A stretch of DNA of 30,932 nt from the IMG/VR virus record IMGVR_UViG_2529293142_000025, positions 1 through 30,932 of that record. The stretch is one strand, 5' to 3'. The translations under genes were made by a program, and so were the position numbers. Positions 1 through 30,932 of the stretch are shown here, one piece after another (the stretch's first letter is position 1; each line of letters starts with the position of its first letter). The notes below the pieces were generated by a model. The model worked only from the letters and a program-made list of their open reading frames with translations. It did not search any database and was not told the origin of the DNA. The stretch is from a virus. Its lineage: Duplodnaviria; Heunggongvirae; Uroviricota; Caudoviricetes.

Positions 1-335
1 CATCAGTTCGCCATGGGTAAATACCGGCACCCATCCGTCCATATGACGCCGCGATACCACCGCAAGACAGGGATGAATAATCGCATCGGTGTCATCTTCG
101 GTCAGGGAAGACAGTTCCTCAGCGATACGCGGGAGCATGGTTTCAAACACCGGTTTTAACTGCTCGAATTTCACGGTGTCGATTTTGCCATCAGCAGGCA
201 AACGGGAGCGAATGCTCCCGAAATCTGACATCATTCCCGCCAGTACCGGCAGAAGTTTGCGGGTCACTTTCAGCTGGTCAAAAACGCTGAGTTTTGCCGT
301 GCGATATTTCACACCTTTGATTTCGAATTCCATGT
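1..335 (-). CDS. phage tail-module protein, N-terminal part only (gene runs off the left edge of the window)
   Basis: ATG at 333-335 on minus strand with GGGGAG SD-like motif upstream; frame open to position 1 (MEFEIKGVKYRTAKLSVFDQLK...); absent from ORF track because no stop is in the window. Confidence 0.35.
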
Positions 336-336
336 A

Positions 337-777
337 TTAAAACTCCCCGAGAACCTGGTCAATCTTGCCGCAGTCAAACACCCACGGCATCGTATTACCG
401 GTTTTAGCGTTGGCGTTATCCGGTTGTTTCTGGAACGCAACACTGCGTGCCGTGATGATGTCGCCGCTGACCTTGTTGCGGATCACGATAACGTTATTCC
501 CCCATGTGGCAGAAGACTGGCTCTGTGCGTTATACGCCAGCGACAATTTTTTATTTGTCGGTGATGTCTTCAGAAGGTTAACGGTAATCGTCCCGCTTTT
601 TTCTGCATGGAGGCTGTGCATTACTTCACCATCAGCACCGATGGTCATGGTGTTTTTAGGACCGCCCATCGCAACCACAATCCCCTCTTCAGAACTTGCA
701 GAACCGTACCCGAGGTCAATCGAACCGGTCGGCCCGGTCAGCGTCGCAGTGACATCCATAAAAGAATAGGTAGACAT
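337..777 (-). CDS. putative tail tube protein (contractile-tail type)
   Basis: 146 aa ORF directly downstream of the sheath-like gene; size and position typical of a tube protein; family assignment from memory only. Confidence 0.4.
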   Translation of the reverse strand: MSTYSFMDVTATLTGPTGSIDLGYGSASSEEGIVVAMGGPKNTMTIGADGEVMHSLHAEKSGTITVNLLKTSPTNKKLSLAYNAQSQSSATWGNNVIVIRNKVSGDIITARSVAFQKQPDNANAKTGNTMPWVFDCGKIDQVLGEF

Positions 778-787
778 TCACTTCCCC

Positions 788-1933
788 TTAGCGAACAACG
801 TTAATCTGTACGTCAGCGTAATGAACCGCGCCTGCAAGTTTTATTGCAGCCTGAATCACCGGAGCCTTACGGGCTTCACGTTCTGATTGTGCCTGTTCAT
901 CCAGCGGCTGGGCGTATACGTAATAACCTTTGGGCAGTGTGTCACCTGATGACAACTGACCAAGGTCGCCCCCGTTCCATACACCCGGAGCAATCAGTCC
1001 ATTCTGAACGGCCTGATCCAGTGATTTTTCAACATTTGATAACAGTCGGGTAATACCGGCTTCAGTCTGGGGAACTTTCGTGGTGCTGGTATAAAGCAGG
1101 TTATAGAGGTTGGTCTGCACATAATTCTGTAACCAGTCCAGGCCGTGGCGTTCATCAAAGAAATCGCCGTTAGCCATCACTCCCTGCTGGAGGATAGCCG
1201 TATCATTCTGGTAGTACACGAATACATTGCAGTTTTTTGCATCAAGTGCCGATGCCTGGCTGACTGTCAGTGTTTCATACCCGACACCCGGCTCCTGCTT
1301 AAACTTGAGCGTAATCGCGGTATTACTGCCATTGAAATTAACCGTGAATGCCCGGCCAAATGCAGATAACGCAGCGTATTTATTACCCGATGAATACTGA
1401 ATAAAACTGCGTGAATATCCGGCATTTTTCAGTTTTGATGCCAAATCATCGCTGGATGCAGTCTGCAGGCATTTCTCATCGCTTGTCGTAATCGCCAGAA
1501 TACGGCTTACAGAAGAGGATTCGATCGCCGCAGCCACTTTCAGCCAGTCTGCATCCGGAATATCTTCATCGTCTGCAATCCCCAGCCCATACCATGAAGT
1601 ATAATCGAGCATGGCATTCACAGCCTGCTCCAGCGTCTCAGGCGTGGCCTGTTCGCTGTCTCCCTTCGTTTTCACCCAACGACCAACAAAAACCTCCTGA
1701 GGTTTCGGTGATTGAGAGAAAAACACCTGCGCAGCCTTATATTCTGGTGATTCCACGCCAAAATCTTTTCCAATATCTTCCGCGGCAGAATAACGGCGAA
1801 TGCGCTCACTTACCGGAATGATTGTGGACGGGCCGAGAATGAGTAATGCACCAAAATTTCGCCCTGATGCTGCACGCGGCGACATGATCACATCAACATT
1901 AACAACGTTTGATACAGGCAAGCCCTGTGCCAT
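788..1933 (-). CDS. putative tail sheath protein
   Basis: 381 aa ORF after the head-completion genes, followed by the tube-like ORF; resembles sheath proteins of PBSX-like contractile tails (memory-based). Confidence 0.4.
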
Positions 1934-1936
1934 AGC

Positions 1937-2563
1937 TTAATCTCCGAAAAAGATGACTGGTGCTTCCACCAGCGATTTAATACCGTACTCGCGCACAACC
2001 TTCCGGCGCAGACGCACCGTCATATCGTAGCGGCGGACCCATTGCTGATTAATAAGTTCAGGGAAGGGAGTCAGACCTGTGTAATCGCCAAGAGACAGCC
2101 CCAGCGCATTCAGTGCTGCGTTGTTCTGCGGTACAGATATACCGTCACGAAACCGGGACGCATACACCATCCCCGCCGGACCATAAAACGAAGCCATACA
2201 CTCAATCGTTTCATGCCGCCAGAGCTGAGAGCCATCATCGGTCTGTCTGGTGAATGCCGGACTGTCATCACCTGACCATCCGATAACCCCAAACGCACAC
2301 CAGTTCGTTTCAGCCGGTAGCAGTGGCGGCTGCTCTTTCTGCCAGCGCGGACGAACCATCCCGGCAGACAGACCGGAAACGTTACGCATCCACTGGCTTA
2401 ACAGCCTGTCGAGCGCTTCGTCATAATCCGGATCGCCACTGGTTGGTATCAGCCATCCGCGCTCTGTGCTGGTGTTATTGCTCAACCGGAGTTCCCCCAT
2501 CAAACGGCAGCAACTCACAATGCGCCTGAACGAATCCGACACCATAAGCTGTATACGGGTCAA
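1937..2563 (-). CDS. phage structural protein (neck/tail completion), start uncertain
   Basis: 208 aa ORF in structural operon; track start is TTG and overlaps the upstream gene by 89 nt; internal ATGs at about 2500 and 2392 are alternative starts. Confidence 0.35.
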   Translation of the reverse strand: MTRIQLMVSDSFRRIVSCCRLMGELRLSNNTSTERGWLIPTSGDPDYDEALDRLLSQWMRNVSGLSAGMVRPRWQKEQPPLLPAETNWCAFGVIGWSGDDSPAFTRQTDDGSQLWRHETIECMASFYGPAGMVYASRFRDGISVPQNNAALNALGLSLGDYTGLTPFPELINQQWVRRYDMTVRLRRKVVREYGIKSLVEAPVIFFGD

Positions 2564-2864
2564 CGAAGGTCACACGGTAATCACGGCCCTGATACGTCAC
2601 GATATCGGAATCACGGCCAGTCTGTCCCTGCGTCAGTCGCTCAGTCGTCACAATCAGAATTGCACCACTGATTACCTGCCCTGCCTGCATACGGCGGTTT
2701 TCCAGAGAGCGATCAACAGTTACGACTCCGGCAAACTGCTTTTTAACTTCACTGTCGCTGCCGATCCCGTCCTCATCCACCGTTTGCACTCGGCGTGTTA
2801 CCCACAAATTGAAGTCGCAAAAATCGGGGTCAAAAAGCACATCTGTTACATCAAGAGTCGGCAT
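2475..2864 (-). CDS. phage structural protein (head-tail joining region)
   Basis: 129 aa ORF, same strand and tight spacing within structural operon. Confidence 0.4.
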   Translation of the reverse strand: MPTLDVTDVLFDPDFCDFNLWVTRRVQTVDEDGIGSDSEVKKQFAGVVTVDRSLENRRMQAGQVISGAILIVTTERLTQGQTGRDSDIVTYQGRDYRVTFVDPYTAYGVGFVQAHCELLPFDGGTPVEQ

Positions 2865-3405
2865 CTTTATCCCTCACAACATGGGTAATGGCTCTGCGAT
2901 ATTGCCCGGTGTCAATTAATGGTTTCGCCAGATCGGTTCCCGGAGATTCGCCAGCAGCACGCCGGGCAAGTTCCAGTGTTGCCCCCTTGCGCCCCCGACG
3001 AGCCCGGGCTTCAACAGTGCTGTCAGCAAGCGGCGTAAAGCCGGTAATGGTCATGTAACGCCTGACGCCATTAGCGGCCAGCGTTCCGGCACGGTTGAGT
3101 GCGCGTTCTGCTCCCGCAGCATTACCATCAAGTGCAGCCTGCGCCGCGGCTTTGAGCTGCGGCACCGTCTGCTCTTCTGCCGATTTAACGCCGGGGACCA
3201 GGTGAGGTCGTGGCGGGATGTTCTGCTCTGGTGAGCCGTATTCGTTGAGGTAACCGATGCCCGCATTACCAAACGGAACATCATCCCGCCCGCTGTCTTC
3301 CGAAGGGATGCCGACCAGCACATCTTTTTTGGTTAACGACCTGAGCGCATCCAGAATGGCCTTAGCGTTATCCACCCTCGTTGTTACACCGCTTTTGAAA
3401 CTCAT
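2851..3405 (-). CDS. phage structural protein (head-tail joining region)
   Basis: 184 aa ORF; ATGA-type coupling to the upstream gene at 3402-3405. Confidence 0.4.
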
Positions 3406-3809
3406 AGCTGGCGACCGCCTGCACCGAACATCGTGATCAACTGATAAAATTCAGCGCCATATCGGGTGTTATTCCAGAAGCCTGCATCAGGATTCAGCGT
3501 CGCGCTGATGTCATAACTGACACTTACCTTGTCAACGGACTTTGAGGACTGAACACCATTGGTTGAGCCGCCAGGGCCACCAGCCAGCATCGCCCTGCTG
3601 TCAGCCGCCCAGAGCGTCATGTAGTGCGCAACGAACAATCCGGCAAAGTACGGAAACAACTTTTTGCCGGTGACGTTTTCGCTCAGCAGTTCATCTGCCA
3701 GATTCAGACGAAACTGGATTTGCGCTTCGGGATATTTGGCAGGGTCAGCAAACTGCGGGAAGTCGCGGCGAAAATCACTTACCGCTGGCAGACTTTGATT
3801 CTTTGGCAT
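3402..3809 (-). CDS. phage structural protein (head completion/connector-like)
   Basis: 135 aa ORF within operon. Confidence 0.4.
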
Positions 3810-3996
3810 TTTTTACCTCGTTACGCGCGTCTGTGGCTTTGCCAACGGATACTTCCGCGTGCGCACGAGTGAACCAGTGCGTGGCAACGTCTTCCTCCAC
3901 AGCATGACGGCCTTTAACAAACTCGCGCCGTGAACCGTCGGGAAGCGTGAGCACAAACGGGGTATGTACGTGTATTACTGCATTATTTTTTGCCAT
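3775..3996 (-). CDS. small phage protein downstream of capsid gene
   Basis: 73 aa ORF between major capsid gene and head-completion genes. Confidence 0.3.
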
Positions 3997-4037
3997 CGGG
4001 TCATCCTTAATGGCCCCGCCAGGGGGCCATATGGCTG

Positions 4038-4979
4038 TTAAATGCCATCAACGTACGAAATGGTTTCTTTGTACACTGGCTCGACTGCACCCAGCTTGCC
4101 GTAGTAAGTGACGATCTGATACAGACCGCGATACTGCACCGGCACGCTCTGAAGCGGAACCAGCGGGTAGCGGACGTATTTTTTATCGTTGGTGTACGCA
4201 ACCATGCGATCCTTATTCCCCACACCACGGCCTTTCAGCCATTTAACCGCGCGGATATTCAGCGGAACACCGTTCTGGTGATAGCTGATGGTGTTGGTCT
4301 GAAGGTACGTCAACAGGGACTGGTTACCCGCAGATGAAACGATGATGCTGGACAACAGAGCAAACTGCTCAGGCGGGATCAGCAAATCACGCGGAACCAC
4401 AGAGTAACCGGAAGCGGCCCACGCATCAGACAGCACCTGGTTAATGCTTGCGCGGATTTCGTCCGGTGTTGAGGTTGCCCACGTTTTGGCAGCGTTGTTG
4501 ACAGGCACACCGTCCAGGGTAACAAGACCTTTCAGGTTTAATGCGGAATCGCCAACATATACCTGTTCATCGTTATCCATCTGCCATTTCAGTTGCATAC
4601 CGTCATACTTCTGCGTATCAATCGGGCGGCCGACCTGCTGAGCAGCCTGCAATTCTATGACCGTCCAGCCAAGTTCCATCCCCCACAGGTTCAGCGGGTT
4701 ACCGGATTTGCCGATATCCACGTTCACGCCAGCAATAGCGGTTGAGTCTTTGCCTACCCAGTTTTTGCCATTCGGATTTGCACCAGTACCCGCAGCGGCG
4801 AAGCTGGTATTCGTCCAGCTGGAAATGTCATCTGCGATGGAGACATCTTCACGCAGTTGGATATCGCGGGTCCAGGTGTACCCCACCAGTGGCAGGTTCA
4901 GCGTCTGGTCGAGTCGCTCCAGCTCCCCGATGAGAAAGGCACCAGAGCTGTCAACGGTTGCCTGATCAAAAGTAATCAT
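4038..4979 (-). CDS. putative major capsid protein
   Basis: 313 aa ORF in the expected position after scaffold-like and decoration-like genes; typical size. Confidence 0.5.
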   Translation of the reverse strand: MITFDQATVDSSGAFLIGELERLDQTLNLPLVGYTWTRDIQLREDVSIADDISSWTNTSFAAAGTGANPNGKNWVGKDSTAIAGVNVDIGKSGNPLNLWGMELGWTVIELQAAQQVGRPIDTQKYDGMQLKWQMDNDEQVYVGDSALNLKGLVTLDGVPVNNAAKTWATSTPDEIRASINQVLSDAWAASGYSVVPRDLLIPPEQFALLSSIIVSSAGNQSLLTYLQTNTISYHQNGVPLNIRAVKWLKGRGVGNKDRMVAYTNDKKYVRYPLVPLQSVPVQYRGLYQIVTYYGKLGAVEPVYKETISYVDGI

Positions 4980-4990
4980 TCGTCTGTTCC

Positions 4991-5416
4991 TTAAATCTTC
5001 CAGGAAATTTCTGCATTGCCGTCAGCATCACCGGCACCTGTGAATTCAGCGTTGGTCAGCACCACGTTTTTGCCACTGACTGACGTGGCCATGAATCCAC
5101 CCAGCGGCACTTTGATGGATTCATCAGTGGAGACGACAACGTATACCGGGTCGCCTTTTTTGATGGTGCTGGCATCAAAATCAGAACCGAGATTAACGGT
5201 CACGTAGCCACGCTTCATTGCGTCGCCCGGGAAGTTCTTGCCACTCCCCACCTGGCGAACCATGTCCGGCTGCGAAGTGGTCGGATAAGGGCGCACATAG
5301 ATCCCCTTCACCTTGTCTGCGGTATCACCATCTGCCAGCGGCACGAAAAAACCGTCATCATCGTATTTACCAGCCAGCCCATAGGCAGCAAAGGCGTTAT
5401 CGGATTTAAGGACCAC
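4991..5416 (-). CDS. phage head protein (decoration/structural-like)
   Basis: 141 aa ORF immediately upstream of capsid gene. Confidence 0.4.
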   Translation of the reverse strand: MVLKSDNAFAAYGLAGKYDDDGFFVPLADGDTADKVKGIYVRPYPTTSQPDMVRQVGSGKNFPGDAMKRGYVTVNLGSDFDASTIKKGDPVYVVVSTDESIKVPLGGFMATSVSGKNVVLTNAEFTGAGDADGNAEISWKI

Positions 5417-5498
5417 CGGTTCGACGGTTAAGTCCTGCGGGCGAGAGACAGCCCGGCAATGCCAACAGGCATCCGGTACAGAAATACATTATTCATTT

Positions 5499-6373
5499 TT
5501 ACCCTTTACGGTTTGCCCAGAATTCGGCGTTTTGTTTGTTCAGGGAAGCGATACTGGTCATGCCCATGTTTGGGCGCTGTGCATCGCCGGTGGTGGCGCG
5601 GGTGTTTCGCCCTTTGGCAATCTCAGACACGGCATTAAACGCCATGTCGACCGATTGTTTCGGTAATTTGCGGATATCCGCATCACCGACTATCTGGCGA
5701 ACCAGCGTTTTGTCAGCAGAAGCCAGAACCTCACGTTTGAACGCGGTCGGTTTCATCTTACGGCTCAGATCAATACCCGGAACAATAACTTCGGCACGCC
5801 AGGCTGCGTCACCAGTAATCGTGGTTTCCTCTTCATCGTCCTCGCCGTCACCGGTCGGATTATCGTCAGGCTTATTATCGTTATCGCCCGTGGCATTTCC
5901 TTCCAGCTTAGCCAGCAGGGCTTTCAGTAATGTTTTGAGGTCATCATCACTGTCGCCGGTTGGGCCTCCCCCATCTCTGGTGCTTTGTCCGGTAGTGGTT
6001 GCTGCGGGGACAGGTTGATATTGAGATTAACGCCCTGCGGCAAATCCCCCTCATCTCCTGTAACCGATGCGGGAGCCGACTCCACCAGTTCGTTCATGGT
6101 GTCGGCATCTCCTGTCTTGATGGCCGCACGCATGCGGTTCCACCAGTTTTTCTTTTGATTTGCCATTGTGTCTCTGTCTCCAATTGCACAACGATTTCCG
6201 GCTCTGCCTTTAGGGACAAGAGCCACATGGTTTCCGGTAATATCGACCTGCTCAGCTTTACCTGGCTCGGTCTGCTCGTACTCCGCGTCATAGCCGCACG
6301 ACACTTCGCGCAGGCCATCTTCGATAAGCTGAATGGCGTTTTCGTCTTTGACGATAAGGTCAGCCAGCATCAA
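5499..6373 (-). pseudogene. head-assembly (scaffold-like) gene with a reading-frame break
   Basis: 149 aa ORF (5924..6373) ends at TGA, but a second frame with an acidic scaffold-like stretch (DNDNKPDDNPTGDGEDDEEETT) is open from 6026 down to 5499 with no start codon before ATG 5756; frames would join with one extra base in the C5 run at 5968-5972. Confidence 0.35.
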
Positions 6374-6717
6374 ATCAGACTGCTCACCGTCCCGCGCCGG
6401 ACATTCTGGAGGTGCCCGACAGCAAGCTCTTTCCAGTTCTCGGGATTTACCAGCCGCACATTCCCGTTTTCATCTTCAGGATGCAGAATCGTGATGCTCA
6501 TCCCTTCGAATGAGGCAAGCGTGGCCGGATGGAATACCTGCTCAGGAGAACGCGTGACGACTATTTCACCGAACTTATCGGGTTTCAGTTTTGGCAGGTC
6601 ATCAGCACCATAGAGCTGCTTACCTGTTCGTCCTATCGGCACGTCTTTGCACAGCAACGAGCCGTCAGCCAGCTGATAGCGGGTTTCCCCCAGCCGGGTA
6701 TTGAAAAAATATTTCAT
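6370..6717 (-). CDS. phage head-assembly protein (may belong to the same gene family as the adjacent ORF)
   Basis: 115 aa ORF, ATGA overlap with the 149 aa ORF. Confidence 0.35.
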
Positions 6718-6731
6718 GTGTTACCTGCGAT

Positions 6732-7505
6732 TCAGGCGGGATAAGAATGGGAGGTGGGAAAAACGATTTCTTTATAACAGCGACAATTCGGGAGCTCGCC
6801 AGCGTGACCGGTCATGCCATCAAGCGTTGGAGGTTTGCCCCATTCGACAAATTTACCTTCCATTTCCCGATGAGAATGCCTGACGTCACCATCTTCGGCT
6901 GTACGCCAGATATAACCATTCGAACCAATTGCCAGCGCACGCGCCTGATCCAGCGCGCCGGTTGCACGTCCAAGTTCAGTACGGGCAATCAGGTCAGCTC
7001 TGGACTTTGCTATATCACCCGATGCGGCTATTTCTTTAGCAAAATGTTCCGCTCTCCCACCGGTCACAACAGCTTCAATCGCCCGATTCTGGATGTCGTA
7101 CACCCTGTCAGCCGCCTCGAGGGGTAGCGATTTAATGTACTTAACCTGTTCAGCAACGATGGATTTCATCACCTGCCCTGGCGGGGCACTGTTTACCAGA
7201 TTGCGTAGCTCACGGCTGATGGTTTTGCTGTGTTTACGCCACTGCTCATCATTCTTGCGCACAATATCGGCGGTAAAGTTTTCCGCGACCTTTGTCGCCC
7301 AGGGGGTGATGATTTCACTGTAGCGTTCCAGCGCCTCAATAATTTCCGTGATACTGTCATTTGAACCATCGTAGTGACCATTTACGATGTCCCCTACCGC
7401 CCGCGCTATCCTGCGTAGGCTGGTTCGATACCGGATTTCCGCCTGACGGTTCCTGCGGTTCGTCATCAGGTTCGCCGATGCCGGGCGGCGCTTCATCTTC
7501 GGCAT
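6732..7505 (-). CDS. head morphogenesis protein, Mu F-like
   Basis: C-terminal motif ...WRTAEDGDVRHSHREMEGKFVEWGKP...GHAGELPNCRCY typical of F-like minor head proteins; located after portal; start uncertain (all ATG starts overlap portal by over 100 nt). Confidence 0.55.
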   Translation of the reverse strand: MPKMKRRPASANLMTNRRNRQAEIRYRTSLRRIARAVGDIVNGHYDGSNDSITEIIEALERYSEIITPWATKVAENFTADIVRKNDEQWRKHSKTISRELRNLVNSAPPGQVMKSIVAEQVKYIKSLPLEAADRVYDIQNRAIEAVVTGGRAEHFAKEIAASGDIAKSRADLIARTELGRATGALDQARALAIGSNGYIWRTAEDGDVRHSHREMEGKFVEWGKPPTLDGMTGHAGELPNCRCYKEIVFPTSHSYPA

Positions 7506-8823
7506 TCTCGATGTCCTCGTCGGTAATGGATGCCCCGATGCCGGTTACGTCAGAATTTTCTCGCAAATCAGTCATAGCGGCCTTCAGTGTCATCAGACCA
7601 TCACCCAGCGCTGTACTGATTGCGTTGGTAGTGTTTAACGCCACCGTTGAGCGATCGACATCAGACATTTGCCAGAGCGGGTTAAACTCAAACGTGAAAT
7701 CGTCCGGCAGCGGCTTGCCAAGCTCCGAACGATGCATGATGTCCAGTATCCGCCGCACCGGAAGACGTAAACGCCTCTCCTGCAACGAACTGATGCGGTC
7801 GTAATAGTTGGCAAGGTCTGCATCACCGGTAGAAAATCCTTTCGGGGACTGTCCGAACAACCGCACCAGTGGGATACCAACAGCGCCACTAATCTGTTCT
7901 GCAAACTGTGATAGGATGTCATCCAGACCACTGAAGCTGTACTGATGCGTTTCAAACTTATCCCGCGAGTCCATGAGCGTCATGCCTTCATTGCTCTGGA
8001 ACTGTCGAATCAGGTCGATATTCTTCAGCAACGCTTCATACGCAGGACCACCAAGTGCGATAAGCTCGCGTAGCTTCTCCACGCTGTAGGTACGCAAATG
8101 CGCTTTGTAGACCAGCTGCGCCGCGCCGACAGTAGCGCTGTCGAACGCGGTAAGACGATCCCAGATACGCTCTACAACCGACATTCCCCATTCGTTCTCG
8201 GTCATCTTCTGCTGAAATGGCAGCGTGACGCCATCAAAGCGAATCAGTCGACTGTGATGAATGCGCCAGGCAGGAATTCCCGTTGCTGTGGTCACCACAT
8301 CGTAAAACTCAGGTTTACCCAGGTCCGGCCCCATATCTTTAATGCGGCGGGTCAGTACCGGGTCAATCATCCAGCGGTCGAGCGGGAGAATCCCCTTAAA
8401 CTTGCCCTTACCGATGGTTTCGGGTCGCAGCGGGGTCATTGGTGCCTGCCCCTCAATCATGATGAAACCCACCGCGCCGCCGTAGAGACGCGACCATTTC
8501 AGCACGTCATTCAGCGCATCCCAGATTTGCAACTCATCCAGTTGTGATTCGAGAATGCCACGATCTTTTGCATCAATTTCCGAAGTGATGCGAATGCCTT
8601 TGCGGGTCATATCATCCGGGATAGCATCGACTGCTTCGCCGATGATCCAGGATGAACGATAGGACCATTCCACCAGCATGCGGTTACGACTGGTGAAATT
8701 AGCCCGGTAGGTGGATGCTGAGTGCTGGTTAGGTGTCTGCATCCCTACGCGGGCAATAAAATTCTCATAACCATCAGCTGTGGCCTGCGCAGTTCGCCGC
8801 AGGGCTTGTTTGTTTCGTGCCAT
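7357..8823 (-). CDS. portal protein
   Basis: 488 aa ORF immediately after terminase large subunit, acidic C-terminus; start shares position 8823 with terminase stop. Confidence 0.6.
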   Translation of the reverse strand: MARNKQALRRTAQATADGYENFIARVGMQTPNQHSASTYRANFTSRNRMLVEWSYRSSWIIGEAVDAIPDDMTRKGIRITSEIDAKDRGILESQLDELQIWDALNDVLKWSRLYGGAVGFIMIEGQAPMTPLRPETIGKGKFKGILPLDRWMIDPVLTRRIKDMGPDLGKPEFYDVVTTATGIPAWRIHHSRLIRFDGVTLPFQQKMTENEWGMSVVERIWDRLTAFDSATVGAAQLVYKAHLRTYSVEKLRELIALGGPAYEALLKNIDLIRQFQSNEGMTLMDSRDKFETHQYSFSGLDDILSQFAEQISGAVGIPLVRLFGQSPKGFSTGDADLANYYDRISSLQERRLRLPVRRILDIMHRSELGKPLPDDFTFEFNPLWQMSDVDRSTVALNTTNAISTALGDGLMTLKAAMTDLRENSDVTGIGASITDEDIENAEDEAPPGIGEPDDEPQEPSGGNPVSNQPTQDSAGGRGHRKWSLRWFK

Positions 8824-10226
8824 CAGGCCTGTCTCCCCAGCTGTTCCCAGATATCCAGCGATGTATCAATTGGCGCGAAGGCCATAATGAATGCGTCAGC
8901 AACGTTTGGTGACGGTATCTCGCGTTTTGCGAGGTCTTTTTTACTTTCGACCATCACACGTCCGTTACGGTCAAAATCGCGATGAGGTGTTGTCAGTTCC
9001 AGTTTCAGCTTTTCAAGCAACGGACAACGAGAATCTATGCTGATCAGCTCATCCACAGGATACTGTTCTCCGTTGTTAATGGCGTTAAACGTATTTCTGA
9101 AACGGTCAGCCACCAGCCACCATGCCTGAGCCTTAAGATTTGCGAAAAAGTCTTTGTTGGGGATGCCGTTGTATTCGTCATCTGGCTCATGCACACCAGC
9201 ACCGGCGTTAAACCTCTGGTAATTCACACGTCTCGCGTATGCATTCTCGCTCTTCCGGTCAGCGTTAATTTCAGAGAATTTAGCACCGGCAGACGCACCA
9301 ACACCGATAGAGTCGTAAACAATTTCTGCTTCACGCTCCAGCGCCGCCTGATAAGTACGCTGGCAGCTCTTCAGTAATTCATCTTCTTTGGCCTTCCATT
9401 CGTCGGCCCAGAAAACAACGGATCCGTGACGGTAAACGTTAGCGCACTTATCTGTACCACTGTCAGCCACGTCAAAGCCAATACGCTTTCTTCCACTGGG
9501 TTCGAAATTTAACGTTTTGTGCGCATCCACTGCGGCTTCTATCCAGGACAGTTTGATGATTGCCGCATCATCATCAGACTCCGGAACGCCCTCATACACA
9601 TGTTTAAAACCATCCGGATCACGGCGTCGCGCCGCGTCGATAACCTTAAGCATGGTGTCAGACAGAAACGGATTTTCGTCATAGTTAATTTTGCGGATGA
9701 GAGTGCCTTCGGGCGGATCAACAACGAAGTTGCGCCAGACGAAATCAGTAACAAGTCCGGGATTGAATATGAACCAGCATTCCGAACCCTCTTTACGGAT
9801 CGTTGGCTCCAGAATTTTCCACTGGTATTCCGTCAGTGCGTGGGCTTCTTCCAGCCACAACACATCGATCCCCTCCAGTGACTTAATTTCTTCGATGTTG
9901 CGCCATAATCCATAAAAAACAAATTCCGAGCCAGTAACCCGGTTAATGATTTTGTTGTTCAGAATACGGAAACGGTGCCGCAGGCCAAACCTGTCTATCT
10001 GAATTTTGAGCAGGGTATACACCGACTCTTCGATTTTGTTCTGGATCTGACGGGCACAACAAAAACGCAGGGTGTATTTATTCGACAGAAATATGGCAAT
10101 ACCAGCGGCATCCCATGATTTTGACGATGACCGGCCACCATAAAGCACTTTGTTACGTGCCCGCGTAGTCCAGAAACTACGTAAAGCCGGATTAAGCGTC
10201 GGTTTGGATGTCAGAGTAGAAGTCAT
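8823..10226 (-). CDS. terminase large subunit
   Basis: Walker A-like YGGRSSSKS near N-terminus, about 470 aa; start chosen at ATG 10224-10226 (alternative ATG at 10244); the longer track ORF start is probably not used. Confidence 0.8.
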   Translation of the reverse strand: MTSTLTSKPTLNPALRSFWTTRARNKVLYGGRSSSKSWDAAGIAIFLSNKYTLRFCCARQIQNKIEESVYTLLKIQIDRFGLRHRFRILNNKIINRVTGSEFVFYGLWRNIEEIKSLEGIDVLWLEEAHALTEYQWKILEPTIRKEGSECWFIFNPGLVTDFVWRNFVVDPPEGTLIRKINYDENPFLSDTMLKVIDAARRRDPDGFKHVYEGVPESDDDAAIIKLSWIEAAVDAHKTLNFEPSGRKRIGFDVADSGTDKCANVYRHGSVVFWADEWKAKEDELLKSCQRTYQAALEREAEIVYDSIGVGASAGAKFSEINADRKSENAYARRVNYQRFNAGAGVHEPDDEYNGIPNKDFFANLKAQAWWLVADRFRNTFNAINNGEQYPVDELISIDSRCPLLEKLKLELTTPHRDFDRNGRVMVESKKDLAKREIPSPNVADAFIMAFAPIDTSLDIWEQLGRQA

Positions 10227-10941
10227 TGAGGTCACGCTCTCCATTGCCATCATCAATACCTGCATCACGGCGAAGACGATCAGCCTCCAGAGACACCTTA
10301 TCGGTGGCGGCCTTGCGGTAGGCTGTATCAGCAAATATTTTTCCTACCGTCGCAAGCGTGCCAACGATGGACTCAATACGAACTGTATTGCGCATCATTG
10401 CTTTCTCGGCGGCGCTGATATTTTCCATCAGCATCTTCCTTTCCTGGTCCCCATTAGCATCTTCCAGCGACACCAGCCACCGACCAATATTCTCTGCAGC
10501 GACAAGGTTGTTAGCACGAAGGCGAAATAATTCGTCCTCGAGCGTCAACGCTTTAGCGTCCTCTATCACCTCATCTTTGAGCAGAAGGCGACGGGCATAA
10601 CCACCGTGTTTTAATGCCTGCTGGTTACCGGGTTGGAATGGGTTAGTCGGGGGATCGGTACGCATTCCGCGTATCGGTTTCGTATCCGGTGTAGCTTCTG
10701 TTTTTGGTTGCGTACCTTTTTGTGTAAGGCCAGTAATGGCAGGCTTTCTGCTGGTACGCACTTTTCTTTTTTGCGTACCATTTTTGCAAACCTGCGTACC
10801 GCCACTGCGTACCCAACCAAGCTTTTTAGCCCTCTTCCTGATAGCCCCTTCTGTTACGCCATATTTCTCGCCTATATCACGGAGGCTAAGGACTCCGGCC
10901 CGGTATGCCGTTTCGATGGCCTCCCAGTCCGGTTTTGCCAT
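10192..10941 (-). CDS. terminase small subunit (HTH DNA-binding)
   Basis: 249 aa ORF directly upstream of large subunit; N-terminal HTH-like LSLRDIGEKYGVTEGAIRKRAKKLGW. Confidence 0.6.
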   Translation of the reverse strand: MAKPDWEAIETAYRAGVLSLRDIGEKYGVTEGAIRKRAKKLGWVRSGGTQVCKNGTQKRKVRTSRKPAITGLTQKGTQPKTEATPDTKPIRGMRTDPPTNPFQPGNQQALKHGGYARRLLLKDEVIEDAKALTLEDELFRLRANNLVAAENIGRWLVSLEDANGDQERKMLMENISAAEKAMMRNTVRIESIVGTLATVGKIFADTAYRKAATDKVSLEADRLRRDAGIDDGNGERDLNDFYSDIQTDA

Positions 10942-10999
10942 GAATTTTTCCTCTTAGTGACATTATCGCAGCCCCTCACCGAAGGGCTGCTGTAATGCC

Positions 11000-11188
11000 T
11001 TAACCCAGTTTCGCTCGCACCAGAGCATCTTTTGCTTCAAGCAATTTACGTAACCCAGCCGACTTTTCCGGACCGTCTGGCAAAGATTCATCCATTACTC
11101 TTGCCAGTTCACCAATTGGCTTACTCACTTCCTTTAACGAAGTCGGAAGATGCTCATAATTGAAATATTTCATAATTGACGATTCCAT
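11000..11188 (-). CDS. small hypothetical protein upstream of terminase
   Basis: 62 aa; AAGGAGA SD placed 6 nt before the second ATG of the track ORF. Confidence 0.35.
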   Translation of the reverse strand: MESSIMKYFNYEHLPTSLKEVSKPIGELARVMDESLPDGPEKSAGLRKLLEAKDALVRAKLG

Positions 11189-11220
11189 CATTTCTCCTTA
11201 GTAAAACAATTATCAGGCGA

Positions 11221-11402
11221 TCAGTTCTGCATACACTGCCGGACACCGTCGACAATTTCACAGACCTGAGAAGCTGTATCGAAAAGCTGGCGCGCCTTAT
11301 CCAGGCTGACGCATCCCACCAGGAAAAAGGCACCAGTATCGCTACCAGTGCCCATTTCGCCGCCGTTCGCGGCATTCTGTGTGTCCAGTGTTTTCGGCTC
11401 AT
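11221..11402 (-). pseudogene. lysis-associated lipoprotein (Rz1/o-spanin-like), frame broken in a homopolymer run
   Basis: ATG 11400-11402 with AGGTG SD encodes MSRKHWTHRMPRTAAKWALVAILVPF...; the next frame reads ...FFLVGCVSLDKARQLFDTASQVCEIVDGVRQCMQN-stop at 11221; one extra base in the run at 11324-11328 (T5 on the coding strand) yields a 61 aa lipoprotein precursor with basic n-region, hydrophobic core and LVGC lipobox. Confidence 0.45.
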
Positions 11403-11416
11403 AACACACCTGGTTA

Positions 11417-11800
11417 TCAGCGTTTCAACTGAAAGTGAGGCCCGTCTTTCAGTGTTTTCCAGTCCCCGCCCCATTCGATGGCAGTTCCCAGCTCTGCGGC
11501 AGCCTGCTTAAATGCCTGCGCGATTTTCTCGTACAGAGGCCAGTCCCATGACACCTGGCTGCCAATGTAGGCCACAACATCCACCGCATCACCGGTCAGG
11601 TGGCGGCTGTTCATGGTCTGGCTCTTGCCTTCTGCAACCAGCTGTTTCTGGCGTTCTTTCGTGCGCAGACCTTCTGTAACACCGAAATCAACCTCCGTCA
11701 GCTCCAGCGCACGGCGAACGACAGCAACCAGCTGTGGTTTGACGCCCTCCAGATTTTTTTCACTGCGACGACTGAATCTGAATTTACCCGACATGCTCAC
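11417..11800 (-). CDS. endolysin, peptidase M15 (L-alanyl-D-glutamate/D-Ala-D-Ala peptidase type)
   Basis: 127 aa with H..D and GGDW-type motifs of M15 peptidases; sits in the lysis cassette after holin genes. Confidence 0.65.
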   Translation of the reverse strand: MSMSGKFRFSRRSEKNLEGVKPQLVAVVRRALELTEVDFGVTEGLRTKERQKQLVAEGKSQTMNSRHLTGDAVDVVAYIGSQVSWDWPLYEKIAQAFKQAAAELGTAIEWGGDWKTLKDGPHFQLKR

Positions 11801-12072
11801 CTCCGGAATGAAAGGATTTTTGAAACGTTCCCGCGTGCGCGTATTACCAGCACGCAGAACAGCAAATTAAGCCCCACCGCCAGCCAGTTCGCCGCTAACG
11901 GGCGACCACACAGATAGCTGAGGGGCGCAAAGGCATACAGCAGCATCAGCAGCCAGGCCAGCCATGACATCAGCGGTTTGTGTCTGGAGTCACGACGACG
12001 ATAAAAAAAGAGCGTCAGCACGATAACCGTGCATAACGCCACATTCAGCAATCCGGGAAGGTTACTTAACAT
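11797..12072 (-). CDS. small multi-TM membrane protein (holin/antiholin-like)
   Basis: about 91 aa with 2-3 hydrophobic segments; ATGA coupling to endolysin start at 11797-11800. Confidence 0.4.
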   Translation of the reverse strand: MLSNLPGLLNVALCTVIVLTLFFYRRRDSRHKPLMSWLAWLLMLLYAFAPLSYLCGRPLAANWLAVGLNLLFCVLVIRARGNVSKILSFRR

Positions 12073-12454
12073 TGCCGCCTCCTCCACCCCGCAGGCGGGA
12101 GAACAGGCCGGACACCAGTGATGCGATATCCTGCTGGTGGATGAACGACAGAATCTTCACCGACACCACCGCCACCAGCACCGCACACAGTGCATCCGCA
12201 GATGTACCGTCATAACCTGTTTTTGATGCAATCCAGGCTGACAGTACACGCGCCCCCAGTACACCAACAATGAACGACACCAGAAAATGTGCCGCCACAC
12301 GCCAGGCTGAAATCTTCTGCGGCATCGTTGCCACAAACAACGCCCCGGCGAACGCACCAAACACAATCCCGAAATCCGTTCCGGTAAACAGCCCGAATAC
12401 CGTCGCCCCGCCGAGCGCCGCAGCCGTGCCGGAACCGGATAAGGGTTCAGACAT
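12062..12454 (-). CDS. putative holin
   Basis: 130 aa Gly/Ala-rich membrane protein starting MSEPLSGSGTAAALGG; AGGAG SD 8 nt upstream of ATG 12452-12454; the track ORF upstream extension is not supported. Confidence 0.5.
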   Translation of the reverse strand: MSEPLSGSGTAAALGGATVFGLFTGTDFGIVFGAFAGALFVATMPQKISAWRVAAHFLVSFIVGVLGARVLSAWIASKTGYDGTSADALCAVLVAVVSVKILSFIHQQDIASLVSGLFSRLRGGGGGNVK

Positions 12455-12472
12455 ACTTTTTCTCCTGTAAAT

Positions 12473-12494
12473 AAAAAAGGGCCACCAGCGGCCC
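12473..12494 (-). terminator. Rho-independent terminator between cargo cassette and holin
   Basis: minus-strand hairpin GGGCCGCTGGTGGCCC followed by TTTTTT. Confidence 0.5.
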
Positions 12495-12545
12495 GTAAAA
12501 AACAACACCCCGTCAAAGGCACCCGCAGATGCCTTTTGTGTGGTG

Positions 12546-12698
12546 TTATTCAGATTTGCGCAGTAAAGGCCGGAGTACGGCCAGCGCCATCGCCACCAGC
12601 ACACCATCTGCCAGCACCGACATCAGCCGTCCGGTGAAATCCACCACCACTACCAGAAACAGCAGGATGGCAGCCAGCACAAGGCGCGCACTTTTCAC
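12546..12698 (-). CDS. small hydrophobic protein (50 aa, two predicted TM segments)
   Basis: GTG start with GGAG SD 8 nt upstream, overlapping the stop of the TerB-like gene; VKSARLVLAAILLFLVVVVDF...; below the ORF-track size cutoff. Confidence 0.3.
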   Translation of the reverse strand: MKSARLVLAAILLFLVVVVDFTGRLMSVLADGVLVAMALAVLRPLLRKSE

Positions 12699-13120
12699 AG
12701 GTACTGCTCCAGCGGTAACTGCAGCGCCTGAGCAATTTTCTTGAGCTGTGCTTCTTCATCCGGACCAATGCCATCCTGGTCAGCGATATCCAGACACAGG
12801 CACAGCACATTAACTGCATCATCAGTACCGGCAACATCAGCCAGCTGACGAAGGGCTTCGGCATTGGCAGAACGCGGCGACGCTTCATAACGGGCGCGGA
12901 TATTTGCACTCATTTGTGCAATCTCACCGGAGAACGGCGCAAAGGCAGGAAGTGCTGCAATGGTTTTCTCCAGTACCGCGACTTCTTTCGCGTCACAGGT
13001 GTCGTCAGCATATGCAATGGAATACGCGCCCCAGACGGTCGCCTCCACTGCGTCGCGGTTCTCCATCTTCTTCACTTCGGTAATGGCCTTGCGGGTTTTC
13101 TTTTTGAAAATACCAAACAT
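12695..13120 (-). CDS. TerB-like domain protein (cargo gene)
   Basis: 141 aa; two repeats of the pattern hydrophobic-A-x-D-[DG]-x4-E (AYADDTCDAKE and DIADQDGIGPDEE) as in TerB/DjlA-N helical domains; memory-based. Confidence 0.45.
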   Translation of the reverse strand: MFGIFKKKTRKAITEVKKMENRDAVEATVWGAYSIAYADDTCDAKEVAVLEKTIAALPAFAPFSGEIAQMSANIRARYEASPRSANAEALRQLADVAGTDDAVNVLCLCLDIADQDGIGPDEEAQLKKIAQALQLPLEQYL

Positions 13121-13493
13121 CGTGACTTTTCCTTTTAGTGGGTGAGCCTGCGCCCGGGGGTGACCAGCCCACAGAGAAAGTCACACTGACCATCCCGTAA
13201 GCTCACCCCTGAAAGGCTCTGTGGTTTTTGATGTGCGCCGGGCGTGGCGCGAAGAAATGAAATAAAGCTTATCTGAAATTAAGGTTAATACGGGGATTTA
13301 AACCATTTTTAAAGCTTAGTAATATCAACTCGTCTCCCGGAGGAGACAGATGCTTATGATTCTTCACGGACTTTGTCCCGCGGCTTTAATCCGACGGCCG
13401 CGCCTTTTTTCACCCTCCCGCAAATTGCTAACCAAGGACCTTGTCCCACGAGTATTCCAGAATGCTCGTGTCTTTTTTTGTCCGGAGAAGAAA

Positions 13494-13518
13494 TAAAAAA
13501 ACCGCCCGGTGGAGGCGG
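13494..13518 (-). terminator. Rho-independent terminator downstream of the tRNA genes
   Basis: minus-strand hairpin CCGCCTCCACCGGGCGG followed by TTTTTTT. Confidence 0.5.
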
Positions 13519-13800
13519 TAAAGGATGTATTTCCAGGTTTTGCTTAGTATATGATTAATCTCAATGTCATTTTTAGCGATGTTTACAACATCGGGATGGC
13601 ACATCACCGACCCTGTCAGGAAATACAAAATCTCCACCGACAATGCGCCATTCCGATGTTATAAAAAAATCAGCACTGATACCGTAATAAATAACATTCA
13701 TTACAGGACGGGATGTAGTAAGGAGTCAGGGTAAAACAAAAACATCCCACACATATAATGTGTCAGTGCCTAACACAACCTAGCATCTATTGTCCTCTGC

Positions 13801-13875
<75 letters not shown>

Positions 13876-13878
13876 ATA

Positions 13879-13954
<76 letters not shown>

Positions 13955-14202
13955 ATTGGCTCTTCAGGGGAGCGATATCACCGCTCAAAGAAGAGTTCCC
14001 CCTCAGAGCCGTTTTCGATGATACGATTTAATACTCCAATCGCAACAACACCTTGCGTCAAGTTATGTAAATTTATTTATATGTTTTTATTTTATGTGAA
14101 TAATTCACTTTCACTTAAAATATAAATGACAATATATAAACAAATTTATTTTGAAGGCGATTATTAAATGTCGTTTCTGATATCACGCCCCAGAAACAAC
14201 AA

Positions 14203-14222
14203 AACCCGCTCAATGGCGGGTT
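14203..14222 (-). terminator. terminator after roi-like gene
   Basis: minus-strand hairpin AACCCGCCATTGAGCGGGTT followed by T-rich tract. Confidence 0.4.
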
Positions 14223-14317
14223 CTGGTAAAGTTCATGCGCTTGATTCGCCTCGCGATACAGCTTTGCGAAGCGTACCGGAATTGAAGCAGTTTATGGCTA
14301 AAATTGCAAGAACTTTT

Positions 14318-14929
14318 TTAAAGCTGCATCAGCCTTTCCACCAGTTTATCTCTGCGAACAACAAACCAACCATTGGCTCTCGCCAGTTCCAGCCATGACT
14401 CAAGGGAAATAACAATATCATCATCCCGCAACTGAATTGTGGAAACAGTGACACCGCCTCGCTGATAACAGAGAACTCGCGTGTCGTAACTTTTCTGGCA
14501 TGAAGCTGGCGCTGACAGATCCTTTTGTCTGAAATAGCAGTCTTCCAGTTTTTCGAACACATCCCACGCCTGATCGGTTTCGAGCATTTTGGCGTGACGG
14601 GCTGCGCCTCGTTCTGTCCAGAGGATAAGGGAGCGGGCTTTCGGGGAAATTTGTAACCCTCTTAAAGATGGTTGCAAATTTTGTGAGTTACTTAAAGTAA
14701 CCCGCAAATTTTGTGAGTAGTTTAAAGCTACCCGCAATTCTTTAAGGTCATTACCAACAACTTTGAAAAAGTGTTTCCCTTCAACGAAGCGTGCTTTGTT
14801 CTCATGATGATTCTGGCGAATACGCACCGGCTCAGTGCCGTAAAGCTGCGCCAAAAGTTCGGTGGTAATAACAGGAATCTGGTTATGGGTGATAGGGGAG
14901 AGAGTTTCAACAGAAATTTGAGTTGTCAT
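14318..14929 (-). CDS. antirepressor-like DNA-binding protein (KilA-N/ORF6N-type, Roi-like)
   Basis: 203 aa; N-terminal ...LLAQLYGTEPVRIRQNHHENKARFVEGKHFFKVVGNDLKEL and ...SLILWTERGAARHAKMLETDQAWDVFEKLE resemble the two halves of the KilA-N/ORF6N fold; first gene after the late promoter. Confidence 0.5.
   Translation of the reverse strand: MTTQISVETLSPITHNQIPVITTELLAQLYGTEPVRIRQNHHENKARFVEGKHFFKVVGNDLKELRVALNYSQNLRVTLSNSQNLQPSLRGLQISPKARSLILWTERGAARHAKMLETDQAWDVFEKLEDCYFRQKDLSAPASCQKSYDTRVLCYQRGGVTVSTIQLRDDDIVISLESWLELARANGWFVVRRDKLVERLMQL
14671..14733. repeat. about 30 bp tandem direct repeat (2.5 copies) inside the roi-like gene
   Basis: GGTTGCAAATTTTGTGAGTTACTTAAAGTAACC / CGCAAATTTTGTGAGTAGTTTAAAGCTACCC / GCAATTCTTTAAGG on plus strand. 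Confidence 0.7.
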
Positions 14930-15090
14930 AATGACGCCCTCTGGTGGTTTCTTAATAACTCACCACCGACGACGCCAATCGTCTGGTGGTGAACTGTGCA
15001 GGGTTGGCGTAACCGGGAAACCGACCGGCGCGGATCTCTCCGCCCCCACACAGCCCACCATAATTCAGATGTGCGCGTGCATACGACAAT

Positions 15091-15112
15091 AAAAAACACG
15101 CTCGCGGCGTGT
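15091..15112 (-). terminator. tR-prime-like terminator downstream of late promoter
   Basis: minus-strand hairpin ACACGCCGCGAGCGTGT followed by TTTTTTATT. Confidence 0.5.
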
Positions 15113-15173
15113 ATCTGTCGCGGTCTCTATCCAGGACGCCAATCCCGACGCCAGATTTTGCTGGCGCGTGAGG

Positions 15174-15203
15174 AATATAGCCCCGGATAACAGATTGAGT
15201 CAA
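15174..15203 (-). promoter_or_regulatory. late promoter (pR-prime-like), Q-dependent antitermination region
   Basis: minus strand TTGACT, 18 nt spacer, TATATT; the -35 overlaps the Q stop codon, as in lambda. Confidence 0.5.
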
Positions 15204-15754
15204 CAGACGGTTTTTAGATCCCCGGAAGAGAATGCATCACGCATCGGCAGATAGAGCATAAACTCTGCCATTTTCAACCACGCATCTATGCGATTACGGC
15301 ACGTGGCGTAACACCACTCAGGGTGTGAACCATTCAGCAATTCAGCCATTTTTCGCTTAGTCATCCCCCTCCCTTCATATCGTTGCCGGAGGATACAAAT
15401 CAATCCTGGGTGTTCTGCCAGCACTTCACTAATCACCCGATCAATGCATAACGCCTCTGAATCGGTACAATGTACCAGCCAGCTCTTTTGCTTGCCGTTA
15501 ATCATATCCCGCAAAAAAGCCTCAAGTTCAGGTTTGTCCAGACCTGCTTTTTTCATCCTCCGGAGCGCCTCGTTAATTGCCGTTTTTGTCAGCTTTTTAG
15601 AGGCCAGCAACTGGTTGAACATATTTCCCGTCTTACCGCCGCCAATATACGACCAGCGCCCCCACATGCGCAGTTTTCCCTGAATCCAGACACTTTCCAA
15701 CGTGGTGAGACGAAGGTGTTCCCCGCTTTTGCCTGTATTTGTTGGGTAAATCAT
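15200..15754 (-). CDS. late-gene antiterminator Q-like protein
   Basis: 184 aa from ATG 15752-15754; position at end of nin region directly before the late promoter; the N-terminal extension in the track ORF overlaps the upstream gene. Confidence 0.55.
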   Translation of the reverse strand: MIYPTNTGKSGEHLRLTTLESVWIQGKLRMWGRWSYIGGGKTGNMFNQLLASKKLTKTAINEALRRMKKAGLDKPELEAFLRDMINGKQKSWLVHCTDSEALCIDRVISEVLAEHPGLICILRQRYEGRGMTKRKMAELLNGSHPEWCYATCRNRIDAWLKMAEFMLYLPMRDAFSSGDLKTVC

Positions 15755-16041
15755 AAATAACCTTCCTTTCTCCAGATTTCTTGTGTGCGAAAAACACCTT
15801 CTGCATGCATCAGGCGCAATTCTTCTTTGGTGTAATCGCTGGTTTTTACCCGCCCGTCGATTAAATCGTGGCACGAGCTACAGGCAATCGCTGCCTGCAT
15901 ATCGTGTGGTTTTGTCGCTGTTCCGCACGTCCCCGCCAGCCTGTAATGCGCCAGCACAGATGTTTCGGGATTGTGATTGCAGTAGCCAGGAATTCTGACG
16001 GTGCACATCTGCCCCCGCGCCGCTTTACGTAAATCCACCAT
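15751..16041 (-). CDS. Cys-rich nin-region protein (YbcO/DUF1364-like)
   Basis: 96 aa with several Cys/His (CTVRIPGYCNH...CSSCHDL); stop overlaps Q start. Confidence 0.45.
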   Translation of the reverse strand: MVDLRKAARGQMCTVRIPGYCNHNPETSVLAHYRLAGTCGTATKPHDMQAAIACSSCHDLIDGRVKTSDYTKEELRLMHAEGVFRTQEIWRKEGYL

Positions 16042-16640
16042 TACGCAAACTCCAGCAGCTGCGCGGCCACATTTTCGACTTCCTCCGGAGAGGAGAATTT
16101 ACGGAACAGGATCCAGTTCCACAGCACATTCAGTACGGCTTTATAAACCTGCTGAAACTCGGTTTCGTCCATATTCGCAAAAGCGATGGATTTCGCCCGA
16201 CGCCCGTGGCTACCGTCCGGATAAATATGCTCGGTGTAAAATCCGGCCTGAATGGTTACCCACTCGCGGAAAGCGTCAAACGACTTTAGCAATGCCGTAT
16301 CCCGGGTTCTGCGTGTCGCAACTGTATTCAGATATTGCTCTGCGGCTTCGCTCAGAGCTGGCGTATGTTCCCGGCCTACTGATTCGCACAGATAATCAAC
16401 GAAACCGGACACCAGTTTTCGTTCGCGAGGCGTGATCGCCCCTCCGACTGGAGTCCAGTAATCGAATCCCAGTTGCAGGAGTTTGAAAAAACGCTTGTGG
16501 AATGCGTAGTTACGAACGCGCTTAAAATCAGCGTGTATCCACTCGCCTATTTTGATTTGATGCAGAAAATCGCAACTCTCCGGCGTCGCCGGGAGAAGTA
16601 ATCCGGAAGAGGTTTGTTTGACCAGTTGTATATGCGCCAT
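16041..16640 (-). CDS. nin-region protein of unknown function (DUF1367-like)
   Basis: 199 aa ORF coupled to the downstream gene. Confidence 0.4.
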   Translation of the reverse strand: MAHIQLVKQTSSGLLLPATPESCDFLHQIKIGEWIHADFKRVRNYAFHKRFFKLLQLGFDYWTPVGGAITPRERKLVSGFVDYLCESVGREHTPALSEAAEQYLNTVATRRTRDTALLKSFDAFREWVTIQAGFYTEHIYPDGSHGRRAKSIAFANMDETEFQQVYKAVLNVLWNWILFRKFSSPEEVENVAAQLLEFA

Positions 16641-16711
16641 CGTAGTTCTCCGCTGGCGCAGTAGAATGGGTGTTCAGCCCGTTATGTAGTATACCAGAAT
16701 TAATGCCAATA

Positions 16712-16963
16712 CTAACAGGATGCTCTGACTCGCAATTCATCCAGCAGTTTATCATTTCCCATAATGTCACTTACCCTCATCGGTAAAAAAATTGCCTTTC
16801 GACCATTACGATACATCATTGATTTTTTAGTTTCAGGGAAGTAATCCATTTCGACTATAACTGACAGGTCATCACGACGTATGACTGCATATTTGCTACT
16901 AAATAGTTTCTTTATTTTTTCCACGATGCCTCCAGGTTTATAAGTACAAACGGTTATATCCAC
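16712..16963 (-). CDS. hypothetical protein in AT-rich island
   Basis: 83 aa ORF with GTG start and no clear SD; low GC context. Confidence 0.25.
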   Translation of the reverse strand: MDITVCTYKPGGIVEKIKKLFSSKYAVIRRDDLSVIVEMDYFPETKKSMMYRNGRKAIFLPMRVSDIMGNDKLLDELRVRASC

Positions 16964-17105
16964 ATAGAGACAAAAATATTAATCTGAAAAATATTTATTT
17001 CACGTCGTATATTTGATTATTTAATGTGCAGGTGCAATGACTTTTATTTTTGTTGTGTATATAATCAAATATATGGTTATTTTTCACCCTGCGTATTCAG
17101 CGCGC

Positions 17106-17129
17106 AACAAAAAACCCGCCGAAGCGGGT
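17106..17129 (-). terminator. Rho-independent terminator of hok transcript
   Basis: minus-strand hairpin AACCCGCTTCGGCGGGTT followed by TTTTTTG. Confidence 0.55.
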
Positions 17130-17198
17130 TAAGTGCGGGTGCGTTGAGGATGCCTGACACATCAGAGGTGGCGAGGGATTTCTCCCTCGCCTGGTCTC

Positions 17199-17354
17199 TT
17201 ACTCCTCAGGTTCGTAAGCTGTGAAGACAACGACCTCCGTCTGGCCGGTTCGGATTCGTACCTCGCAGAGGTCTTTCCTCGTTACCAGTGCCGTCACAAT
17301 GACGGTTAAACAGATGACGATCAGGGCGATTAACATCGCCTTTTGCTGCTTCAT
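17199..17354 (-). CDS. hok: Hok/Gef family type I toxin
   Basis: 51 aa MKQQKAMLIALIVICLTVIVTALVTRKDLCEVRIRTGQTEVVVFTAYEPEE; an in-frame upstream mok-like extension starts at 17411; structured leader with inverted repeats at 17451-17490. Confidence 0.8.
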   Translation of the reverse strand: MKQQKAMLIALIVICLTVIVTALVTRKDLCEVRIRTGQTEVVVFTAYEPEE

Positions 17355-17542
17355 AGCCTGCTTCTCCTTGACCTTTCGGTCCGTAAGAGGCAATCTATAT
17401 GTGTCTAGCATATAGGGGCCTCACTTCGATTTATAGTCGGGTGGGGCTTTTATCTATCTGCCGTTGGTGTTCATGCCTGAGGCAGATAGCCTCAAGCACC
17501 CGCAGCAATTCTACTTAACTCTCCTTTTCCCGCAAACCGTTT

Positions 17543-17626
17543 TTATCCCCAGCGGCAAATCGAATACACCACCAGCGCCACCGCCATCGCAATTCCTACC
17601 GTTGTGAATGCTTCAGGCCAGGTCAT
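17543..17626 (-). CDS. 27 aa hydrophobic peptide
   Basis: MTWPEAFTTVGIAMAVALVVYSICRWG; strong SD GGAGGTGA; ATG overlaps the TGA of the upstream gene (ATGA coupling). Confidence 0.3.
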   Translation of the reverse strand: MTWPEAFTTVGIAMAVALVVYSICRWG

Positions 17627-17988
17627 TGATTCACCTCCTGCGGTGGTTCAGGCAACGCTTCCAGTGATGCTTTCACAAACCACGCGGCCTGAACTATTAC
17701 GTCATGAATCCAGCGCAAATCAGCCTCGCGATCTTTCTTTTTCATCTTTTCGCCACTTAAAGCCTGGCTTATGTGGCTGCGAACCAGGTTTTCATGTAAT
17801 TCCTTCGCATCCTCAATGGTGAAACCACCAGGCAGGCGAGCCGGAGCTACCGGAGAGTTGCCAGCCTTACGCATGGCCATTTCCACGATTTCAACCATAT
17901 CTCCTGGTGGAATTTTACAAAGTTGCCCAATACATTTCTGCTGCCTGGCATATTCGAGAATGTGCTCCAGTTTGGTTCGATTAATCAT
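17623..17988 (-). CDS. nin-region hypothetical protein
   Basis: 121 aa ORF coupled to neighbours on both sides. Confidence 0.4.
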   Translation of the reverse strand: MINRTKLEHILEYARQQKCIGQLCKIPPGDMVEIVEMAMRKAGNSPVAPARLPGGFTIEDAKELHENLVRSHISQALSGEKMKKKDREADLRWIHDVIVQAAWFVKASLEALPEPPQEVNQ

Positions 17989-18401
17989 TATTTATCTCCC
18001 TTAAGCATGGCGGCGCGGCAGGCGTTCCAACCATCAGCATATGTTTCAGTTACACCGTCGAGATGGCAGGTAAGCAAATCCATTTCATCAGGCACTACCA
18101 TCGCTGGCGGCGCTGCGTAAAGCGGTGTTATTTCTGCCCGAAAATCACCGACTTTATGCAGTCGCACCCAGCGTTCGGCTTCTGCTTTGTCAGAATACAT
18201 AGCGGTGAACGTATTATATTCATGGTCAATTTGCGTGAAGGTTGCCTTCCACGCCACCGGTTCTGCTTCCAGCGATGCCAGCGCGATACGAAACACATTA
18301 GCAAGCAGGCTGTCTGAAGATTGGTTATCGTGCGCCGCGTCGCTCAGGAAACCAGTGATGAATGATTTAATCTCCGCGTTTTCTCTGAAAATAGTGATCA
18401 T
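17988..18401 (-). CDS. nin-region hypothetical protein
   Basis: about 137 aa from ATG 18399-18401, which lies 1 nt after the upstream stop. Confidence 0.4.
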   Translation of the reverse strand: MITIFRENAEIKSFITGFLSDAAHDNQSSDSLLANVFRIALASLEAEPVAWKATFTQIDHEYNTFTAMYSDKAEAERWVRLHKVGDFRAEITPLYAAPPAMVVPDEMDLLTCHLDGVTETYADGWNACRAAMLKGDK

Positions 18402-18402
18402 A

Positions 18403-18621
18403 TCAGTTCTCCTTATACGGATTAATTTTATTGTGCAGTGTGTTGAACGAGGCCCATACCACGTCGTTATACAATTCAATAACTGGCTCAATTATTTTCC
18501 CGATTACCCAGACAAAAATTAGCGGGGATATCGGTATCATCAACACGATAAACAGAATGAGAAACAAAAATTCTGTCGCTCTACTTTTTCGCGGATATTC
18601 TTTTCTGAATAATGCAGTCAT
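18403..18621 (-). CDS. small membrane protein
   Basis: 72 aa with hydrophobic segment FLFLILFIVLMIPISPLIFVWVIG. Confidence 0.4.
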   Translation of the reverse strand: MTALFRKEYPRKSRATEFLFLILFIVLMIPISPLIFVWVIGKIIEPVIELYNDVVWASFNTLHNKINPYKEN

Positions 18622-18713
18622 TTATTACCGCCCTTTCGGGCGGCCTCCTGATGTTTTGAGGGTGCAGAAATCCCTCCGGTTAAGGATTAAATTTTTAACA
18701 GCGCTAAATTTAA

Positions 18714-19070
18714 TTATTCAGTTCTGGATTTTGTCGCCCTACGTATCCGCGCTTTCGCGTTACGCTCAATCTGAATTAACTTTTCTATATTTTTCCGCCT
18801 TTCTTGCTCCTCCTGGCGCAATAACCTTACATCATCTGCCAGTCTGGTTTCTCTTTTAGCCACAGAGAGCATCCAGTCAAACGGCTCCACAACTGCACCG
18901 CAGATTTTACAGCGGACCTGACGCTCTTTTTCGTCAACCTGGACAGAAGCGTGATGACAATATGGTCTTTCCGATGGCTCATAAAGAAAATTAACCTGAT
19001 TACGCGGGTCATCCTCTTTTACCGGAAATAAAACAATATTACTTAACTCATCTTCTGGTTTTATTCCCAT
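18714..19070 (-). CDS. nin-region hypothetical protein with Cys/His cluster
   Basis: 118 aa from ATG 19068-19070 with AAGGAGAGGAG SD; CHH...C..C pattern. Confidence 0.4.
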   Translation of the reverse strand: MGIKPEDELSNIVLFPVKEDDPRNQVNFLYEPSERPYCHHASVQVDEKERQVRCKICGAVVEPFDWMLSVAKRETRLADDVRLLRQEEQERRKNIEKLIQIERNAKARIRRATKSRTE

Positions 19071-19512
19071 ACTCCTCTCCTTTGATGTGAATGCCAGCAA
19101 CACGTAGTGCATGTTCTAAGTCAGCCAGATAAAGCCAGCAGCCATTTTCTTTAGGTATCATGACGTGGCGCTCATCATCATTTATCGGATGTCCATATCG
19201 AAGGCCGTAGCGAGTCGGCAAATGAACTTCCCGCGCTTCCAGCTCTTTAACACGTTCCTCGAGTTCGTAGACTCTGCATTGTTCTTTATCATCAATCAGA
19301 TATAACCCAAGACATTCGCTTTCTACCCAGCCACCGAAATCATGATCGTAACGCTCACACGAAAACTCACCATCGCTGTCCTTTGTTGGAATGGTGTAAC
19401 TGTCTAATGGGCCGCCATACGTCGGCACATTTCCCAATGTCGGATGCTCAATCCACATGAAAAATGCACGTCCGGTTATAGGACAAATATCTGGTCGCCA
19501 TTGGTTACTCAC
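19048..19512 (-). CDS. nin-region hypothetical protein
   Basis: about 154 aa from GTG 19510-19512, 6 nt after AGGAGG. Confidence 0.4.
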   Translation of the reverse strand: MSNQWRPDICPITGRAFFMWIEHPTLGNVPTYGGPLDSYTIPTKDSDGEFSCERYDHDFGGWVESECLGLYLIDDKEQCRVYELEERVKELEAREVHLPTRYGLRYGHPINDDERHVMIPKENGCWLYLADLEHALRVAGIHIKGEEYGNKTRR

Positions 19513-19804
19513 TGTTTGCCTCCTGGAAAATAACTGCATGCCCCAGTTTCTCCGCCAGCGCCAGTTCTGCCTTAGCACCTGCTGACCGCTGCCAGCCTTT
19601 CAGCATGTAAATCGCATCCACACAACGAATCATTGCCATGCAAATATCCATGTAGTGTGGCTGTGTCAGTCCGTCCGGAAGTACTGCCGGGTTTAAGACT
19701 GTATGCCCTTCCCGTTTCAGTTCCTCTTCCGCCTTGTGGAACGCCTCACGGTTGAAATTTTTATATCCGGTCATTGGACCGGCGATATAGACTCTCACCC
19801 TCAC
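19505..19804 (-). CDS. nucleoside 2-deoxyribosyltransferase-like protein (DUF4406-like)
   Basis: 99 aa beginning MRVRVYIAGPMTG...; family assignment from memory. Confidence 0.4.
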   Translation of the reverse strand: MRVRVYIAGPMTGYKNFNREAFHKAEEELKREGHTVLNPAVLPDGLTQPHYMDICMAMIRCVDAIYMLKGWQRSAGAKAELALAEKLGHAVIFQEANSE

Positions 19805-20229
19805 GCCATCACCTCCTGAAAATTACCCTGATAAAACGCCAACACTCGCTGCATAACCTCACTCTTCCGGCACTCGCGACAGATTATGTTCAGGTGTCTG
19901 TCGTAGCGGCGTATTTCTCCGTCTGGTAACTTTCGAATCAGTGTCTGGTCAGTTGTTTTCTCCGGTGTCTTACGCCATTCACGATACGCCTGCTCTGATG
20001 CAAAAACACCGTATTCCCCGGACATATATAAATCACCACAAGCCAGTACATCCACAAGGCAGCGTCGGACCGAATGCCAGCCAGCTCCCGTCGCTCTCTC
20101 CAGTTGCGACATCGTCATGCGTTCATTTTTGCGTACCAACCCGATAATTCGTGCCTTTAGCTCTTCCCGCTGTTCGGATGTAAAAACTTTTGCCACAAGT
20201 CCTCCTGAAAAATCACCTTCACAATTCAT
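19801..20229 (-). CDS. Ren-like protein
   Basis: 142 aa; C-terminal LNIICRECRKSEVMQRVLAFYQG resembles lambda Ren C-terminus; located directly after the P-like gene as in lambda. Confidence 0.4.
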   Translation of the reverse strand: MNCEGDFSGGLVAKVFTSEQREELKARIIGLVRKNERMTMSQLERATGAGWHSVRRCLVDVLACGDLYMSGEYGVFASEQAYREWRKTPEKTTDQTLIRKLPDGEIRRYDRHLNIICRECRKSEVMQRVLAFYQGNFQEVMA

Positions 20230-20891
20230 ACAAAACCAGCTGCCTTCCGGCGTTCATACTCCCGTTTCAGCAACTCAATTGGTGTTGGCCCCGACGGGCG
20301 TTTTGGTGCTGCCAGTTGCCGCCGTACGGGCGGAACGCTGAAGCCGTCACCAACATGCTTTGCCCATTTCGCTAGTTGCCGTTCTGCAAGTCGTTTTAAC
20401 TCCCCTTCGGTCATCTGGCGCTCAATCCCCTTTGAACGCATCTCGAGGCAAATGTGATACAGCACAGGCTGAGACCACGGGTATTTATCGCTTCCGTCGT
20501 ATCGCCAGGACTCATTGCGCCAGCGGCGGTACTCCTTCATCACAACATCAACCGTCAGACCGAATGGATTGGCTCCGCTTTCCGAAATCAGTGCCACAAA
20601 CTCAGCCAGGTCCGGAGGCCATGTTTCACCCGTCCGGCAGCGGTCCATGCACTGGCGGCAGACCTGTCGGATTTGCTGCTCAGTCATCGCGCCAATCTGT
20701 GCAATCCAGAGCTTCGAAGGTGCGGCCCCGTTCTTCTGGGTCCAGCGGTTCGAATAAATCTCCCCCATGAGTTCCCACAGCTTCCAGGCAGTTTCCGTCG
20801 TTGATAAATCCGTTTTCACGTTCCCACTGCTCACGTGCTGCCCGAATTTCCTGAACTGCCCGTGATGCGGTGCCACCTGGCGCGGCTGCAT
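20226..20891 (-). CDS. replication protein P-like (helicase loader)
   Basis: 221 aa; central and C-terminal similarity to lambda P (..YPWSQPVLYH.. vs ..YPWKSNAHYW..); SD AAGGGGGTGA before ATG 20889-20891. Confidence 0.6.
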   Translation of the reverse strand: MQPRQVAPHHGQFRKFGQHVSSGNVKTDLSTTETAWKLWELMGEIYSNRWTQKNGAAPSKLWIAQIGAMTEQQIRQVCRQCMDRCRTGETWPPDLAEFVALISESGANPFGLTVDVVMKEYRRWRNESWRYDGSDKYPWSQPVLYHICLEMRSKGIERQMTEGELKRLAERQLAKWAKHVGDGFSVPPVRRQLAAPKRPSGPTPIELLKREYERRKAAGFV

Positions 20892-21726
20892 GACTCACCC
20901 CCTTGCTGACTGGTTTAACCTGCGCCCTGACGTGATTTACGTGACGGGCGAATTTCTGCTCCCACTGAACCTGCGTGAACACTTTGCCCTCATCGCTCCA
21001 GTAATCCCGGAAGGCGGCAAGTTCAGCAGGTGTAAATTCCGGCTCCGGCAGAGCCACTCCCCACAGTGCAGCCCGTCGTCGGAAATCCGGCGACGGATTC
21101 CAGCCGGCGGTCATCGGAAATTTTCCGATGGGTTCGCTCAGGCCTTCCAGGTAATCAGGTTCCGTTGCCTGCAACGGCAAACCATTCGACTCACTGACCG
21201 GAGCACTCTCGCGCACGCGCGCGTTATGTGTGGGGTTTAATTCTTTATCTGTATCTTTATCTGTCGTGACTCGTCGTGACATGTCGTGACATATGCGTGA
21301 CTCGTCGCGCGCCCCCTCATTCTGTTTTCGTAATTTTTCCCTCTCGCGCTGCGCTCTCTTGCGCTCTGCCGGGGATTTCGCGGTTTGTGAAACGTTGCCA
21401 TTGTCCTCTTTCAGTACCTGGCGTTTTTCCCATCCACTGATCAAATCTCCATCAAGTACCCGCCCCTGCATTGCCTGTAAAATTGAATCAATTACTTCTT
21501 CCGTCACATCAAGCGCACTTGCTAAATCTTCCGCTGTGACATCAATGTGACCACGTAGTGACACGCCGTGACATGTCGTGACATTTCGTGACGCGCTCAC
21601 CAGAAGGTGGATATACACAGCCATCACTGTTGCGATTGGCTGTCCTGACACCCTGGAAATTGTTCGCCACTTAGGATCGTTTGGCATGTCATGCCATAAT
21701 CTGAGCCAGGCGTTAGCCATACTCAC
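20680..21726 (-). CDS. replication initiator O-like protein with DnaT-like C-terminal domain; 3-prime end uncertain
   Basis: N-terminal HTH/replisome-organizer-like region; FPMTAGWNPSPDFRRRAALWGVALPEPEFTPAELAAFRDYWSDEGKVFTQVQWEQKFAR matches the DnaT C-terminal region from memory; contains two iteron arrays; the ORF overlaps the P-like gene by 212 nt. Confidence 0.55.
   Translation of the reverse strand: MSMANAWLRLWHDMPNDPKWRTISRVSGQPIATVMAVYIHLLVSASRNVTTCHGVSLRGHIDVTAEDLASALDVTEEVIDSILQAMQGRVLDGDLISGWEKRQVLKEDNGNVSQTAKSPAERKRAQREREKLRKQNEGARDESRICHDMSRRVTTDKDTDKELNPTHNARVRESAPVSESNGLPLQATEPDYLEGLSEPIGKFPMTAGWNPSPDFRRRAALWGVALPEPEFTPAELAAFRDYWSDEGKVFTQVQWEQKFARHVNHVRAQVKPVSKGVSHAAAPGGTASRAVQEIRAAREQWERENGFINDGNCLEAVGTHGGDLFEPLDPEERGRTFEALDCTDWRDD
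21233..21301. repeat. iteron array 1 with adjacent AT-rich tract (candidate replication origin)
   Basis: AT-rich TTCTTTATCTGTATCTTTATCTG followed by 4 direct repeats GTCGTGAC with 10 bp periodicity. Confidence 0.55.
21545..21592. repeat. iteron array 2
   Basis: 4-5 direct repeats of nTnGTGAC with 10 bp periodicity, same orientation as array 1. Confidence 0.5.
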
Positions 21727-21791
21727 CTCTTCTGATACCGAATCTTTTTACTCACGAATTGCCGGAAGCGATCCGGTATGAATATTGTCAG

Positions 21792-22217
21792 TCAATGCAC
21801 AACCACAATATTTCCCGCCGGACCACCACGATTCATCTGATTGAAACCAGCGATCGCCACTGCGACAAAATCATCAGCGTCTCTCACCAGTCGTTCCCGC
21901 GTCTCCACCAGCTCCCGAAAATAGGCTGAACTGTGGCTGCGCATTCGGGCCACCAGCAGAGGTGGCATTGCTGTTTCGATCGCTGGTAACAATGCCTGAA
22001 TTTTTTTAACCGCATCAGGGGTGTCTTTCTCCACCCAGCGGAAAATTTTCTGAGTATTGCGAGCCAGGGCTTCCGGATGGCTGTCGTCATACAGTTCTGG
22101 GAACGTCATACCCAGTTCAAAATAAGCCCTGGTTATTTCAGCTGCCGGAACTTTTTCACCGTCCGGATGCGCCCAGGCATTCATCGCCATGCGGATGTGT
22201 TCATGCTTGATTTTCAT
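21792..22217 (-). CDS. ydaT: YdaT-like protein (CII-position gene of Rac-type immunity region)
   Basis: 141 aa beginning MKIKHEHI; position immediately after the cro-like gene. Confidence 0.45.
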   Translation of the reverse strand: MKIKHEHIRMAMNAWAHPDGEKVPAAEITRAYFELGMTFPELYDDSHPEALARNTQKIFRWVEKDTPDAVKKIQALLPAIETAMPPLLVARMRSHSSAYFRELVETRERLVRDADDFVAVAIAGFNQMNRGGPAGNIVVVH

Positions 22218-22482
22218 GAATCAAGCTCCTAGAAAGTGGTTGTGTTAACGTTTTGGTATCTTCCAGCTCGGGCCAAATATTCATCCAATCAAAAGGCCTT
22301 AGTTGCTGACGTGTAACTTCACCATTACTGGCTCGCTCAATAAGGACACATAACGATGCCCCTAACACTTGACCTTTACTCAATGCCTTTCTTAGATAAC
22401 CGATGCTGGTACCACACTCGCATGCAAACATACGCTGTTCATCTGACGAAAGAGAATTGAGAAATATTCTTAATTCTTCCAT
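22201..22482 (-). CDS. ydaS: YdaS-like Cro-type HTH regulator
   Basis: 93 aa with HTH-like CGTSIGYLRKALSKGQ; divergent from repressor gene. Confidence 0.5.
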   Translation of the reverse strand: MEELRIFLNSLSSDEQRMFACECGTSIGYLRKALSKGQVLGASLCVLIERASNGEVTRQQLRPFDWMNIWPELEDTKTLTQPLSRSLIHENQA

Positions 22483-22499
22483 AGCTACTCCTTAGTAAA

Positions 22500-22582
22500 C
22501 ACAGCAAAGAATACCTGCAGGTAAACAAAAGTCAATACCCACAGGTTGTTTACCTTGCAGTAATCGCATCTATTATTTACCT
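22500..22582. promoter_or_regulatory. divergent promoter/operator region between ydaS-like and racR-like genes
   Basis: inverted half-sites GGTAAACAA (22520-22528) and TTGTTTACC (22546-22554) within flanking inverted repeats CCTGCAGGTAAACAA / TTGTTTACCTTGCAG. Confidence 0.5.
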
Positions 22583-23001
22583 ATGGACAAATATGAATTT
22601 AGACGACAGCAACTCATCAAAATTCGTGATGAGAAATGCGATGGTAAAGCGGTTAACGTGGCCAGAAAGATCGGGCGCGAGCCTTCTTATGTATCAAGAA
22701 TGTTGTACCCAGAGGGGAAAAAGGGAAAAAACGGATCGCTGATGATATGGTGGAGATTATCGAAGAGTCCTTTGGGTTACCCCGGGGATGGATGGATGGT
22801 ATCGTTTCATCATCAACGAACACAGCCTCCAGTTATGAAACAAGGGTTCTAACGCCACGACAACGTATTTTTTTAGATCTCTTAGACGAACTGCCAGAAA
22901 GTGAAGCGGATAACTTATTAAAAACTCTTGAAGAGAAAAAACAGTATTACAATATGATCTACGAAGAAATCCGTAAAAAGAAAGCACAAAACGCATCATA
23001 G
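22583..23001 (+). pseudogene. racR: RacR-like prophage repressor, split by a frame break in an A-run
   Basis: ORF 22583..22852 carries the N-terminal HTH (VARKIGREPSYVSRML) then decays into non-protein-like sequence; ORF 22747..23001 carries the C-terminal part and is open upstream without a start; frames join with one extra A in the A6 run at 22726-22731. Confidence 0.55.
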
Positions 23002-23045
23002 CTCACCAAACAACTAGTCACCAGTTAAGACACCGCAAAAAATTT

Positions 23046-23080
23046 ACCCATAGGTATTTACTTTTTAAATACCTATGGGT
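23046..23080 (+). terminator. perfect 15 bp inverted repeat downstream of racR (terminator or protein-binding palindrome)
   Basis: ACCCATAGGTATTTA-CTTTT-TAAATACCTATGGGT followed by T-rich ATCCTTCTTTTC. Confidence 0.35.
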
Positions 23081-23260
23081 ATCCTTCTTTTCATACCAAC
23101 TCACCCCGCTCCACAGAATGCAGGGCAATACTTCGAGTTACCAGGCAGTGGTCAGGGGTTAAGTAGCCAGCCCGAGGCATACGAACATGACGGCAGTTGT
23201 TGATTGATACAAAGCGCAGTAGATAAAACGTTCCGCCACCCGGCGTTAAGGGGAAAAAAG

Positions 23261-23479
23261 ATGGTTGGTGAAGATCTGGTTGTTATTAACGGTCAATTGT
23301 GCAGCAAAGATGTGGCAGCCATGCTTATTAGCAAGGTTCTTCCAACTGTGCTGGAGGTCATTGCAGAAAAAGTAAAGGCTGGTCGTCCAGACAAGGAAGT
23401 TGAAGAGGCGGCAAAAACAGTTGTTCATGCCGCTACAGAAGCAATTATTTTGAAGAGCCTAGTTTCGCCCAAGCCTTAA
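23261..23479 (+). CDS. small hypothetical protein (YdaF/YdaG-position)
   Basis: 72 aa from ATG 23261 with AAGGGG SD. Confidence 0.35.
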   Translation: MVGEDLVVINGQLCSKDVAAMLISKVLPTVLEVIAEKVKAGRPDKEVEEAAKTVVHAATEAIILKSLVSPKP

Positions 23480-23639
23480 GTGAATCGGAGCTTTTTTTAG
23501 CATCACGTTCATTAAGTAGTGACAAAAACTCATTCTCAGCATTCTCGATTTCCGAGAAAAATTCTTGATGAGTTGTTTCTCGCTGCGATCTGATGCTGAA
23601 AGCTAAAGCAAGTAGCCAGGCTTTGTCTTTATTATCCAT
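23445..23639 (-). CDS. hypothetical small protein in sieB-position region
   Basis: 64 aa ORF, no clear SD; convergent with the preceding gene. Confidence 0.2.
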   Translation of the reverse strand: MDNKDKAWLLALAFSIRSQRETTHQEFFSEIENAENEFLSLLNERDAKKSSDSLKAWAKLGSSK

Positions 23640-24044
23640 CGGAATACCTTATTACTGGTTGTGTGAGAACTCCAGTATACCACCGAGCCTGAAGTGGTAA
23701 AAAGACAGGCGCACAACACGAAGGCGCACGGAGGAGGTGTTTTTCCCTTAGAAGGCTTGTCGTTAAACTTCTTCGACCGTGCGCTTCCGGTTGTGAATAA
23801 CAACACTGCTGTGTGTAGTCTTGGTGGCATCAGTTTTTTCTTGAAGTTCGACTGATGTCCGCCCTTTTTAAAGTGAATTTTGTGATGCGGTGAATGCGGC
23901 TAAGCGCACGCGGCACAGTTAAAAGTCATGTTAGTCCTTATTGGTTTGGGTGGGAAAGCCGACTGTAATTGTTAACTGGTTGCAGTCACCTGGAGGCACC
24001 AGGCACCGCATCAACAAAGTTCATTTGTAAAAATGGAGATAATT

Positions 24045-24266
24045 ATGATTGCACATCACTTCGGAACTGATGAAATACCACGTCAGTGTGTGACTCCTGG
24101 TGATTATGTTCTTCATGAAGGCCGGACATATATCGCCTCGGCAAACAATATTAAAAAGCGAAAACTTTATATTCGTAACCTGACTACAAAAACATGCATT
24201 TCTGACTGCATGATTAAAGTCTTCCTCGGTCGTGATGGTTTACCTGTAAAGGCGGAGTCATGGTGA
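24045..24266 (+). CDS. kilR: KilR, FtsZ-targeting killing protein of Rac-type prophage
   Basis: 73 aa [32 protein letters not shown]...; GGAG SD 7 nt upstream; matches KilR as recalled. Confidence 0.7.
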
Positions 24267-24436
24267 TGACTAAGAAAATAAAATGTGCTTACCACCTTTG
24301 CAATAAAGGAATTGAAGAAAGCAAAAGCATTAAAAGACCACTTCATTTCATGCGTGGAGTTATCCCAACGACGGAAATGAAAAAATATTGTAGTGAAAAT
24401 TGTGCCGAAAAAGACCAGATGGCACACGAACTTTAA
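24266..24436 (+). CDS. ydaE: YdaE, small Cys-rich zinc-binding protein
   Basis: 56 aa [56 protein letters not shown]; start overlaps kilR stop (TGATG); below ORF-track cutoff. Confidence 0.6.
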   Translation: MTKKIKCAYHLCNKGIEESKSIKRPLHFMRGVIPTTEMKKYCSENCAEKDQMAHEL

Positions 24437-24509
24437 TTAACTGACTATGCGAAACTGAATTTATGCCAGCAATGGCAGGGATTCGCTCAACCTTAATTAA
24501 GGAGAAAAA

Positions 24510-24785
24510 ATGATTACCAATTATGAAGTCACTGTTGTAACTACCGATGACATTGTTCACGAGGTTAATCTGGAAGGAAAGCGTATTGGCTACGTGATTA
24601 AAACAGAAAATAAAGAAACCCCATTCACTGTGGTTGATATTGACGGTCCATCAGGCAACGTAAAAACACTTGATGAAGGTGTCACAAAAATGAGTCTGGT
24701 TCACATCGGAAAGAATCTGCCCGCAGAAAAAAAAGCCGGATTTCTGGCAACTCTGATTGCAATGAAATTAAAAGGTGAAATCTGA
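24510..24785 (+). CDS. racC: RacC
   Basis: 91 aa MITNYEVTVVTTDDIVHEVNLEGKRIGYVIKTENKETPF...; matches RacC as recalled. Confidence 0.65.
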   Translation: MITNYEVTVVTTDDIVHEVNLEGKRIGYVIKTENKETPFTVVDIDGPSGNVKTLDEGVTKMSLVHIGKNLPAEKKAGFLATLIAMKLKGEI

Positions 24786-24883
24786 AAAAAGAAAGCCTGC
24801 ACAACGTGCAGGCCTGAGTGAAGAACCTGGGACATTTATTCATCACTCGCAGTAATTTTAATCTGAGTTGAGGTTAAAAAACA

Positions 24884-27535
24884 ATGAGCACAAAACCACT
24901 CTTCCTTTTACGGAAAGCGAAAAAATCATCCGGTGAACCTGACGTCGTCCTGTGGGCAAGCGACGATTTTGAATCAACCTGTGCCACTCTGGACTACCTG
25001 ATCGTTAAGTCAGGTAAAAAACTGAGCAACTATTTTAAAGCTGTTGCCACAAATTTTCCTGTCGTTAATGACCTTCCCCCTGAAGGTGAGATCGATTTTA
25101 CCTGGAGTGAACGCTATCAACTCAGCAAAGACTCCATGACCTGGGAACTAAAACCGGGAGCAGCGCCAGACGACGTTCACCATCAGGAGGATGCACCGGA
25201 AACCGAAGAAGCGACGGGAGGCCAGGAAGAAAACGCGCAGGCAGACGCCCACGAGGATTGCCAGGATTGCGAAGTCTCTGTAGCCACTTTGCGGTTCACA
25301 CAGCGTCTTCTGCACATTTTTACGTATGCAGCCGGGGATCGAAAATACCTGCATCATGCCACCCGTGAACAACGCAAACACATTACTGCTCTTGAGATGG
25401 ATCAGGAAAACAGCTATGTCCAGAATCTGCTGTTGGCCATACGCAGCATGGCAGAACCGACAACTCTGGATAATGCCGCCCTGCTCCGCCTGACTGATGC
25501 AATTAAGGCAGTGTTCTCTATCACGAAAAAACATCAGCCCTATGAATTTAAGAATTTCATTTCAGCCTGGCTGGATACCGAACACATTGATCGCGGTCTT
25601 CTGACAAAAGAATGGCGAAAAGGGAATCGTGTTTCACGCATCACTCGCACGGCTTCCGGTGCTAATGCTGGCGGCGGGAACCTCACCGATCGCGGCGAAG
25701 GTTTCGTCCACGATCTGACATCACTGGCGCGCGATGTAGCCACTGGCGTACTGGCCCGTTCAATGGACGTGGACATCTATAACCTTCATCCGGCACACGC
25801 TAAACGCATTGAGGAAATTATCGCTGAAAATAAACCACCCTTTTCTGTTTTCCGCGACAAATTCATCACCATGCCTGGCGGGCTGGATTATTCCCGCGCC
25901 ATCGTGGTTGCGTCCGTGAAAGAAGCACCAATTGGGATCGAGGTCATCCCCGCACACGTCACTGAATATCTGAACAAAGTACTGACTGAAACCGATCATG
26001 CCAACCCTGATCCGGAAATCGTGGATATTGCCTGCGGTCGCTCCTCGGCCCCGATGCCGCAACGAGTAACAGAAGAAGGAAAACAGGACGATGAAGAAAA
26101 ACCACAACCATCTGGCGCAATGGCAGATGAACAGGCAACGGCTGAAACAGTGGAACCGAATGCAACTGAACATCATCAGAACACGCAGCCGCTGGATGCT
26201 CAGTCACAGGTAAATTCTGTTGATGCGAAATATCAGGAACTGCGGGCAGAACTCCATGAAGCCCGGAAAAACATTCCATCAAAAAATCCTGTCGATGCCG
26301 ATAAATTGCTTGCTGCATCACGTGGTGAATTTGTTGACGGAATTAGCGACCCGAACGATCCGAAATGGGTTAAGGGGATCCAGACTCGCGATTCTGTGTA
26401 CCAGAACCAGCCAGAAACGGAAAAAATCAGCCCGGATGCGAAACAACCTGAGCCAGTAGTGCAACAGGAACCGGAAATAGTCTGCAATGCCTGCGGTCAG
26501 ACTGGCGGGGATAACTGCCCTGACTGTGGTGCGGTGATGGGCGACGCAACATACCAGGAAACATTCGGTGAAGAGAATCAGGTTGAAGCTAAGGAAAAAG
26601 ATCCGGAGGAAATGGAAGGCGCTGAACATCCGCACAATGAGAATGCTGGCAGCGATCCGCATCGCGATTGCAGTGATGAAACTGGCGAAGTCGCAGATCC
26701 CGTAATCGTAGAAGACATAGAGCCAGGTATTTATTACGGAATTTCGAATGAGAATTACCACGCGGGTCCCGGCGTCAGTAAGTCTCAGCTCGATGACATT
26801 GCTGATACTCCGGCACTGTATTTGTGGCGTAAAAATGCCCCCGTGGACACTACAAAGACAAAAACGCTCGATTTAGGAACCGCTTTCCACTGCCGGGTAC
26901 TTGAACCGGAAGAATTCAGTAACCGCTTTATCGTAGCACCTGAATTTAACCGCCGTACAAACGCCGGAAAAGAAGAAGAGAAAGCGTTTCTGATGGAATG
27001 CGCAAGCACAGGAAAAACGGTTATCACTGCGGAAGAAGGCCGGAAAATTGAACTCATGTATCAAAGCGTTATGGCTTTGCCGCTGGGGCAATGGCTTGTT
27101 GAAAGCGCCGGACACGCTGAATCATCAATTTACTGGGAAGATCCGGAAACAGGAATTTTGTGTCGGTGCCGTCCGGACAAAATTATTCCTGAATTTCACT
27201 GGATCATGGACGTGAAAACCACAGCGGATATTCAACGATTCAAAACGGCTTATTACGACTACCGCTATCACGTTCAGGATGCATTCTACAGTGACGGTTA
27301 TGAAGCACAGTTTGGCGTGCTGCCAACTTTCGTTTTTCTGGTTGCCAGCACAACTGTTGAATGCGGACGTTACCCGGTTGAGATTTTCATGATGGGCGAA
27401 GAAGCAAAACTGGCAGGCCAGCAGGAATATCACCGCAATCTGAGGACCCTGGCTGACTGCCTGAATACCGATGAATGGCCAGCTATTAAAACGTTATCAC
27501 TGCCCCGCTGGGCTAAGGAGTATGCAAATGACTAA
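24884..27535 (+). CDS. recE: exodeoxyribonuclease VIII (RecE), C-terminal PD-(D/E)XK nuclease domain
   Basis: 883 aa; long acidic/disordered N-terminal and central region; C-terminal domain ...[34 protein letters not shown]...[14 protein letters not shown]...[16 protein letters not shown] matches the RecE nuclease domain. Confidence 0.85.
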
Positions 27536-28336
27536 GCAACCACCTATCGCAAAAGCCGATCTGCAAAAAACCCAGGGAAACCGTGCACCAGCAGCAGTAA
27601 AAATAACGACGTGATCAGCTTTATTAATCAGCCATCAATGAAAGAGCAACTGGCAGCAGCTCTCCCACGCCATATGACGGCTGAACGAATGATACGTATC
27701 GCCACCACAGAAATTCGTAAGGTTCCGGCGCTAGGAAACTGTGACACCATGAGTTTTGTCAGTGCGATCGTTCAGTGTTCACAGCTCGGCCTTGAGCCAG
27801 GTAGCGCCCTCGGCCACGCATATTTACTGCCTTTTGGTAATAAAAACGAAAAGAGCGGTAAAAAGAACGTTCAGCTAATCATTGGTTATCGCGGCATGAT
27901 TGATCTGGCTCGCCGTTCTGGTCAAATCGCCAGCCTGTCAGCCCGTGTTGTCCGTGAAGGTGACGAGTTTAGTTTTGAATTTGGCCTTGATGAAAAGTTA
28001 ATACACCGCCCGGGAGAAAACGAAGATGCACCAGTGACCCACGTCTATGCTGTCGCAAGACTGAAAGACGGAGGGACTCAGTTTGAAGTTATGACGCGCA
28101 AACAGATTGAACTGGTGCGCAGCCAGAGTAAGGCTGGTAATAACGGGCCATGGGTAACTCACTGGGAAGAAATGGCAAAAAAAACGGCTATTCGTCGCCT
28201 GTTTAAATACCTGCCTGTCTCAATTGAAATCCAGCGTGCAGTATCAATGGATGAAAAGGAACCACTGACAATCGATCCGGCAGACTCCTCTGTATTAACC
28301 GGGGAATACAGTGTAATCGATAATTCAGAAGAATAA
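27528..28336 (+). pseudogene. recT: RecT single-strand annealing protein, frame broken in an A-run near the 5-prime end
   Basis: ATG 27528 (overlapping recE stop) encodes [28 protein letters not shown]-stop (27612-27614); the main ORF 27611..28336 (VISFINQPSMKEQLAAALPRHM...) is in the next frame; one extra A in the A5 run 27599-27603 restores ...AAVKNNDVISFINQ... Confidence 0.8.
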
Positions 28337-28380
28337 TTCAGCCTGGCGGTGTAATGCACCGCCAACGTGAGACAGTTTTT

Positions 28381-28587
28381 ATGACAAAAATTATGAGATA
28401 TGACGATGTTAAACCATGTCCGTTTTGTGGTTGTCCATCTGTTACAGTGAAAGCAATTTCAGGATATTACCGGGCAAAATGCAACGGATGCGAATCCCGA
28501 ACTGGCTATGGTGGAAGTGAAAAAGAAGCACTCGAAAGATGGAATAAACGAACTACTGGAAATAATAATGGAGGTGTTCATGTATAA
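28381..28587 (+). CDS. ralR: restriction alleviation protein RalR/Lar-like, Cys4 zinc-ribbon
   Basis: MTKIMRYDDVKPCPFCGCPSVTVKAISGYYRAKCNGCESRTGYGG...; start at internal ATG 28381. Confidence 0.6.
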   Translation: MTKIMRYDDVKPCPFCGCPSVTVKAISGYYRAKCNGCESRTGYGGSEKEALERWNKRTTGNNNGGVHV

Positions 28588-28768
28588 AATAACTGCCACT
28601 ATTGAAAAAGAAGGTGGCACTCCTACTAACTGGACAAGATATTCAAAATCTAAATTAACGAAATCAGAATGCGAAAAAATGCTCTCAGGGAAAAAAGAAG
28701 CAGGCGTGTCCAGAGAGCAGAAAGTAAAGCTGATAAATTTTAATTGCGAGAAACTTCTGTCCTCGTGA
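28580..28768 (+). CDS. ydaC: YdaC-like small protein
   Basis: 62 aa MYKITATIEKEGGTPTNWTRYSK...; GGAGGTG SD 5 nt upstream. Confidence 0.55.
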   Translation: MYKITATIEKEGGTPTNWTRYSKSKLTKSECEKMLSGKKEAGVSREQKVKLINFNCEKLLSS

Positions 28769-28868
28769 GTTGCATTATATACAAATTAGAACTTCATAGC
28801 TGATTATTAAAAATCAACCACACCCGCCAGTATTCTGTATATTTACTGGCGGTCATATCGTAAGAGGT

Positions 28869-29156
28869 ATGGCAATGAATCTTGTGACACTCAAAACGTG
28901 GGGAAAACTCAGATATCCGGATAACCCACCATCAATATCAACGCTGAGACGATGGGCAAGGAATGGAAACATTTATCCTGCACCTGAACTACACGGGAGG
29001 AGTTACAGGGTGGTTCCGGAAGCTTTCTATATCAACCCAAATAAGGTTGATACCGATATAACACACCATCAGCCTAATGGGCGACAAGGGAGAGACAGTC
29101 CGTTACTGGAGAAGTTAAAACATGCAGCGGAAAAAATACGATCCCAATTTACCTAA
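28869..29156 (+). CDS. xis: excisionase (lambda Xis-like)
   Basis: ...LVTLKTWGKLRYPDNPPSISTLRRWARNGNIYPAPELHGRSYRV resembles lambda Xis; overlaps int start by 35 nt as in lambda. Confidence 0.6.
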   Translation: MAMNLVTLKTWGKLRYPDNPPSISTLRRWARNGNIYPAPELHGRSYRVVPEAFYINPNKVDTDITHHQPNGRQGRDSPLLEKLKHAAEKIRSQFT

Positions 29157-30198
29157 AAACTTAACATATCGAAGGAGGGACAAAGCATATTACTGGCGCA
29201 ACCCTCTGACGAAAGAAGAATTTACACTAGGTAAAATTTCAAGAAGAGATGCAGTAGCGCAGGCAATTGAAGCAAATCATTATATATACAAAAACTACTC
29301 TCCTGCTGCCTTAATTGAAAAACTAAAAGGGTTCGACTCATTTACTATGGCAGACTGGATTGAACGTTACAAAACGATTCTTATAAGGAGAAAAGTGTCC
29401 AGAAATACTTATAAAATTCGGGTAAATCAACTGGAGACAATAAAAGAAAAATTAGGAGGGGTTTTACTGACAGAAATAACCACTCGCCATATTGCCGAGT
29501 TTCTTGATTTGTGGATTGAAGGAGGGAAAAACACGATGGCAGGATCAATGCGTTCTGTGTTATCTGATATGTTCCGCGAGGCCATTGTTGAAGGACGTAT
29601 ATCTCAAAATCCAGTAACGCCAACAAGAGCACCGAAAATAGTAGTTACAAGAGAACGGCTGAAACTAAAGACATACAACTGCATCAGGGAGGCAGCAGAT
29701 CAACTTCCGACATGGTTCCCATTAGCTATGGACTTAGCCCTTGTAACAGGACAACGTCGCGAAGACATAACAAATATGCGGTTCAGTGAGATTTATGATG
29801 ATCGTCTCCACATCAGGCAAATTAAGACAGGAATGATGATTGCTATCCCCCTGTCACTCAGCCTTCCTGTCGCTGGTTTACGACTTGGTACAGTAGTTGA
29901 ACAGTGCCGCATGGTAAGTAGGGGGGATTATCTAATCAGTGCCGGGATTAGAAAAAACAGCCCTGACGGCAGCATTCACCCGGACGGCCTGACAAAGAAA
30001 TTTGTCGCAGCCAGAAAATTAACAGGTATCCAGTTCAGTGAAAACCCACCAACTTTTCACGAGATCAGAAGCCTGGCTGGACGATTGTACAAAGAAACAT
30101 GTGGGGAAGAATTTGCTCAACGTCTACTTGGCCACACATCGGAGAAGACAACAAAAATGTATCTTGATGAGAGAGAAAAAACGTACTTACTGCTCTGA
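29122..30198 (+). CDS. int: tyrosine integrase, lambda Int family
   Basis: 358 aa; N-terminal arm-binding-like [27 protein letters not shown] and C-terminal ...[15 protein letters not shown]...[15 protein letters not shown] align with lambda Int including the catalytic region. Confidence 0.85.
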
Positions 30199-30245
30199 TT
30201 TTAACGTAAATGGATTGTTAAATGTGTTTTGGTTGTGATATAACC

Positions 30246-30348
30246 AAAAAAGACCGGAATACAGAAATTCGAGTAAATTTCGAGTAATTTCGGGGAGACG
30301 TTTGCAACTAATTGATTTTAAATACAATTAAAAAAAGACCGAATACGA
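30246..30348. repeat. imperfect direct repeat AAAAAAGACCG(G)AATAC (30246-30263 and 30330-30348) flanking 11 bp tandem TTCGAGTAA units; candidate att core/arm sites at the prophage junction
   Basis: the second copy is the 3-prime half of the SdsR terminator; the first lies 86 bp toward int. Confidence 0.4.
30301..30328 (+). promoter_or_regulatory. sigma-70 promoter for RyeA
   Basis: TTTGCA, 16 nt spacer, TACAAT. Confidence 0.45.
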
Positions 30349-30432
30349 TTCCTGTATTCGGTCCAGGGAAATGGCTCTTGGGAGAGAGCCGTGCGCTAAA
30401 AGTTGGCATTAATGCAGGCTTAGTTGCCTTGC
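30330..30432 (-). ncRNA. sdsR: SdsR (RyeB) small RNA
   Basis: about 103 nt on minus strand starting GCAAGGCAACUAAGCCUGCAUUAAUGCC..., ending in hairpin GACCGAAUACAGGAAUCGUAUUCGGUC plus U7; sigma-S-like -10 TCTATTCTTAA just upstream; identity from memory. Confidence 0.6.
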
Positions 30433-30561
30433 CCTTTAAGAATAGATGACGACGCCAGGTTTTCCAGTTTGCGTGCAAAATGGTCAATAAAAAGCGTGGT
30501 GGTCATCAGCTGAAATGTTAAAAACCGCCCGTTCTGGTGAAAGAACTGAGGCGGTTTTTTT
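30336..30561 (+). ncRNA. ryeA: RyeA (SraC) small RNA, antisense to SdsR
   Basis: plus-strand transcript predicted from the TTTGCA/TACAAT promoter to the terminator at 30521-30561; fully overlaps sdsR on the opposite strand. Confidence 0.45.
30521..30561. terminator. bidirectional Rho-independent terminator (RyeA on plus, yebY on minus)
   Basis: hairpin AAAACCGCC...GGCGGTTTTTTT with U-tracts on both strands. Confidence 0.55.
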
Positions 30562-30590
30562 ATTGGAAATCAAAAGGCTATTTTAGGTAA

Positions 30591-30932
30591 TTAACAGAGT
30601 TTTTCAGCTCGTTCTATAAACGGTGCCAGACTCATTTTTTCGCCGGGATTGTTAGGATCATCAATCTGAATCACCGAAATGGGTTGGGCTTTAGTCTTCC
30701 CACTGGCAACTTCCTTTTGTGCGATATCGTTTAAAGGATACTGCACGAGGGTACTTGGGTTGATGACATACAAAGCATTACCCGGTCGGCAAGTCAGCAT
30801 CACCTCTTCGCGATTAAACGCCCATTTGTCTTTACCCACTTCAAAACGGCTGACGGTAATCACCTGCGGTGCAGCCAGCGCCGCTGCAGAACTGGTGAGT
30901 AACAGAAACGCCAGAATACTTTTTTTCATCAT
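30591..30932 (-). CDS. yebY: periplasmic protein YebY (signal peptide), chromosomal flank
   Basis: 113 aa with N-terminal signal peptide [20 protein letters not shown]; start codon at the window edge; gene neighbourhood ryeA/sdsR-yebY as in E. coli (from memory). Confidence 0.55.

Follow-up and report, generated by a model that had tools for sequence, protein, structure and literature searches.

A closely packed four-gene block beside hok/sok in an Escherichia coli lambdoid prophage: probably a mosaic accessory array, ending in a conserved micro-protein gene

Does a run of four short genes, packed end to end next to a toxin-antitoxin locus, constitute one dedicated system, or is it a stretch of exchangeable accessory genes that share a transcript? 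The question is raised by positions 17543-18621 of a 30,932-nt stretch of viral DNA (the whole of which was analysed, and is called the window below), where four ORFs, here named A to D, can be read from the sequence of the minus strand. The window is an E. coli lambdoid prophage. Along its minus strand a cro-like gene, YdaT, a DnaT-domain O-like protein and a lambda-P-like protein are followed by DUF977, DUF4406 and two small ORFs, then by genes A, B, C and D and by sok/hok, then by an 83-aa ORF, DUF1367, YbcO and a DUF1133 Q-like protein, and finally by C4/isrK RNAs, an ORF6N antirepressor and tRNAs. The block lies between the replication genes on one side and hok/sok with the Q-like antiterminator on the other, and occupies the nin-equivalent interval of the rightward early operon. 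Its placement upstream of hok, given in the first-pass annotation, holds, as Pfam Hok_Gef (17199-17411) and Rfam sok (17352-17501) follow it directly. A simple scan of 16900-19300 finds a single full terminator-like site on the coding strand, after hok (17130-17113, a 7-bp stem with a T-run), while weaker 5-pair matches in the same scan are located at 17247-17231 and, inside B, at 18164-18149.

The lambda nin region (ninA-ninI) consists of many small, overlapping and dispensable genes between the replication genes and Q, and the block, which fills the equivalent interval from the replication genes to the Q antiterminator, similarly consists of small overlapping genes. The likeness does not extend to the genes themselves: a Pfam scan gives no lambda nin family for any of A-D, in agreement with the earlier remark that none of them resembles a nin gene.

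All four ORFs are present on the minus strand at the lengths first described (72, about 137, 121 and 27 aa). Gene A (18621..18403, 72 aa) and gene B (18401..17988, 137 aa) both start with ATG, the latter at 18401; gene C (17988..17623) encodes 121 aa and gene D (17626..17543) 27 aa. A mechanical ORF list places the start of B at TTG 18491, but this candidate was rejected, as it would create an 89-nt overlap with A and homologues begin at the ATG. The junctions read TGAtATG between A and B (TGA at 18405-18403, ATG at 18401-18399), TAATG between B and C, and ATGA between C and D, and each start has a strong Shine-Dalgarno (SD) match 6-7 nt before it (AAGGAG, GGGAGA or AGGAGGTGA). The tight coupling that had been described is thus present; the overlaps of 1-4 nt that were ascribed to the junctions are found at B/C (1 nt) and C/D (4 nt), whereas A and B are separated by a 1-nt spacer.

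Several comparisons show that these are genuine genes. The exact sequences of all four proteins are deposited in public E. coli assemblies, and among the eight contigs that were fetched via the exact sequence of B, five are 100% identical to the window over a 2.1-kb region (17100-19200) and the remaining three are about 97% identical. Wherever divergence is measurable, dN/dS stays below 1 for all four genes: 0.34 for A against the allele of locus L016, 0.55 for B, 0.23-0.48 for C and 0.09-0.57 for pairs of D (at dS of 0.3-1.5), the near-identical pair of B and its SE11 counterpart, with 5 differences, being uninformative for this purpose. Judged from sequence comparison, the four-ORF block exceeds chance and its genes are real and under purifying selection, although values of 0.3-0.55 indicate a constraint that is only moderate.

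Gene A is a DUF4014 small inner-membrane protein. It matches Pfam PF13198 (DUF4014) over its full length (residues 1-72 on profile positions 1-72, E=1.1e-26, 93.4 bits against a gathering cut-off of 23.2) and phrog_1832 at E=9.5e-46; it is 94% identical to the 933W (L0067) and Sakai copies and 53% identical to epsilon15 gp46, and no feature sets it apart from the rest of the DUF4014 family (PHROG 1832). In epsilon15, the DUF4014 gene is likewise flanked by an Ead gene and a DUF551 gene. The protein has a basic N-terminus, one hydrophobic segment of about 24 residues (mean Kyte-Doolittle hydropathy 2.96 over residues 19-37) and a 30-aa polar tail, and D also has one hydrophobic segment (residues 7-23, mean 2.11), so that the computed hydropathy bears out the earlier description of both as membrane proteins. 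A literature search found no papers on DUF4014, no source paper for the labels ‘released from the phage upon host infection’ and ‘(sugar) acetyltransferase inhibitor’ attached to it, and only unrelated papers for 933W locus tags.

Immediately before A there is a junction element (18619..18650, minus strand) made up of AGGAGG, a hairpin and TAATAA-ATG, in which the hairpin, a 7-bp GC stem with a GAAA loop (GCCGCCC-GAAA-GGGCGGT), is found in both the MFE and the centroid fold. The element occurs once in the window. With 1-2 substitutions, the same element stands before DUF4014 in four other loci (L001, L002, L003 and L010), and it is not present where the upstream gene couples directly to DUF4014 (L011 and epsilon15). 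It is possible that the element is a split ribosome-binding site.

The protein encoded by B is soluble and acidic (pI 4.75, net charge -9). A helical leader at its N-terminus runs to a RIALASLEAEP linker; further on are a conserved core, M2 (residues 49-97, window 18111-18257), and a C-terminal tail ending in ...DGWNACRAAMLKGDK. M2 (VAW...LYAAP) contains most of the 32 invariant columns in the alignment of B. No Pfam hit above cut-off is obtained for B, and its PHROG matches (phrog_5117, phrog_660 and phrog_60) are all classed as function unknown. The AF2 model reaches a mean pLDDT of 65, with about 82 in a beta-beta-alpha-beta core, and a fold search with this model of low to medium confidence returned no match. 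There are 2372 homologues of B, many of which carry a C-terminal DUF551 that is missing from B itself. In the RefSeq annotation of strains 401651 and SE11, PGAP calls a B homologue a pseudogene (‘incomplete; missing C-terminus’), a mislabelling of an intact gene as truncated that arises because longer fusion forms dominate its family.

Gene C encodes a protein near neutral in charge and predicted to be all-helical, with an N-module (residues 1-44), a conserved core, M4 (residues 52-110, window 17659-17835), and a 10-residue tail, LPEPPQEVNQ, with which DUF551 proteins end too. Of the 39 invariant columns in the alignment of C, nearly all fall within M4 (LPGGFT...WFVKASLE). Like B, C has no match in Pfam or NCBIfam. 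A profile search over 1.84 billion cluster representatives returned only 210 relatives, and the AF2 model (pLDDT 55) was too poor for a fold search. Compared with SE11, about 213 nt, corresponding to the DUF551 core, are missing from C between window positions 17660 and 17667, with an 8-nt overlap at the joint where SE11 has the extra sequence. A one-off deletion of DUF551 from C was considered and set aside, since the same ending is common in other contexts, M4 and the tail being seen behind several unrelated N-terminal contexts. When ten long M4-containing hits were scanned, seven had a Pfam domain, and this was only ever Ead_Ea22 and/or DUF551. The end of C also forms the C/D junction linker (17624..17652, minus strand; CCTGAACCACCGCAGGAGGTGAATCAATGA), which encodes PEPPQEVNQ* plus the SD and the ATG of D, and 16 nt of which (CGCAGGAGGTGAATCA) precede D in 55 of the 141 D loci assessed.

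Most homologues of B and C are longer proteins annotated as ‘DUF551 domain-containing’, which match 74-100% of B or 55-98% of C before running into DUF551. Short linker motifs (RIALASLEAEP, LYAAPPxxVVPDE, DGW[NI][AS]C and LPEPPQEVNQ) connect the cores with heads and tails that are interchangeable, and both M2 and M4 are near-invariant across the fusion contexts; for example, M4 stands downstream of an Ead_Ea22 domain in P0320, and two proteins of 285-291 aa (P0271 and P0274) combine the body of B, the M4 module of C and DUF551 in a single chain. On the operational grounds of shared modules and linker motifs, B and C belong to the Ead/Ea22-DUF551 mosaic pool, of which they are stand-alone internal modules. 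The fusions found in some E. coli proteins make it probable that B and C cooperate or share a target. The domains that define the pool are not detected in either protein: there is no match to DUF551 (PF04448, about 68 residues, GWISCSERMP...THWMPLPEPP) at E<=1 and no Pfam hit to Ead_Ea22 (PF13935, an N-terminal coiled coil), and when the profiles of B and C are aligned by hhalign to lambda Ea22 and epsilon15 Ead, the probability does not exceed 0.2%. The remnants of DUF551 are ‘DGWNAC’ in B and the last 10 residues of C. The label of unknown function that had been given to the block therefore fits the biochemical role of its genes, but not their families, which are recognisable for A (DUF4014) and for B and C (the Ead/Ea22-DUF551 pool).

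The same gene pool includes lambda Ea22, the Ead proteins of P22 and epsilon15, the V1-V3 forms of Ea22 in Stx phages, and L0139/L0140 of 933W. Ea22 proteins are themselves mosaic, with an Ead_Ea22 head and a variable or DUF551 tail, and are pro-lysogenic (PMC10834534, PMC7093339); in their mosaic, early-expressed and non-essential character they resemble the pool proteins related to B and C. However, Ea22 proteins are located in the exo-xis region, whereas B and C are in the rightward operon at the nin position, and the Ead/Ea22-DUF551 proteins carry PF13935/PF04448, whereas B and C have neither. Another point of comparison is CPS-53 of E. coli K-12, where YfdT has an N-terminal leader and an IALxSLExEP linker in common with the B family (hhalign E=1e-4, probability 56%, 42 columns) and ends in ...QQEVK, resembling the tail of that family. 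YfdS, a DUF551 protein, is encoded directly upstream of YfdT with packing as tight as in the block. The likeness is partial, as YfdT has the leader and the linker but not the M2 and M4 cores, and gene D is missing from CPS-53. When over-expressed, yfdQRST inhibits the initiation of replication, and the phenotypes reported for YfdS/YfdT are hda-185 suppression and H2O2 sensitivity (PMC4776307).

The last gene of the block, D, encodes the peptide MTWPEAFTTVGIAMAVALVVYSICRWG, and several lines of evidence argue that it is a real gene for a single-helix membrane micro-protein. Full-length D is found by tblastn in 93 phage records at 59-100% identity, and a scan of viral contigs with a degenerate DNA pattern detects at least 120 stretches that contain it; pooled, the D loci amount to at least 144 copies, with at least 28 protein variants and at least 50 DNA variants. 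The length is exactly 27 codons across these protein variants, as it is in nine loci that were inspected and in six distinct versions from phage loci, one of which has an internal stop. Two kinds of lesion have been seen: phage POCJ13 has a version with W3 changed to a stop, and in the E. coli locus L001 a T-to-G change abolishes the stop of C and the start of D together. The invariant frame of the peptide can be written as M-x-W-P-[ED]-A...Y-S-x-[CF]-R-W-[GRW]. Codons 12-20 of the transmembrane segment specify hydrophobic or small residues almost throughout, with hydrophobic residues replaced by hydrophobic ones, and both other reading frames are closed in 50 of 50 sequences among those pooled. 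Over the at least 50 DNA variants, pN/pS is 0.57, computed at the codons left free by the degenerate pattern with which the variants were collected. The boundaries of the 85-nt D module coincide with the ends of the ORF.

The way in which D is attached to its neighbours is equally regular. An ATGA overlap with the upstream ORF is present in 119 of the 141 D loci assessed (84%) and occurs behind at least three unrelated C-terminal classes (...EPPQEVNQ, ...ISVEDILR and ...NIEQEVNR), each of which has GGAGG within its last codons. Downstream, 48 of 114 loci (42%) have hok within 0.7 kb, while elsewhere D precedes other genes, ParDE, or xis/int, and it is also found in virulent Vequintavirinae phages. 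With the degenerate pattern, a scan of one genome per species detected D in no genus other than Escherichia and Shigella, apart from two very small contigs that probably represent contamination. Of 5426 complete E. coli genomes, 1752 are matched by a 151-nt query that spans D together with its junction, and in 955 of these the match covers at least 80% of the query, with up to 9 places per genome; in other words, about one complete E. coli genome in three to five has the stretch, often more than once.

Despite this distribution, D is rarely annotated. PGAP leaves it uncalled in both of the intact loci that were checked (ETEC6333 and SC407), the gene calls recorded on the eight contigs with the exact sequence of B also omit it, and a few GenBank records contain it, as a hypothetical protein. 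D is not found in Pfam, NCBIfam or PHROGs, and a literature search for its peptide strings found them in no paper. The NCBIfam model for KdpF (TIGR02115) scores 14.7 bits against D, below its cut-off of 26.85; Hok_Gef has no Pfam match in D or in A; and simple scans of 16900-19300 detected no promoter-like site within or beside D on either strand. The assignment of D to a cluster led by a 121-aa DUF551 protein was dismissed as a clustering artefact, as the two have no shared sequence. In size and in having a single hydrophobic helix, D is comparable to KdpF, AcrZ, MgtS-type regulators and Hok, a likeness that we take to be one of size and hydrophobicity only. Tentatively, and with rather more doubt than belief, D may be regarded as the founding example of an unrecognised family of phage membrane micro-proteins, which would act on a host inner-membrane protein, in the manner of KdpF, AcrZ or MgtS-type peptides, or would bracket the array together with DUF4014 as a unit anchored in the membrane.

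Whether A, B, C and D belong together can be judged from how they are combined in other prophages, and here the idea of a single four-gene module finds no support. In a relative that is 97% identical, A has 24 differences in 216 nt, B and C have one each (in 411 and 363 nt) and D has 4 in 81 nt; these per-gene counts, with an allele swap confined to A, imply recombination joints at gene boundaries. In SE11, A and B are separated by an additional gene and C carries a DUF551 domain, and in ArgO145, ETEC6333 and SC407 the order is A, an HNH gene, other content and D. Across the 89 D loci with enough upstream sequence, DUF4014 is found within 2.5 kb upstream of D in 36 (40%), at a spacing of 529-1393 nt, DUF551 in 48, M2 in 12 and M4 in 6. 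The exact combination A-B-C-D does occur on at least three prophage backbones, but the recent spread of one mosaic version fits this observation as well as functional linkage does.

We therefore regard it as probable, with appreciable room for doubt, that the block is a mosaic array of co-transcribed and translationally coupled accessory genes and not a fixed four-part system. A delayed-early rightward operon, at the nin position, would draw cassettes from a pool of ‘ea’-type accessory genes, among which B and C would be expressed alone, without a coiled-coil head or a DUF551 tail, and D would habitually close the array. The near-zero spacing of the genes may arise from short conserved linkers, each encoding the last residues of one cassette, a ribosome-binding site and the start codon of the next; such linkers could both couple translation and serve as joints for the exchange of cassettes between phages. 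The sequence comparisons show that the genes consist of exchangeable cassettes and that the short junctions between them are conserved linkers in which stop, SD and start are combined. Genes A-D are presumably expressed early after induction, by read-through from pR, and their translation is presumably coupled. By analogy with Ea22 and YfdS/YfdT, their products may be non-essential protein-binding modulators of host physiology or of the balance between lysis and lysogeny, a role that we prefer to that of anti-phage effectors, although for B and C this is a weak analogy, as they lack the defining domains.

The first-pass annotation had speculated about superinfection exclusion or defence, and a dedicated anti-phage module would be one in which membrane proteins A and D flank the soluble B and C, with ratios fixed by translational coupling. 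Tight coupling, two membrane components, preservation of the exact block on at least three backbones, the presence of DUF4014 upstream of D in 40% of D loci and a position adjoining a toxin-antitoxin hot spot (occupied by hok/sok in this prophage and by ParDE or HicAB in relatives) can all be arranged in support of such a module. The searches are not kind to it: the defence-system finder PADLOC-DB 2.0 gives zero hits for A, B, C and D at E<=1, sequence searches of the PDB with A, B and C give none below E=0.1, and no match of A-D in Pfam, NCBIfam, PHROG or PADLOC indicates superinfection exclusion. In addition, the genes assort independently, with allele swaps in A only and with HNH or other genes in place of B and C; D occurs without A in 60% of loci, as well as in Vequintavirinae and beside xis/int; and the start codon of D has been lost in L001. 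A defence module is accordingly a very improbable reading. Quite improbable too is that the block is debris in a cryptic prophage, in which B and C would be decaying remnants of DUF551 genes and D a chance ORF. The ‘incomplete; missing C-terminus’ label on the B homologue in 401651 and SE11, the lack of the roughly 213-nt DUF551 core in C relative to SE11 (with the 8-nt overlap at the joint), and the fact that D goes uncalled by PGAP in two intact loci and is left out of the gene calls on the eight B contigs would be in keeping with decay. Yet every frame is intact and has a strong SD site, dN/dS is 0.23-0.55 where divergence is measurable, and endings that lack DUF551 are shared by many proteins whose N-termini are unrelated: ...GWNACRAAMLKGDK is found in proteins of 136-143 aa, and ...EALPEPPQEVNQ in P0052, P0053, P0055, P0057, P0059, P0070 and P0078. 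For D, the constant 27 codons over at least 28 variants, the conservative exchanges between hydrophobic residues and the closure of the other frames likewise tell against a chance ORF.

A third reading, which we consider unlikely, although less so than either of these, is that B and C are counter-defence or host-takeover proteins that inhibit a host restriction or abortive-infection component, the shuffling of modules then reflecting an arms race. Many anti-restriction proteins are small and acidic, as is B; the genes lie in a hypervariable stretch of accessory genes and are presumably transcribed early, the modules are extremely diverse around conserved cores, and relatives are found in virulent phages. 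A screening study of phage accessory genes (PMC12373910) also lists DUF551 genes, in its Supplementary Dataset 6, with the column value ‘94’, which cannot be reliably mapped to orf94. In the supplements of the same study, however, neither the term DUF4014 nor sequence fragments of A-D were found, the PDB searches with B and C and the fold search with the model of B matched no known anti-defence protein, and experiments on relatives indicate effects on lysogeny and replication (PMC7093339, PMC4776307).

If the block is a mosaic array, as we consider probable, what looks like a defence island beside a toxin-antitoxin locus would be ordinary lambdoid mosaic cargo, and a false lead would be largely removed; the tight packing would follow from the shared linker sequences. 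A belongs to a known family (DUF4014), B and C represent new arrangements in a mosaic family already known, and D is a mildly new item, a conserved but rarely annotated micro-protein gene. For B, the pseudogene label that PGAP attaches to an intact gene is corrected here, and the fusions of B and C in other strains lead to a testable prediction of joint action. D, a conserved gene of 27 codons in the prophages of many pathogenic and commensal E. coli, including Stx phages, that is seldom annotated, is the part worth testing, and would be a cheap experimental target.

The homologues of gene B (137 aa) in E. coli 401651 (locus L001, 7151-7297) and SE11 (locus L002, 6394-6540) are intact, yet RefSeq/PGAP labels them as pseudogenes ('incomplete; missing C-terminus') and leaves the 3′ two-thirds of the gene without annotation, likely because the top family matches are longer fusion proteins with a C-terminal DUF551 domain. 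At the junction of genes C and D in the E. coli 401651 locus, a single T-to-G substitution in the ATGA overlap (at approximately locus position 6522) abolishes the stop codon of C and the start codon of D at once. Gene D is thereby lost, and C reads through into a 130-aa protein (P0258, seen on 9 contigs).

The 90%-identity protein cluster of peptide D (27 aa) has as its representative an unrelated 121-aa DUF551 protein. This looks like a clustering artefact in which incomplete sequences or read-through products, P0252 (GGESMTWPEAF...) among them, linked the two. When a degenerate DNA pattern for gene D was scanned over one genome per species, the only matches outside Escherichia/Shigella were on very short contigs from assemblies of two unrelated species, one of 431 nt (Xanthomonas pisi) and one of 369 nt (Acinetobacter idrijaensis), and both most likely represent contamination of these assemblies by E. 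coli phage DNA.

The DUF4014 gene A is preceded on the minus strand (18619-18650) by a leader element in which a GC hairpin (7-bp stem, GAAA loop) separates AGGAGG from TAATAA-ATG, the ATG being the start codon of A. The hairpin would place the Shine-Dalgarno sequence near the start codon, possibly forming a split ribosome-binding site. Four other loci carry the same element 5′ of their DUF4014 gene, differing by one or two substitutions, and a second copy in the ArgO145 locus (L003, 5077-5110) lies 5′ of another small gene. Immediately upstream of A, an ORF of 132 aa (18714-19112, minus strand; 118 aa if an internal MGIKPEDE start is used) overlaps the 3′ end of the preceding ORF (19048-19578). 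Its product belongs to phrog_1621, contains a zinc-ribbon-like motif (CxxC...CxxC) and weakly matches the TFIIB Zn-ribbon.

Beyond gene D lies a complete hok/sok-type locus (17113-17540, minus strand), comprising mok/hok (17199-17411, minus), sok (Rfam match, 17352-17501) and a terminator (17130-17113, minus). It shares 87% identity with 933W hokW/sokW, with homology running on through gene D, and TTGCGG-N17-TAGAAT, just 3′ of the D stop codon, is likely the hok promoter.

Towards the left end, a RalA antitoxin sRNA (28586-28764) indicates a Rac-type ralR/ralA locus. As it is followed by the host sRNA pair SraC/RyeA and SdsR/RyeB (30326-30470), the prophage-chromosome boundary is suggested to lie between the two. 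Elsewhere in the window, Rfam matches to a C4 antisense RNA, to the a1/b1 site that it targets and to isrK (14982-15180, minus strand) lie directly upstream of an ORF6N-domain protein (14318-14929, minus), and phage-borne tRNA-Gly(TCC) and tRNA-Thr(TGT) genes lie side by side downstream (13801-13954, minus). C4/isrK and the ORF6N gene constitute an antisense-controlled antirepressor module of the P1/P7 style within a lambdoid prophage.

Follow-up and report, generated by a model that had tools for sequence, protein, structure and literature searches.

An initiator gene and a helicase-loader gene read into each other, in different frames, in a tailed-phage genome (Caudoviricetes; IMG/VR record IMGVR_UViG_2529293142_000025), and a run of five G residues lies at the ribosome-binding site of the second gene. 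Are both proteins coded through the overlap, or has an insertion or deletion in the homopolymer displaced the end of the first? The window analysed is the whole stretch of 30,932 nt (positions 1 to 30,932 of that record); the features of the locus are collected in Table 1, and the two proteins are called O and P below. The evidence makes it very probable that the overlap is a genuine and conserved dual-coding one, with both proteins coded full length, and not an assembly error.

The two genes and their products

A preliminary description of the locus had reported a 212-nt overlap between an O-like and a P-like replication gene, and a DnaT-like domain in the former. The coordinates of the open reading frames (20680-20891) bear out the overlap. 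The domain was recovered as a Pfam PF17948 match in O residues 203-269 (65.8 bits, cut-off 25) and by PDB DnaT chains (E=1.9e-20), the matched region stopping at ...ARHVNHVRA. AF2 models this domain with a pLDDT of ~90, and its fold matches the structures of host DnaT. Host DnaT is a replication-restart protein and not a phage initiator. The designation 'O-like' holds for the position and presumed role of the protein but not for membership of the lambda O family: no PF04492 (Phage_rep_O) match was found in it with Pfam, and hhalign did not relate its tail to lambda O (probability 0.2). Judged by its sequence, the initiator is a DnaT-domain protein outside that family. Two clusters of 10-bp-period repeats (GTCGTGACAT units; 21253-21302 and 21545-21594) lie inside its gene and are candidate iterons; if they act as such, their location would be that of the lambda iterons.

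As in lambda, the origin-binding initiator gene is directly followed by a gene for a P-family loader (PF06992), but the lambda O and P genes overlap by 4 nt (39582-39585), whereas the overlap is here 212 nt long and out of frame. The Phage_lambda_P match covers P residues 56-188 (59.8 bits, cut-off 26), residue 56 corresponding to profile position 28. P shares just 19% identity with lambda P; a profile of the P-family alignment, which itself contains lambda P, could be aligned along nearly the full length with the lambda P chains 8v9t and 6bbm. P homologues of 221-223 aa exist in public databases.

Table 1. Positions in the window of the two genes, their overlap and the elements coded around it.
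Feature	Position	Strand	Description and basis
O-like initiator gene	20680..21726	minus	348 aa including 78-aa C-terminal tail; ORF
P-like helicase-loader gene	20226..20891	minus	221 aa; ORF and Pfam PF06992
Putative dual-coding overlap	20680..20891	minus	212 nt; P frame is O frame +1
DnaT DNA-binding domain	20920..21120	minus	O residues 203-269; Pfam PF17948
Shine-Dalgarno of P	20898..20904	minus	AAGGGGG, including the G5 run; within the disordered O linker
Proposed true P start codon	20889..20891	minus	ATG in every aligned lineage
Invariant motif TASRAVQxIxxAxxxW	20824-20871	minus	O tail
Conserved O-tail helix	20815..20865	minus	O residues 288-304; AF2 helix 93-109 of 153-aa query
Distal O tail, glycine-rich, acidic, disordered	20683..20814	minus	...LFEPLDPEERGRTFEALDCTDWRDD; AF2 pLDDT <50
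P leader, residues 1-30, predicted disordered	20802..20891	minus	AF2 pLDDT <50, residues 1-29
First two P core helices, residues 31-54 and 60-66	20694..20801	minus	AF2; coded within the overlap
Internal ATG, Met42	20766..20768	minus	RefSeq P start in other genera, 180-181 aa
Internal ATG, Met69	20685..20687	minus	GenBank/RefSeq P start, 153 aa; e.g. protein P0026

The G5 run and the conservation of both frames

On the gene strand the P start reads AAGGGGGTGAGTCATG, with the G5 run at 20902-20898 and the ATG at 20891-20889. The strong Shine-Dalgarno sequence, the start at 20891 and the position of the G5 run at the ribosome-binding site were thus correctly described from the outset. The same description had proposed that removal of one G would place the O stop 4 nt before the P start, in the canonical lambdoid arrangement. 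A stop does arise (AAG GGG TGA), but the distance from it to the P ATG is 3 nt. Homopolymers are prone to error, and this general weakness, together with the exposed TGA in this window, would fit a sequencing or assembly indel, the true O then stopping just 5' of the P start. However, the same frame relation and a full-length tail recur in ~100 independent loci and in the O-P module of 1321 of the 5426 complete E. coli genomes. The run itself varies from G3 to G7 in E. coli-type relatives by substitution and at constant length, and in other genera its position is occupied by GGAGGT or GAGGT. An in-frame TGA or TAA that could be exposed by a G deletion is not kept across relatives, and the tail has invariant residues and is under purifying selection. 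Homologous O-like proteins carrying the extension in frame, for which the preliminary description had suggested looking, were found many times over and refute the indel reading, whose probability we consider negligible. The other option it had offered, a genuine overlapping extension of the O C-terminus, is the one upheld by the in-frame tail in all relatives examined and by selection on both frames. The G5 run is no more than the Shine-Dalgarno sequence of P: in nearly all loci checked a purine-rich element (GGAGG, GAGG or GGGGG) lies ~6-12 nt 5' of the P ATG.

The G5 homopolymer adjoins a +1-frame stop in this window, and rare database proteins (P0085 and P0023) join initiator and P domains in one chain. 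Both observations would suit a programmed ribosomal frameshift, placed at the G run or at another site of the overlap, with an O-P fusion or a shortened O as its product. Yet neither the G run nor the +1-frame stop is kept, and P0085 and P0023 are deletion chimeras with one member each and not frameshift fusions. Frameshifting was rejected on these grounds and is very improbable. Around the G run, RNA folding gave no conserved structure (alifold -2 to -7 kcal/mol; window z-score +1.3), and a search for a structure hiding the P ribosome-binding site, and so coupling P to O translation, found none that is conserved.

In ~100 related loci, drawn from at least nine genera, neither frame is interrupted across 206-224 nt; loci of Escherichia, Salmonella, Citrobacter, Enterobacter, Scandinavium, Pluralibacter and Raoultella are among them. 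Four metagenomic loci and nearly all of ~80 IMG/VR loci have both frames open. Relatives of the tail were collected by an exhaustive representative search; a word-indexed protein search with the tail alone gave no more than a handful of short, uninformative E. coli fragments. A stop occurs 7-12 times per ~151 codons of the O frame outside the overlap and 1-5 times per 70 codons of the P frame there, and the third frame within the overlap contains 2-6 stops. Resampling of synonymous codons gave the probability that one frame is open given the protein coded in the other. For the O frame given P, it was 0.012-0.09 per lineage with a full-length overlap and 0.13 for the Symbiopectobacterium locus L018; for the P frame given O, it was 0.03-0.35 per lineage and 0.57 for L018. 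These values cannot simply be multiplied because the sequences share ancestry. The double open frame exceeds chance expectation. In L018 the O tail ends after its helix and the overlap is 113 nt; at least one lineage can thus do without the distal acidic part. The sole real exception is locus L067, which has a nonsense codon at codon 52 of the P frame. Other deviant loci, with overlaps of 8, 61 or 73 nt or scored as lacking O or P ('noO', 'noP'), were mostly artefacts of ORF pairing or contig ends.

Variation within 71 haplotypes was then compared between the overlap and the flanking single-frame parts, in counts that ignore phylogeny. P-synonymous SNPs were found at 17/116 in the overlap and at 131/321 in the P-only part (p=1.8e-7), a suppression of ~2.8-fold. 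By bin, their density was 0.08, 0.14 and 0.15 in the overlap and 0.33-0.47 after it, the higher values starting just past the O stop. O-synonymous SNPs were likewise reduced, from 52/149 in the O-only part to 22/147 in the overlap (p=8.8e-5). Their density was 0.22 over the first ~24 P codons compared to 0.25 in the neighbouring O-only bin, and fell to 0.08-0.10 farther along the P frame, 5' of Met69 and Met42. The P frame thus exerts little detectable constraint over its first ~24 codons. The codon-phase pattern of variation is O-like first and turns P-like about halfway through the overlap, and at the segment coding the P core helices variation is dominated by P third positions. Taken together, these patterns place both the O and the P frame under purifying selection.

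Layout of the O tail and the start of P

Read to 20680, the O frame would give the initiator a 78-aa tail in which a disordered linker is followed by an invariant amphipathic helix and then by an acidic, disordered end. P would begin at the Shine-Dalgarno-preceded ATG at 20891, inside the stretch coding the O linker, and its +1 frame would then encode a disordered leader of ~30 aa followed by the first two core helices. Amino-acid conservation is complementary, one frame being conserved where the other varies. The columns of the TASRAVQxIxxAxxxW motif are invariant among 18 homologues at 50-93% identity and O-frame identity is 0.81 over overlap codons 11-20; the P leader differs between genera, and P-frame identity is 0.78-0.89 from codon 31 on. 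In the AF2 models, the one for P being moderate in quality (mean pLDDT 70), order in one protein is predicted to be coded opposite disorder in the other: the O-tail helix faces the P leader, and the first P helices face the acidic O tail.

P-synonymous SNPs are scarce along the whole overlap, distal O tail included. The distal motifs LEPLD and LDxxD are partly forced by the invariant P residues SNRWTQKN and LWIAQIG. The tail end, LDCTDW, looks similar to the C-terminus of lambda O (LDLTNTDWIYGVDL) and to the tail of locus L005 (LDWNNTDW), but this was rejected as evidence of a shared motif, because these O residues are dictated by the invariant LWIAQIG of P, several genera have DR for DW, and hhalign gives no homology to lambda O. 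P could be real from 20891 and the O tail a functionless read-through, open since P happens to avoid stops. The partly imposed distal motifs, the mostly predicted disorder and the missing distal half in L018 agree with this. However, a frame with a chance of 0.012-0.09 per lineage of being open is open in all lineages, and P-synonymous variation is depressed up to the O stop and recovers just past it. Moreover, an invariant helix faces a variable P leader, and the tail is kept behind four different initiator architectures (see below). A tail devoid of function is therefore quite improbable.

Because the first P codons add little constraint, the start of P is placed at 20891 on other evidence: a Shine-Dalgarno sequence and an ATG that are both conserved, a frame that stays open, and the lack of a further conserved start 5' of P helix 1. 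The O-frame codon across this ATG differs between lineages (CAT, AAT or TAT). RefSeq models of P start at internal ATGs and have 181, 153 or 140 aa; the RefSeq-type proteins P0025 and P0032, for instance, begin with MGEIFSNRW at Met42. If the O extension were real and P began at Met69 (20687) or Met42 (20768), the true overlap, with the O stop at 20680-20682, could be the 8 nt of the junction ATGACTGA, as in translational coupling. GenBank and RefSeq annotation and the weak constraint over the first ~24 P codons favour such a start, and in the closer group the ATGs at codons 42, 69 and 82 and the ATGACTGA junction are kept. On the other hand, the P frame 5' of Met69 and Met42 is well kept as protein, with variation mainly at P third positions, and it is there that O-synonymous variation reaches its lowest density. 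Met42 falls within the predicted helix 31-54, which internal starts would cut or lose, and the Pfam match begins at residue 56. Finally, Met69 is replaced by Leu in more distant P homologues, in which the O stop also lies elsewhere, whereas a strong Shine-Dalgarno sequence and the ATG are kept at codon 1 in all lineages. An internal start as the true one is thus unlikely; shorter P isoforms may possibly be made alongside full-length P.

The tail and the loader as a travelling module

Tail and P co-occur behind initiators of DnaT, YdaU-like, lambda-O and Phg_2220_C type; protein P0211, for example, has the same tail and a Phage_rep_O N-terminus. Where the partner is a lambda-type P, a nearly identical DnaT domain is followed by another tail, and K-12 YdaU, with a third type of tail, is paired with a DnaC-like loader. 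The gene order of the window (ydaS/cro-like, ydaT, initiator, loader) is that of the ydaU-ydaV region of the K-12 Rac prophage. However, K-12 YdaU ends in ...PDSAIPPGFRG and does not overlap the next gene, which encodes the DnaC-like ATPase YdaV. In Rac-SA53, the N-terminus of 'ydaU' is common to K-12 YdaU, while the DnaT domain, the tail and P are common to the window.

To our knowledge, there is no resolved structure of the O-P interface, even for lambda. In lambda, the C-terminus of O binds P and the N-terminus of P binds O (PMC6022878). Domain I of lambda P (residues 1-29) is a disordered N-terminal lasso, and domain II spans residues ~30-119 (PMC12661323). The P protein of the window similarly has a predicted disordered leader of ~29 residues ahead of a helical core, the AF2 boundary matching that of domains I and II, and the regions coded together here are the two that bind each other in lambda. 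By this analogy, and since tail and loader are found together behind four initiator architectures that are unrelated, the O-tail helix is a candidate docking motif: it may act as a loader-docking element and would dock this type of P, or P-DnaB, onto the origin-bound initiator. Because the 5' part of the loader gene also codes the helix, recombination could not part the tail from the loader, and origin-binding N-terminal modules could be swapped while the cognate initiator-loader contact is kept. We tentatively suggest, as a possibility somewhat short of even, that the overlap is a linkage device in which the loader gene carries at its 5' end a docking peptide, made up of the TASRAVQxIxxAxxxW helix and perhaps the acidic end, so that any upstream origin-binding module gains the cognate tail. 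If so, the helix would be a minimal transferable O-P (or O-P-DnaB) interface.

Long same-strand overlapping, or overprinted, genes of viruses and bacteria have been reviewed (PMC8227390, PMC6195259), and stop-codon loss with extension into the neighbouring gene is one listed route to overlap (PMC2268670). The locus resembles them in purifying selection on two frames, reduced synonymous variation and order opposite disorder, and likely shares that route of origin. It differs from overprinting in which a novel orphan ORF is embedded in an older gene: here two neighbouring genes of known families overlap at their ends, their products being expected partners, and the setting is a modularly recombining replication module of a dsDNA prophage. 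Probably the P 5' region came first and the tail was overprinted on it, because the P leader is common to lambda P and the tail is restricted to this subfamily. A description of this overlap was not found in the limited collection of literature searched.

For annotation, these results mean that the loader is recorded 40-81 residues too short in a module that roughly one in four complete E. coli genomes carries, as do many other Enterobacteriaceae. The short P models drop the leader and one or two core helices, and through the shortened loader gene current databases conceal the overlap; a start selection averse to overlaps is a plausible cause. For evolution, the locus offers a statistically well-supported case of long same-strand dual coding (~210 nt) in a dsDNA prophage, kept across genera. 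Mechanistically, a short conserved helix that is a candidate docking motif points to a testable O-P interface, and the joint travel of tail and loader suggests how mosaic replication modules may remain compatible.

Layout and distribution of the O/P overlap

The O-like gene of the window encodes an initiator with a DnaT DNA-binding domain at residues 203-269, and the P-like gene encodes a lambda P-family helicase loader with a Phage_lambda_P domain at residues 56-188 (both Pfam). The two ORFs overlap by 212 nt, the P frame being +1 relative to O. A G5 run lies in the sequence upstream of the P ATG, AAGGGGGTGAGTCATG. The preliminary description gave this layout accurately and offered two readings of it: either O carries a genuine overlapping C-terminal extension, or the overlap results from an indel in the G5 run. 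Deletion of one G would bring a TGA in front of the P ATG, at a spacing of 3 nt and not of 4 nt as first stated.

Positions of features in the window
Feature	Position	Strand	Remarks
O-like ORF	20680-21726	minus	348 aa
P-like ORF	20226-20891	minus	221 aa
O tail helix	20815-20865	minus	O residues 288-304; AlphaFold2; coincides with the invariant motif
G5 run	20902-20898	minus	upstream of P ATG
Gene downstream of P	19801-20229		DUF977 family, per annotation of a related locus
P stop/next start	20226-20229		shared ATGA, 4-nt overlap
Antisense ORF opposite P and O	20360-20804	plus
Antisense ORF opposite P and O	20890-21240	plus
Direct-repeat cluster	21253-21302		candidate iterons
Direct-repeat cluster	21545-21594		candidate iterons

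Phage Rac-SA53, PPompW-type prophages and chromosomes of E. coli share this arrangement, and megablast detected the module, with 87-96% identity, in 1321 of the 5426 complete E. coli genomes searched. It also occurs in ten genomes of other species (E. albertii, Salmonella, Citrobacter, Enterobacter, Scandinavium, Pluralibacter and an unclassified Enterobacteriaceae bacterium), in some 80 contigs of IMG/VR and at remoter P-family loci of Salmonella, Raoultella and Symbiopectobacterium. Across these records the overlap is open in both frames over 206-224 nt, the only exception in length being one Symbiopectobacterium locus (113 nt). The O extension is thus in frame in many independent homologues, which refutes a sequencing or assembly indel. 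Conservation, moreover, does not extend to the G run. It varies from G3 to G7 among E. coli-type relatives through substitutions at constant length, and other genera have GGAGGT, GGAGGA, GAGGT or GAGGGGG at this site. Indels within the overlap all have lengths divisible by three. In the set of roughly 95 loci surveyed, the sole P-frame nonsense codon inside the overlap is a CAG to TAG change at P codon 52 of L067 (IMG/VR UViG_2671180296_000011), where the O frame is intact (LDLEKRGS); this locus is probably a decaying prophage.

Unlike the O-P junction, the ATGA shared by P and the next gene is the usual arrangement for coupling. The antisense ORFs opposite P and O (116-136 aa) have counterparts in Rac-SA53 and in the PPompW prophage; they probably just reflect codon composition. 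Inside the O-like gene, two clusters of three to four direct repeats with a 10-bp period, separated by 272 bp, have plus-strand units like GTCGTGACAT. These are candidate origin iterons; the iterons of lambda likewise lie inside its O gene.

Constraint on both frames

Functionless read-through of O into P is contradicted by the absence of O-frame stops in the overlap, by a depletion of P-synonymous changes and by an invariant motif in the tail. Outside the overlap the O frame contains 7-12 stops per ~151 codons; inside it there are none in any lineage. When the P protein was fixed and its codons resampled, the probability of an open O frame was 0.012-0.09 per lineage, and 0.13 for L018, the Symbiopectobacterium locus with the 113-nt overlap. 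Counts of segregating changes among 71 related E. coli-type haplotypes, made without a phylogenetic model, gave P-synonymous mutations at 17 of 116 possible changes in the overlap versus 131 of 321 in the P-only part (p=1.8e-7). In 74-nt bins, P-synonymous density was 0.08, 0.14 and 0.15 in the overlap and 0.33-0.47 in later bins, and the first P-only bin with a raised value begins just past the O stop. O-synonymous mutations were also rarer in the overlap (22/147) than in the O-only part (52/149, p=8.8e-5). In the distal half of the overlap, changes non-synonymous in both frames form the rarest class. Finally, an alignment of 18 tails with 50-93% identity contains the invariant motif TASRAVQxIxxAxxxW....G. 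Comparative sequence evidence thus shows the overlap to consist of two real coding frames and the O tail to be genuinely coding, in agreement with the proposed genuine extension.

AlphaFold2 models of moderate confidence (mean pLDDT 68-70) predict for the C-terminal part of O a confident DnaT domain followed by a disordered linker, one helix and a disordered glycine-rich/acidic end. The Shine-Dalgarno sequence and ATG of P sit within the linker. O-frame identity across genera is highest at overlap codons 11-20 (0.81), where P-frame identity is ~0.5, and P-frame identity climbs to 0.78-0.89 from codon 31. Codon-phase diversity is O-coding-like over the first ~100 nt of the overlap and P-coding-like over the remainder. 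Together, these data place the predicted ordered element of each protein opposite the disordered segment of the other. In the L018 initiator (1086-1913) the tail helix is kept (AVRKIRAAREAWERER), the stop follows ...VGDHG and the acidic distal tail is absent.

Programmed frameshifting in the overlap was rejected, as no slippery site is conserved and each chimeric protein in the databases is a deletion chimera with a single member. The single-member variants P0164, P0085 and P0023 (tail frameshifted after ...GMAAI; initiator-P or DUF1627-P chimeras from internal deletions) probably reflect assembly errors or prophage decay.

Both protein families were already known and both long gene models are in databases: RefSeq entries named 'DnaT-like ssDNA-binding domain-containing protein' include the tail, and nr holds 221-aa 'replication protein' entries. 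In the limited collection of literature searched, we found no earlier work describing the conserved dual-coding overlap, its selection signature or the linkage between tail and loader. The O/P pair appears from its sequence to be a long overlapping gene pair within a lambdoid replication module.

The start of P

Public annotations disagree on where members of this P subfamily start, for the window gene and for its relatives P0025, P0026, P0037 and P0006. Gene models start at Met1 (221-223 aa), Met42 (180-181 aa), Val45 (177 aa), Met69 (153 aa) or Met82 (140 aa), and the E. coli entries examined in current RefSeq begin at Met69, giving a 153-aa protein with the junction ATGACTGA. Several lines of evidence contradict a short P that overlaps O by a trivial 8 nt and favour Met1 at 20891. 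This ATG is kept in every aligned lineage while the O-frame codon across it varies (CAT, AAT, TAT), indicating selection on the ATG and not on the O residue. In nearly all lineages the ATG is preceded, at a distance of ~6-12 nt, by a purine-rich Shine-Dalgarno sequence, and no other conserved start codon was found between P codons 1 and 42 in the aligned lineages. Before Met42 and Met69 the P-frame protein shows strong conservation (AWxLWExMGEIYSNRWxxKNGxxPSxLWIAQIG), with variation there mainly at P third positions, and Met69 is replaced by Leu in remoter homologues. P residues 1-29 are predicted to be disordered, with a first helix at 31-54 (AlphaFold2). This boundary matches the one in lambda P between domain I (1-29), which forms a disordered 'lasso' at the N-terminus, and domain II (~30-119), as seen by cryo-EM in 2025 (PMC12661323). 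O-synonymous density over the first ~24 P codons is 0.22, compared to 0.25 in the neighbouring O-only bin. The P leader therefore adds little constraint on O and is itself weakly constrained, so that the start is assigned from the conserved signals. Internal initiation in addition to Met1 is conceivable.

Association of the tail with the loader

Megablast matches to E. coli sequences with the same DnaT domain and a different downstream gene end at ~20925 (H67, H68), just upstream of the P Shine-Dalgarno sequence. One of these strains has an unrelated tail after the DnaT domain and then a lambda-type P, with an overlap of 29 nt, and profile homology of its initiator to the window protein ends at the DnaT/tail boundary. 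E. coli K-12 YdaU (L102, 1620-2477) differs in having a third kind of tail, ending in ...VNTVSLPDSAIPPGFRG, with a DnaC-like loader (YdaV) and no overlap; its C-terminal end presumably resembles the C-terminus of host DnaT. The YdaU/YdaV pairing suggests that each initiator tail type matches a loader type.

Used by itself as the query of an exhaustive search, the tail was found at the C-terminus of four initiator kinds: DnaT-domain proteins that differ in their N-termini, YdaU-like proteins, a protein with a lambda-O-type N-terminus (PF04492) and an HTH_36+Phg_2220_C protein. Every context examined has a P-family ORF in frame +1, whose ATG is 206-215 nt upstream of the initiator stop and is preceded by a purine-rich, Shine-Dalgarno-like stretch. 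Across these contexts the O tail is shown to be always inherited together with P.

The O tail is probably the younger frame, since lambda P has a positional equivalent of the P leader and the tail occurs in this subfamily only. We found no homology of the tail to lambda O, and a search for RNA structure coupling P initiation to O translation found none. In lambda, the C-terminal region of O contains the P-binding domain and the N-terminal portion of P the O-binding domain; O mutants in complementation tests include an amber removing the last five O residues (PMC6022878). By analogy, the conserved tail helix may be the docking element for this type of P. Its location inside the loader gene would keep tail and P paired when upstream origin-binding modules are swapped.

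Follow-up and report, generated by a model that had tools for sequence, protein, structure and literature searches.

A candidate replication origin with two box arrays inside the initiator gene of a lambdoid prophage class

In phage lambda, the origin of replication is part of the gene of its own initiator: the iterons and an AT-rich tract are found in the middle of O (PMC7466680). The RepA protein of the staphylococcal plasmid pSK41 has a DnaD-like N-terminal domain that tetramerises and binds Rep boxes in the middle of the gene for RepA itself, and this domain and the origin are swapped together as a module (PMC5703833). The peptide encoded by the pSK41 origin is a dispensable linker (PMC5703833). 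In phage SPP1, the direct repeats to which gp38 binds adjoin an AT-rich unwinding element within gene 38 (oriL), and there is a second set of sites, oriR (PMC6316719). In gene 18 of phage L, six imperfect direct repeats of 11 bp were proposed as the origin (PMC8022706). We describe here a viral locus whose closest relatives in kind appear to be the DnaD-like replisome organisers and the RepA_N initiators with an origin in their own gene, a likeness at the level of the fold, with profile matches below threshold. The window is the whole stretch of DNA that was analysed (30,932 nucleotides), and its features of interest are the following.

20226 to 20687, minus strand: lambda-P-like helicase loader gene (Pfam Phage_lambda_P, E=3.6e-16; PHROG 109, 'P-like helicase loader').
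20680 to 21720, minus strand: replication initiator gene, 346 aa from the ATG at 21720, containing both arrays.
20923 to 21132, minus strand: region coding for the DnaT-like ssDNA-binding domain, aa 197-266 (Pfam DnaT PF17948, E=2.9e-18).
21210 to 21236, minus strand: C-rich run and G+C palindrome (coding strand ACCCCACACATAACGCGCGCGTGCGCG), just downstream of the AT-rich tract.
21210 to 21223, plus strand: the G+C palindrome itself, CGCGCACGCGCGCG.
21237 to 21264, minus strand: AT-rich tract of 28 bp, 21% G+C, with a purine-rich coding strand (CAGATAAAGATACAGATAAAGAATTAAA), encoding DKDTDKEL.
21266 to 21311, minus strand: array B, four intact boxes and a decayed fifth, encoding the linker peptide RDESRICHDMSRRVTT.
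21302 to 21535, minus strand: inter-array spacer of ~230 bp, encoding the helix-turn-helix, the wing and a basic linker helix.
21421 to 21720, minus strand: region coding for the N-terminal winged-helix domain, aa 1-100.
21503 to 21507, plus strand: single inverted box, GTGAC on the coding strand, in the codons D-V-T, 33 nt downstream of array A.
21536 to 21592, minus strand: array A, six direct TGTCACG-type boxes with 10-11 bp spacing, encoding aa 43-62 (SRNVTTCHGVSLRGHIDVT).

The mechanical open reading frame of the initiator starts at a GTG (21726). The ATG at 21720 is preceded by GAGGTGA, and a RefSeq homologue with 96.7% identity starts at this same residue (MANAW). The limits of the loader gene, which overlaps the initiator stop by 8 nt, were transferred from its RefSeq homologue. 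Upstream of the initiator are YdaT-like and Cro/YdaS-like genes, and a close relative from E. coli shows the usual lambdoid order, from the integrase to Q and the holin.

The initiator, which matches the PHROG 'replication initiation protein' families 1408 and 3729, consists of the N-terminal winged-helix domain, a disordered basic linker, and the DnaT-like C-terminal domain. In phmmer searches, aa 197-266 match the C-terminal domains of DnaT structures in the PDB (6aep, 4ou6, 4ou7; E ~1e-19). Equivalence to E. coli DnaT over the full length was rejected: the score with the NCBIfam DnaT model (NF002770) is 93 bits, below the equivalog cut-off of 201, and profile positions 82-157 alone are matched. 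We also rejected homology to lambda O, since Pfam finds only DnaT (PF17948) in the full protein, and no Phage_rep_O. The winged-helix domain is the presumed origin-binding domain. Its predicted fold is most like those of the DnaD N-terminal domain and of the N-terminal domain of plasmid RepA, with modest fold matches. Searched alone against Pfam at E-values up to 10, it yields only weak matches to Phage_rep_org_N and HTH_Crp_2. The former (PF09681) reaches 15.1 bits (E=0.023), where the curated cut-off is 23.3. A match to PHROG 4880 ('replisome organizer') has E=3.4e-5, and many relatives are named 'phage replisome organizer' by NCBI. A Pfam RepA_N domain (PF06970) was searched for in the initiator without a match.

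On the plus strand, GTGAC cores form one phased chain of four (21266-21301) and one of six (21536-21592), in the same orientation and with 10-11 bp spacing; on the coding (minus) strand the box reads TGTCACG. We call array A the one that is upstream in the gene and array B the downstream one, which an earlier note on this DNA had numbered array 2 and array 1, respectively. The cores of array A start at 21536, 21547, 21558, 21568, 21578 and 21588 (steps of 11, 11, 10, 10 and 10). Those of array B start at 21266, 21276, 21286 and 21297; three of them are perfect copies of GTCGTGAC and one is GCGTGAC. Among 80 near-identical viral contigs, 49 have an intact copy of the fifth box of array B, which is decayed here (~21303-21311). 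The earlier note had described two arrays of the same orientation with a period of about 10 bp, each with four to five copies, placed about 290 bp apart, and an AT-rich flank next to array B. The layout holds, with a measured distance of 291 bp (first box to first box, coding strand) and the flank in place; the copy number is right for array B but too low for array A, which has six.

Tandem Repeats Finder independently called period-10 arrays at 21263-21307 and 21558-21592. In 1,000 dinucleotide-preserving shuffles of the window, the longest chain of GTGAC/GTCAC at 10/11-bp spacing had one element in 899 shuffles, two in 101, and never three or more, and arrays A and B are the only such chains of at least three copies of any 5-mer in the whole 30.9 kb. 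The shuffles exclude a chance origin of the arrays. Array A codes for the S1 hairpin, which lies between helix 1 of the winged helix and its helix-turn-helix; among relatives, this array occurs in variants of four and six boxes. Here, a 21-bp in-frame insertion (peptide TCHGVSL, with pLDDT <50 in the structure model) adds two boxes relative to most of them. Array B codes for aa 140-152, a part of the disordered linker.

The locus shares with lambda O/P an origin, here putative, that is inside the initiator gene, within the stretch coding for an inter-domain linker, and the succession of direct repeats, AT-rich tract and palindrome in the direction of transcription. Both have an N-terminal domain, which binds the origin in lambda, and a C-terminal domain that works, or here would work, with a P-type loader: a homologue of lambda P follows the initiator. 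In both, the N-terminal domain and the origin region recombine as a unit, and the number of iterons varies between relatives (PMC7466680). The gene, which the earlier note had called O-like, deserves the term for its position and logic but not for its domains: it has no lambda O domain, and encodes instead a DnaD-NTD-like winged helix and a DnaT-like C-terminal domain. Likewise, the lambdoid iteron signature proposed there is borne out by the presence of iterons and an AT-rich tract in the initiator gene, but the words are of ~7 bp at 10-11 bp spacing, whereas lambda has a single array of four to six iterons of ~19 bp, spaced by roughly 20 bp. Finally, there are two arrays here, ~250-290 bp apart, one of which is inside the region coding for the DNA-binding domain. 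Stx-phage variants of the lambda origin have six iterons.

The likeness to the staphylococcal RepA_N initiators, such as that of pSK41, concerns the direct boxes placed centrally in the initiator's own gene, where they encode a linker, and the exchange of the N-terminal domain and origin as a module. In contrast, pSK41 is a Gram-positive plasmid with a single set of four boxes, its initiator has a C-terminal domain that binds DnaG and is not DnaT-like, and the initiator studied here lacks a Pfam RepA_N match. SPP1 gp38 and oriL resemble it by the in-gene repeats with an AT-rich tract and by the second, separate array, the binding being predicted in our case. The second site of SPP1 is ~13 kb away and has its own AT-rich tract, whereas here it is at 0.25-0.29 kb, in the same gene, and has none. 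The replisome organisers (PF09681) share the DnaD-NTD-like winged-helix fold, with a profile match below the cut-off. Gene 18 of phages L and P22 is another lambdoid initiator gene with short direct repeats, but it encodes a protein of a different family and has one array; its origin was likewise deduced from sequence only.

The earlier note had also suggested a comparison with related phages. We scanned one genome per species and obtained 49 loci encoding the N-terminal domain, 45 of which have a usable gene. Two arrays of the same 5-mer with 10/11-bp spacing are present at equivalent positions in 37 of these 45 loci, which come from gamma- and beta-proteobacteria and one Sphingomonas. In the genes of the relatives, array A is at ~nt 129-181 and array B at ~nt 345-500. 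Both arrays are also found in the phages Evi and Tritos, in Aeromonas pAEv1818 (63% nucleotide identity), and in Pseudomonas phita81A. Hence, the duplicated arrangement, which had been considered unusual, is so with respect to lambda, but is the rule within this family of initiators. Seven loci lack detectable arrays, among which three (L034, L035 and L043) have only about two boxes, beside the AT-rich tract, and no array A.

The box word varies among lineages. The GTCAC(G) class is found in Enterobacteria, Pseudomonas, Bordetella, Chromobacterium and others, the GTAACG class in some loci of Pantoea, Enterobacter, Marinobacter and Sphingomonas, and the CGAACGC class in a third clade comprising Janthinobacterium, Massilia, Collimonas and various MAGs. 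In one Erwinia locus, the word is CGTCACG and its copies overlap, with steps of 5 bp. Despite these differences, arrays A and B of any one genome always share the same word, as expected if one protein reads both. The classes coincide with the clades of the protein, which leaves only about three or four independent events of co-variation. Class-specific residues are found outside the hairpin encoded by array A, e.g., a 9-aa segment and a basic helix that reads RKRxQRERE or RAKxWRE, but they are confounded with phylogeny and the determinant of specificity cannot be assigned from them. The inverted box has an equivalent at the same position in 17 of 23 genes of the GTCAC class, with the valine codon GTG in 16/16, and we found no equivalent in genes of the GAACG class.

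Arrays that encode protein might have no function in cis: they could result from a peptide that is repeated or of low complexity, or from slippage during replication where a loop and a linker tolerate it. The segments concerned, a hairpin with low pLDDT and a disordered linker, do tolerate change, and the number of boxes varies among close relatives. Yet the 10-bp period rotates the box through the three frames (TCACG is read as S-R, GTCACG as V-T, and xGTCAC as C/G-H), and because a period of 10/11 bp is not a multiple of three, the encoded peptide is not repetitive. We analysed codon usage in 22 genes picked on the peptide VTxGHxxVT alone, with a median pairwise nucleotide identity of ~68% in the N-terminal coding regions. 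An earlier set had been picked on GTCAC, which is circular, and the peptide-only set gave the same result. In the boxes, both valines are encoded by GTC and both threonines by ACG (22/22 each), the glycine by GGT (22/22), the histidine by CAC (22/22), the preceding serine by TCA (21/22) and the preceding alanine by GCG (20/22). The codons between the boxes vary, and equally conserved V, T, G, H, R and P residues elsewhere in the domain use all synonymous codons. The relative synonymous entropy is 0.14 inside array A and 0.80 outside (Mann-Whitney, p=2.7e-6). These comparisons of coding sequences indicate that selection acts on the DNA of the array itself and not on the protein. The invariant synonymous sites and the co-variation of the word between the arrays exclude a by-product of coding or slippage. 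With the non-triplet period, they led us to reject repeats arising at the level of the protein or by slippage. The shuffles, too, gave no chain of three or more. We assign a very low probability to arrays without a role in cis.

The AT-rich tract, which adjoins array B, carries the 12-bp repeat TCTTTATCTGTA twice and is the presumed DNA-unwinding element. A purine-rich tract of the AGATAA(A/G) type, (GATAAA)n, follows array B directly in all three box classes. It is conserved next to array B only, and array A has no such tract. The three loci mentioned above that keep boxes only near the AT-rich tract suggest that the core is formed by array B and this tract. Further downstream, the DNA string comprising the C-rich run and the palindrome is read in a different frame in a Serratia locus (L012) and in a Sphingomonas locus (L041), and a G+C hairpin occurs ~50 nt past the last box in 73% of the loci versus 39% of the control windows; this element may have a role. 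A scan of positions 20600-22700 for promoters and terminators gave nothing above the shuffle expectation in the array region, and no promoter-like site near array A.

The gene is a mosaic. In BLAST alignments, positions 20680-21262 of the window match the C-terminal half of ydaU from phage Rac-SA53 with 94% identity; the N-terminal domain of that protein is an unrelated DUF1376. The initiators of Evi and Tritos align over their N-terminal half with positions 21242-21726 (~85% identity) and have unrelated C-termini. The two matches overlap exactly at 21242-21262. The alignments identify the AT-rich tract as the recombination joint between a module composed of the N-terminal domain and the arrays and a C-terminal module. 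We searched for phased arrays in the ydaU of Rac-SA53 and found none that was convincing, only the weak pair TGTTCAAACACC / TGTTTGAACACC. Across the family, the N-terminal domain, both arrays and the AT-rich tract are inherited as one module with differing C-terminal domains and loaders: the partners are lambda-P-like proteins, an IstB/DnaC-like loader (pAEv1818), or a Toprim-DnaB primase-helicase (phita81A). This swapping of partners fits separate modules for origin recognition and helicase recruitment. The module composed of the N-terminal domain and arrays is present in 2,184 of 5,426 complete E. coli genomes (~40%), with up to five copies per genome, and in prophages of Pseudomonas, Aeromonas, Bordetella, Chromobacterium and others. 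On plasmids, it was found in 11 PLSDB records only, mostly prophage-like and uninformative on autonomous replication.

The co-inheritance bears on the identity of the protein that reads the boxes. If this were a host factor or another early phage protein (YdaT-like, Cro-like or DUF977), the arrays would be a regulatory or partition-like site and not an origin. Such a reader might be invoked because the predicted recognition helix of the N-terminal domain (aa 74-84, EEVIDSILQAM) is acidic, and because several relatives have YdaS/YdaT-like and DUF977 genes as neighbours of the initiator. However, the arrays travel with the N-terminal domain while neighbours and C-terminal domains change, phita81A and pAEv1818 having different neighbours and the same arrays. 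A host factor would also not explain three box classes within related hosts, and iterons with an AT-rich tract in an initiator gene are the layout of known origins (PMC7466680, PMC5703833). We deem it very improbable that the boxes serve another protein.

The reading we favour, and hold to be probable, is that the region is a prophage origin embedded in its own initiator gene, with array B and the AT-rich tract as the core and array A as an auxiliary but conserved element. The case for an in-gene origin comes from the conserved positions of the arrays, the co-variation of their words, the invariant synonymous sites, the AT-rich tract, and the module that associates the N-terminal domain with the arrays. 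As in iteron-type theta origins, direct repeats of the same orientation exceed chance expectation, adjoin an AT-rich tract and are linked to an initiator gene, and the repeat word co-evolves with the initiator clade, although the independent switches are few. The acidic recognition helix and the seven loci lacking detectable arrays speak against this reading. The proposal of the earlier note that iterons within the initiator gene mark a replication origin is thereby strongly supported by the comparative evidence.

How such an origin would work can be outlined from the sequence, which is the basis on which binding, melting, looping and helicase loading are proposed here. The winged-helix domain would bind the ~7-bp boxes (TGTCACG on the coding strand), and their spacing by one helical turn would allow each array to carry four to six protomers, aligned head-to-tail along a single face of the helix. 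Winged-helix monomers of the OmpR/PhoB type bind head-to-tail on direct repeats with 10-11 bp spacing and a conserved word of ~7 bp. Those proteins are transcription factors whose sites have two repeats; they lack homology to the initiator and are a structural precedent for the one-turn spacing only. Assembly of the initiator on array B, the core origin, would melt the adjacent (GATAAA)n tract. The DnaT-like domain may then hold the single strand and, with the lambda-P-like protein, bring in the host DnaB. Array A, ~250-290 bp upstream, would be a second set of sites for the same initiator, most likely with a positive role: it could raise the local concentration of the initiator, or bridge to array B through oligomers of the N-terminal domain, looping or wrapping the spacer.

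Array A might instead act negatively. The origin would then be array B and the AT-rich tract only, and array A would bind the initiator as a regulatory site: a handcuffing or titration sink, a roadblock for autoregulation of the operon, or a decoy between prophages. That the AT-rich tract is beside array B only, and that some relatives keep boxes solely near it, is compatible with this possibility, but across the family, conservation and constraint are as strong in array A as in array B, which fits an essential role at least equally well. Handcuffing of iterons is an established mode of control and N-terminal domains of the pSK41 type tetramerise (PMC5703833); in Stx phages, however, the distal extra iterons are required for replication and are not inhibitory (PMC7466680). 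The up to five copies of the module per E. coli genome would give scope for decoys, and cloned iterons of the lambda origin inhibit related phages, according to one report (PMC3349717). Also against a negative role is the lack of a promoter-like site near array A in the scanned region. Overall, we judge a negative array A to be rather unlikely.

A further possibility is that the two arrays form an obligatory bipartite origin, in which bridged oligomers would loop or wrap the ~250-bp spacer, either driving the melting or acting as an intramolecular handcuff that sets firing. This we consider unlikely. The distance between arrays is 248-262 bp in most genes of the GTCAC class and 199-261 bp in the GAACGC class, with an overall range of 199-350 bp. 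It shows no clear helical phase and is fixed largely by the length of the protein, so it argues neither for nor against looping and does not discriminate among the roles of array A. The ~250-bp spacer is the DNA that encodes the initiator's own helix-turn-helix and wing. A corollary of an obligatory bipartite origin is that the sequence of the S1 hairpin (aa 43-62) would be dictated by the protein's own putative binding sites. If this hairpin contacts DNA, a single stretch of DNA would be both site and reader, and any shift of specificity (GTCACG to GTAACG to CGAACGC) would alter the two at once.

Short repeats at 10-11 bp spacing in lambdoid initiator genes are already known, e.g., in gene 18 of phage L (PMC8022706). 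Three features are new: a conserved bipartite layout in which the DNA-binding domain is encoded by DNA that contains one of the arrays, a box word that changes in both arrays together and defines three or four classes, and the clear dual coding constraint. We found no published origin, binding, footprint, origin mapping or replicon test for this initiator family in the full-text literature, in which subscription journals are incompletely covered, and the paper on the Eru/Stx replication region does not treat the repeats and the initiator gene. The two-part design is common and, apparently, undescribed, even if a specialist would find a two-part origin within a gene only mildly surprising.

Defining this origin would provide a likely annotation for a very common class of lambdoid prophages. 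Many of these reside in pathogenic E. coli, in which the dose of toxin depends in part on prophage replication. The classes of specificity, whose words differ at only one or two positions, would be a natural series suited to the study of the co-evolution of initiators and their sites. Array A is open to synonymous recoding, by which the role of the DNA in cis can be separated from its role in coding for the protein. Finally, because a cell may carry several prophages of the same class, cross-activation or titration between prophages becomes a testable question.

The number of boxes in the two phased arrays of the initiator gene varies among near-identical E. coli prophages (loci L055-L134; window positions 21536-21592 for array A and 21266-21311 for array B). 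Counted as boxes in A and in B, 49 contigs are of the (6,5) type, 25 of the (6,4) type and 4 of the (4,5) type, and 2 have an interrupted variant. The (6,4) type includes the window, whose fifth B box is mutated. Array A changes in size by a step of 21 bp, equivalent to two boxes, which preserves the reading frame. In the homologue of Erwinia phyllosphaerae (L027), both arrays have boxes that overlap, following one another every 5 bp (CGTCACGTCACGTCACG), an arrangement that would place sites on opposite sides of the double helix. Two other homologues, from a Serratia MAG (L047) and from Pantoea (L053), are both devoid of the two arrays, and their genes include a segment resembling a GIY-YIG nuclease motif (YVYYV...GISRNPWAR). 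Elsewhere in the window, the tandem repeat GCAAATTTTGTGAGTTACTTAAAGAAACCC (14674-14737; 30-bp unit, 2.1 copies, 85% match) is unrelated to the arrays. The features considered here are the following:

21210-21236, C-run and G+C palindrome ACCCCACACATAACGCGCGCGTGCGCG, just past the AT tract
21503-21507, single inverted box copy, 33 nt downstream of array A
21682-21698, 7-bp perfect inverted repeat TGGCATG-T-CATGCCA, overlying the invariant peptide WHDMP
21792-22482, YdaT-like (PF06254) and YdaS/Cro-like genes, immediately upstream of the initiator gene
Gene nt 159-181 and 411-451 of L027, overlapping-box arrays
Gene nt ~320-480 of L047/L053, GIY-YIG-like segment, directly after the winged-helix domain

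The inverted box copy is kept in 17 of the 23 genes whose boxes are of the GTCAC class, and its valine codon is GTG in 16/16; GAACG-class genes lack a counterpart. Codon usage at the inverted repeat near the gene start hints at a further DNA-level constraint: 17 of 18 diverged relatives use GAC for the Asp of WHDMP, whereas other Asp codons are variable. Beyond the AT tract, the presumed unwinding element, ACCCCACACATAACGCGCGCGTGCGCG has near-identical counterparts in Serratia (L012, gene nt ~457-490) and Sphingomonas (L041, gene nt ~499-530). This DNA is kept even though those two genes read it in another frame than the window does (KTPH versus NPTH), which suggests, from sequence comparison, that the C-run and palindrome form an element conserved as DNA. 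In 73% of the loci overall, a small G+C hairpin lies ~50 nt past the last box, compared with 39% of control windows. It recalls phage lambda, in which a palindrome lies to the right of the AT tract.

The genes upstream of the initiator are arranged as in Rac-type prophages, where YdaT-like and YdaS/Cro-like genes occupy the same position, and genes for DUF977 and DUF4406 come after the P-like helicase loader gene. A large share of the initiator-family database proteins are annotated as "partial" (hundreds to >1000 member sequences, on short contigs). The initiator gene is probably a place where short-read assemblies break, because similar prophages are present in several copies per genome.

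The initiator gene itself is a mosaic, and its joint coincides exactly with the AT tract (window 21242-21262). The left-hand part is a 94% match to ydaU of Rac-SA53, whose N-domain is of the DUF1376 type, and the right-hand part is an 85% match to Evi/Tritos-type initiators. Common to the two, the low-complexity (GATAAA/GATACA)n tract may itself be the substrate for recombination.

Follow-up and report, generated by a model that had tools for sequence, protein, structure and literature searches.

A CI-type repressor gene of a Rac-like prophage is split between two frames at a shortened A-run, probably through an error in the assembly consensus

The window (the whole stretch of DNA that was analysed, 30,932 nucleotides long) harbors at positions 22583-23001, on the + strand, a single regulator gene, encoding a CI-type immunity repressor of 139 amino acids if intact, which is read in two frames as overlapping ORFs of the same strand, because the A-run at 22726-22731 counts six A's (A6) where the intact alleles count seven (A7). 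The frameshift in the window is most likely not biological: judging from assembled sequences, A6 is probably an error of the assembly, one base having dropped out of the consensus. According to this reading, the frame breaks after codon 49 because an A7 run reads as A6, the change would be one of at least seven private deletions of the window, the real gene would be intact, and nothing biological would follow.

The first of the two frames (ORF1, 22583-22852, +, 89 aa) encodes 49 native residues, corresponding to helices 1-3 of a helix-turn-helix (HTH) domain, followed by 40 out-of-frame residues; the second one (ORF2, 22747-23001, +, 84 aa) encodes residues 56-139 of the intact protein, i.e., helix 4, the linker, and a DicA-like helical hairpin, and in another A6 genome it was annotated alone by PGAP as WP_001301414.1. 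The alignment with two close relatives (L001 and L002) revealed that one extra A (A7) is the sole difference from the window within the gene, which confirms the earlier suggestion that two halves lying in different frames are joined by one additional A at 22726-22731. With A7, a single ORF of 139 aa is obtained, corresponding to WP_000362155.1, which is annotated as a "hypothetical protein". Therefore, the original prediction holds: the repressor gene of a prophage is disrupted because an A-run is one base too short, and the intact homologues are single A7 genes. The same prediction had named two separate genes at this position in homologues as the finding that would speak against it; the comparison with intact homologues gave one ORF of 139 aa instead, and no other part of the family is as well conserved as the junction, which with A7 reads ...YPEGKKGKKRIADDMVEIIEESFGLPRGWMDG..., so that two separate genes were rejected as the native state. 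The joining of the two frames is a matter of homology and not of chance.

A model of the intact protein obtained with AlphaFold (AF2; mean pLDDT 81) contains helices at residues 3-18, 23-30, 34-41, and 54-63, with a loop at 42-53, a disordered linker at 76-87, and a C-terminal helical hairpin made up of residues 92-102 and 106-138. The frame switch follows K49, in the loop that connects the recognition helix (34-41) with helix 54-63; the next residue, K50, is nearly invariant in the family alignment. Since the DNA-binding domain extends to about residue 75 and includes the invariant W70, the break falls inside it, after the third of its four main helices, and not between an N-terminal HTH half and a C-terminal half, as had been proposed. 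Both helix 54-63 and LPRGWMD, a conserved motif that holds W70, are missing from ORF1, and ORF2 has no DNA-binding helices. As far as the model goes, the ORF1 product is thus not an intact DNA-binding domain, and the idea of a truncated repressor retaining this domain has to be abandoned.

As regards the identity of the intact protein, it matches phrog_5736, a "transcriptional regulator" family of PHROGs, with an E-value of 4e-70. The Pfam search gave no family match, the PDB sequence search no significant structure, and the NCBIfam search only a partial match to DicA (NF007257), which reaches 23.9 bits where the cut-off is 101 and covers residues 86-136 only, i.e., short of a full-length match. 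A search in a large protein collection disclosed 70-80% identity between the first 75-88 residues and the N-terminal ends of prophage repressors of the LexA/S24 family, 221-242 aa long. The closest relative from a sequenced phage is the cI protein of mEp043, a lambdoid phage, with 65% identity in residues 1-86 (E = 2e-29); this protein and the CI of phage Tritos surfaced only in the search at the protein level, the phage collection having given no match at the DNA level. The N-terminal part is therefore an XRE/lambda-repressor-like HTH homologous to phage cI proteins, on which the CI-type assignment is based. The comparison of the model with known structures through Foldseek agrees with this, the N-terminal domain resembling XRE HTH domains (target-normalised TM 0.63-0.70, rmsd 2.5-2.8 A), although all the E-values are weak; the matches, equally with weak E-values, include controller proteins, HigA, SinR, and phage repressors, the top one being the Salmonella phage Rep repressor in complex with its antirepressor.

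The S24 domain (PF00717) is absent from the intact protein, and in the alignment its position is occupied by the DicA-like tail. Hence, the repressor is composed of a CI-type HTH domain (residues 1 to about 75), a disordered linker (76-87), and a DicA-like hairpin (89-138), without the S24 autoprotease. A similar DNA-binding domain (70-80% identical) is joined to an S24 peptidase in prophages of Salmonella, Edwardsiella, Pantoea, Klebsiella, and Citrobacter (P0061-P0147). The two forms represent an exchange of domains that occurred in nature, between a repressor cleavable in the SOS response and one that is not, and they probably have their operator specificity in common. Another family of PHROGs, phrog_27486 (59 positions, unknown function), matches only residues 1-50 of the repressor (E = 2.5e-36), and its members may be N-terminal pieces of copies with a frameshift.

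A lambdoid, Rac-like prophage, inserted beside ryeA/ryeB and yebY, has this locus as its immunity repressor in the CI position. In the cro position, on the opposite strand, there is a YdaS-like gene (22201-22482, -), whose match to the ydaS family is partial (Pfam YdaS_toxin, 9e-6, below the curated cut-off; phrog_35, 5e-23); it is followed by a CII-like regulator of the YdaT family (21792-22217, -; Pfam YdaT_toxin, 6e-10; phrog_163 "CII-like", 3e-45), which is 33% identical to YdaT of K-12, and by a replication gene with a DnaT domain (20680-21726, -). Two clusters of GTGACA(T) repeats (21280-21320 and 21540-21580) are embedded in the latter gene, their copy number differing between relatives; they look like origin iterons, by analogy with those in the O gene of lambda. 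On the other side, the operon downstream of the repressor contains kilR (24033-24266, +), encoding an FtsZ inhibitor 96% identical to KilR of K-12, and further downstream recE, recT, ralR/RalA, xis, and int, after which ryeA/ryeB and yebY are found. The RalR/RalA type I toxin-antitoxin pair lies at 28354-28764, and the chromosomal sRNA pair SraC/RyeA-SdsR/RyeB at 30326-30470, just beyond the integrase gene, marking the insertion site beside yebY.

The rest of the window has a full head, tail, and lysis module (positions 1-13000). Between the lysis and the late-regulation regions, two prophage-borne tRNA genes, for tRNA-Gly(TCC) and tRNA-Thr(TGT), are located at 13801-13954 (-). A module of the hok/sok type is present at 17199-17501, with the sok RNA at 17352-17501. 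Rfam elements corresponding to the C4 antisense RNA, isrK, and the c4-a1b1 target were also retrieved at 14318-15180 (-), directly upstream of an ORF6N-domain protein (14318-14929); together they form an antirepressor control module of the P1/P7 type, which would suit a repressor devoid of a self-cleavage domain.

Three operator-like sites of 12 bp, related to the sequence TACCNNNNGGTA, are located between the divergent genes at 22512-22523 (a perfect palindrome), 22536-22547, and 22551-22562, where they would function as operators. The exact TACCNNNNGGTA occurs three times in the 31-kb window (at 22512, 23045, and 23070), always flanking the repressor gene; the copies at 22536 and 22551 have one mismatch each, which gives five flanking sites altogether. 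When up to one mismatch is allowed, there are 11 copies window-wide versus a mean of 5.75 in shuffled sequences, i.e., weakly above expectation. The sites between the divergent genes overlap promoter-like hexamers on both strands (22549-22576 on the + strand and 22535-22508 on the - strand), such hexamers occurring at chance rate. Just after the stop codon of the repressor gene, a perfect 16-bp inverted repeat (23045-23081) contains two exact copies of TACCNNNNGGTA (23045-23056 and 23070-23081); this repeat is also compatible with a terminator-like hairpin. Two base substitutions affect the symmetry of these elements: the G at 22517, also present in L013 and L120, leads to the perfectly symmetric TACCTGCAGGTA, and the A at 23052, found in none of the 15 other aligned loci, perfects the inverted repeat.

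This layout resembles the OR/OL arrangement of lambda and fits a set of putative operators on the two sides of the repressor gene. If so, oligomers of the repressor would bind the TACCNNNNGGTA sites on either side of the gene and would shut off both the divergent operon with the cro/cII-like (ydaS/ydaT) and replication genes and the rightward kilR-recET-xis-int operon. Since the S24 domain is absent, RecA-stimulated self-cleavage is not expected; induction would then probably occur through an antirepressor, given that the repressor could not cleave itself.

The gene had originally been described as racR-like in a Rac-type setting. The setting stands, with the divergent ydaS- and ydaT-like genes and kilR downstream, and so does the label as far as position is concerned; at the sequence level it does not, the BLASTP comparison with RacR of K-12 having given as the best match one with E = 2.3 over seven residues, so that homology with RacR was rejected. 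The statement that RacR keeps ydaS and ydaT silent is known to be true of K-12 only, where RacR is essential because it silences these two genes (PMC5700373, PMC5700377). YdaS and YdaT have been treated as the equivalents of Cro and CII, and repressors of this kind as essential in the lysogen (PMC5917428, PMC9986795, PMC5700373, PMC5700377). RacR of the K-12 Rac prophage occupies the same position as the repressor of the window and presumably does the same job, with kilR, recE, and recT downstream in both cases; however, it is 158 aa long rather than 139 and shows no similarity in BLASTP.

A different pattern of likeness is observed with DicA of the K-12 Qin prophage, which is of similar size (135 aa versus 139) and shares the C-terminal helical domain (33% identical over 46 residues, E = 1e-7), whereas its N-terminal HTH domain has no detectable similarity to that of the repressor of the window. 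Most of the relatives of the window's gene are located directly upstream of ydfA-ydfB-ydfC-dicB, as dicA is; at the dicA locus, the dicB module lies downstream, while in the window kilR and recET are found in its place. The cI gene of mEp043 and those of the LexA/S24 CI repressors have the same position, divergent from cro/cII-type genes, but these repressors carry an S24 autopeptidase where the window's repressor has the DicA-like hairpin of 50 residues. In the temperate Escherichia phage Tritos and in the vB_EcoS-673R7 group, the CI protein, annotated "CI repressor" in Tritos, has the same two-domain build, even though it is distant in sequence (39.5% identical over residues 21-139). The gene of the window is the positional and, presumably, the functional equivalent of CI, RacR, or DicA.

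In order to interpret the A6 run, its distribution has to be considered. The repressor gene was retrieved from 822 of the 5426 complete Escherichia coli genomes, the 598-nt locus reaching 99.3% identity in the best case and 100% in none; positions 1-25000 of the window are not covered to 80% by any complete genome. A query of 71 nt centred on A6 found an exact match in two of these 822 genomes (MLI104K2 and ETEC1703), and 816 differ from it at about one position; an A8 allele occurs in none of 821 complete E. coli genomes. In IMG/VR, at least 120 contigs have the exact A7 stretch and none has an A6 or an A8 stretch; among the GTDB species representatives, the exact A6 47-mer had no match. On the other hand, the identical A6 allele is present in 13 other assemblies, in some of them on contigs of 24-139 kb, and in a set of 128 sequences that had been deliberately enriched for it, A6 was found 14 times, on several haplotypes. 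The 84-aa product of ORF2 is recorded in many assemblies, and the possibility that it is an annotation quirk of A7 genomes was rejected for the sample examined, all 10 of the fetched loci being A6.

When the A-run is masked, A6 is found on at least five haplotypes besides that of the window, each of which matches an A7 haplotype without a difference over about 500 nt, so that the change from A7 to A6, or its miscall, has arisen repeatedly. This recurrence is a reason for considering a real replication slippage from A7 to A6, which would have inactivated or severely weakened the repressor, so that the gene would be a pseudogene of the ordinary kind at a hot spot of mutation; this explanation is possible but less likely than an artefact. 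In three pairs of loci (L013/L016, L012/L018, and L004/L017) the haplotype and A6 are both shared, which, together with the contigs of 24-139 kb, speaks for the reality of at least some A6 alleles; A8-type products, such as P0046, exist as well, and the length of the tract hence differs among strains within the coding region (A6, A7, and A8-type). The mutation may therefore also occur for real. In the window itself, the slippage reading could appeal to the other broken genes of the prophage (cement protein, DUF2213, and recT, see below), the lesion being tolerated because the prophage would already be decaying; a dead prophage could carry every lesion seen. Nevertheless, the loss of a repressor of the CI/RacR/DicA type is expected to be lethal when ydaS/ydaT and kilR are intact (PMC5700373, PMC5700377, PMC5917428), and here they are intact.

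Further changes in run length accompany A6 in some of the public sequences. The T7 run matching 22862-22868 of the window is shortened in MLI104K2 (L003) and in Logan ERR4562137 (L008), both carriers of A6, and multiple frame switches are observed in P0049. These extra changes suggest that some of the public A6 alleles are probably errors too.

An indication in favor of a consensus error comes from the other private one-base deletions of the window, which was compared with three relatives (about 98% identity, about 18.4 kb aligned). Over this length, the window has six private deletions of 1 bp, versus 0-1 private 1-bp indels in each of the relatives, and the only private insertion scored in the window falls within divergent sequence that aligns ambiguously. 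Private substitutions, in contrast, are alike in an 11-kb block (54 in the window and 56-65 in the relatives). The deletions are located at 5451 (C4 to C3, cement-protein gene), at 5969 and 6386 (the latter C3 to C2; both in the DUF2213 gene), at 10985 (between genes), at 17046-17051 (around 17050, in or beside a T-run), and at 27598 (A6 to A5), where recT (27528-28336) loses its frame at about codon 25. Conserved genes are broken by four of the six, namely those for the cement protein, DUF2213 (twice), and RecT, the first two genes spanning 4991-6717 on the - strand. The presence of at least six further private deletions of 1 bp makes an artefact the leading explanation for A6.

The privacy of these lesions is confirmed by complete genomes. 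Of 339 complete E. coli genomes with this module, not one shares the four deletions in the region 5400-6450, and over the same region the nearest genome differs by four gaps and four mismatches, indels being locally about as common as substitutions (about 1:1). In the same way, the recT deletion is the sole difference in 900 nt from strain AH19B041 (L005). No nonsense mutation, multi-base lesion, or IS element was found in the same broken genes. A ratio of about 1:1 between indels and substitutions, with all the lesions being one-base deletions and none a nonsense mutation, has the look of consensus errors and is atypical of natural decay, and this also speaks against slippage in a decaying prophage. 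Moreover, since about 3-4 of roughly 40 runs of at least six bases are shortened in the window, the chance that this assembly has such an error at a given A7 run is on the order of 10%, versus less than 1% of A6 among the complete genomes.

Some observations do not conform to a simple error pattern. An 8-mer and other 7-mers are among several longer homopolymers that keep their length in the window, four private deletions fall in short runs or outside runs, and the replication module (19228-21800) contains no private frameshift in the comparison with a relative that is 94.8% identical, which means that the deletions are not evenly spread. All of these observations, along with the recurrence of A6 in other assemblies, count against an artefact.

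A further explanation is that A6 is a working allele of low output, in which a rare -1 slippage of the ribosome would yield the full-length protein with a K50N substitution, and the tract lengths A6, A7, and A8 would dim immunity in a heritable way; it is regarded as very improbable. The sequence GG A_AAA_AAC at 22726-22732 does contain a heptamer of the X_XXY_YYZ type in the zero frame of ORF1, and its -1 frame is the frame of ORF2 (CGG at 22732). The same heptamer, A_AAA_AAC, is that of the -1 frameshift site insA-insB' of IS1. It is cited as a proven frameshift motif, in an IS cluster without a known stimulator (PMC4066793). In the A6 allele it also lies in the reading frame, and the protein goes on in the -1 frame. 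The A6 allele differs from the IS1 site in that the heptamer arises from a rare deletion, is missing from the normal A7 allele and is hence not conserved, and is not accompanied by a stimulator: the fold of the region 22720-22800 is no more stable than those of shuffled sequences (z = 0.27), in line with the absence of a downstream stimulatory structure. Besides, frameshift-prone motifs that lack a stimulator did not exceed the background of about 0.05% by more than about 10-fold, K50 is nearly invariant, and a tract of 7 nt is short for phase variation. Points in favor of a working allele are that A6 recurs and that its carriers are viable with dicB, ydaS, and ydaT intact, as in ETEC1703. Equally doubtful is the broader proposal that the A7 tract is a recurrent slippage hot spot at which natural lysogens toggle heritably between full and weak immunity.

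Either of the two main outcomes falls into a known category, i.e., a homopolymer miscall or a slippage pseudogene. If A6 is an artefact, as appears probable, the assembly should be polished before any of its pseudogenes is interpreted, since at least five breaks of reading frames in 31 kb carry the same signature. If it is real, one more prophage gene would have been lost through homopolymer slippage, and the change from A7 to A6 would recur on several haplotypes in strains that keep the toxic genes normally silenced by such repressors; this would mean that the repressor is dispensable, that another silencer of the toxic genes exists, or that A6 is leaky, and the last of these, if true, would explain the survival of A6 strains with intact ydaS/ydaT, dicB, or kilR. 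As for the repressor itself, a CI-type domain with a DicA-like tail in the place of S24 is widespread among E. coli prophages, yet it has been annotated only as a "hypothetical protein".

Follow-up and report, generated by a model that had tools for sequence, protein, structure and literature searches.

A missing A near the 5' end of a prophage recT: a probable homopolymer undercall in a draft assembly

The recE-recT locus and its split recT

The window, i.e., the whole stretch of DNA that was analysed (30,932 nucleotides of the IMG/VR virus record IMGVR_UViG_2529293142_000025), comprises at its right end the early-left part of a lambdoid Escherichia coli prophage of the Rac-like kind, which adjoins the chromosomal gene yebY. 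The genes found there are recE, recT, a Lar/RalR gene, xis, a tyrosine integrase gene (29122-30198) and, on the minus strand, yebY, and the same order as in the window is annotated in E. coli E2865 (kilR, ydaE, recE, recT, ralR, a DUF1187 gene, excisionase, integrase and yebY). The layout is that of a Rac-type recET operon, with recE directly 5' of recT, a recT start overlapping the recE stop and a Shine-Dalgarno (SD) sequence placed within recE. The features of the locus are as follows:

24884..27535, plus strand: recE (exodeoxyribonuclease VIII), an intact ORF of 883 aa with its stop TAA at 27533-27535
27515..27520, plus strand: SD of recT, AAGGAG, within the 3' end of recE and 7 nt upstream of the ATG
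27528..27614, plus strand: recT 5' fragment, with the native ATG, 28 codons and a premature TGA at 27612-27614
27599..27603, plus strand: A5 run, the apparent frameshift site, A6 in all near-identical genomes
27611..28336, plus strand: recT body, 241 codons from GTG 27611, containing the whole RecT domain

The product of recE matches the Pfam families Exonuc_VIII (E=2.4e-67) and DUF3799/PDDEXK (E=2.4e-27). It carries private substitutions, and an exact copy of it was found only in three NCBI assemblies; two of the recE substitutions, at 25211 and 27065, are private to the clone of the window. In another Rac-like prophage (L027), recE encodes 866 aa, compared with the 883 aa found here.

The first-pass annotation of this DNA had described an ATG overlapping the recE stop that opens a frame of 28 codons, followed by a RecT body in another frame and devoid of an SD of its own, and both descriptions are borne out by the coordinates, the ORF list and the anti-SD duplex energies. 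The ATG (27528-27530) lies in the recE stop region and is preceded by an SD whose duplex with the anti-SD reaches -8.6 kcal/mol, and the first 25 codons of the fragment that it opens are identical to those of annotated RecT. The body, in frame -1 (= +2) relative to this ATG, matches the Pfam family RecT (PF03837) with E=9.3e-57 and 192 bits (cut-off 24) over residues 25-216, covering profile positions 1-187 of 198, and RecT also aligns to the Listeria RecT structure 7UB2 (E=9.5e-15; residues 15-248 of the full-length protein). Neither of the two internal start codons considered is preceded by an SD, the anti-SD duplex being worth 0.0 kcal/mol at GTG 27611 and +1.2 kcal/mol at ATG 27638. The GTG and the premature stop (TGA 27612-27614) overlap as GTGA, with two bases in common.

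It had also been proposed that one additional A at 27599-27603 would restore a continuous RecT, and this proved correct: once one A is added, the translation reads ...AAVKNNDVISFINQ... and is identical to the annotated 269-aa RecT of strain E2865 (WP_000166317.1). The frameshift is thus confirmed as a fact of the deposited sequence. The continuous frame from the native ATG, corresponding to the 269-aa E. coli allele, is interrupted in the window and present in the three assemblies that share its RecE. The difference between A5 and A6 is one of a single base, to which a chance test does not apply. No record was returned on look-up for the 241-aa product starting at the GTG, and the literature searched on the N-terminus of RecT offered no usable data.

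Run lengths in same-clone and complete genomes

Is the A5 run found anywhere else? Compared with E2865 over 7,155 nt, the window shows eight substitutions and two one-base indels, the first of which is the recT A-run (A6 in E2865, where recT encodes 269 aa) and the second an additional T in the integrase gene, at 30187. The A-run appears as a single gap at this site in the comparisons with E2865 and with the near-identical genomes L002, L004, L012, L013 and L014. Among 5,426 complete E. coli genomes, recT was found in 1,752 with a query of 951 nt, and the best 40 of these 1,752 matches all span 952 nt in the record. The 91-nt context of the A5 run has an exact match in none of the 5,426 (0/5,426), and is found at 98.9% identity in 149 genomes, each match listed spanning 92 nt, that is, one extra base. 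The A5 context is likewise absent from the GTDB species-representative genomes (exact 53-mer scan) and from the JGI metagenome contigs (exact 31-mer scan).

The closest comparison is provided by GCA_002133845.1, GCA_012710875.1 and GCA_000225185.3 (AFDY02, L014), which were found by their exact RecE protein and are referred to here as the same-clone assemblies. Over positions 14886-30932 of the window (16,047 nt), these three show 0 substitutions with respect to it, and only run lengths differ. The recT A-run is A6, and a 269-aa RecT is called, in 3/3 of them. The 381-aa tail protein of the window is exact in a few assemblies only, led by the same three together with the Logan assembly of SRR6061347, and the comparison of these four with positions 1-8803 reveals four one-base deficits in the window plus one substitution (5807), and nothing else. 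In total, about 24.85 kb of the window are comparable to the same-clone assemblies, and they contain six private indels, each of them one base missing from a homopolymer; in the same 24.85 kb, the window has no private insertion and one substitution. Apart from the recT run, the deficits and their consequences are the following:

5452..5454, minus strand: C3 run, as against C4 in the relatives and in every same-clone assembly; interrupts the head cement gene (168 aa)
5496..5500, minus strand: T5 run, T6 elsewhere; located in the spacer that separates the stop of the 406-aa gene from the ATG of the 168-aa gene
5968..5972, minus strand: C5 run, as against C6 in the same-clone assemblies; interrupts the Pa193_gp24-like head gene (406 aa)
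6387..6388, minus strand: C2, C3 elsewhere; second break in the 406-aa head gene
17047..17051: T5 run, T6 in all three same-clone assemblies; hok-region spacer
4991-5416, 5499-5756, 5924-6373 and 6370-6717, minus strand: window ORFs, fragments of the two head genes

Three of these five non-recT deficits interrupt two head genes, the 168-aa cement and 406-aa Pa193_gp24-like genes, which are whole in all four assemblies (the three same-clone ones and that of SRR6061347) and fragmented in the window into ORFs of 141, 85, 149 and 115 aa; for the 115-aa fragment no record was returned on look-up. The four extra bases of the 5452-6388 segment are also present in ten more distant relatives and in all eight complete-genome matches listed. 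The four deficits and the substitution at 5807 (C versus A) are clustered within 1 kb (5452-6388), which looks like a low-quality patch of the assembly, and the run at 17047-17051 is another probable undercall, outside any well-supported gene.

Two other run-length differences were considered as errors of the window and rejected. The first concerns the A-run at 22726-22731, in the immunity region, for which the window agrees with AFDY02 (A6), the other two same-clone assemblies having A7. This run lies upstream of an 84-aa ORF (22747-23001), and A7 opens a 139-aa ORF from 22583, so that A6 could have been taken for a window error splitting the 139-aa gene. Nevertheless, A6 and A7 each occur commonly in independent genomes, and the 84-aa ORF is called widely; the tract is either truly polymorphic or often miscalled. 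The second is the T insertion at 30187, which is shared with the less closely related assemblies L002 and L004 as well as with the three same-clone assemblies and is therefore a real allele. The extra T (30187-30188) results in an integrase of 358 aa, versus 371 aa in E2865, and changes only its extreme C-terminus.

All same-clone contigs end or diverge at about 8527-8876, at the portal/terminase junction. In contig 34 of AFDY02, the portal gene is followed by another terminase, of 540 aa, with a Terminase_2 small subunit, in place of the Terminase_3-type gene seen in the window. A near-identical structural module seems to be shared by two prophages of the genome, and the join of the window across the portal/terminase repeat could be either correct or chimeric.

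Origin of the A5 run

The A5 run is very probably a homopolymer undercall of a true A6 in a draft assembly, and not a real feature, because the same-clone assemblies have A6 and the window presents a string of similar deficits. In other words, a homopolymer indel is seen here that otherwise identical genomes lack, and further errors of the same type and direction are found in the same assembly (5454, 5500, 5972, 6388 and 17046). A read error is favoured over a mutation due to the near-zero number of substitutions and to the six homopolymer losses in the same direction, three of them in two adjacent essential head genes. Homopolymer losses in one direction, together with almost no substitutions, are a known signature of undercalling by flow-based platforms (454 or Ion Torrent). 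The A5 would stem from reads of an error-prone technology, which was most likely 454 pyrosequencing, and would have passed from them into the assembly, in which case the recT of the organism would most likely be a normal 269-aa gene with its own SD and with an ATG that overlaps the stop of recE. The frame of 28 codons (the 'uORF') and the RecT body without an SD would then be consequences of one missing base and not a biological arrangement.

The read platform behind the window was, we infer, most likely 454. The strain of the window may well be that of AFDY02, in an earlier assembly, and the A6 at 22726 that is common to both fits with this. The AFDY genome project was based on 454 Titanium FLX reads and a Celera 6.0 assembly (PMC3491183). 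Resequencing of the A-run and an alignment to reference recT, suggested by the first-pass annotation, have in effect been carried out by others, as three otherwise identical assemblies have A6 and an intact recT.

The 5' end of recT is evidently a recurrent site of miscalls, since the lesions found there differ from locus to locus and several of them belong to error-ridden assemblies. Thus, 26 blocks of the collection contain a truncated recT call of 232 aa (the ATG-start product 27638-28336), and each of the other nine loci examined has a different lesion near the recT 5' end. These are mostly one-base changes in short runs (G4, C2, A7, A3, and A5 in the first A6 run), in addition to one A lost between CCC and GGG and one 11-bp deletion, and several of these loci sit in assemblies that are visibly error-ridden, with recE and the integrase gene shredded as well. 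Short runs are abundant in this part of the gene (A4, A6, C3, G3, A3 and A6). The 11-bp deletion, found in the Logan assembly of SRR33317924 (L009) at ~918-925 (= window 27523-27533), eliminates the ATG of recT together with the stop codon of recE. As no homopolymer change is involved, this may be a genuine lesion at the junction of recE and recT, in an otherwise close relative.

The evidence that counts against an undercall comes from SRR057628. Over 4,331 nt, its Logan assembly (L008) shows no mismatch with the window, and it too carries A5, which means that A5 is supported by the majority in at least one read set. Should these reads stem from a platform free of homopolymer bias, the A5 of that isolate would be genuine. 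Nonetheless, to judge from the assembled sequence, the SRR057628 reads appear unreliable in homopolymers, given that L008 has A5 at 29952-29957, where the window has an A6 run. Moreover, SRR057628 may be the very data behind the window, and the two A5 calls are for that reason perhaps not independent.

Were the A5 nonetheless real, the simplest explanation would be a frameshift private to the strain, in which one A was lost from A6 in the isolate or in a laboratory stock, leaving a fresh prophage pseudogene with, at most, a weakly expressed and N-terminally truncated protein. In keeping with it, the SRR057628 assembly is otherwise identical to the window and shares the A5, homopolymer runs are also true mutational hot spots, and the recET genes of prophages are dispensable and commonly decay. 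Even so, such a frameshift is unlikely: A6 is found in three same-clone assemblies that differ from the window by no substitution in 16 kb, A5 occurs in none of the complete genomes, and the five additional private deficits, of which three hit essential head genes in the space of 1 kb, form, along with almost no substitutions, the pattern of read errors and not that of mutation. Less probable still, and by a good deal, is that A5 is real and RecT is nevertheless produced, either at full length by slippage or as 241 aa by reinitiation, as leaky suppression of a fresh frameshift.

How could RecT be made from A5? Two speculative routes may be envisaged. By reinitiation, a real A5 would give a 241-aa RecT without the 28 N-terminal residues, which lie outside the Pfam domain and partly within the stretch that is aligned to Listeria RecT 7UB2. 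By slippage, the tRNA-Lys in the P site would move back one base with the rare codon AUA waiting in the A site. That either of them constitutes a functional recoding or coupling device (GTGA reinitiation or -1 P-site tRNA-Lys slippage) is the least credible of the readings considered, despite a stop and a GTG that overlap by two bases and a -1 slip on A-AAA-A that gives AAA-AAU-AAC and reproduces exactly the wild-type reading ...VKNND... (in E. coli, tRNA-Lys is prone to slip and AUA codons are rare). It presupposes a real A5, and the site, GUA AAA AUA, holds no tandem slippery heptamer X XXY YYZ and would allow P-site slippage only. In addition, there is neither a downstream structure (27604-27690, 87 nt, folding at -16.2 kcal/mol with z = -0.39) nor an SD-like stimulator upstream as judged by anti-SD pairing, nor an SD for the GTG, and the shifted arrangement is conserved in no relative, the near-identical genomes all having a single in-frame ORF.

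The suggestion that RecET recombination would depend on reinitiation at GTG 27611 can accordingly be followed only in part. A reinitiation-type geometry of the ATGA/GTGA kind (GTG 27611-27613, TGA 27612-27614) does appear in the sequence and fits the proposal, but the dependence itself is most likely moot, because the three same-clone assemblies have A6 and the window contains five further deficits of the same kind.

Implications and comparison with known systems

The split recT is mainly a quality flag: the assembly of the window under-calls homopolymers about once per 4 kb, and any frameshift, split gene or 'pseudogene' in it, such as recT, the head cement gene or the Pa193_gp24-like gene, needs to be checked first against the same-clone assemblies. 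If the A5 were true, its consequence would be modest: in this strain alone, the RecT of a prophage recET operon would be lost or attenuated. It would also provide a small natural test of reinitiation or slippage.

Among the known systems, programmed -1 frameshifting, as in dnaX (A AAA AAG) and in the transposases of insertion sequences (IS), has in common with the window an A-run on which tRNA-Lys may slip and a full-length product; unlike these examples, the site in the window has no heptamer, stem-loop, SD-like element or conservation. The likeness to undercalls of 454 and other flow-based platforms is more extensive, including one base lost from a homopolymer in a change that is absent from the same-clone assemblies, further deficits of like kind and direction with almost no substitutions, and a same-clone project documented as 454 Titanium, whereas the difference lies in the repetition of A5 in a second assembly of one read set. 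Finally, the locus shares with the recE-recT operon of Rac and Rac-like prophages the order kilR, ydaE, recE, recT, ralR/lar, DUF1187 gene, xis and int, as well as a recT ATG that overlaps the recE stop. It differs from them in its A5, instead of A6, at 27599-27603, in the position of the prophage next to yebY and in a recE of 883 aa. With one A restored, however, the RecT of the window is the annotated 269-aa protein WP_000166317.1, and the underlying biology is that of an ordinary, already known recET operon.

Follow-up and report, generated by a model that had tools for sequence, protein, structure and literature searches.

A lambda-Int-family prophage junction in the terminator of the small RNA gene sdsR between pphA and yebY

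Introduction

What becomes of a small RNA locus that is transcribed on both strands when a prophage occupies the terminator of one of its two RNAs? This question is raised by the right end of a Caudoviricetes sequence, IMG/VR virus record IMGVR_UViG_2529293142_000025, of which we analyzed positions 1 to 30,932—hereafter the window, 30,932 nucleotides in length. Between its integrase gene int and its right end, an earlier reading made from the letters alone—the sequence-only reading—had recognized the small RNA gene sdsR, its antisense partner ryeA and, beyond them, yebY, and had placed a prophage junction at the 3′ end of sdsR.

Small RNA genes have been described as targets of integration (Bobay et al., PMC3603311), and island catalogues use RyeB, that is SdsR, as a target name. 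The last 23 bp of ryeB are a phage att site, and lysogeny changes the 5′ part of ryeA as well as the levels of RyeA and RyeB (Balbontin 2008, as summarized in PMC7380047 and PMC3333887). In Escherichia coli K-12, SdsR and RyeA behave like a toxin–antitoxin pair, as the sequence-only reading had correctly quoted—overexpressed SdsR is toxic and is neutralized by RyeA. The ryeA promoter moreover represses sdsR by transcriptional interference, and transcription that starts at the sdsR promoter reads through into pphA (Choi et al. 2019, PMC6610125).

Here, we conclude that positions 30199–30590 of the window are the int-proximal junction of a temperate prophage of the lambda-Int family in the sdsR terminator, within the pphA/yebY interval—attL (B-O-P′) in the terms of lambda. 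We put the probability of this reading at roughly 0.93.

Genes and RNAs at the right end of the window

The following genes and RNA features frame the junction:

28875–29156, plus strand: xis, excisionase gene whose end overlaps the start of int (Pfam Exc, PF07825, E = 6.2e-14)
29122–30198, plus strand: int, a lambda-family tyrosine integrase of 358 aa, transcribed toward the att site
30330–30433, minus strand: sdsR (ryeB), placed by Rfam RF00111 and by the K-12 sdsR annotation mapped onto the window
30345–30563, plus strand: bacterial part of ryeA (sraC), equal to nt 54–272 of K-12 RyeA; Rfam RF00101
30436–30466, minus strand: sdsR promoter as read from the sequence, with an extended −10 of the sigma-S type (TCTATTCTTAA, 30446–30436) and a −35-like TGGAAA 16 bp upstream
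30520–30559, no strand: bidirectional hairpin AAAAACCGCC...GGCGGTTTTT, the RyeA terminator, in the interval between ryeA (plus) and yebY (minus); an inverted repeat complementary at 10 of 10 positions, to which the 3′ end of K-12 RyeA maps
30591–30932, minus strand: yebY, 113 aa, DUF2511 (E = 4.8e-45), a chromosomal gene adjoining sdsR/ryeA

Rfam searches at gathering thresholds, which had been proposed as a check, place both RNAs far above threshold. SdsR_RyeB (RF00111) matches 30330–30429 on the minus strand with 118.1 bits (gathering threshold 38, model positions 1–100 of 100), and SraC_RyeA (RF00101) matches 30326–30470 on the plus strand, antisense to SdsR, with 179.1 bits (threshold 37, model positions 1–145 of 145). 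The Rfam score, the TCTATTCTTAA −10 and an 11-pair terminator stem bear out the claim of a minus-strand SdsR with a sigma-S promoter and a strong terminator, and yebY lies beyond RyeA as had been said. The claim of a plus-strand RyeA holds for the antisense RNA as such, but this is not the native gene, as its 5′ part is phage-derived.

The SdsR body, its sigma-S promoter and the 3′ 219 nt of RyeA are 100% identical to K-12 over 30345–30689. The promoter, with a C just upstream of the −10 hexamer, matches the features described by Frohlich et al. (PMC3333887) for sdsR—C at −13, a TCTAYRCTTAA-like −10 and a site downstream of yebY. In vitro, sdsR is transcribed by sigma-S only (PMC6610125).

On the phage side, Int carries the Pfam domains lambda Arm-DNA-bind_1 (PF09003), Phage_int_M (PF22022) and Phage_integrase (PF00589), and its full length aligns with the lambda Int structures 5j0n/1z1b at E = 1.4e-71, the alignment taking in the catalytic Tyr region and the HxxR, LLGH and Y regions; it is 41% identical to HK022 Int. 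The excisionase annotation recurs in 228 RefSeq genomes.

Further phage RNA elements were observed within the window. The RalA antitoxin sRNA (Rfam, 219 bits) and a ralR toxin ORF overlap in antisense orientation (28586–28764, minus, and 28580–28768, plus); together with the recE/recT-like genes just upstream, they make up a Rac-like early region, although the prophage does not sit at the Rac site. The segments 14982–15180 and 17352–17501 (both minus) hold a cluster of isrK, C4 antisense RNA and a c4-a1b1 target—an immunity or antirepressor control module of the P1/P7 type, to be compared with isrK of Gifsy-1—as well as a sok RNA of the hok/sok type (107 bits). Two neighboring phage-borne tRNA genes, tRNA-Gly(tcc) and tRNA-Thr(tgt), lie at 13801–13954 (minus).

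The att core is the SdsR terminator hairpin

Alignment with the unoccupied locus had been suggested as a way to define attB and the junction. In K-12 MG1655, pphA, ryeA/sdsR and yebY follow each other uninterrupted. The window is identical to K-12 over 30345–30689 and unrelated to it to the left of about 30329; in between, the two are similar, differing at 30335 and 30344. A four-way comparison of attB (K-12), attP (phage genome record PP818812, L003), the int junction (window and E. coli TUM1880) and the far junction (TUM1880) resolves the core as follows:

30337–30363, no strand: att core, identical with the SdsR terminator hairpin
30337–30346, no strand: left stem GACCGAATAC, phage-derived up to 30344
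30347–30353, no strand: loop GATTCCT, 7 nt
30354–30363, no strand: right stem GTATTCGGTC, bacterial from 30356

Strand exchange is confined to ACGATTCCTGT (30345–30355, 11 bp), with the terminator loop GATTCCT inside this interval, and the proposed junction at the 3′ end of sdsR is thereby placed in these 11 bp. As far as the other prophage end is concerned, the junction pairs were taken from relatives sharing the int end, the best complete E. coli genome covering at most 68% of window positions 1–25000. In TUM1880, whose int junction is 99.9% identical to that of the window, a 41-kb prophage ends beside pphA. Its far junction (attR) reads bacterial ...GACCGAACACGATTCCTGT and then phage tttcgtcaac, and the repeat copy expected by the sequence-only reading at the other end is found there as the matching sequence AAAAAGAGACCGAACACGATTCCTGT beside pphA. 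The attP of PP818812 consists of the int-side P′ arm, the core AAAAAAAGACCGAATACGATTCCTGT and the same far arm as in TUM1880. The core ACGATTCCTGT is thus common to the window, both TUM1880 junctions, the K-12 attB and the phage attP, with both ends seen in relatives. Within the window, the core pattern occurs once at up to three mismatches; the far prophage end lies outside.

The two 10-bp stem arms form inverted repeats around the 7-nt loop, as expected of core-type Int sites. The prophage entered the Rho-independent terminator of the chromosomal sdsR gene by site-specific recombination, for which the stem arms would provide the inverted sites of the core type and the loop the overlap region; through its near-copy of the left half of the site, the phage rebuilds the SdsR 3′ end upon integration. 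The assignment of GATTCCT as the overlap region and the exact cleavage positions are only putative because the limits of the exchange differ among lineages: where the window has 30344, L005 (about 3715–3736) shows the bacterial C (junction variant GAACCGAACAC), and where the window has 30356, L072 shows the phage T (variant GTTTTCGGTCC). These variants do not fit a single exchange interval, which points to later mutation, to gene conversion or to variation among attB/attP alleles.

A side observation concerns the label of PP818812, which is filed as 'Actinobacillus phage vB_Apl-pPE4' with the host Actinobacillus pleuropneumoniae. Its integrase is 98% identical to the window Int, and for an attP core it has the sdsR terminator of enterobacteria; this host assignment seems questionable.

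In the junction, the last ~15 nt of sdsR (30330–30344)—the 3′ stem half and the U tail—are phage DNA. The resulting terminator comprises an 11-pair stem and a 7-nt loop followed by a T run, folds with −15.8 kcal/mol (z −3.3) and is the single terminator-like site within 30100–30700. With the left half supplied by the phage, the stem is perfect on both strands; the hairpin of the plus strand changes from −11.1 to −15.4 kcal/mol, while that of the SdsR strand is unchanged at −15.8. An uninterrupted run of seven T replaces TCTCTTTTT after integration.

Arm-type sites and IHF consensus of the P′ arm

The phage DNA between the core and int is the P′ arm of the attachment site. Two predicted sets of sites lie in this arm:

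30265–30297, plus strand: three tandem arm-type Int sites, predicted equivalents of P′1–P′3, AAATTCGAGTA / AATTTCGAGTA / ATTTCGGGGAG
30305–30317, minus strand: predicted H′-like IHF consensus AATCAATTAGTTG (WATCAANNNNTTR), centered at −39 from the core center

The TTCGRG cores of the arm sites start at 30268, 30279 and 30289, which corresponds to −79, −68 and −58 from the core center, and TRF reports a tandem repeat at 30268–30292 (period 10–11, 2.4 copies, 93% matches). Both window strands together, 61.9 kb, contain 27 copies of TTCGRG (0.44 per kb per strand); the presence of three copies within 27 bp of one strand is beyond chance. The far (P) arm bears two more TTCGRG sites at +126 and +147 from the core center, and diverged far arms keep TTCGRR at +123/124 and at +135 to +146 in a separate alignment with its own numbering.

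Relatives from E. coli and Salmonella have the P′-arm TTCGRG sites in identical places. For IHF, the entire window has two consensus matches on both strands, one of which is the −39 site, and a Salmonella relative with an Int of 72.6% identity has the consensus at the identical position with different N bases (AATCAATGGGTTA). The geometry of arm and IHF sites is kept in this Salmonella relative and recurs across 15 distinct P′ arms as well as many diverged far arms. Three TTCGRG copies, their conserved spacing and an Int with the lambda arm-binding domain thus agree with the suggestion of the sequence-only reading that the 11-bp tandem units might be arm sites of Int. Going outward from the core, the P′ arm of the window hence consists of the IHF site at −39, the arm sites at −58, −68 and −79, and then a conserved block in which an extended −10 is followed by a second near-copy of the terminator half. 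Binding of Int and IHF to these sites is probable from the motifs and their geometry.

A conserved block with a near-copy of the terminator half

The block adjoins the arm sites on the int side:

30233–30271, plus strand: P′-arm block TTGTGATATAACCAAAAAAGACCGGAATACAGAAATTCG, with the extended −10-like TGaTATAAC at 30236–30244 and the terminator-half copy at 30246–30264

The near-copy had caught attention as an 18-bp repeat 86 bp toward int. A repeat is present, 84–86 bp away by register, but it is imperfect: AAAAAAGACCGGAATAC (30246–30262) agrees with AAAAAAGACCG-AATAC (30331–30346) in 16 of 17 positions once a 1-nt indel is allowed, and an ungapped comparison gives 72% identity over 25 nt. 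A search for the 18-mer, exact or with up to three mismatches, returns the terminator copy alone.

The phage records L003 and L006 both have the block in their attP. When 15 distinct arms are aligned, nearly every column of TTGTGATATAACC-AAAAAGACCGGAATACAGAAATTCG is invariant with variable flanks, and the conservation of the block exceeds that of the int 3′ end, of arm repeats 2–3 and of the spacer.

The sequence-only reading had called the repeat consistent with an att core. Seen this way, the near-copy would be the core itself, a duplicate produced by this integration or the scar of an earlier tandem integration in the host chromosome, for which the match to the terminator half at the given distance on the int side might speak. 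Four observations argue against this: the copy lies at −93 from the core center in the attP of E. coli-type and Salmonella phage records; it is almost invariant across the 15 distinct phage arms; the far junction bears the terminator-type sequence instead of the upstream copy; and homology to the unoccupied K-12 locus begins only at 30345. We regard such an origin as hardly credible. The core is the terminator hairpin, and the upstream copy is P′-arm DNA of the phage and not a product of integration because it resides at −93 in the attP of both types of phage. It is conceivable that an att half was captured anciently and is phage DNA today.

We also considered that the upstream copy might act as a second terminator or adopt another structure. 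Folds in 30236–30300 are not better than those of shuffled sequences on either strand (z −0.21 and −1.66), nor does the block by itself fold significantly, and this candidate was rejected.

The 5′ part of ryeA is displaced

The antisense RNA is affected differently from SdsR. The K-12 annotation of ryeA spans 1923066–1923337 and begins 53 nt away from the exchange interval in the direction of pphA. At the junction in the window, the native sigma-70 promoter of ryeA and RyeA nt 1–53 are missing and phage DNA takes their place; in TUM1880, the native 5′ segment of ryeA stays at the far (pphA) junction. As the phage DNA rebuilds the SdsR 3′ end, it would therefore replace the 5′ end and the promoter of the antisense ryeA, shifting the sigma-70 promoter and RyeA nt 1–53 across the prophage to its far end. 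If RyeA is still made at this junction, it would have to start in phage DNA.

The conserved block offers a candidate for such a start. Its extended −10, TGaTATAAC, points toward the core, and the native ryeA promoter of K-12 has TGtTATGGT 40 bp closer to the core. We consider with moderate confidence, from motif and conservation, that the block might be a phage-borne ryeA promoter, with an additional protein-binding part of attP as the alternative. The fuller version, in which 30233–30271 would act as promoter and leader in place of the native promoter and give a chimeric RyeA ~40 nt longer with a start near 30250, appears to us to have somewhat less than an even chance. It is favored by the near invariance of TGaTATAAC and of an upstream TGTTAAA over the 15 distinct arms, where the neighboring positions vary, by the native K-12 promoter likewise having a −10 of the TGn type, and by the 40-bp shift of the phage −10 away from the core. 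This shift may be compared with SraC in Shigella and Salmonella, which is ~35 nt longer with a −10 box ~35 bp further upstream (Frohlich et al., PMC3333887), and a Shigella flexneri genome (L004) carries exactly the same int and arm beside sdsR. However, the −35 is poor, the block may be conserved as a protein-binding part of attP, and ryeA fell after lysogeny by PhiW104 in the account of Balbontin 2008 given in PMC7380047. In addition, the Shigella strain of Frohlich et al. is BS176, whereas the int and arm are seen here in SFBU1023.

A combined scheme would have the lysogen repaired on both sides: the P′ arm would restore the SdsR terminator, and the conserved −10 would drive a chimeric RyeA whose leader contains a second complement of the SdsR 3′ end (30246–30264), so that the antitoxin arm is kept or retuned while pphA is cut off. 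We offer this scheme tentatively and think it rather unlikely as a whole.

Another promoter candidate, the sigma-70 hit TTTGCA-16-TACAAT at 30301–30328, was ranked below TGaTATAAC as a replacement for the ryeA promoter; its −10 is not in place in the Salmonella relative, and the sigma-70 scan gave two such hits versus 1.2 expected by chance.

Taken together with the K-12 maps and the published experiments, the insertion likely affects the expression of SdsR and RyeA, as the sequence-only reading had surmised. In a lysogen, interference from the ryeA promoter and read-through from sdsR to pphA would be inoperative across the prophage, and pphA would be uncoupled from the sdsR promoter, its normal driver by read-through. 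For PhiW104 in Salmonella, lysogeny was reported to lower ryeA and to raise ryeB (Balbontin 2008, in the summary of PMC7380047).

Occupancy of the locus

The locus is intact in 5191 of the 5426 complete E. coli genomes; this int junction is present in 228 (~4%) and this far junction likewise in 228. Strains of O26:H11, O103 and O111 are frequent among the best-matching genomes listed. A scan of genome contigs with Int returned two loci (E. coli and S. flexneri), too few for a survey across genera, and IMG/VR was used instead. There, 77 contigs have the sdsR-terminator core together with a phage far arm, the far arms being very diverged, and at least five unrelated families of int-side arms share the one core (IMG/VR contigs L007–L083). 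This diversity fits a hot spot, and several integrase lineages appear to converge on the sdsR terminator. Some of these arm families have TTCGGA repeats and one has ATGGCG/GTGGCGGCA repeats; the same contigs also include far junctions that come from other enterobacterial species.

The Shigella flexneri copy (SFBU1023, L004 3706–3847) has the same int junction. Its sdsR is degraded—81 bits versus 118, with substitutions in the terminator stem—and int is preceded by a frameshift element of the IS3 type (ALIL). This copy looks like a decaying remnant.

From here, one might suppose that the int–xis–att segment in general is a fixed, immobile remnant that marks an old lineage and is not an active attachment site. 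The Shigella copy, with its IS-type elements and degraded sdsR at the same junction, would agree with this, and the window itself shows the int half of the element alone. Nevertheless, int and xis are intact ORFs, phage genes run without a break over 30 kb of the window, a complete 41-kb prophage lies between both TUM1880 junctions, attP forms are present in a phage genome record and in IMG/VR contigs, and the element is scattered over O26, O103, O111 and other strains. An immobile remnant is thus very improbable, and the junction of a temperate prophage is the reading we retain.

Relation to known integration systems

The attachment site resembles lambda attP with its Int/Xis/IHF machinery. 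Int is homologous over all three domains; int is directed toward att, with xis upstream and overlapping; the inverted core sites flank 7 bp; and three arm sites and an IHF site are int-proximal with two arm sites distal. In lambda attP, H′ is situated near +35, P′1–3 near +55 to +80 and P1/P2 between −110 and −150, and the distances of the arm and IHF sites in the present attachment site are close to these. The arm-type consensus of lambda is C/AAGTCACTAT, in contrast to the TTCGRG type of the window. Unlike lambda, whose core is the gal–bio intergenic site, the core here is the terminator hairpin of a small RNA, and ~70 extra conserved bp extend from P′3 to the int stop codon.

With integration into the 3′ ends of tRNA and tmRNA genes, the site shares a symmetric stem and 7-nt loop within a small structured RNA gene and a phage near-copy that keeps the RNA intact. 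The difference to these targets is that the sdsR locus is transcribed on both strands, so that ryeA, on the opposite strand, necessarily has its 5′ end and promoter replaced when the SdsR 3′ end is rebuilt.

The closest precedent is the ryeB site of PhiW104 in Salmonella enterica (Balbontin, Figueroa-Bossi, Casadesus, Bossi, J Bacteriol 2008). As far as the available accounts of that work convey, the target is the same—the last ~23 bp of ryeB, a terminator internal to ryeA—and so is the outcome, a replaced 5′ part of ryeA, with lower RyeA and higher RyeB reported. In the design of its core and arms, the window agrees with the Salmonella phage whose Int is 72.6% identical. Compared with the PhiW104 case, the element described here has an E. 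coli host, a Rac-like early region and pphA as its neighbor on the far side. With respect to SdsR/RyeA and the sdsR–pphA operon of K-12 (Choi et al. 2019, PMC6610125), the lysogen has the ryeA promoter and pphA tens of kilobases away across the prophage.

A literature search for E. coli prophages named at pphA, yebY or sdsR found nothing specific. The ryeB terminator has been known as a hot spot and att site since 2008, and the window is an ordinary E. coli instance of it; the conserved promoter-like block in the phage arm is possibly the sole new point.

Implications

The published Salmonella ryeB hot spot is also used in E. coli, and our analysis adds the anatomy of the site at the level of single bases; it is no new kind of biology. 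Lysogens would keep SdsR with a terminator half made by the phage, whereas the native ryeA promoter and pphA would be disconnected from the locus. If both sides of the locus are indeed repaired by the phage arm, the longer SraC of Shigella and Salmonella would be a transcript of a phage arm. This bears on the regulation of SdsR, RyeA and pphA in pathogenic strains and on the use that is made of SraC data from Shigella and Salmonella.
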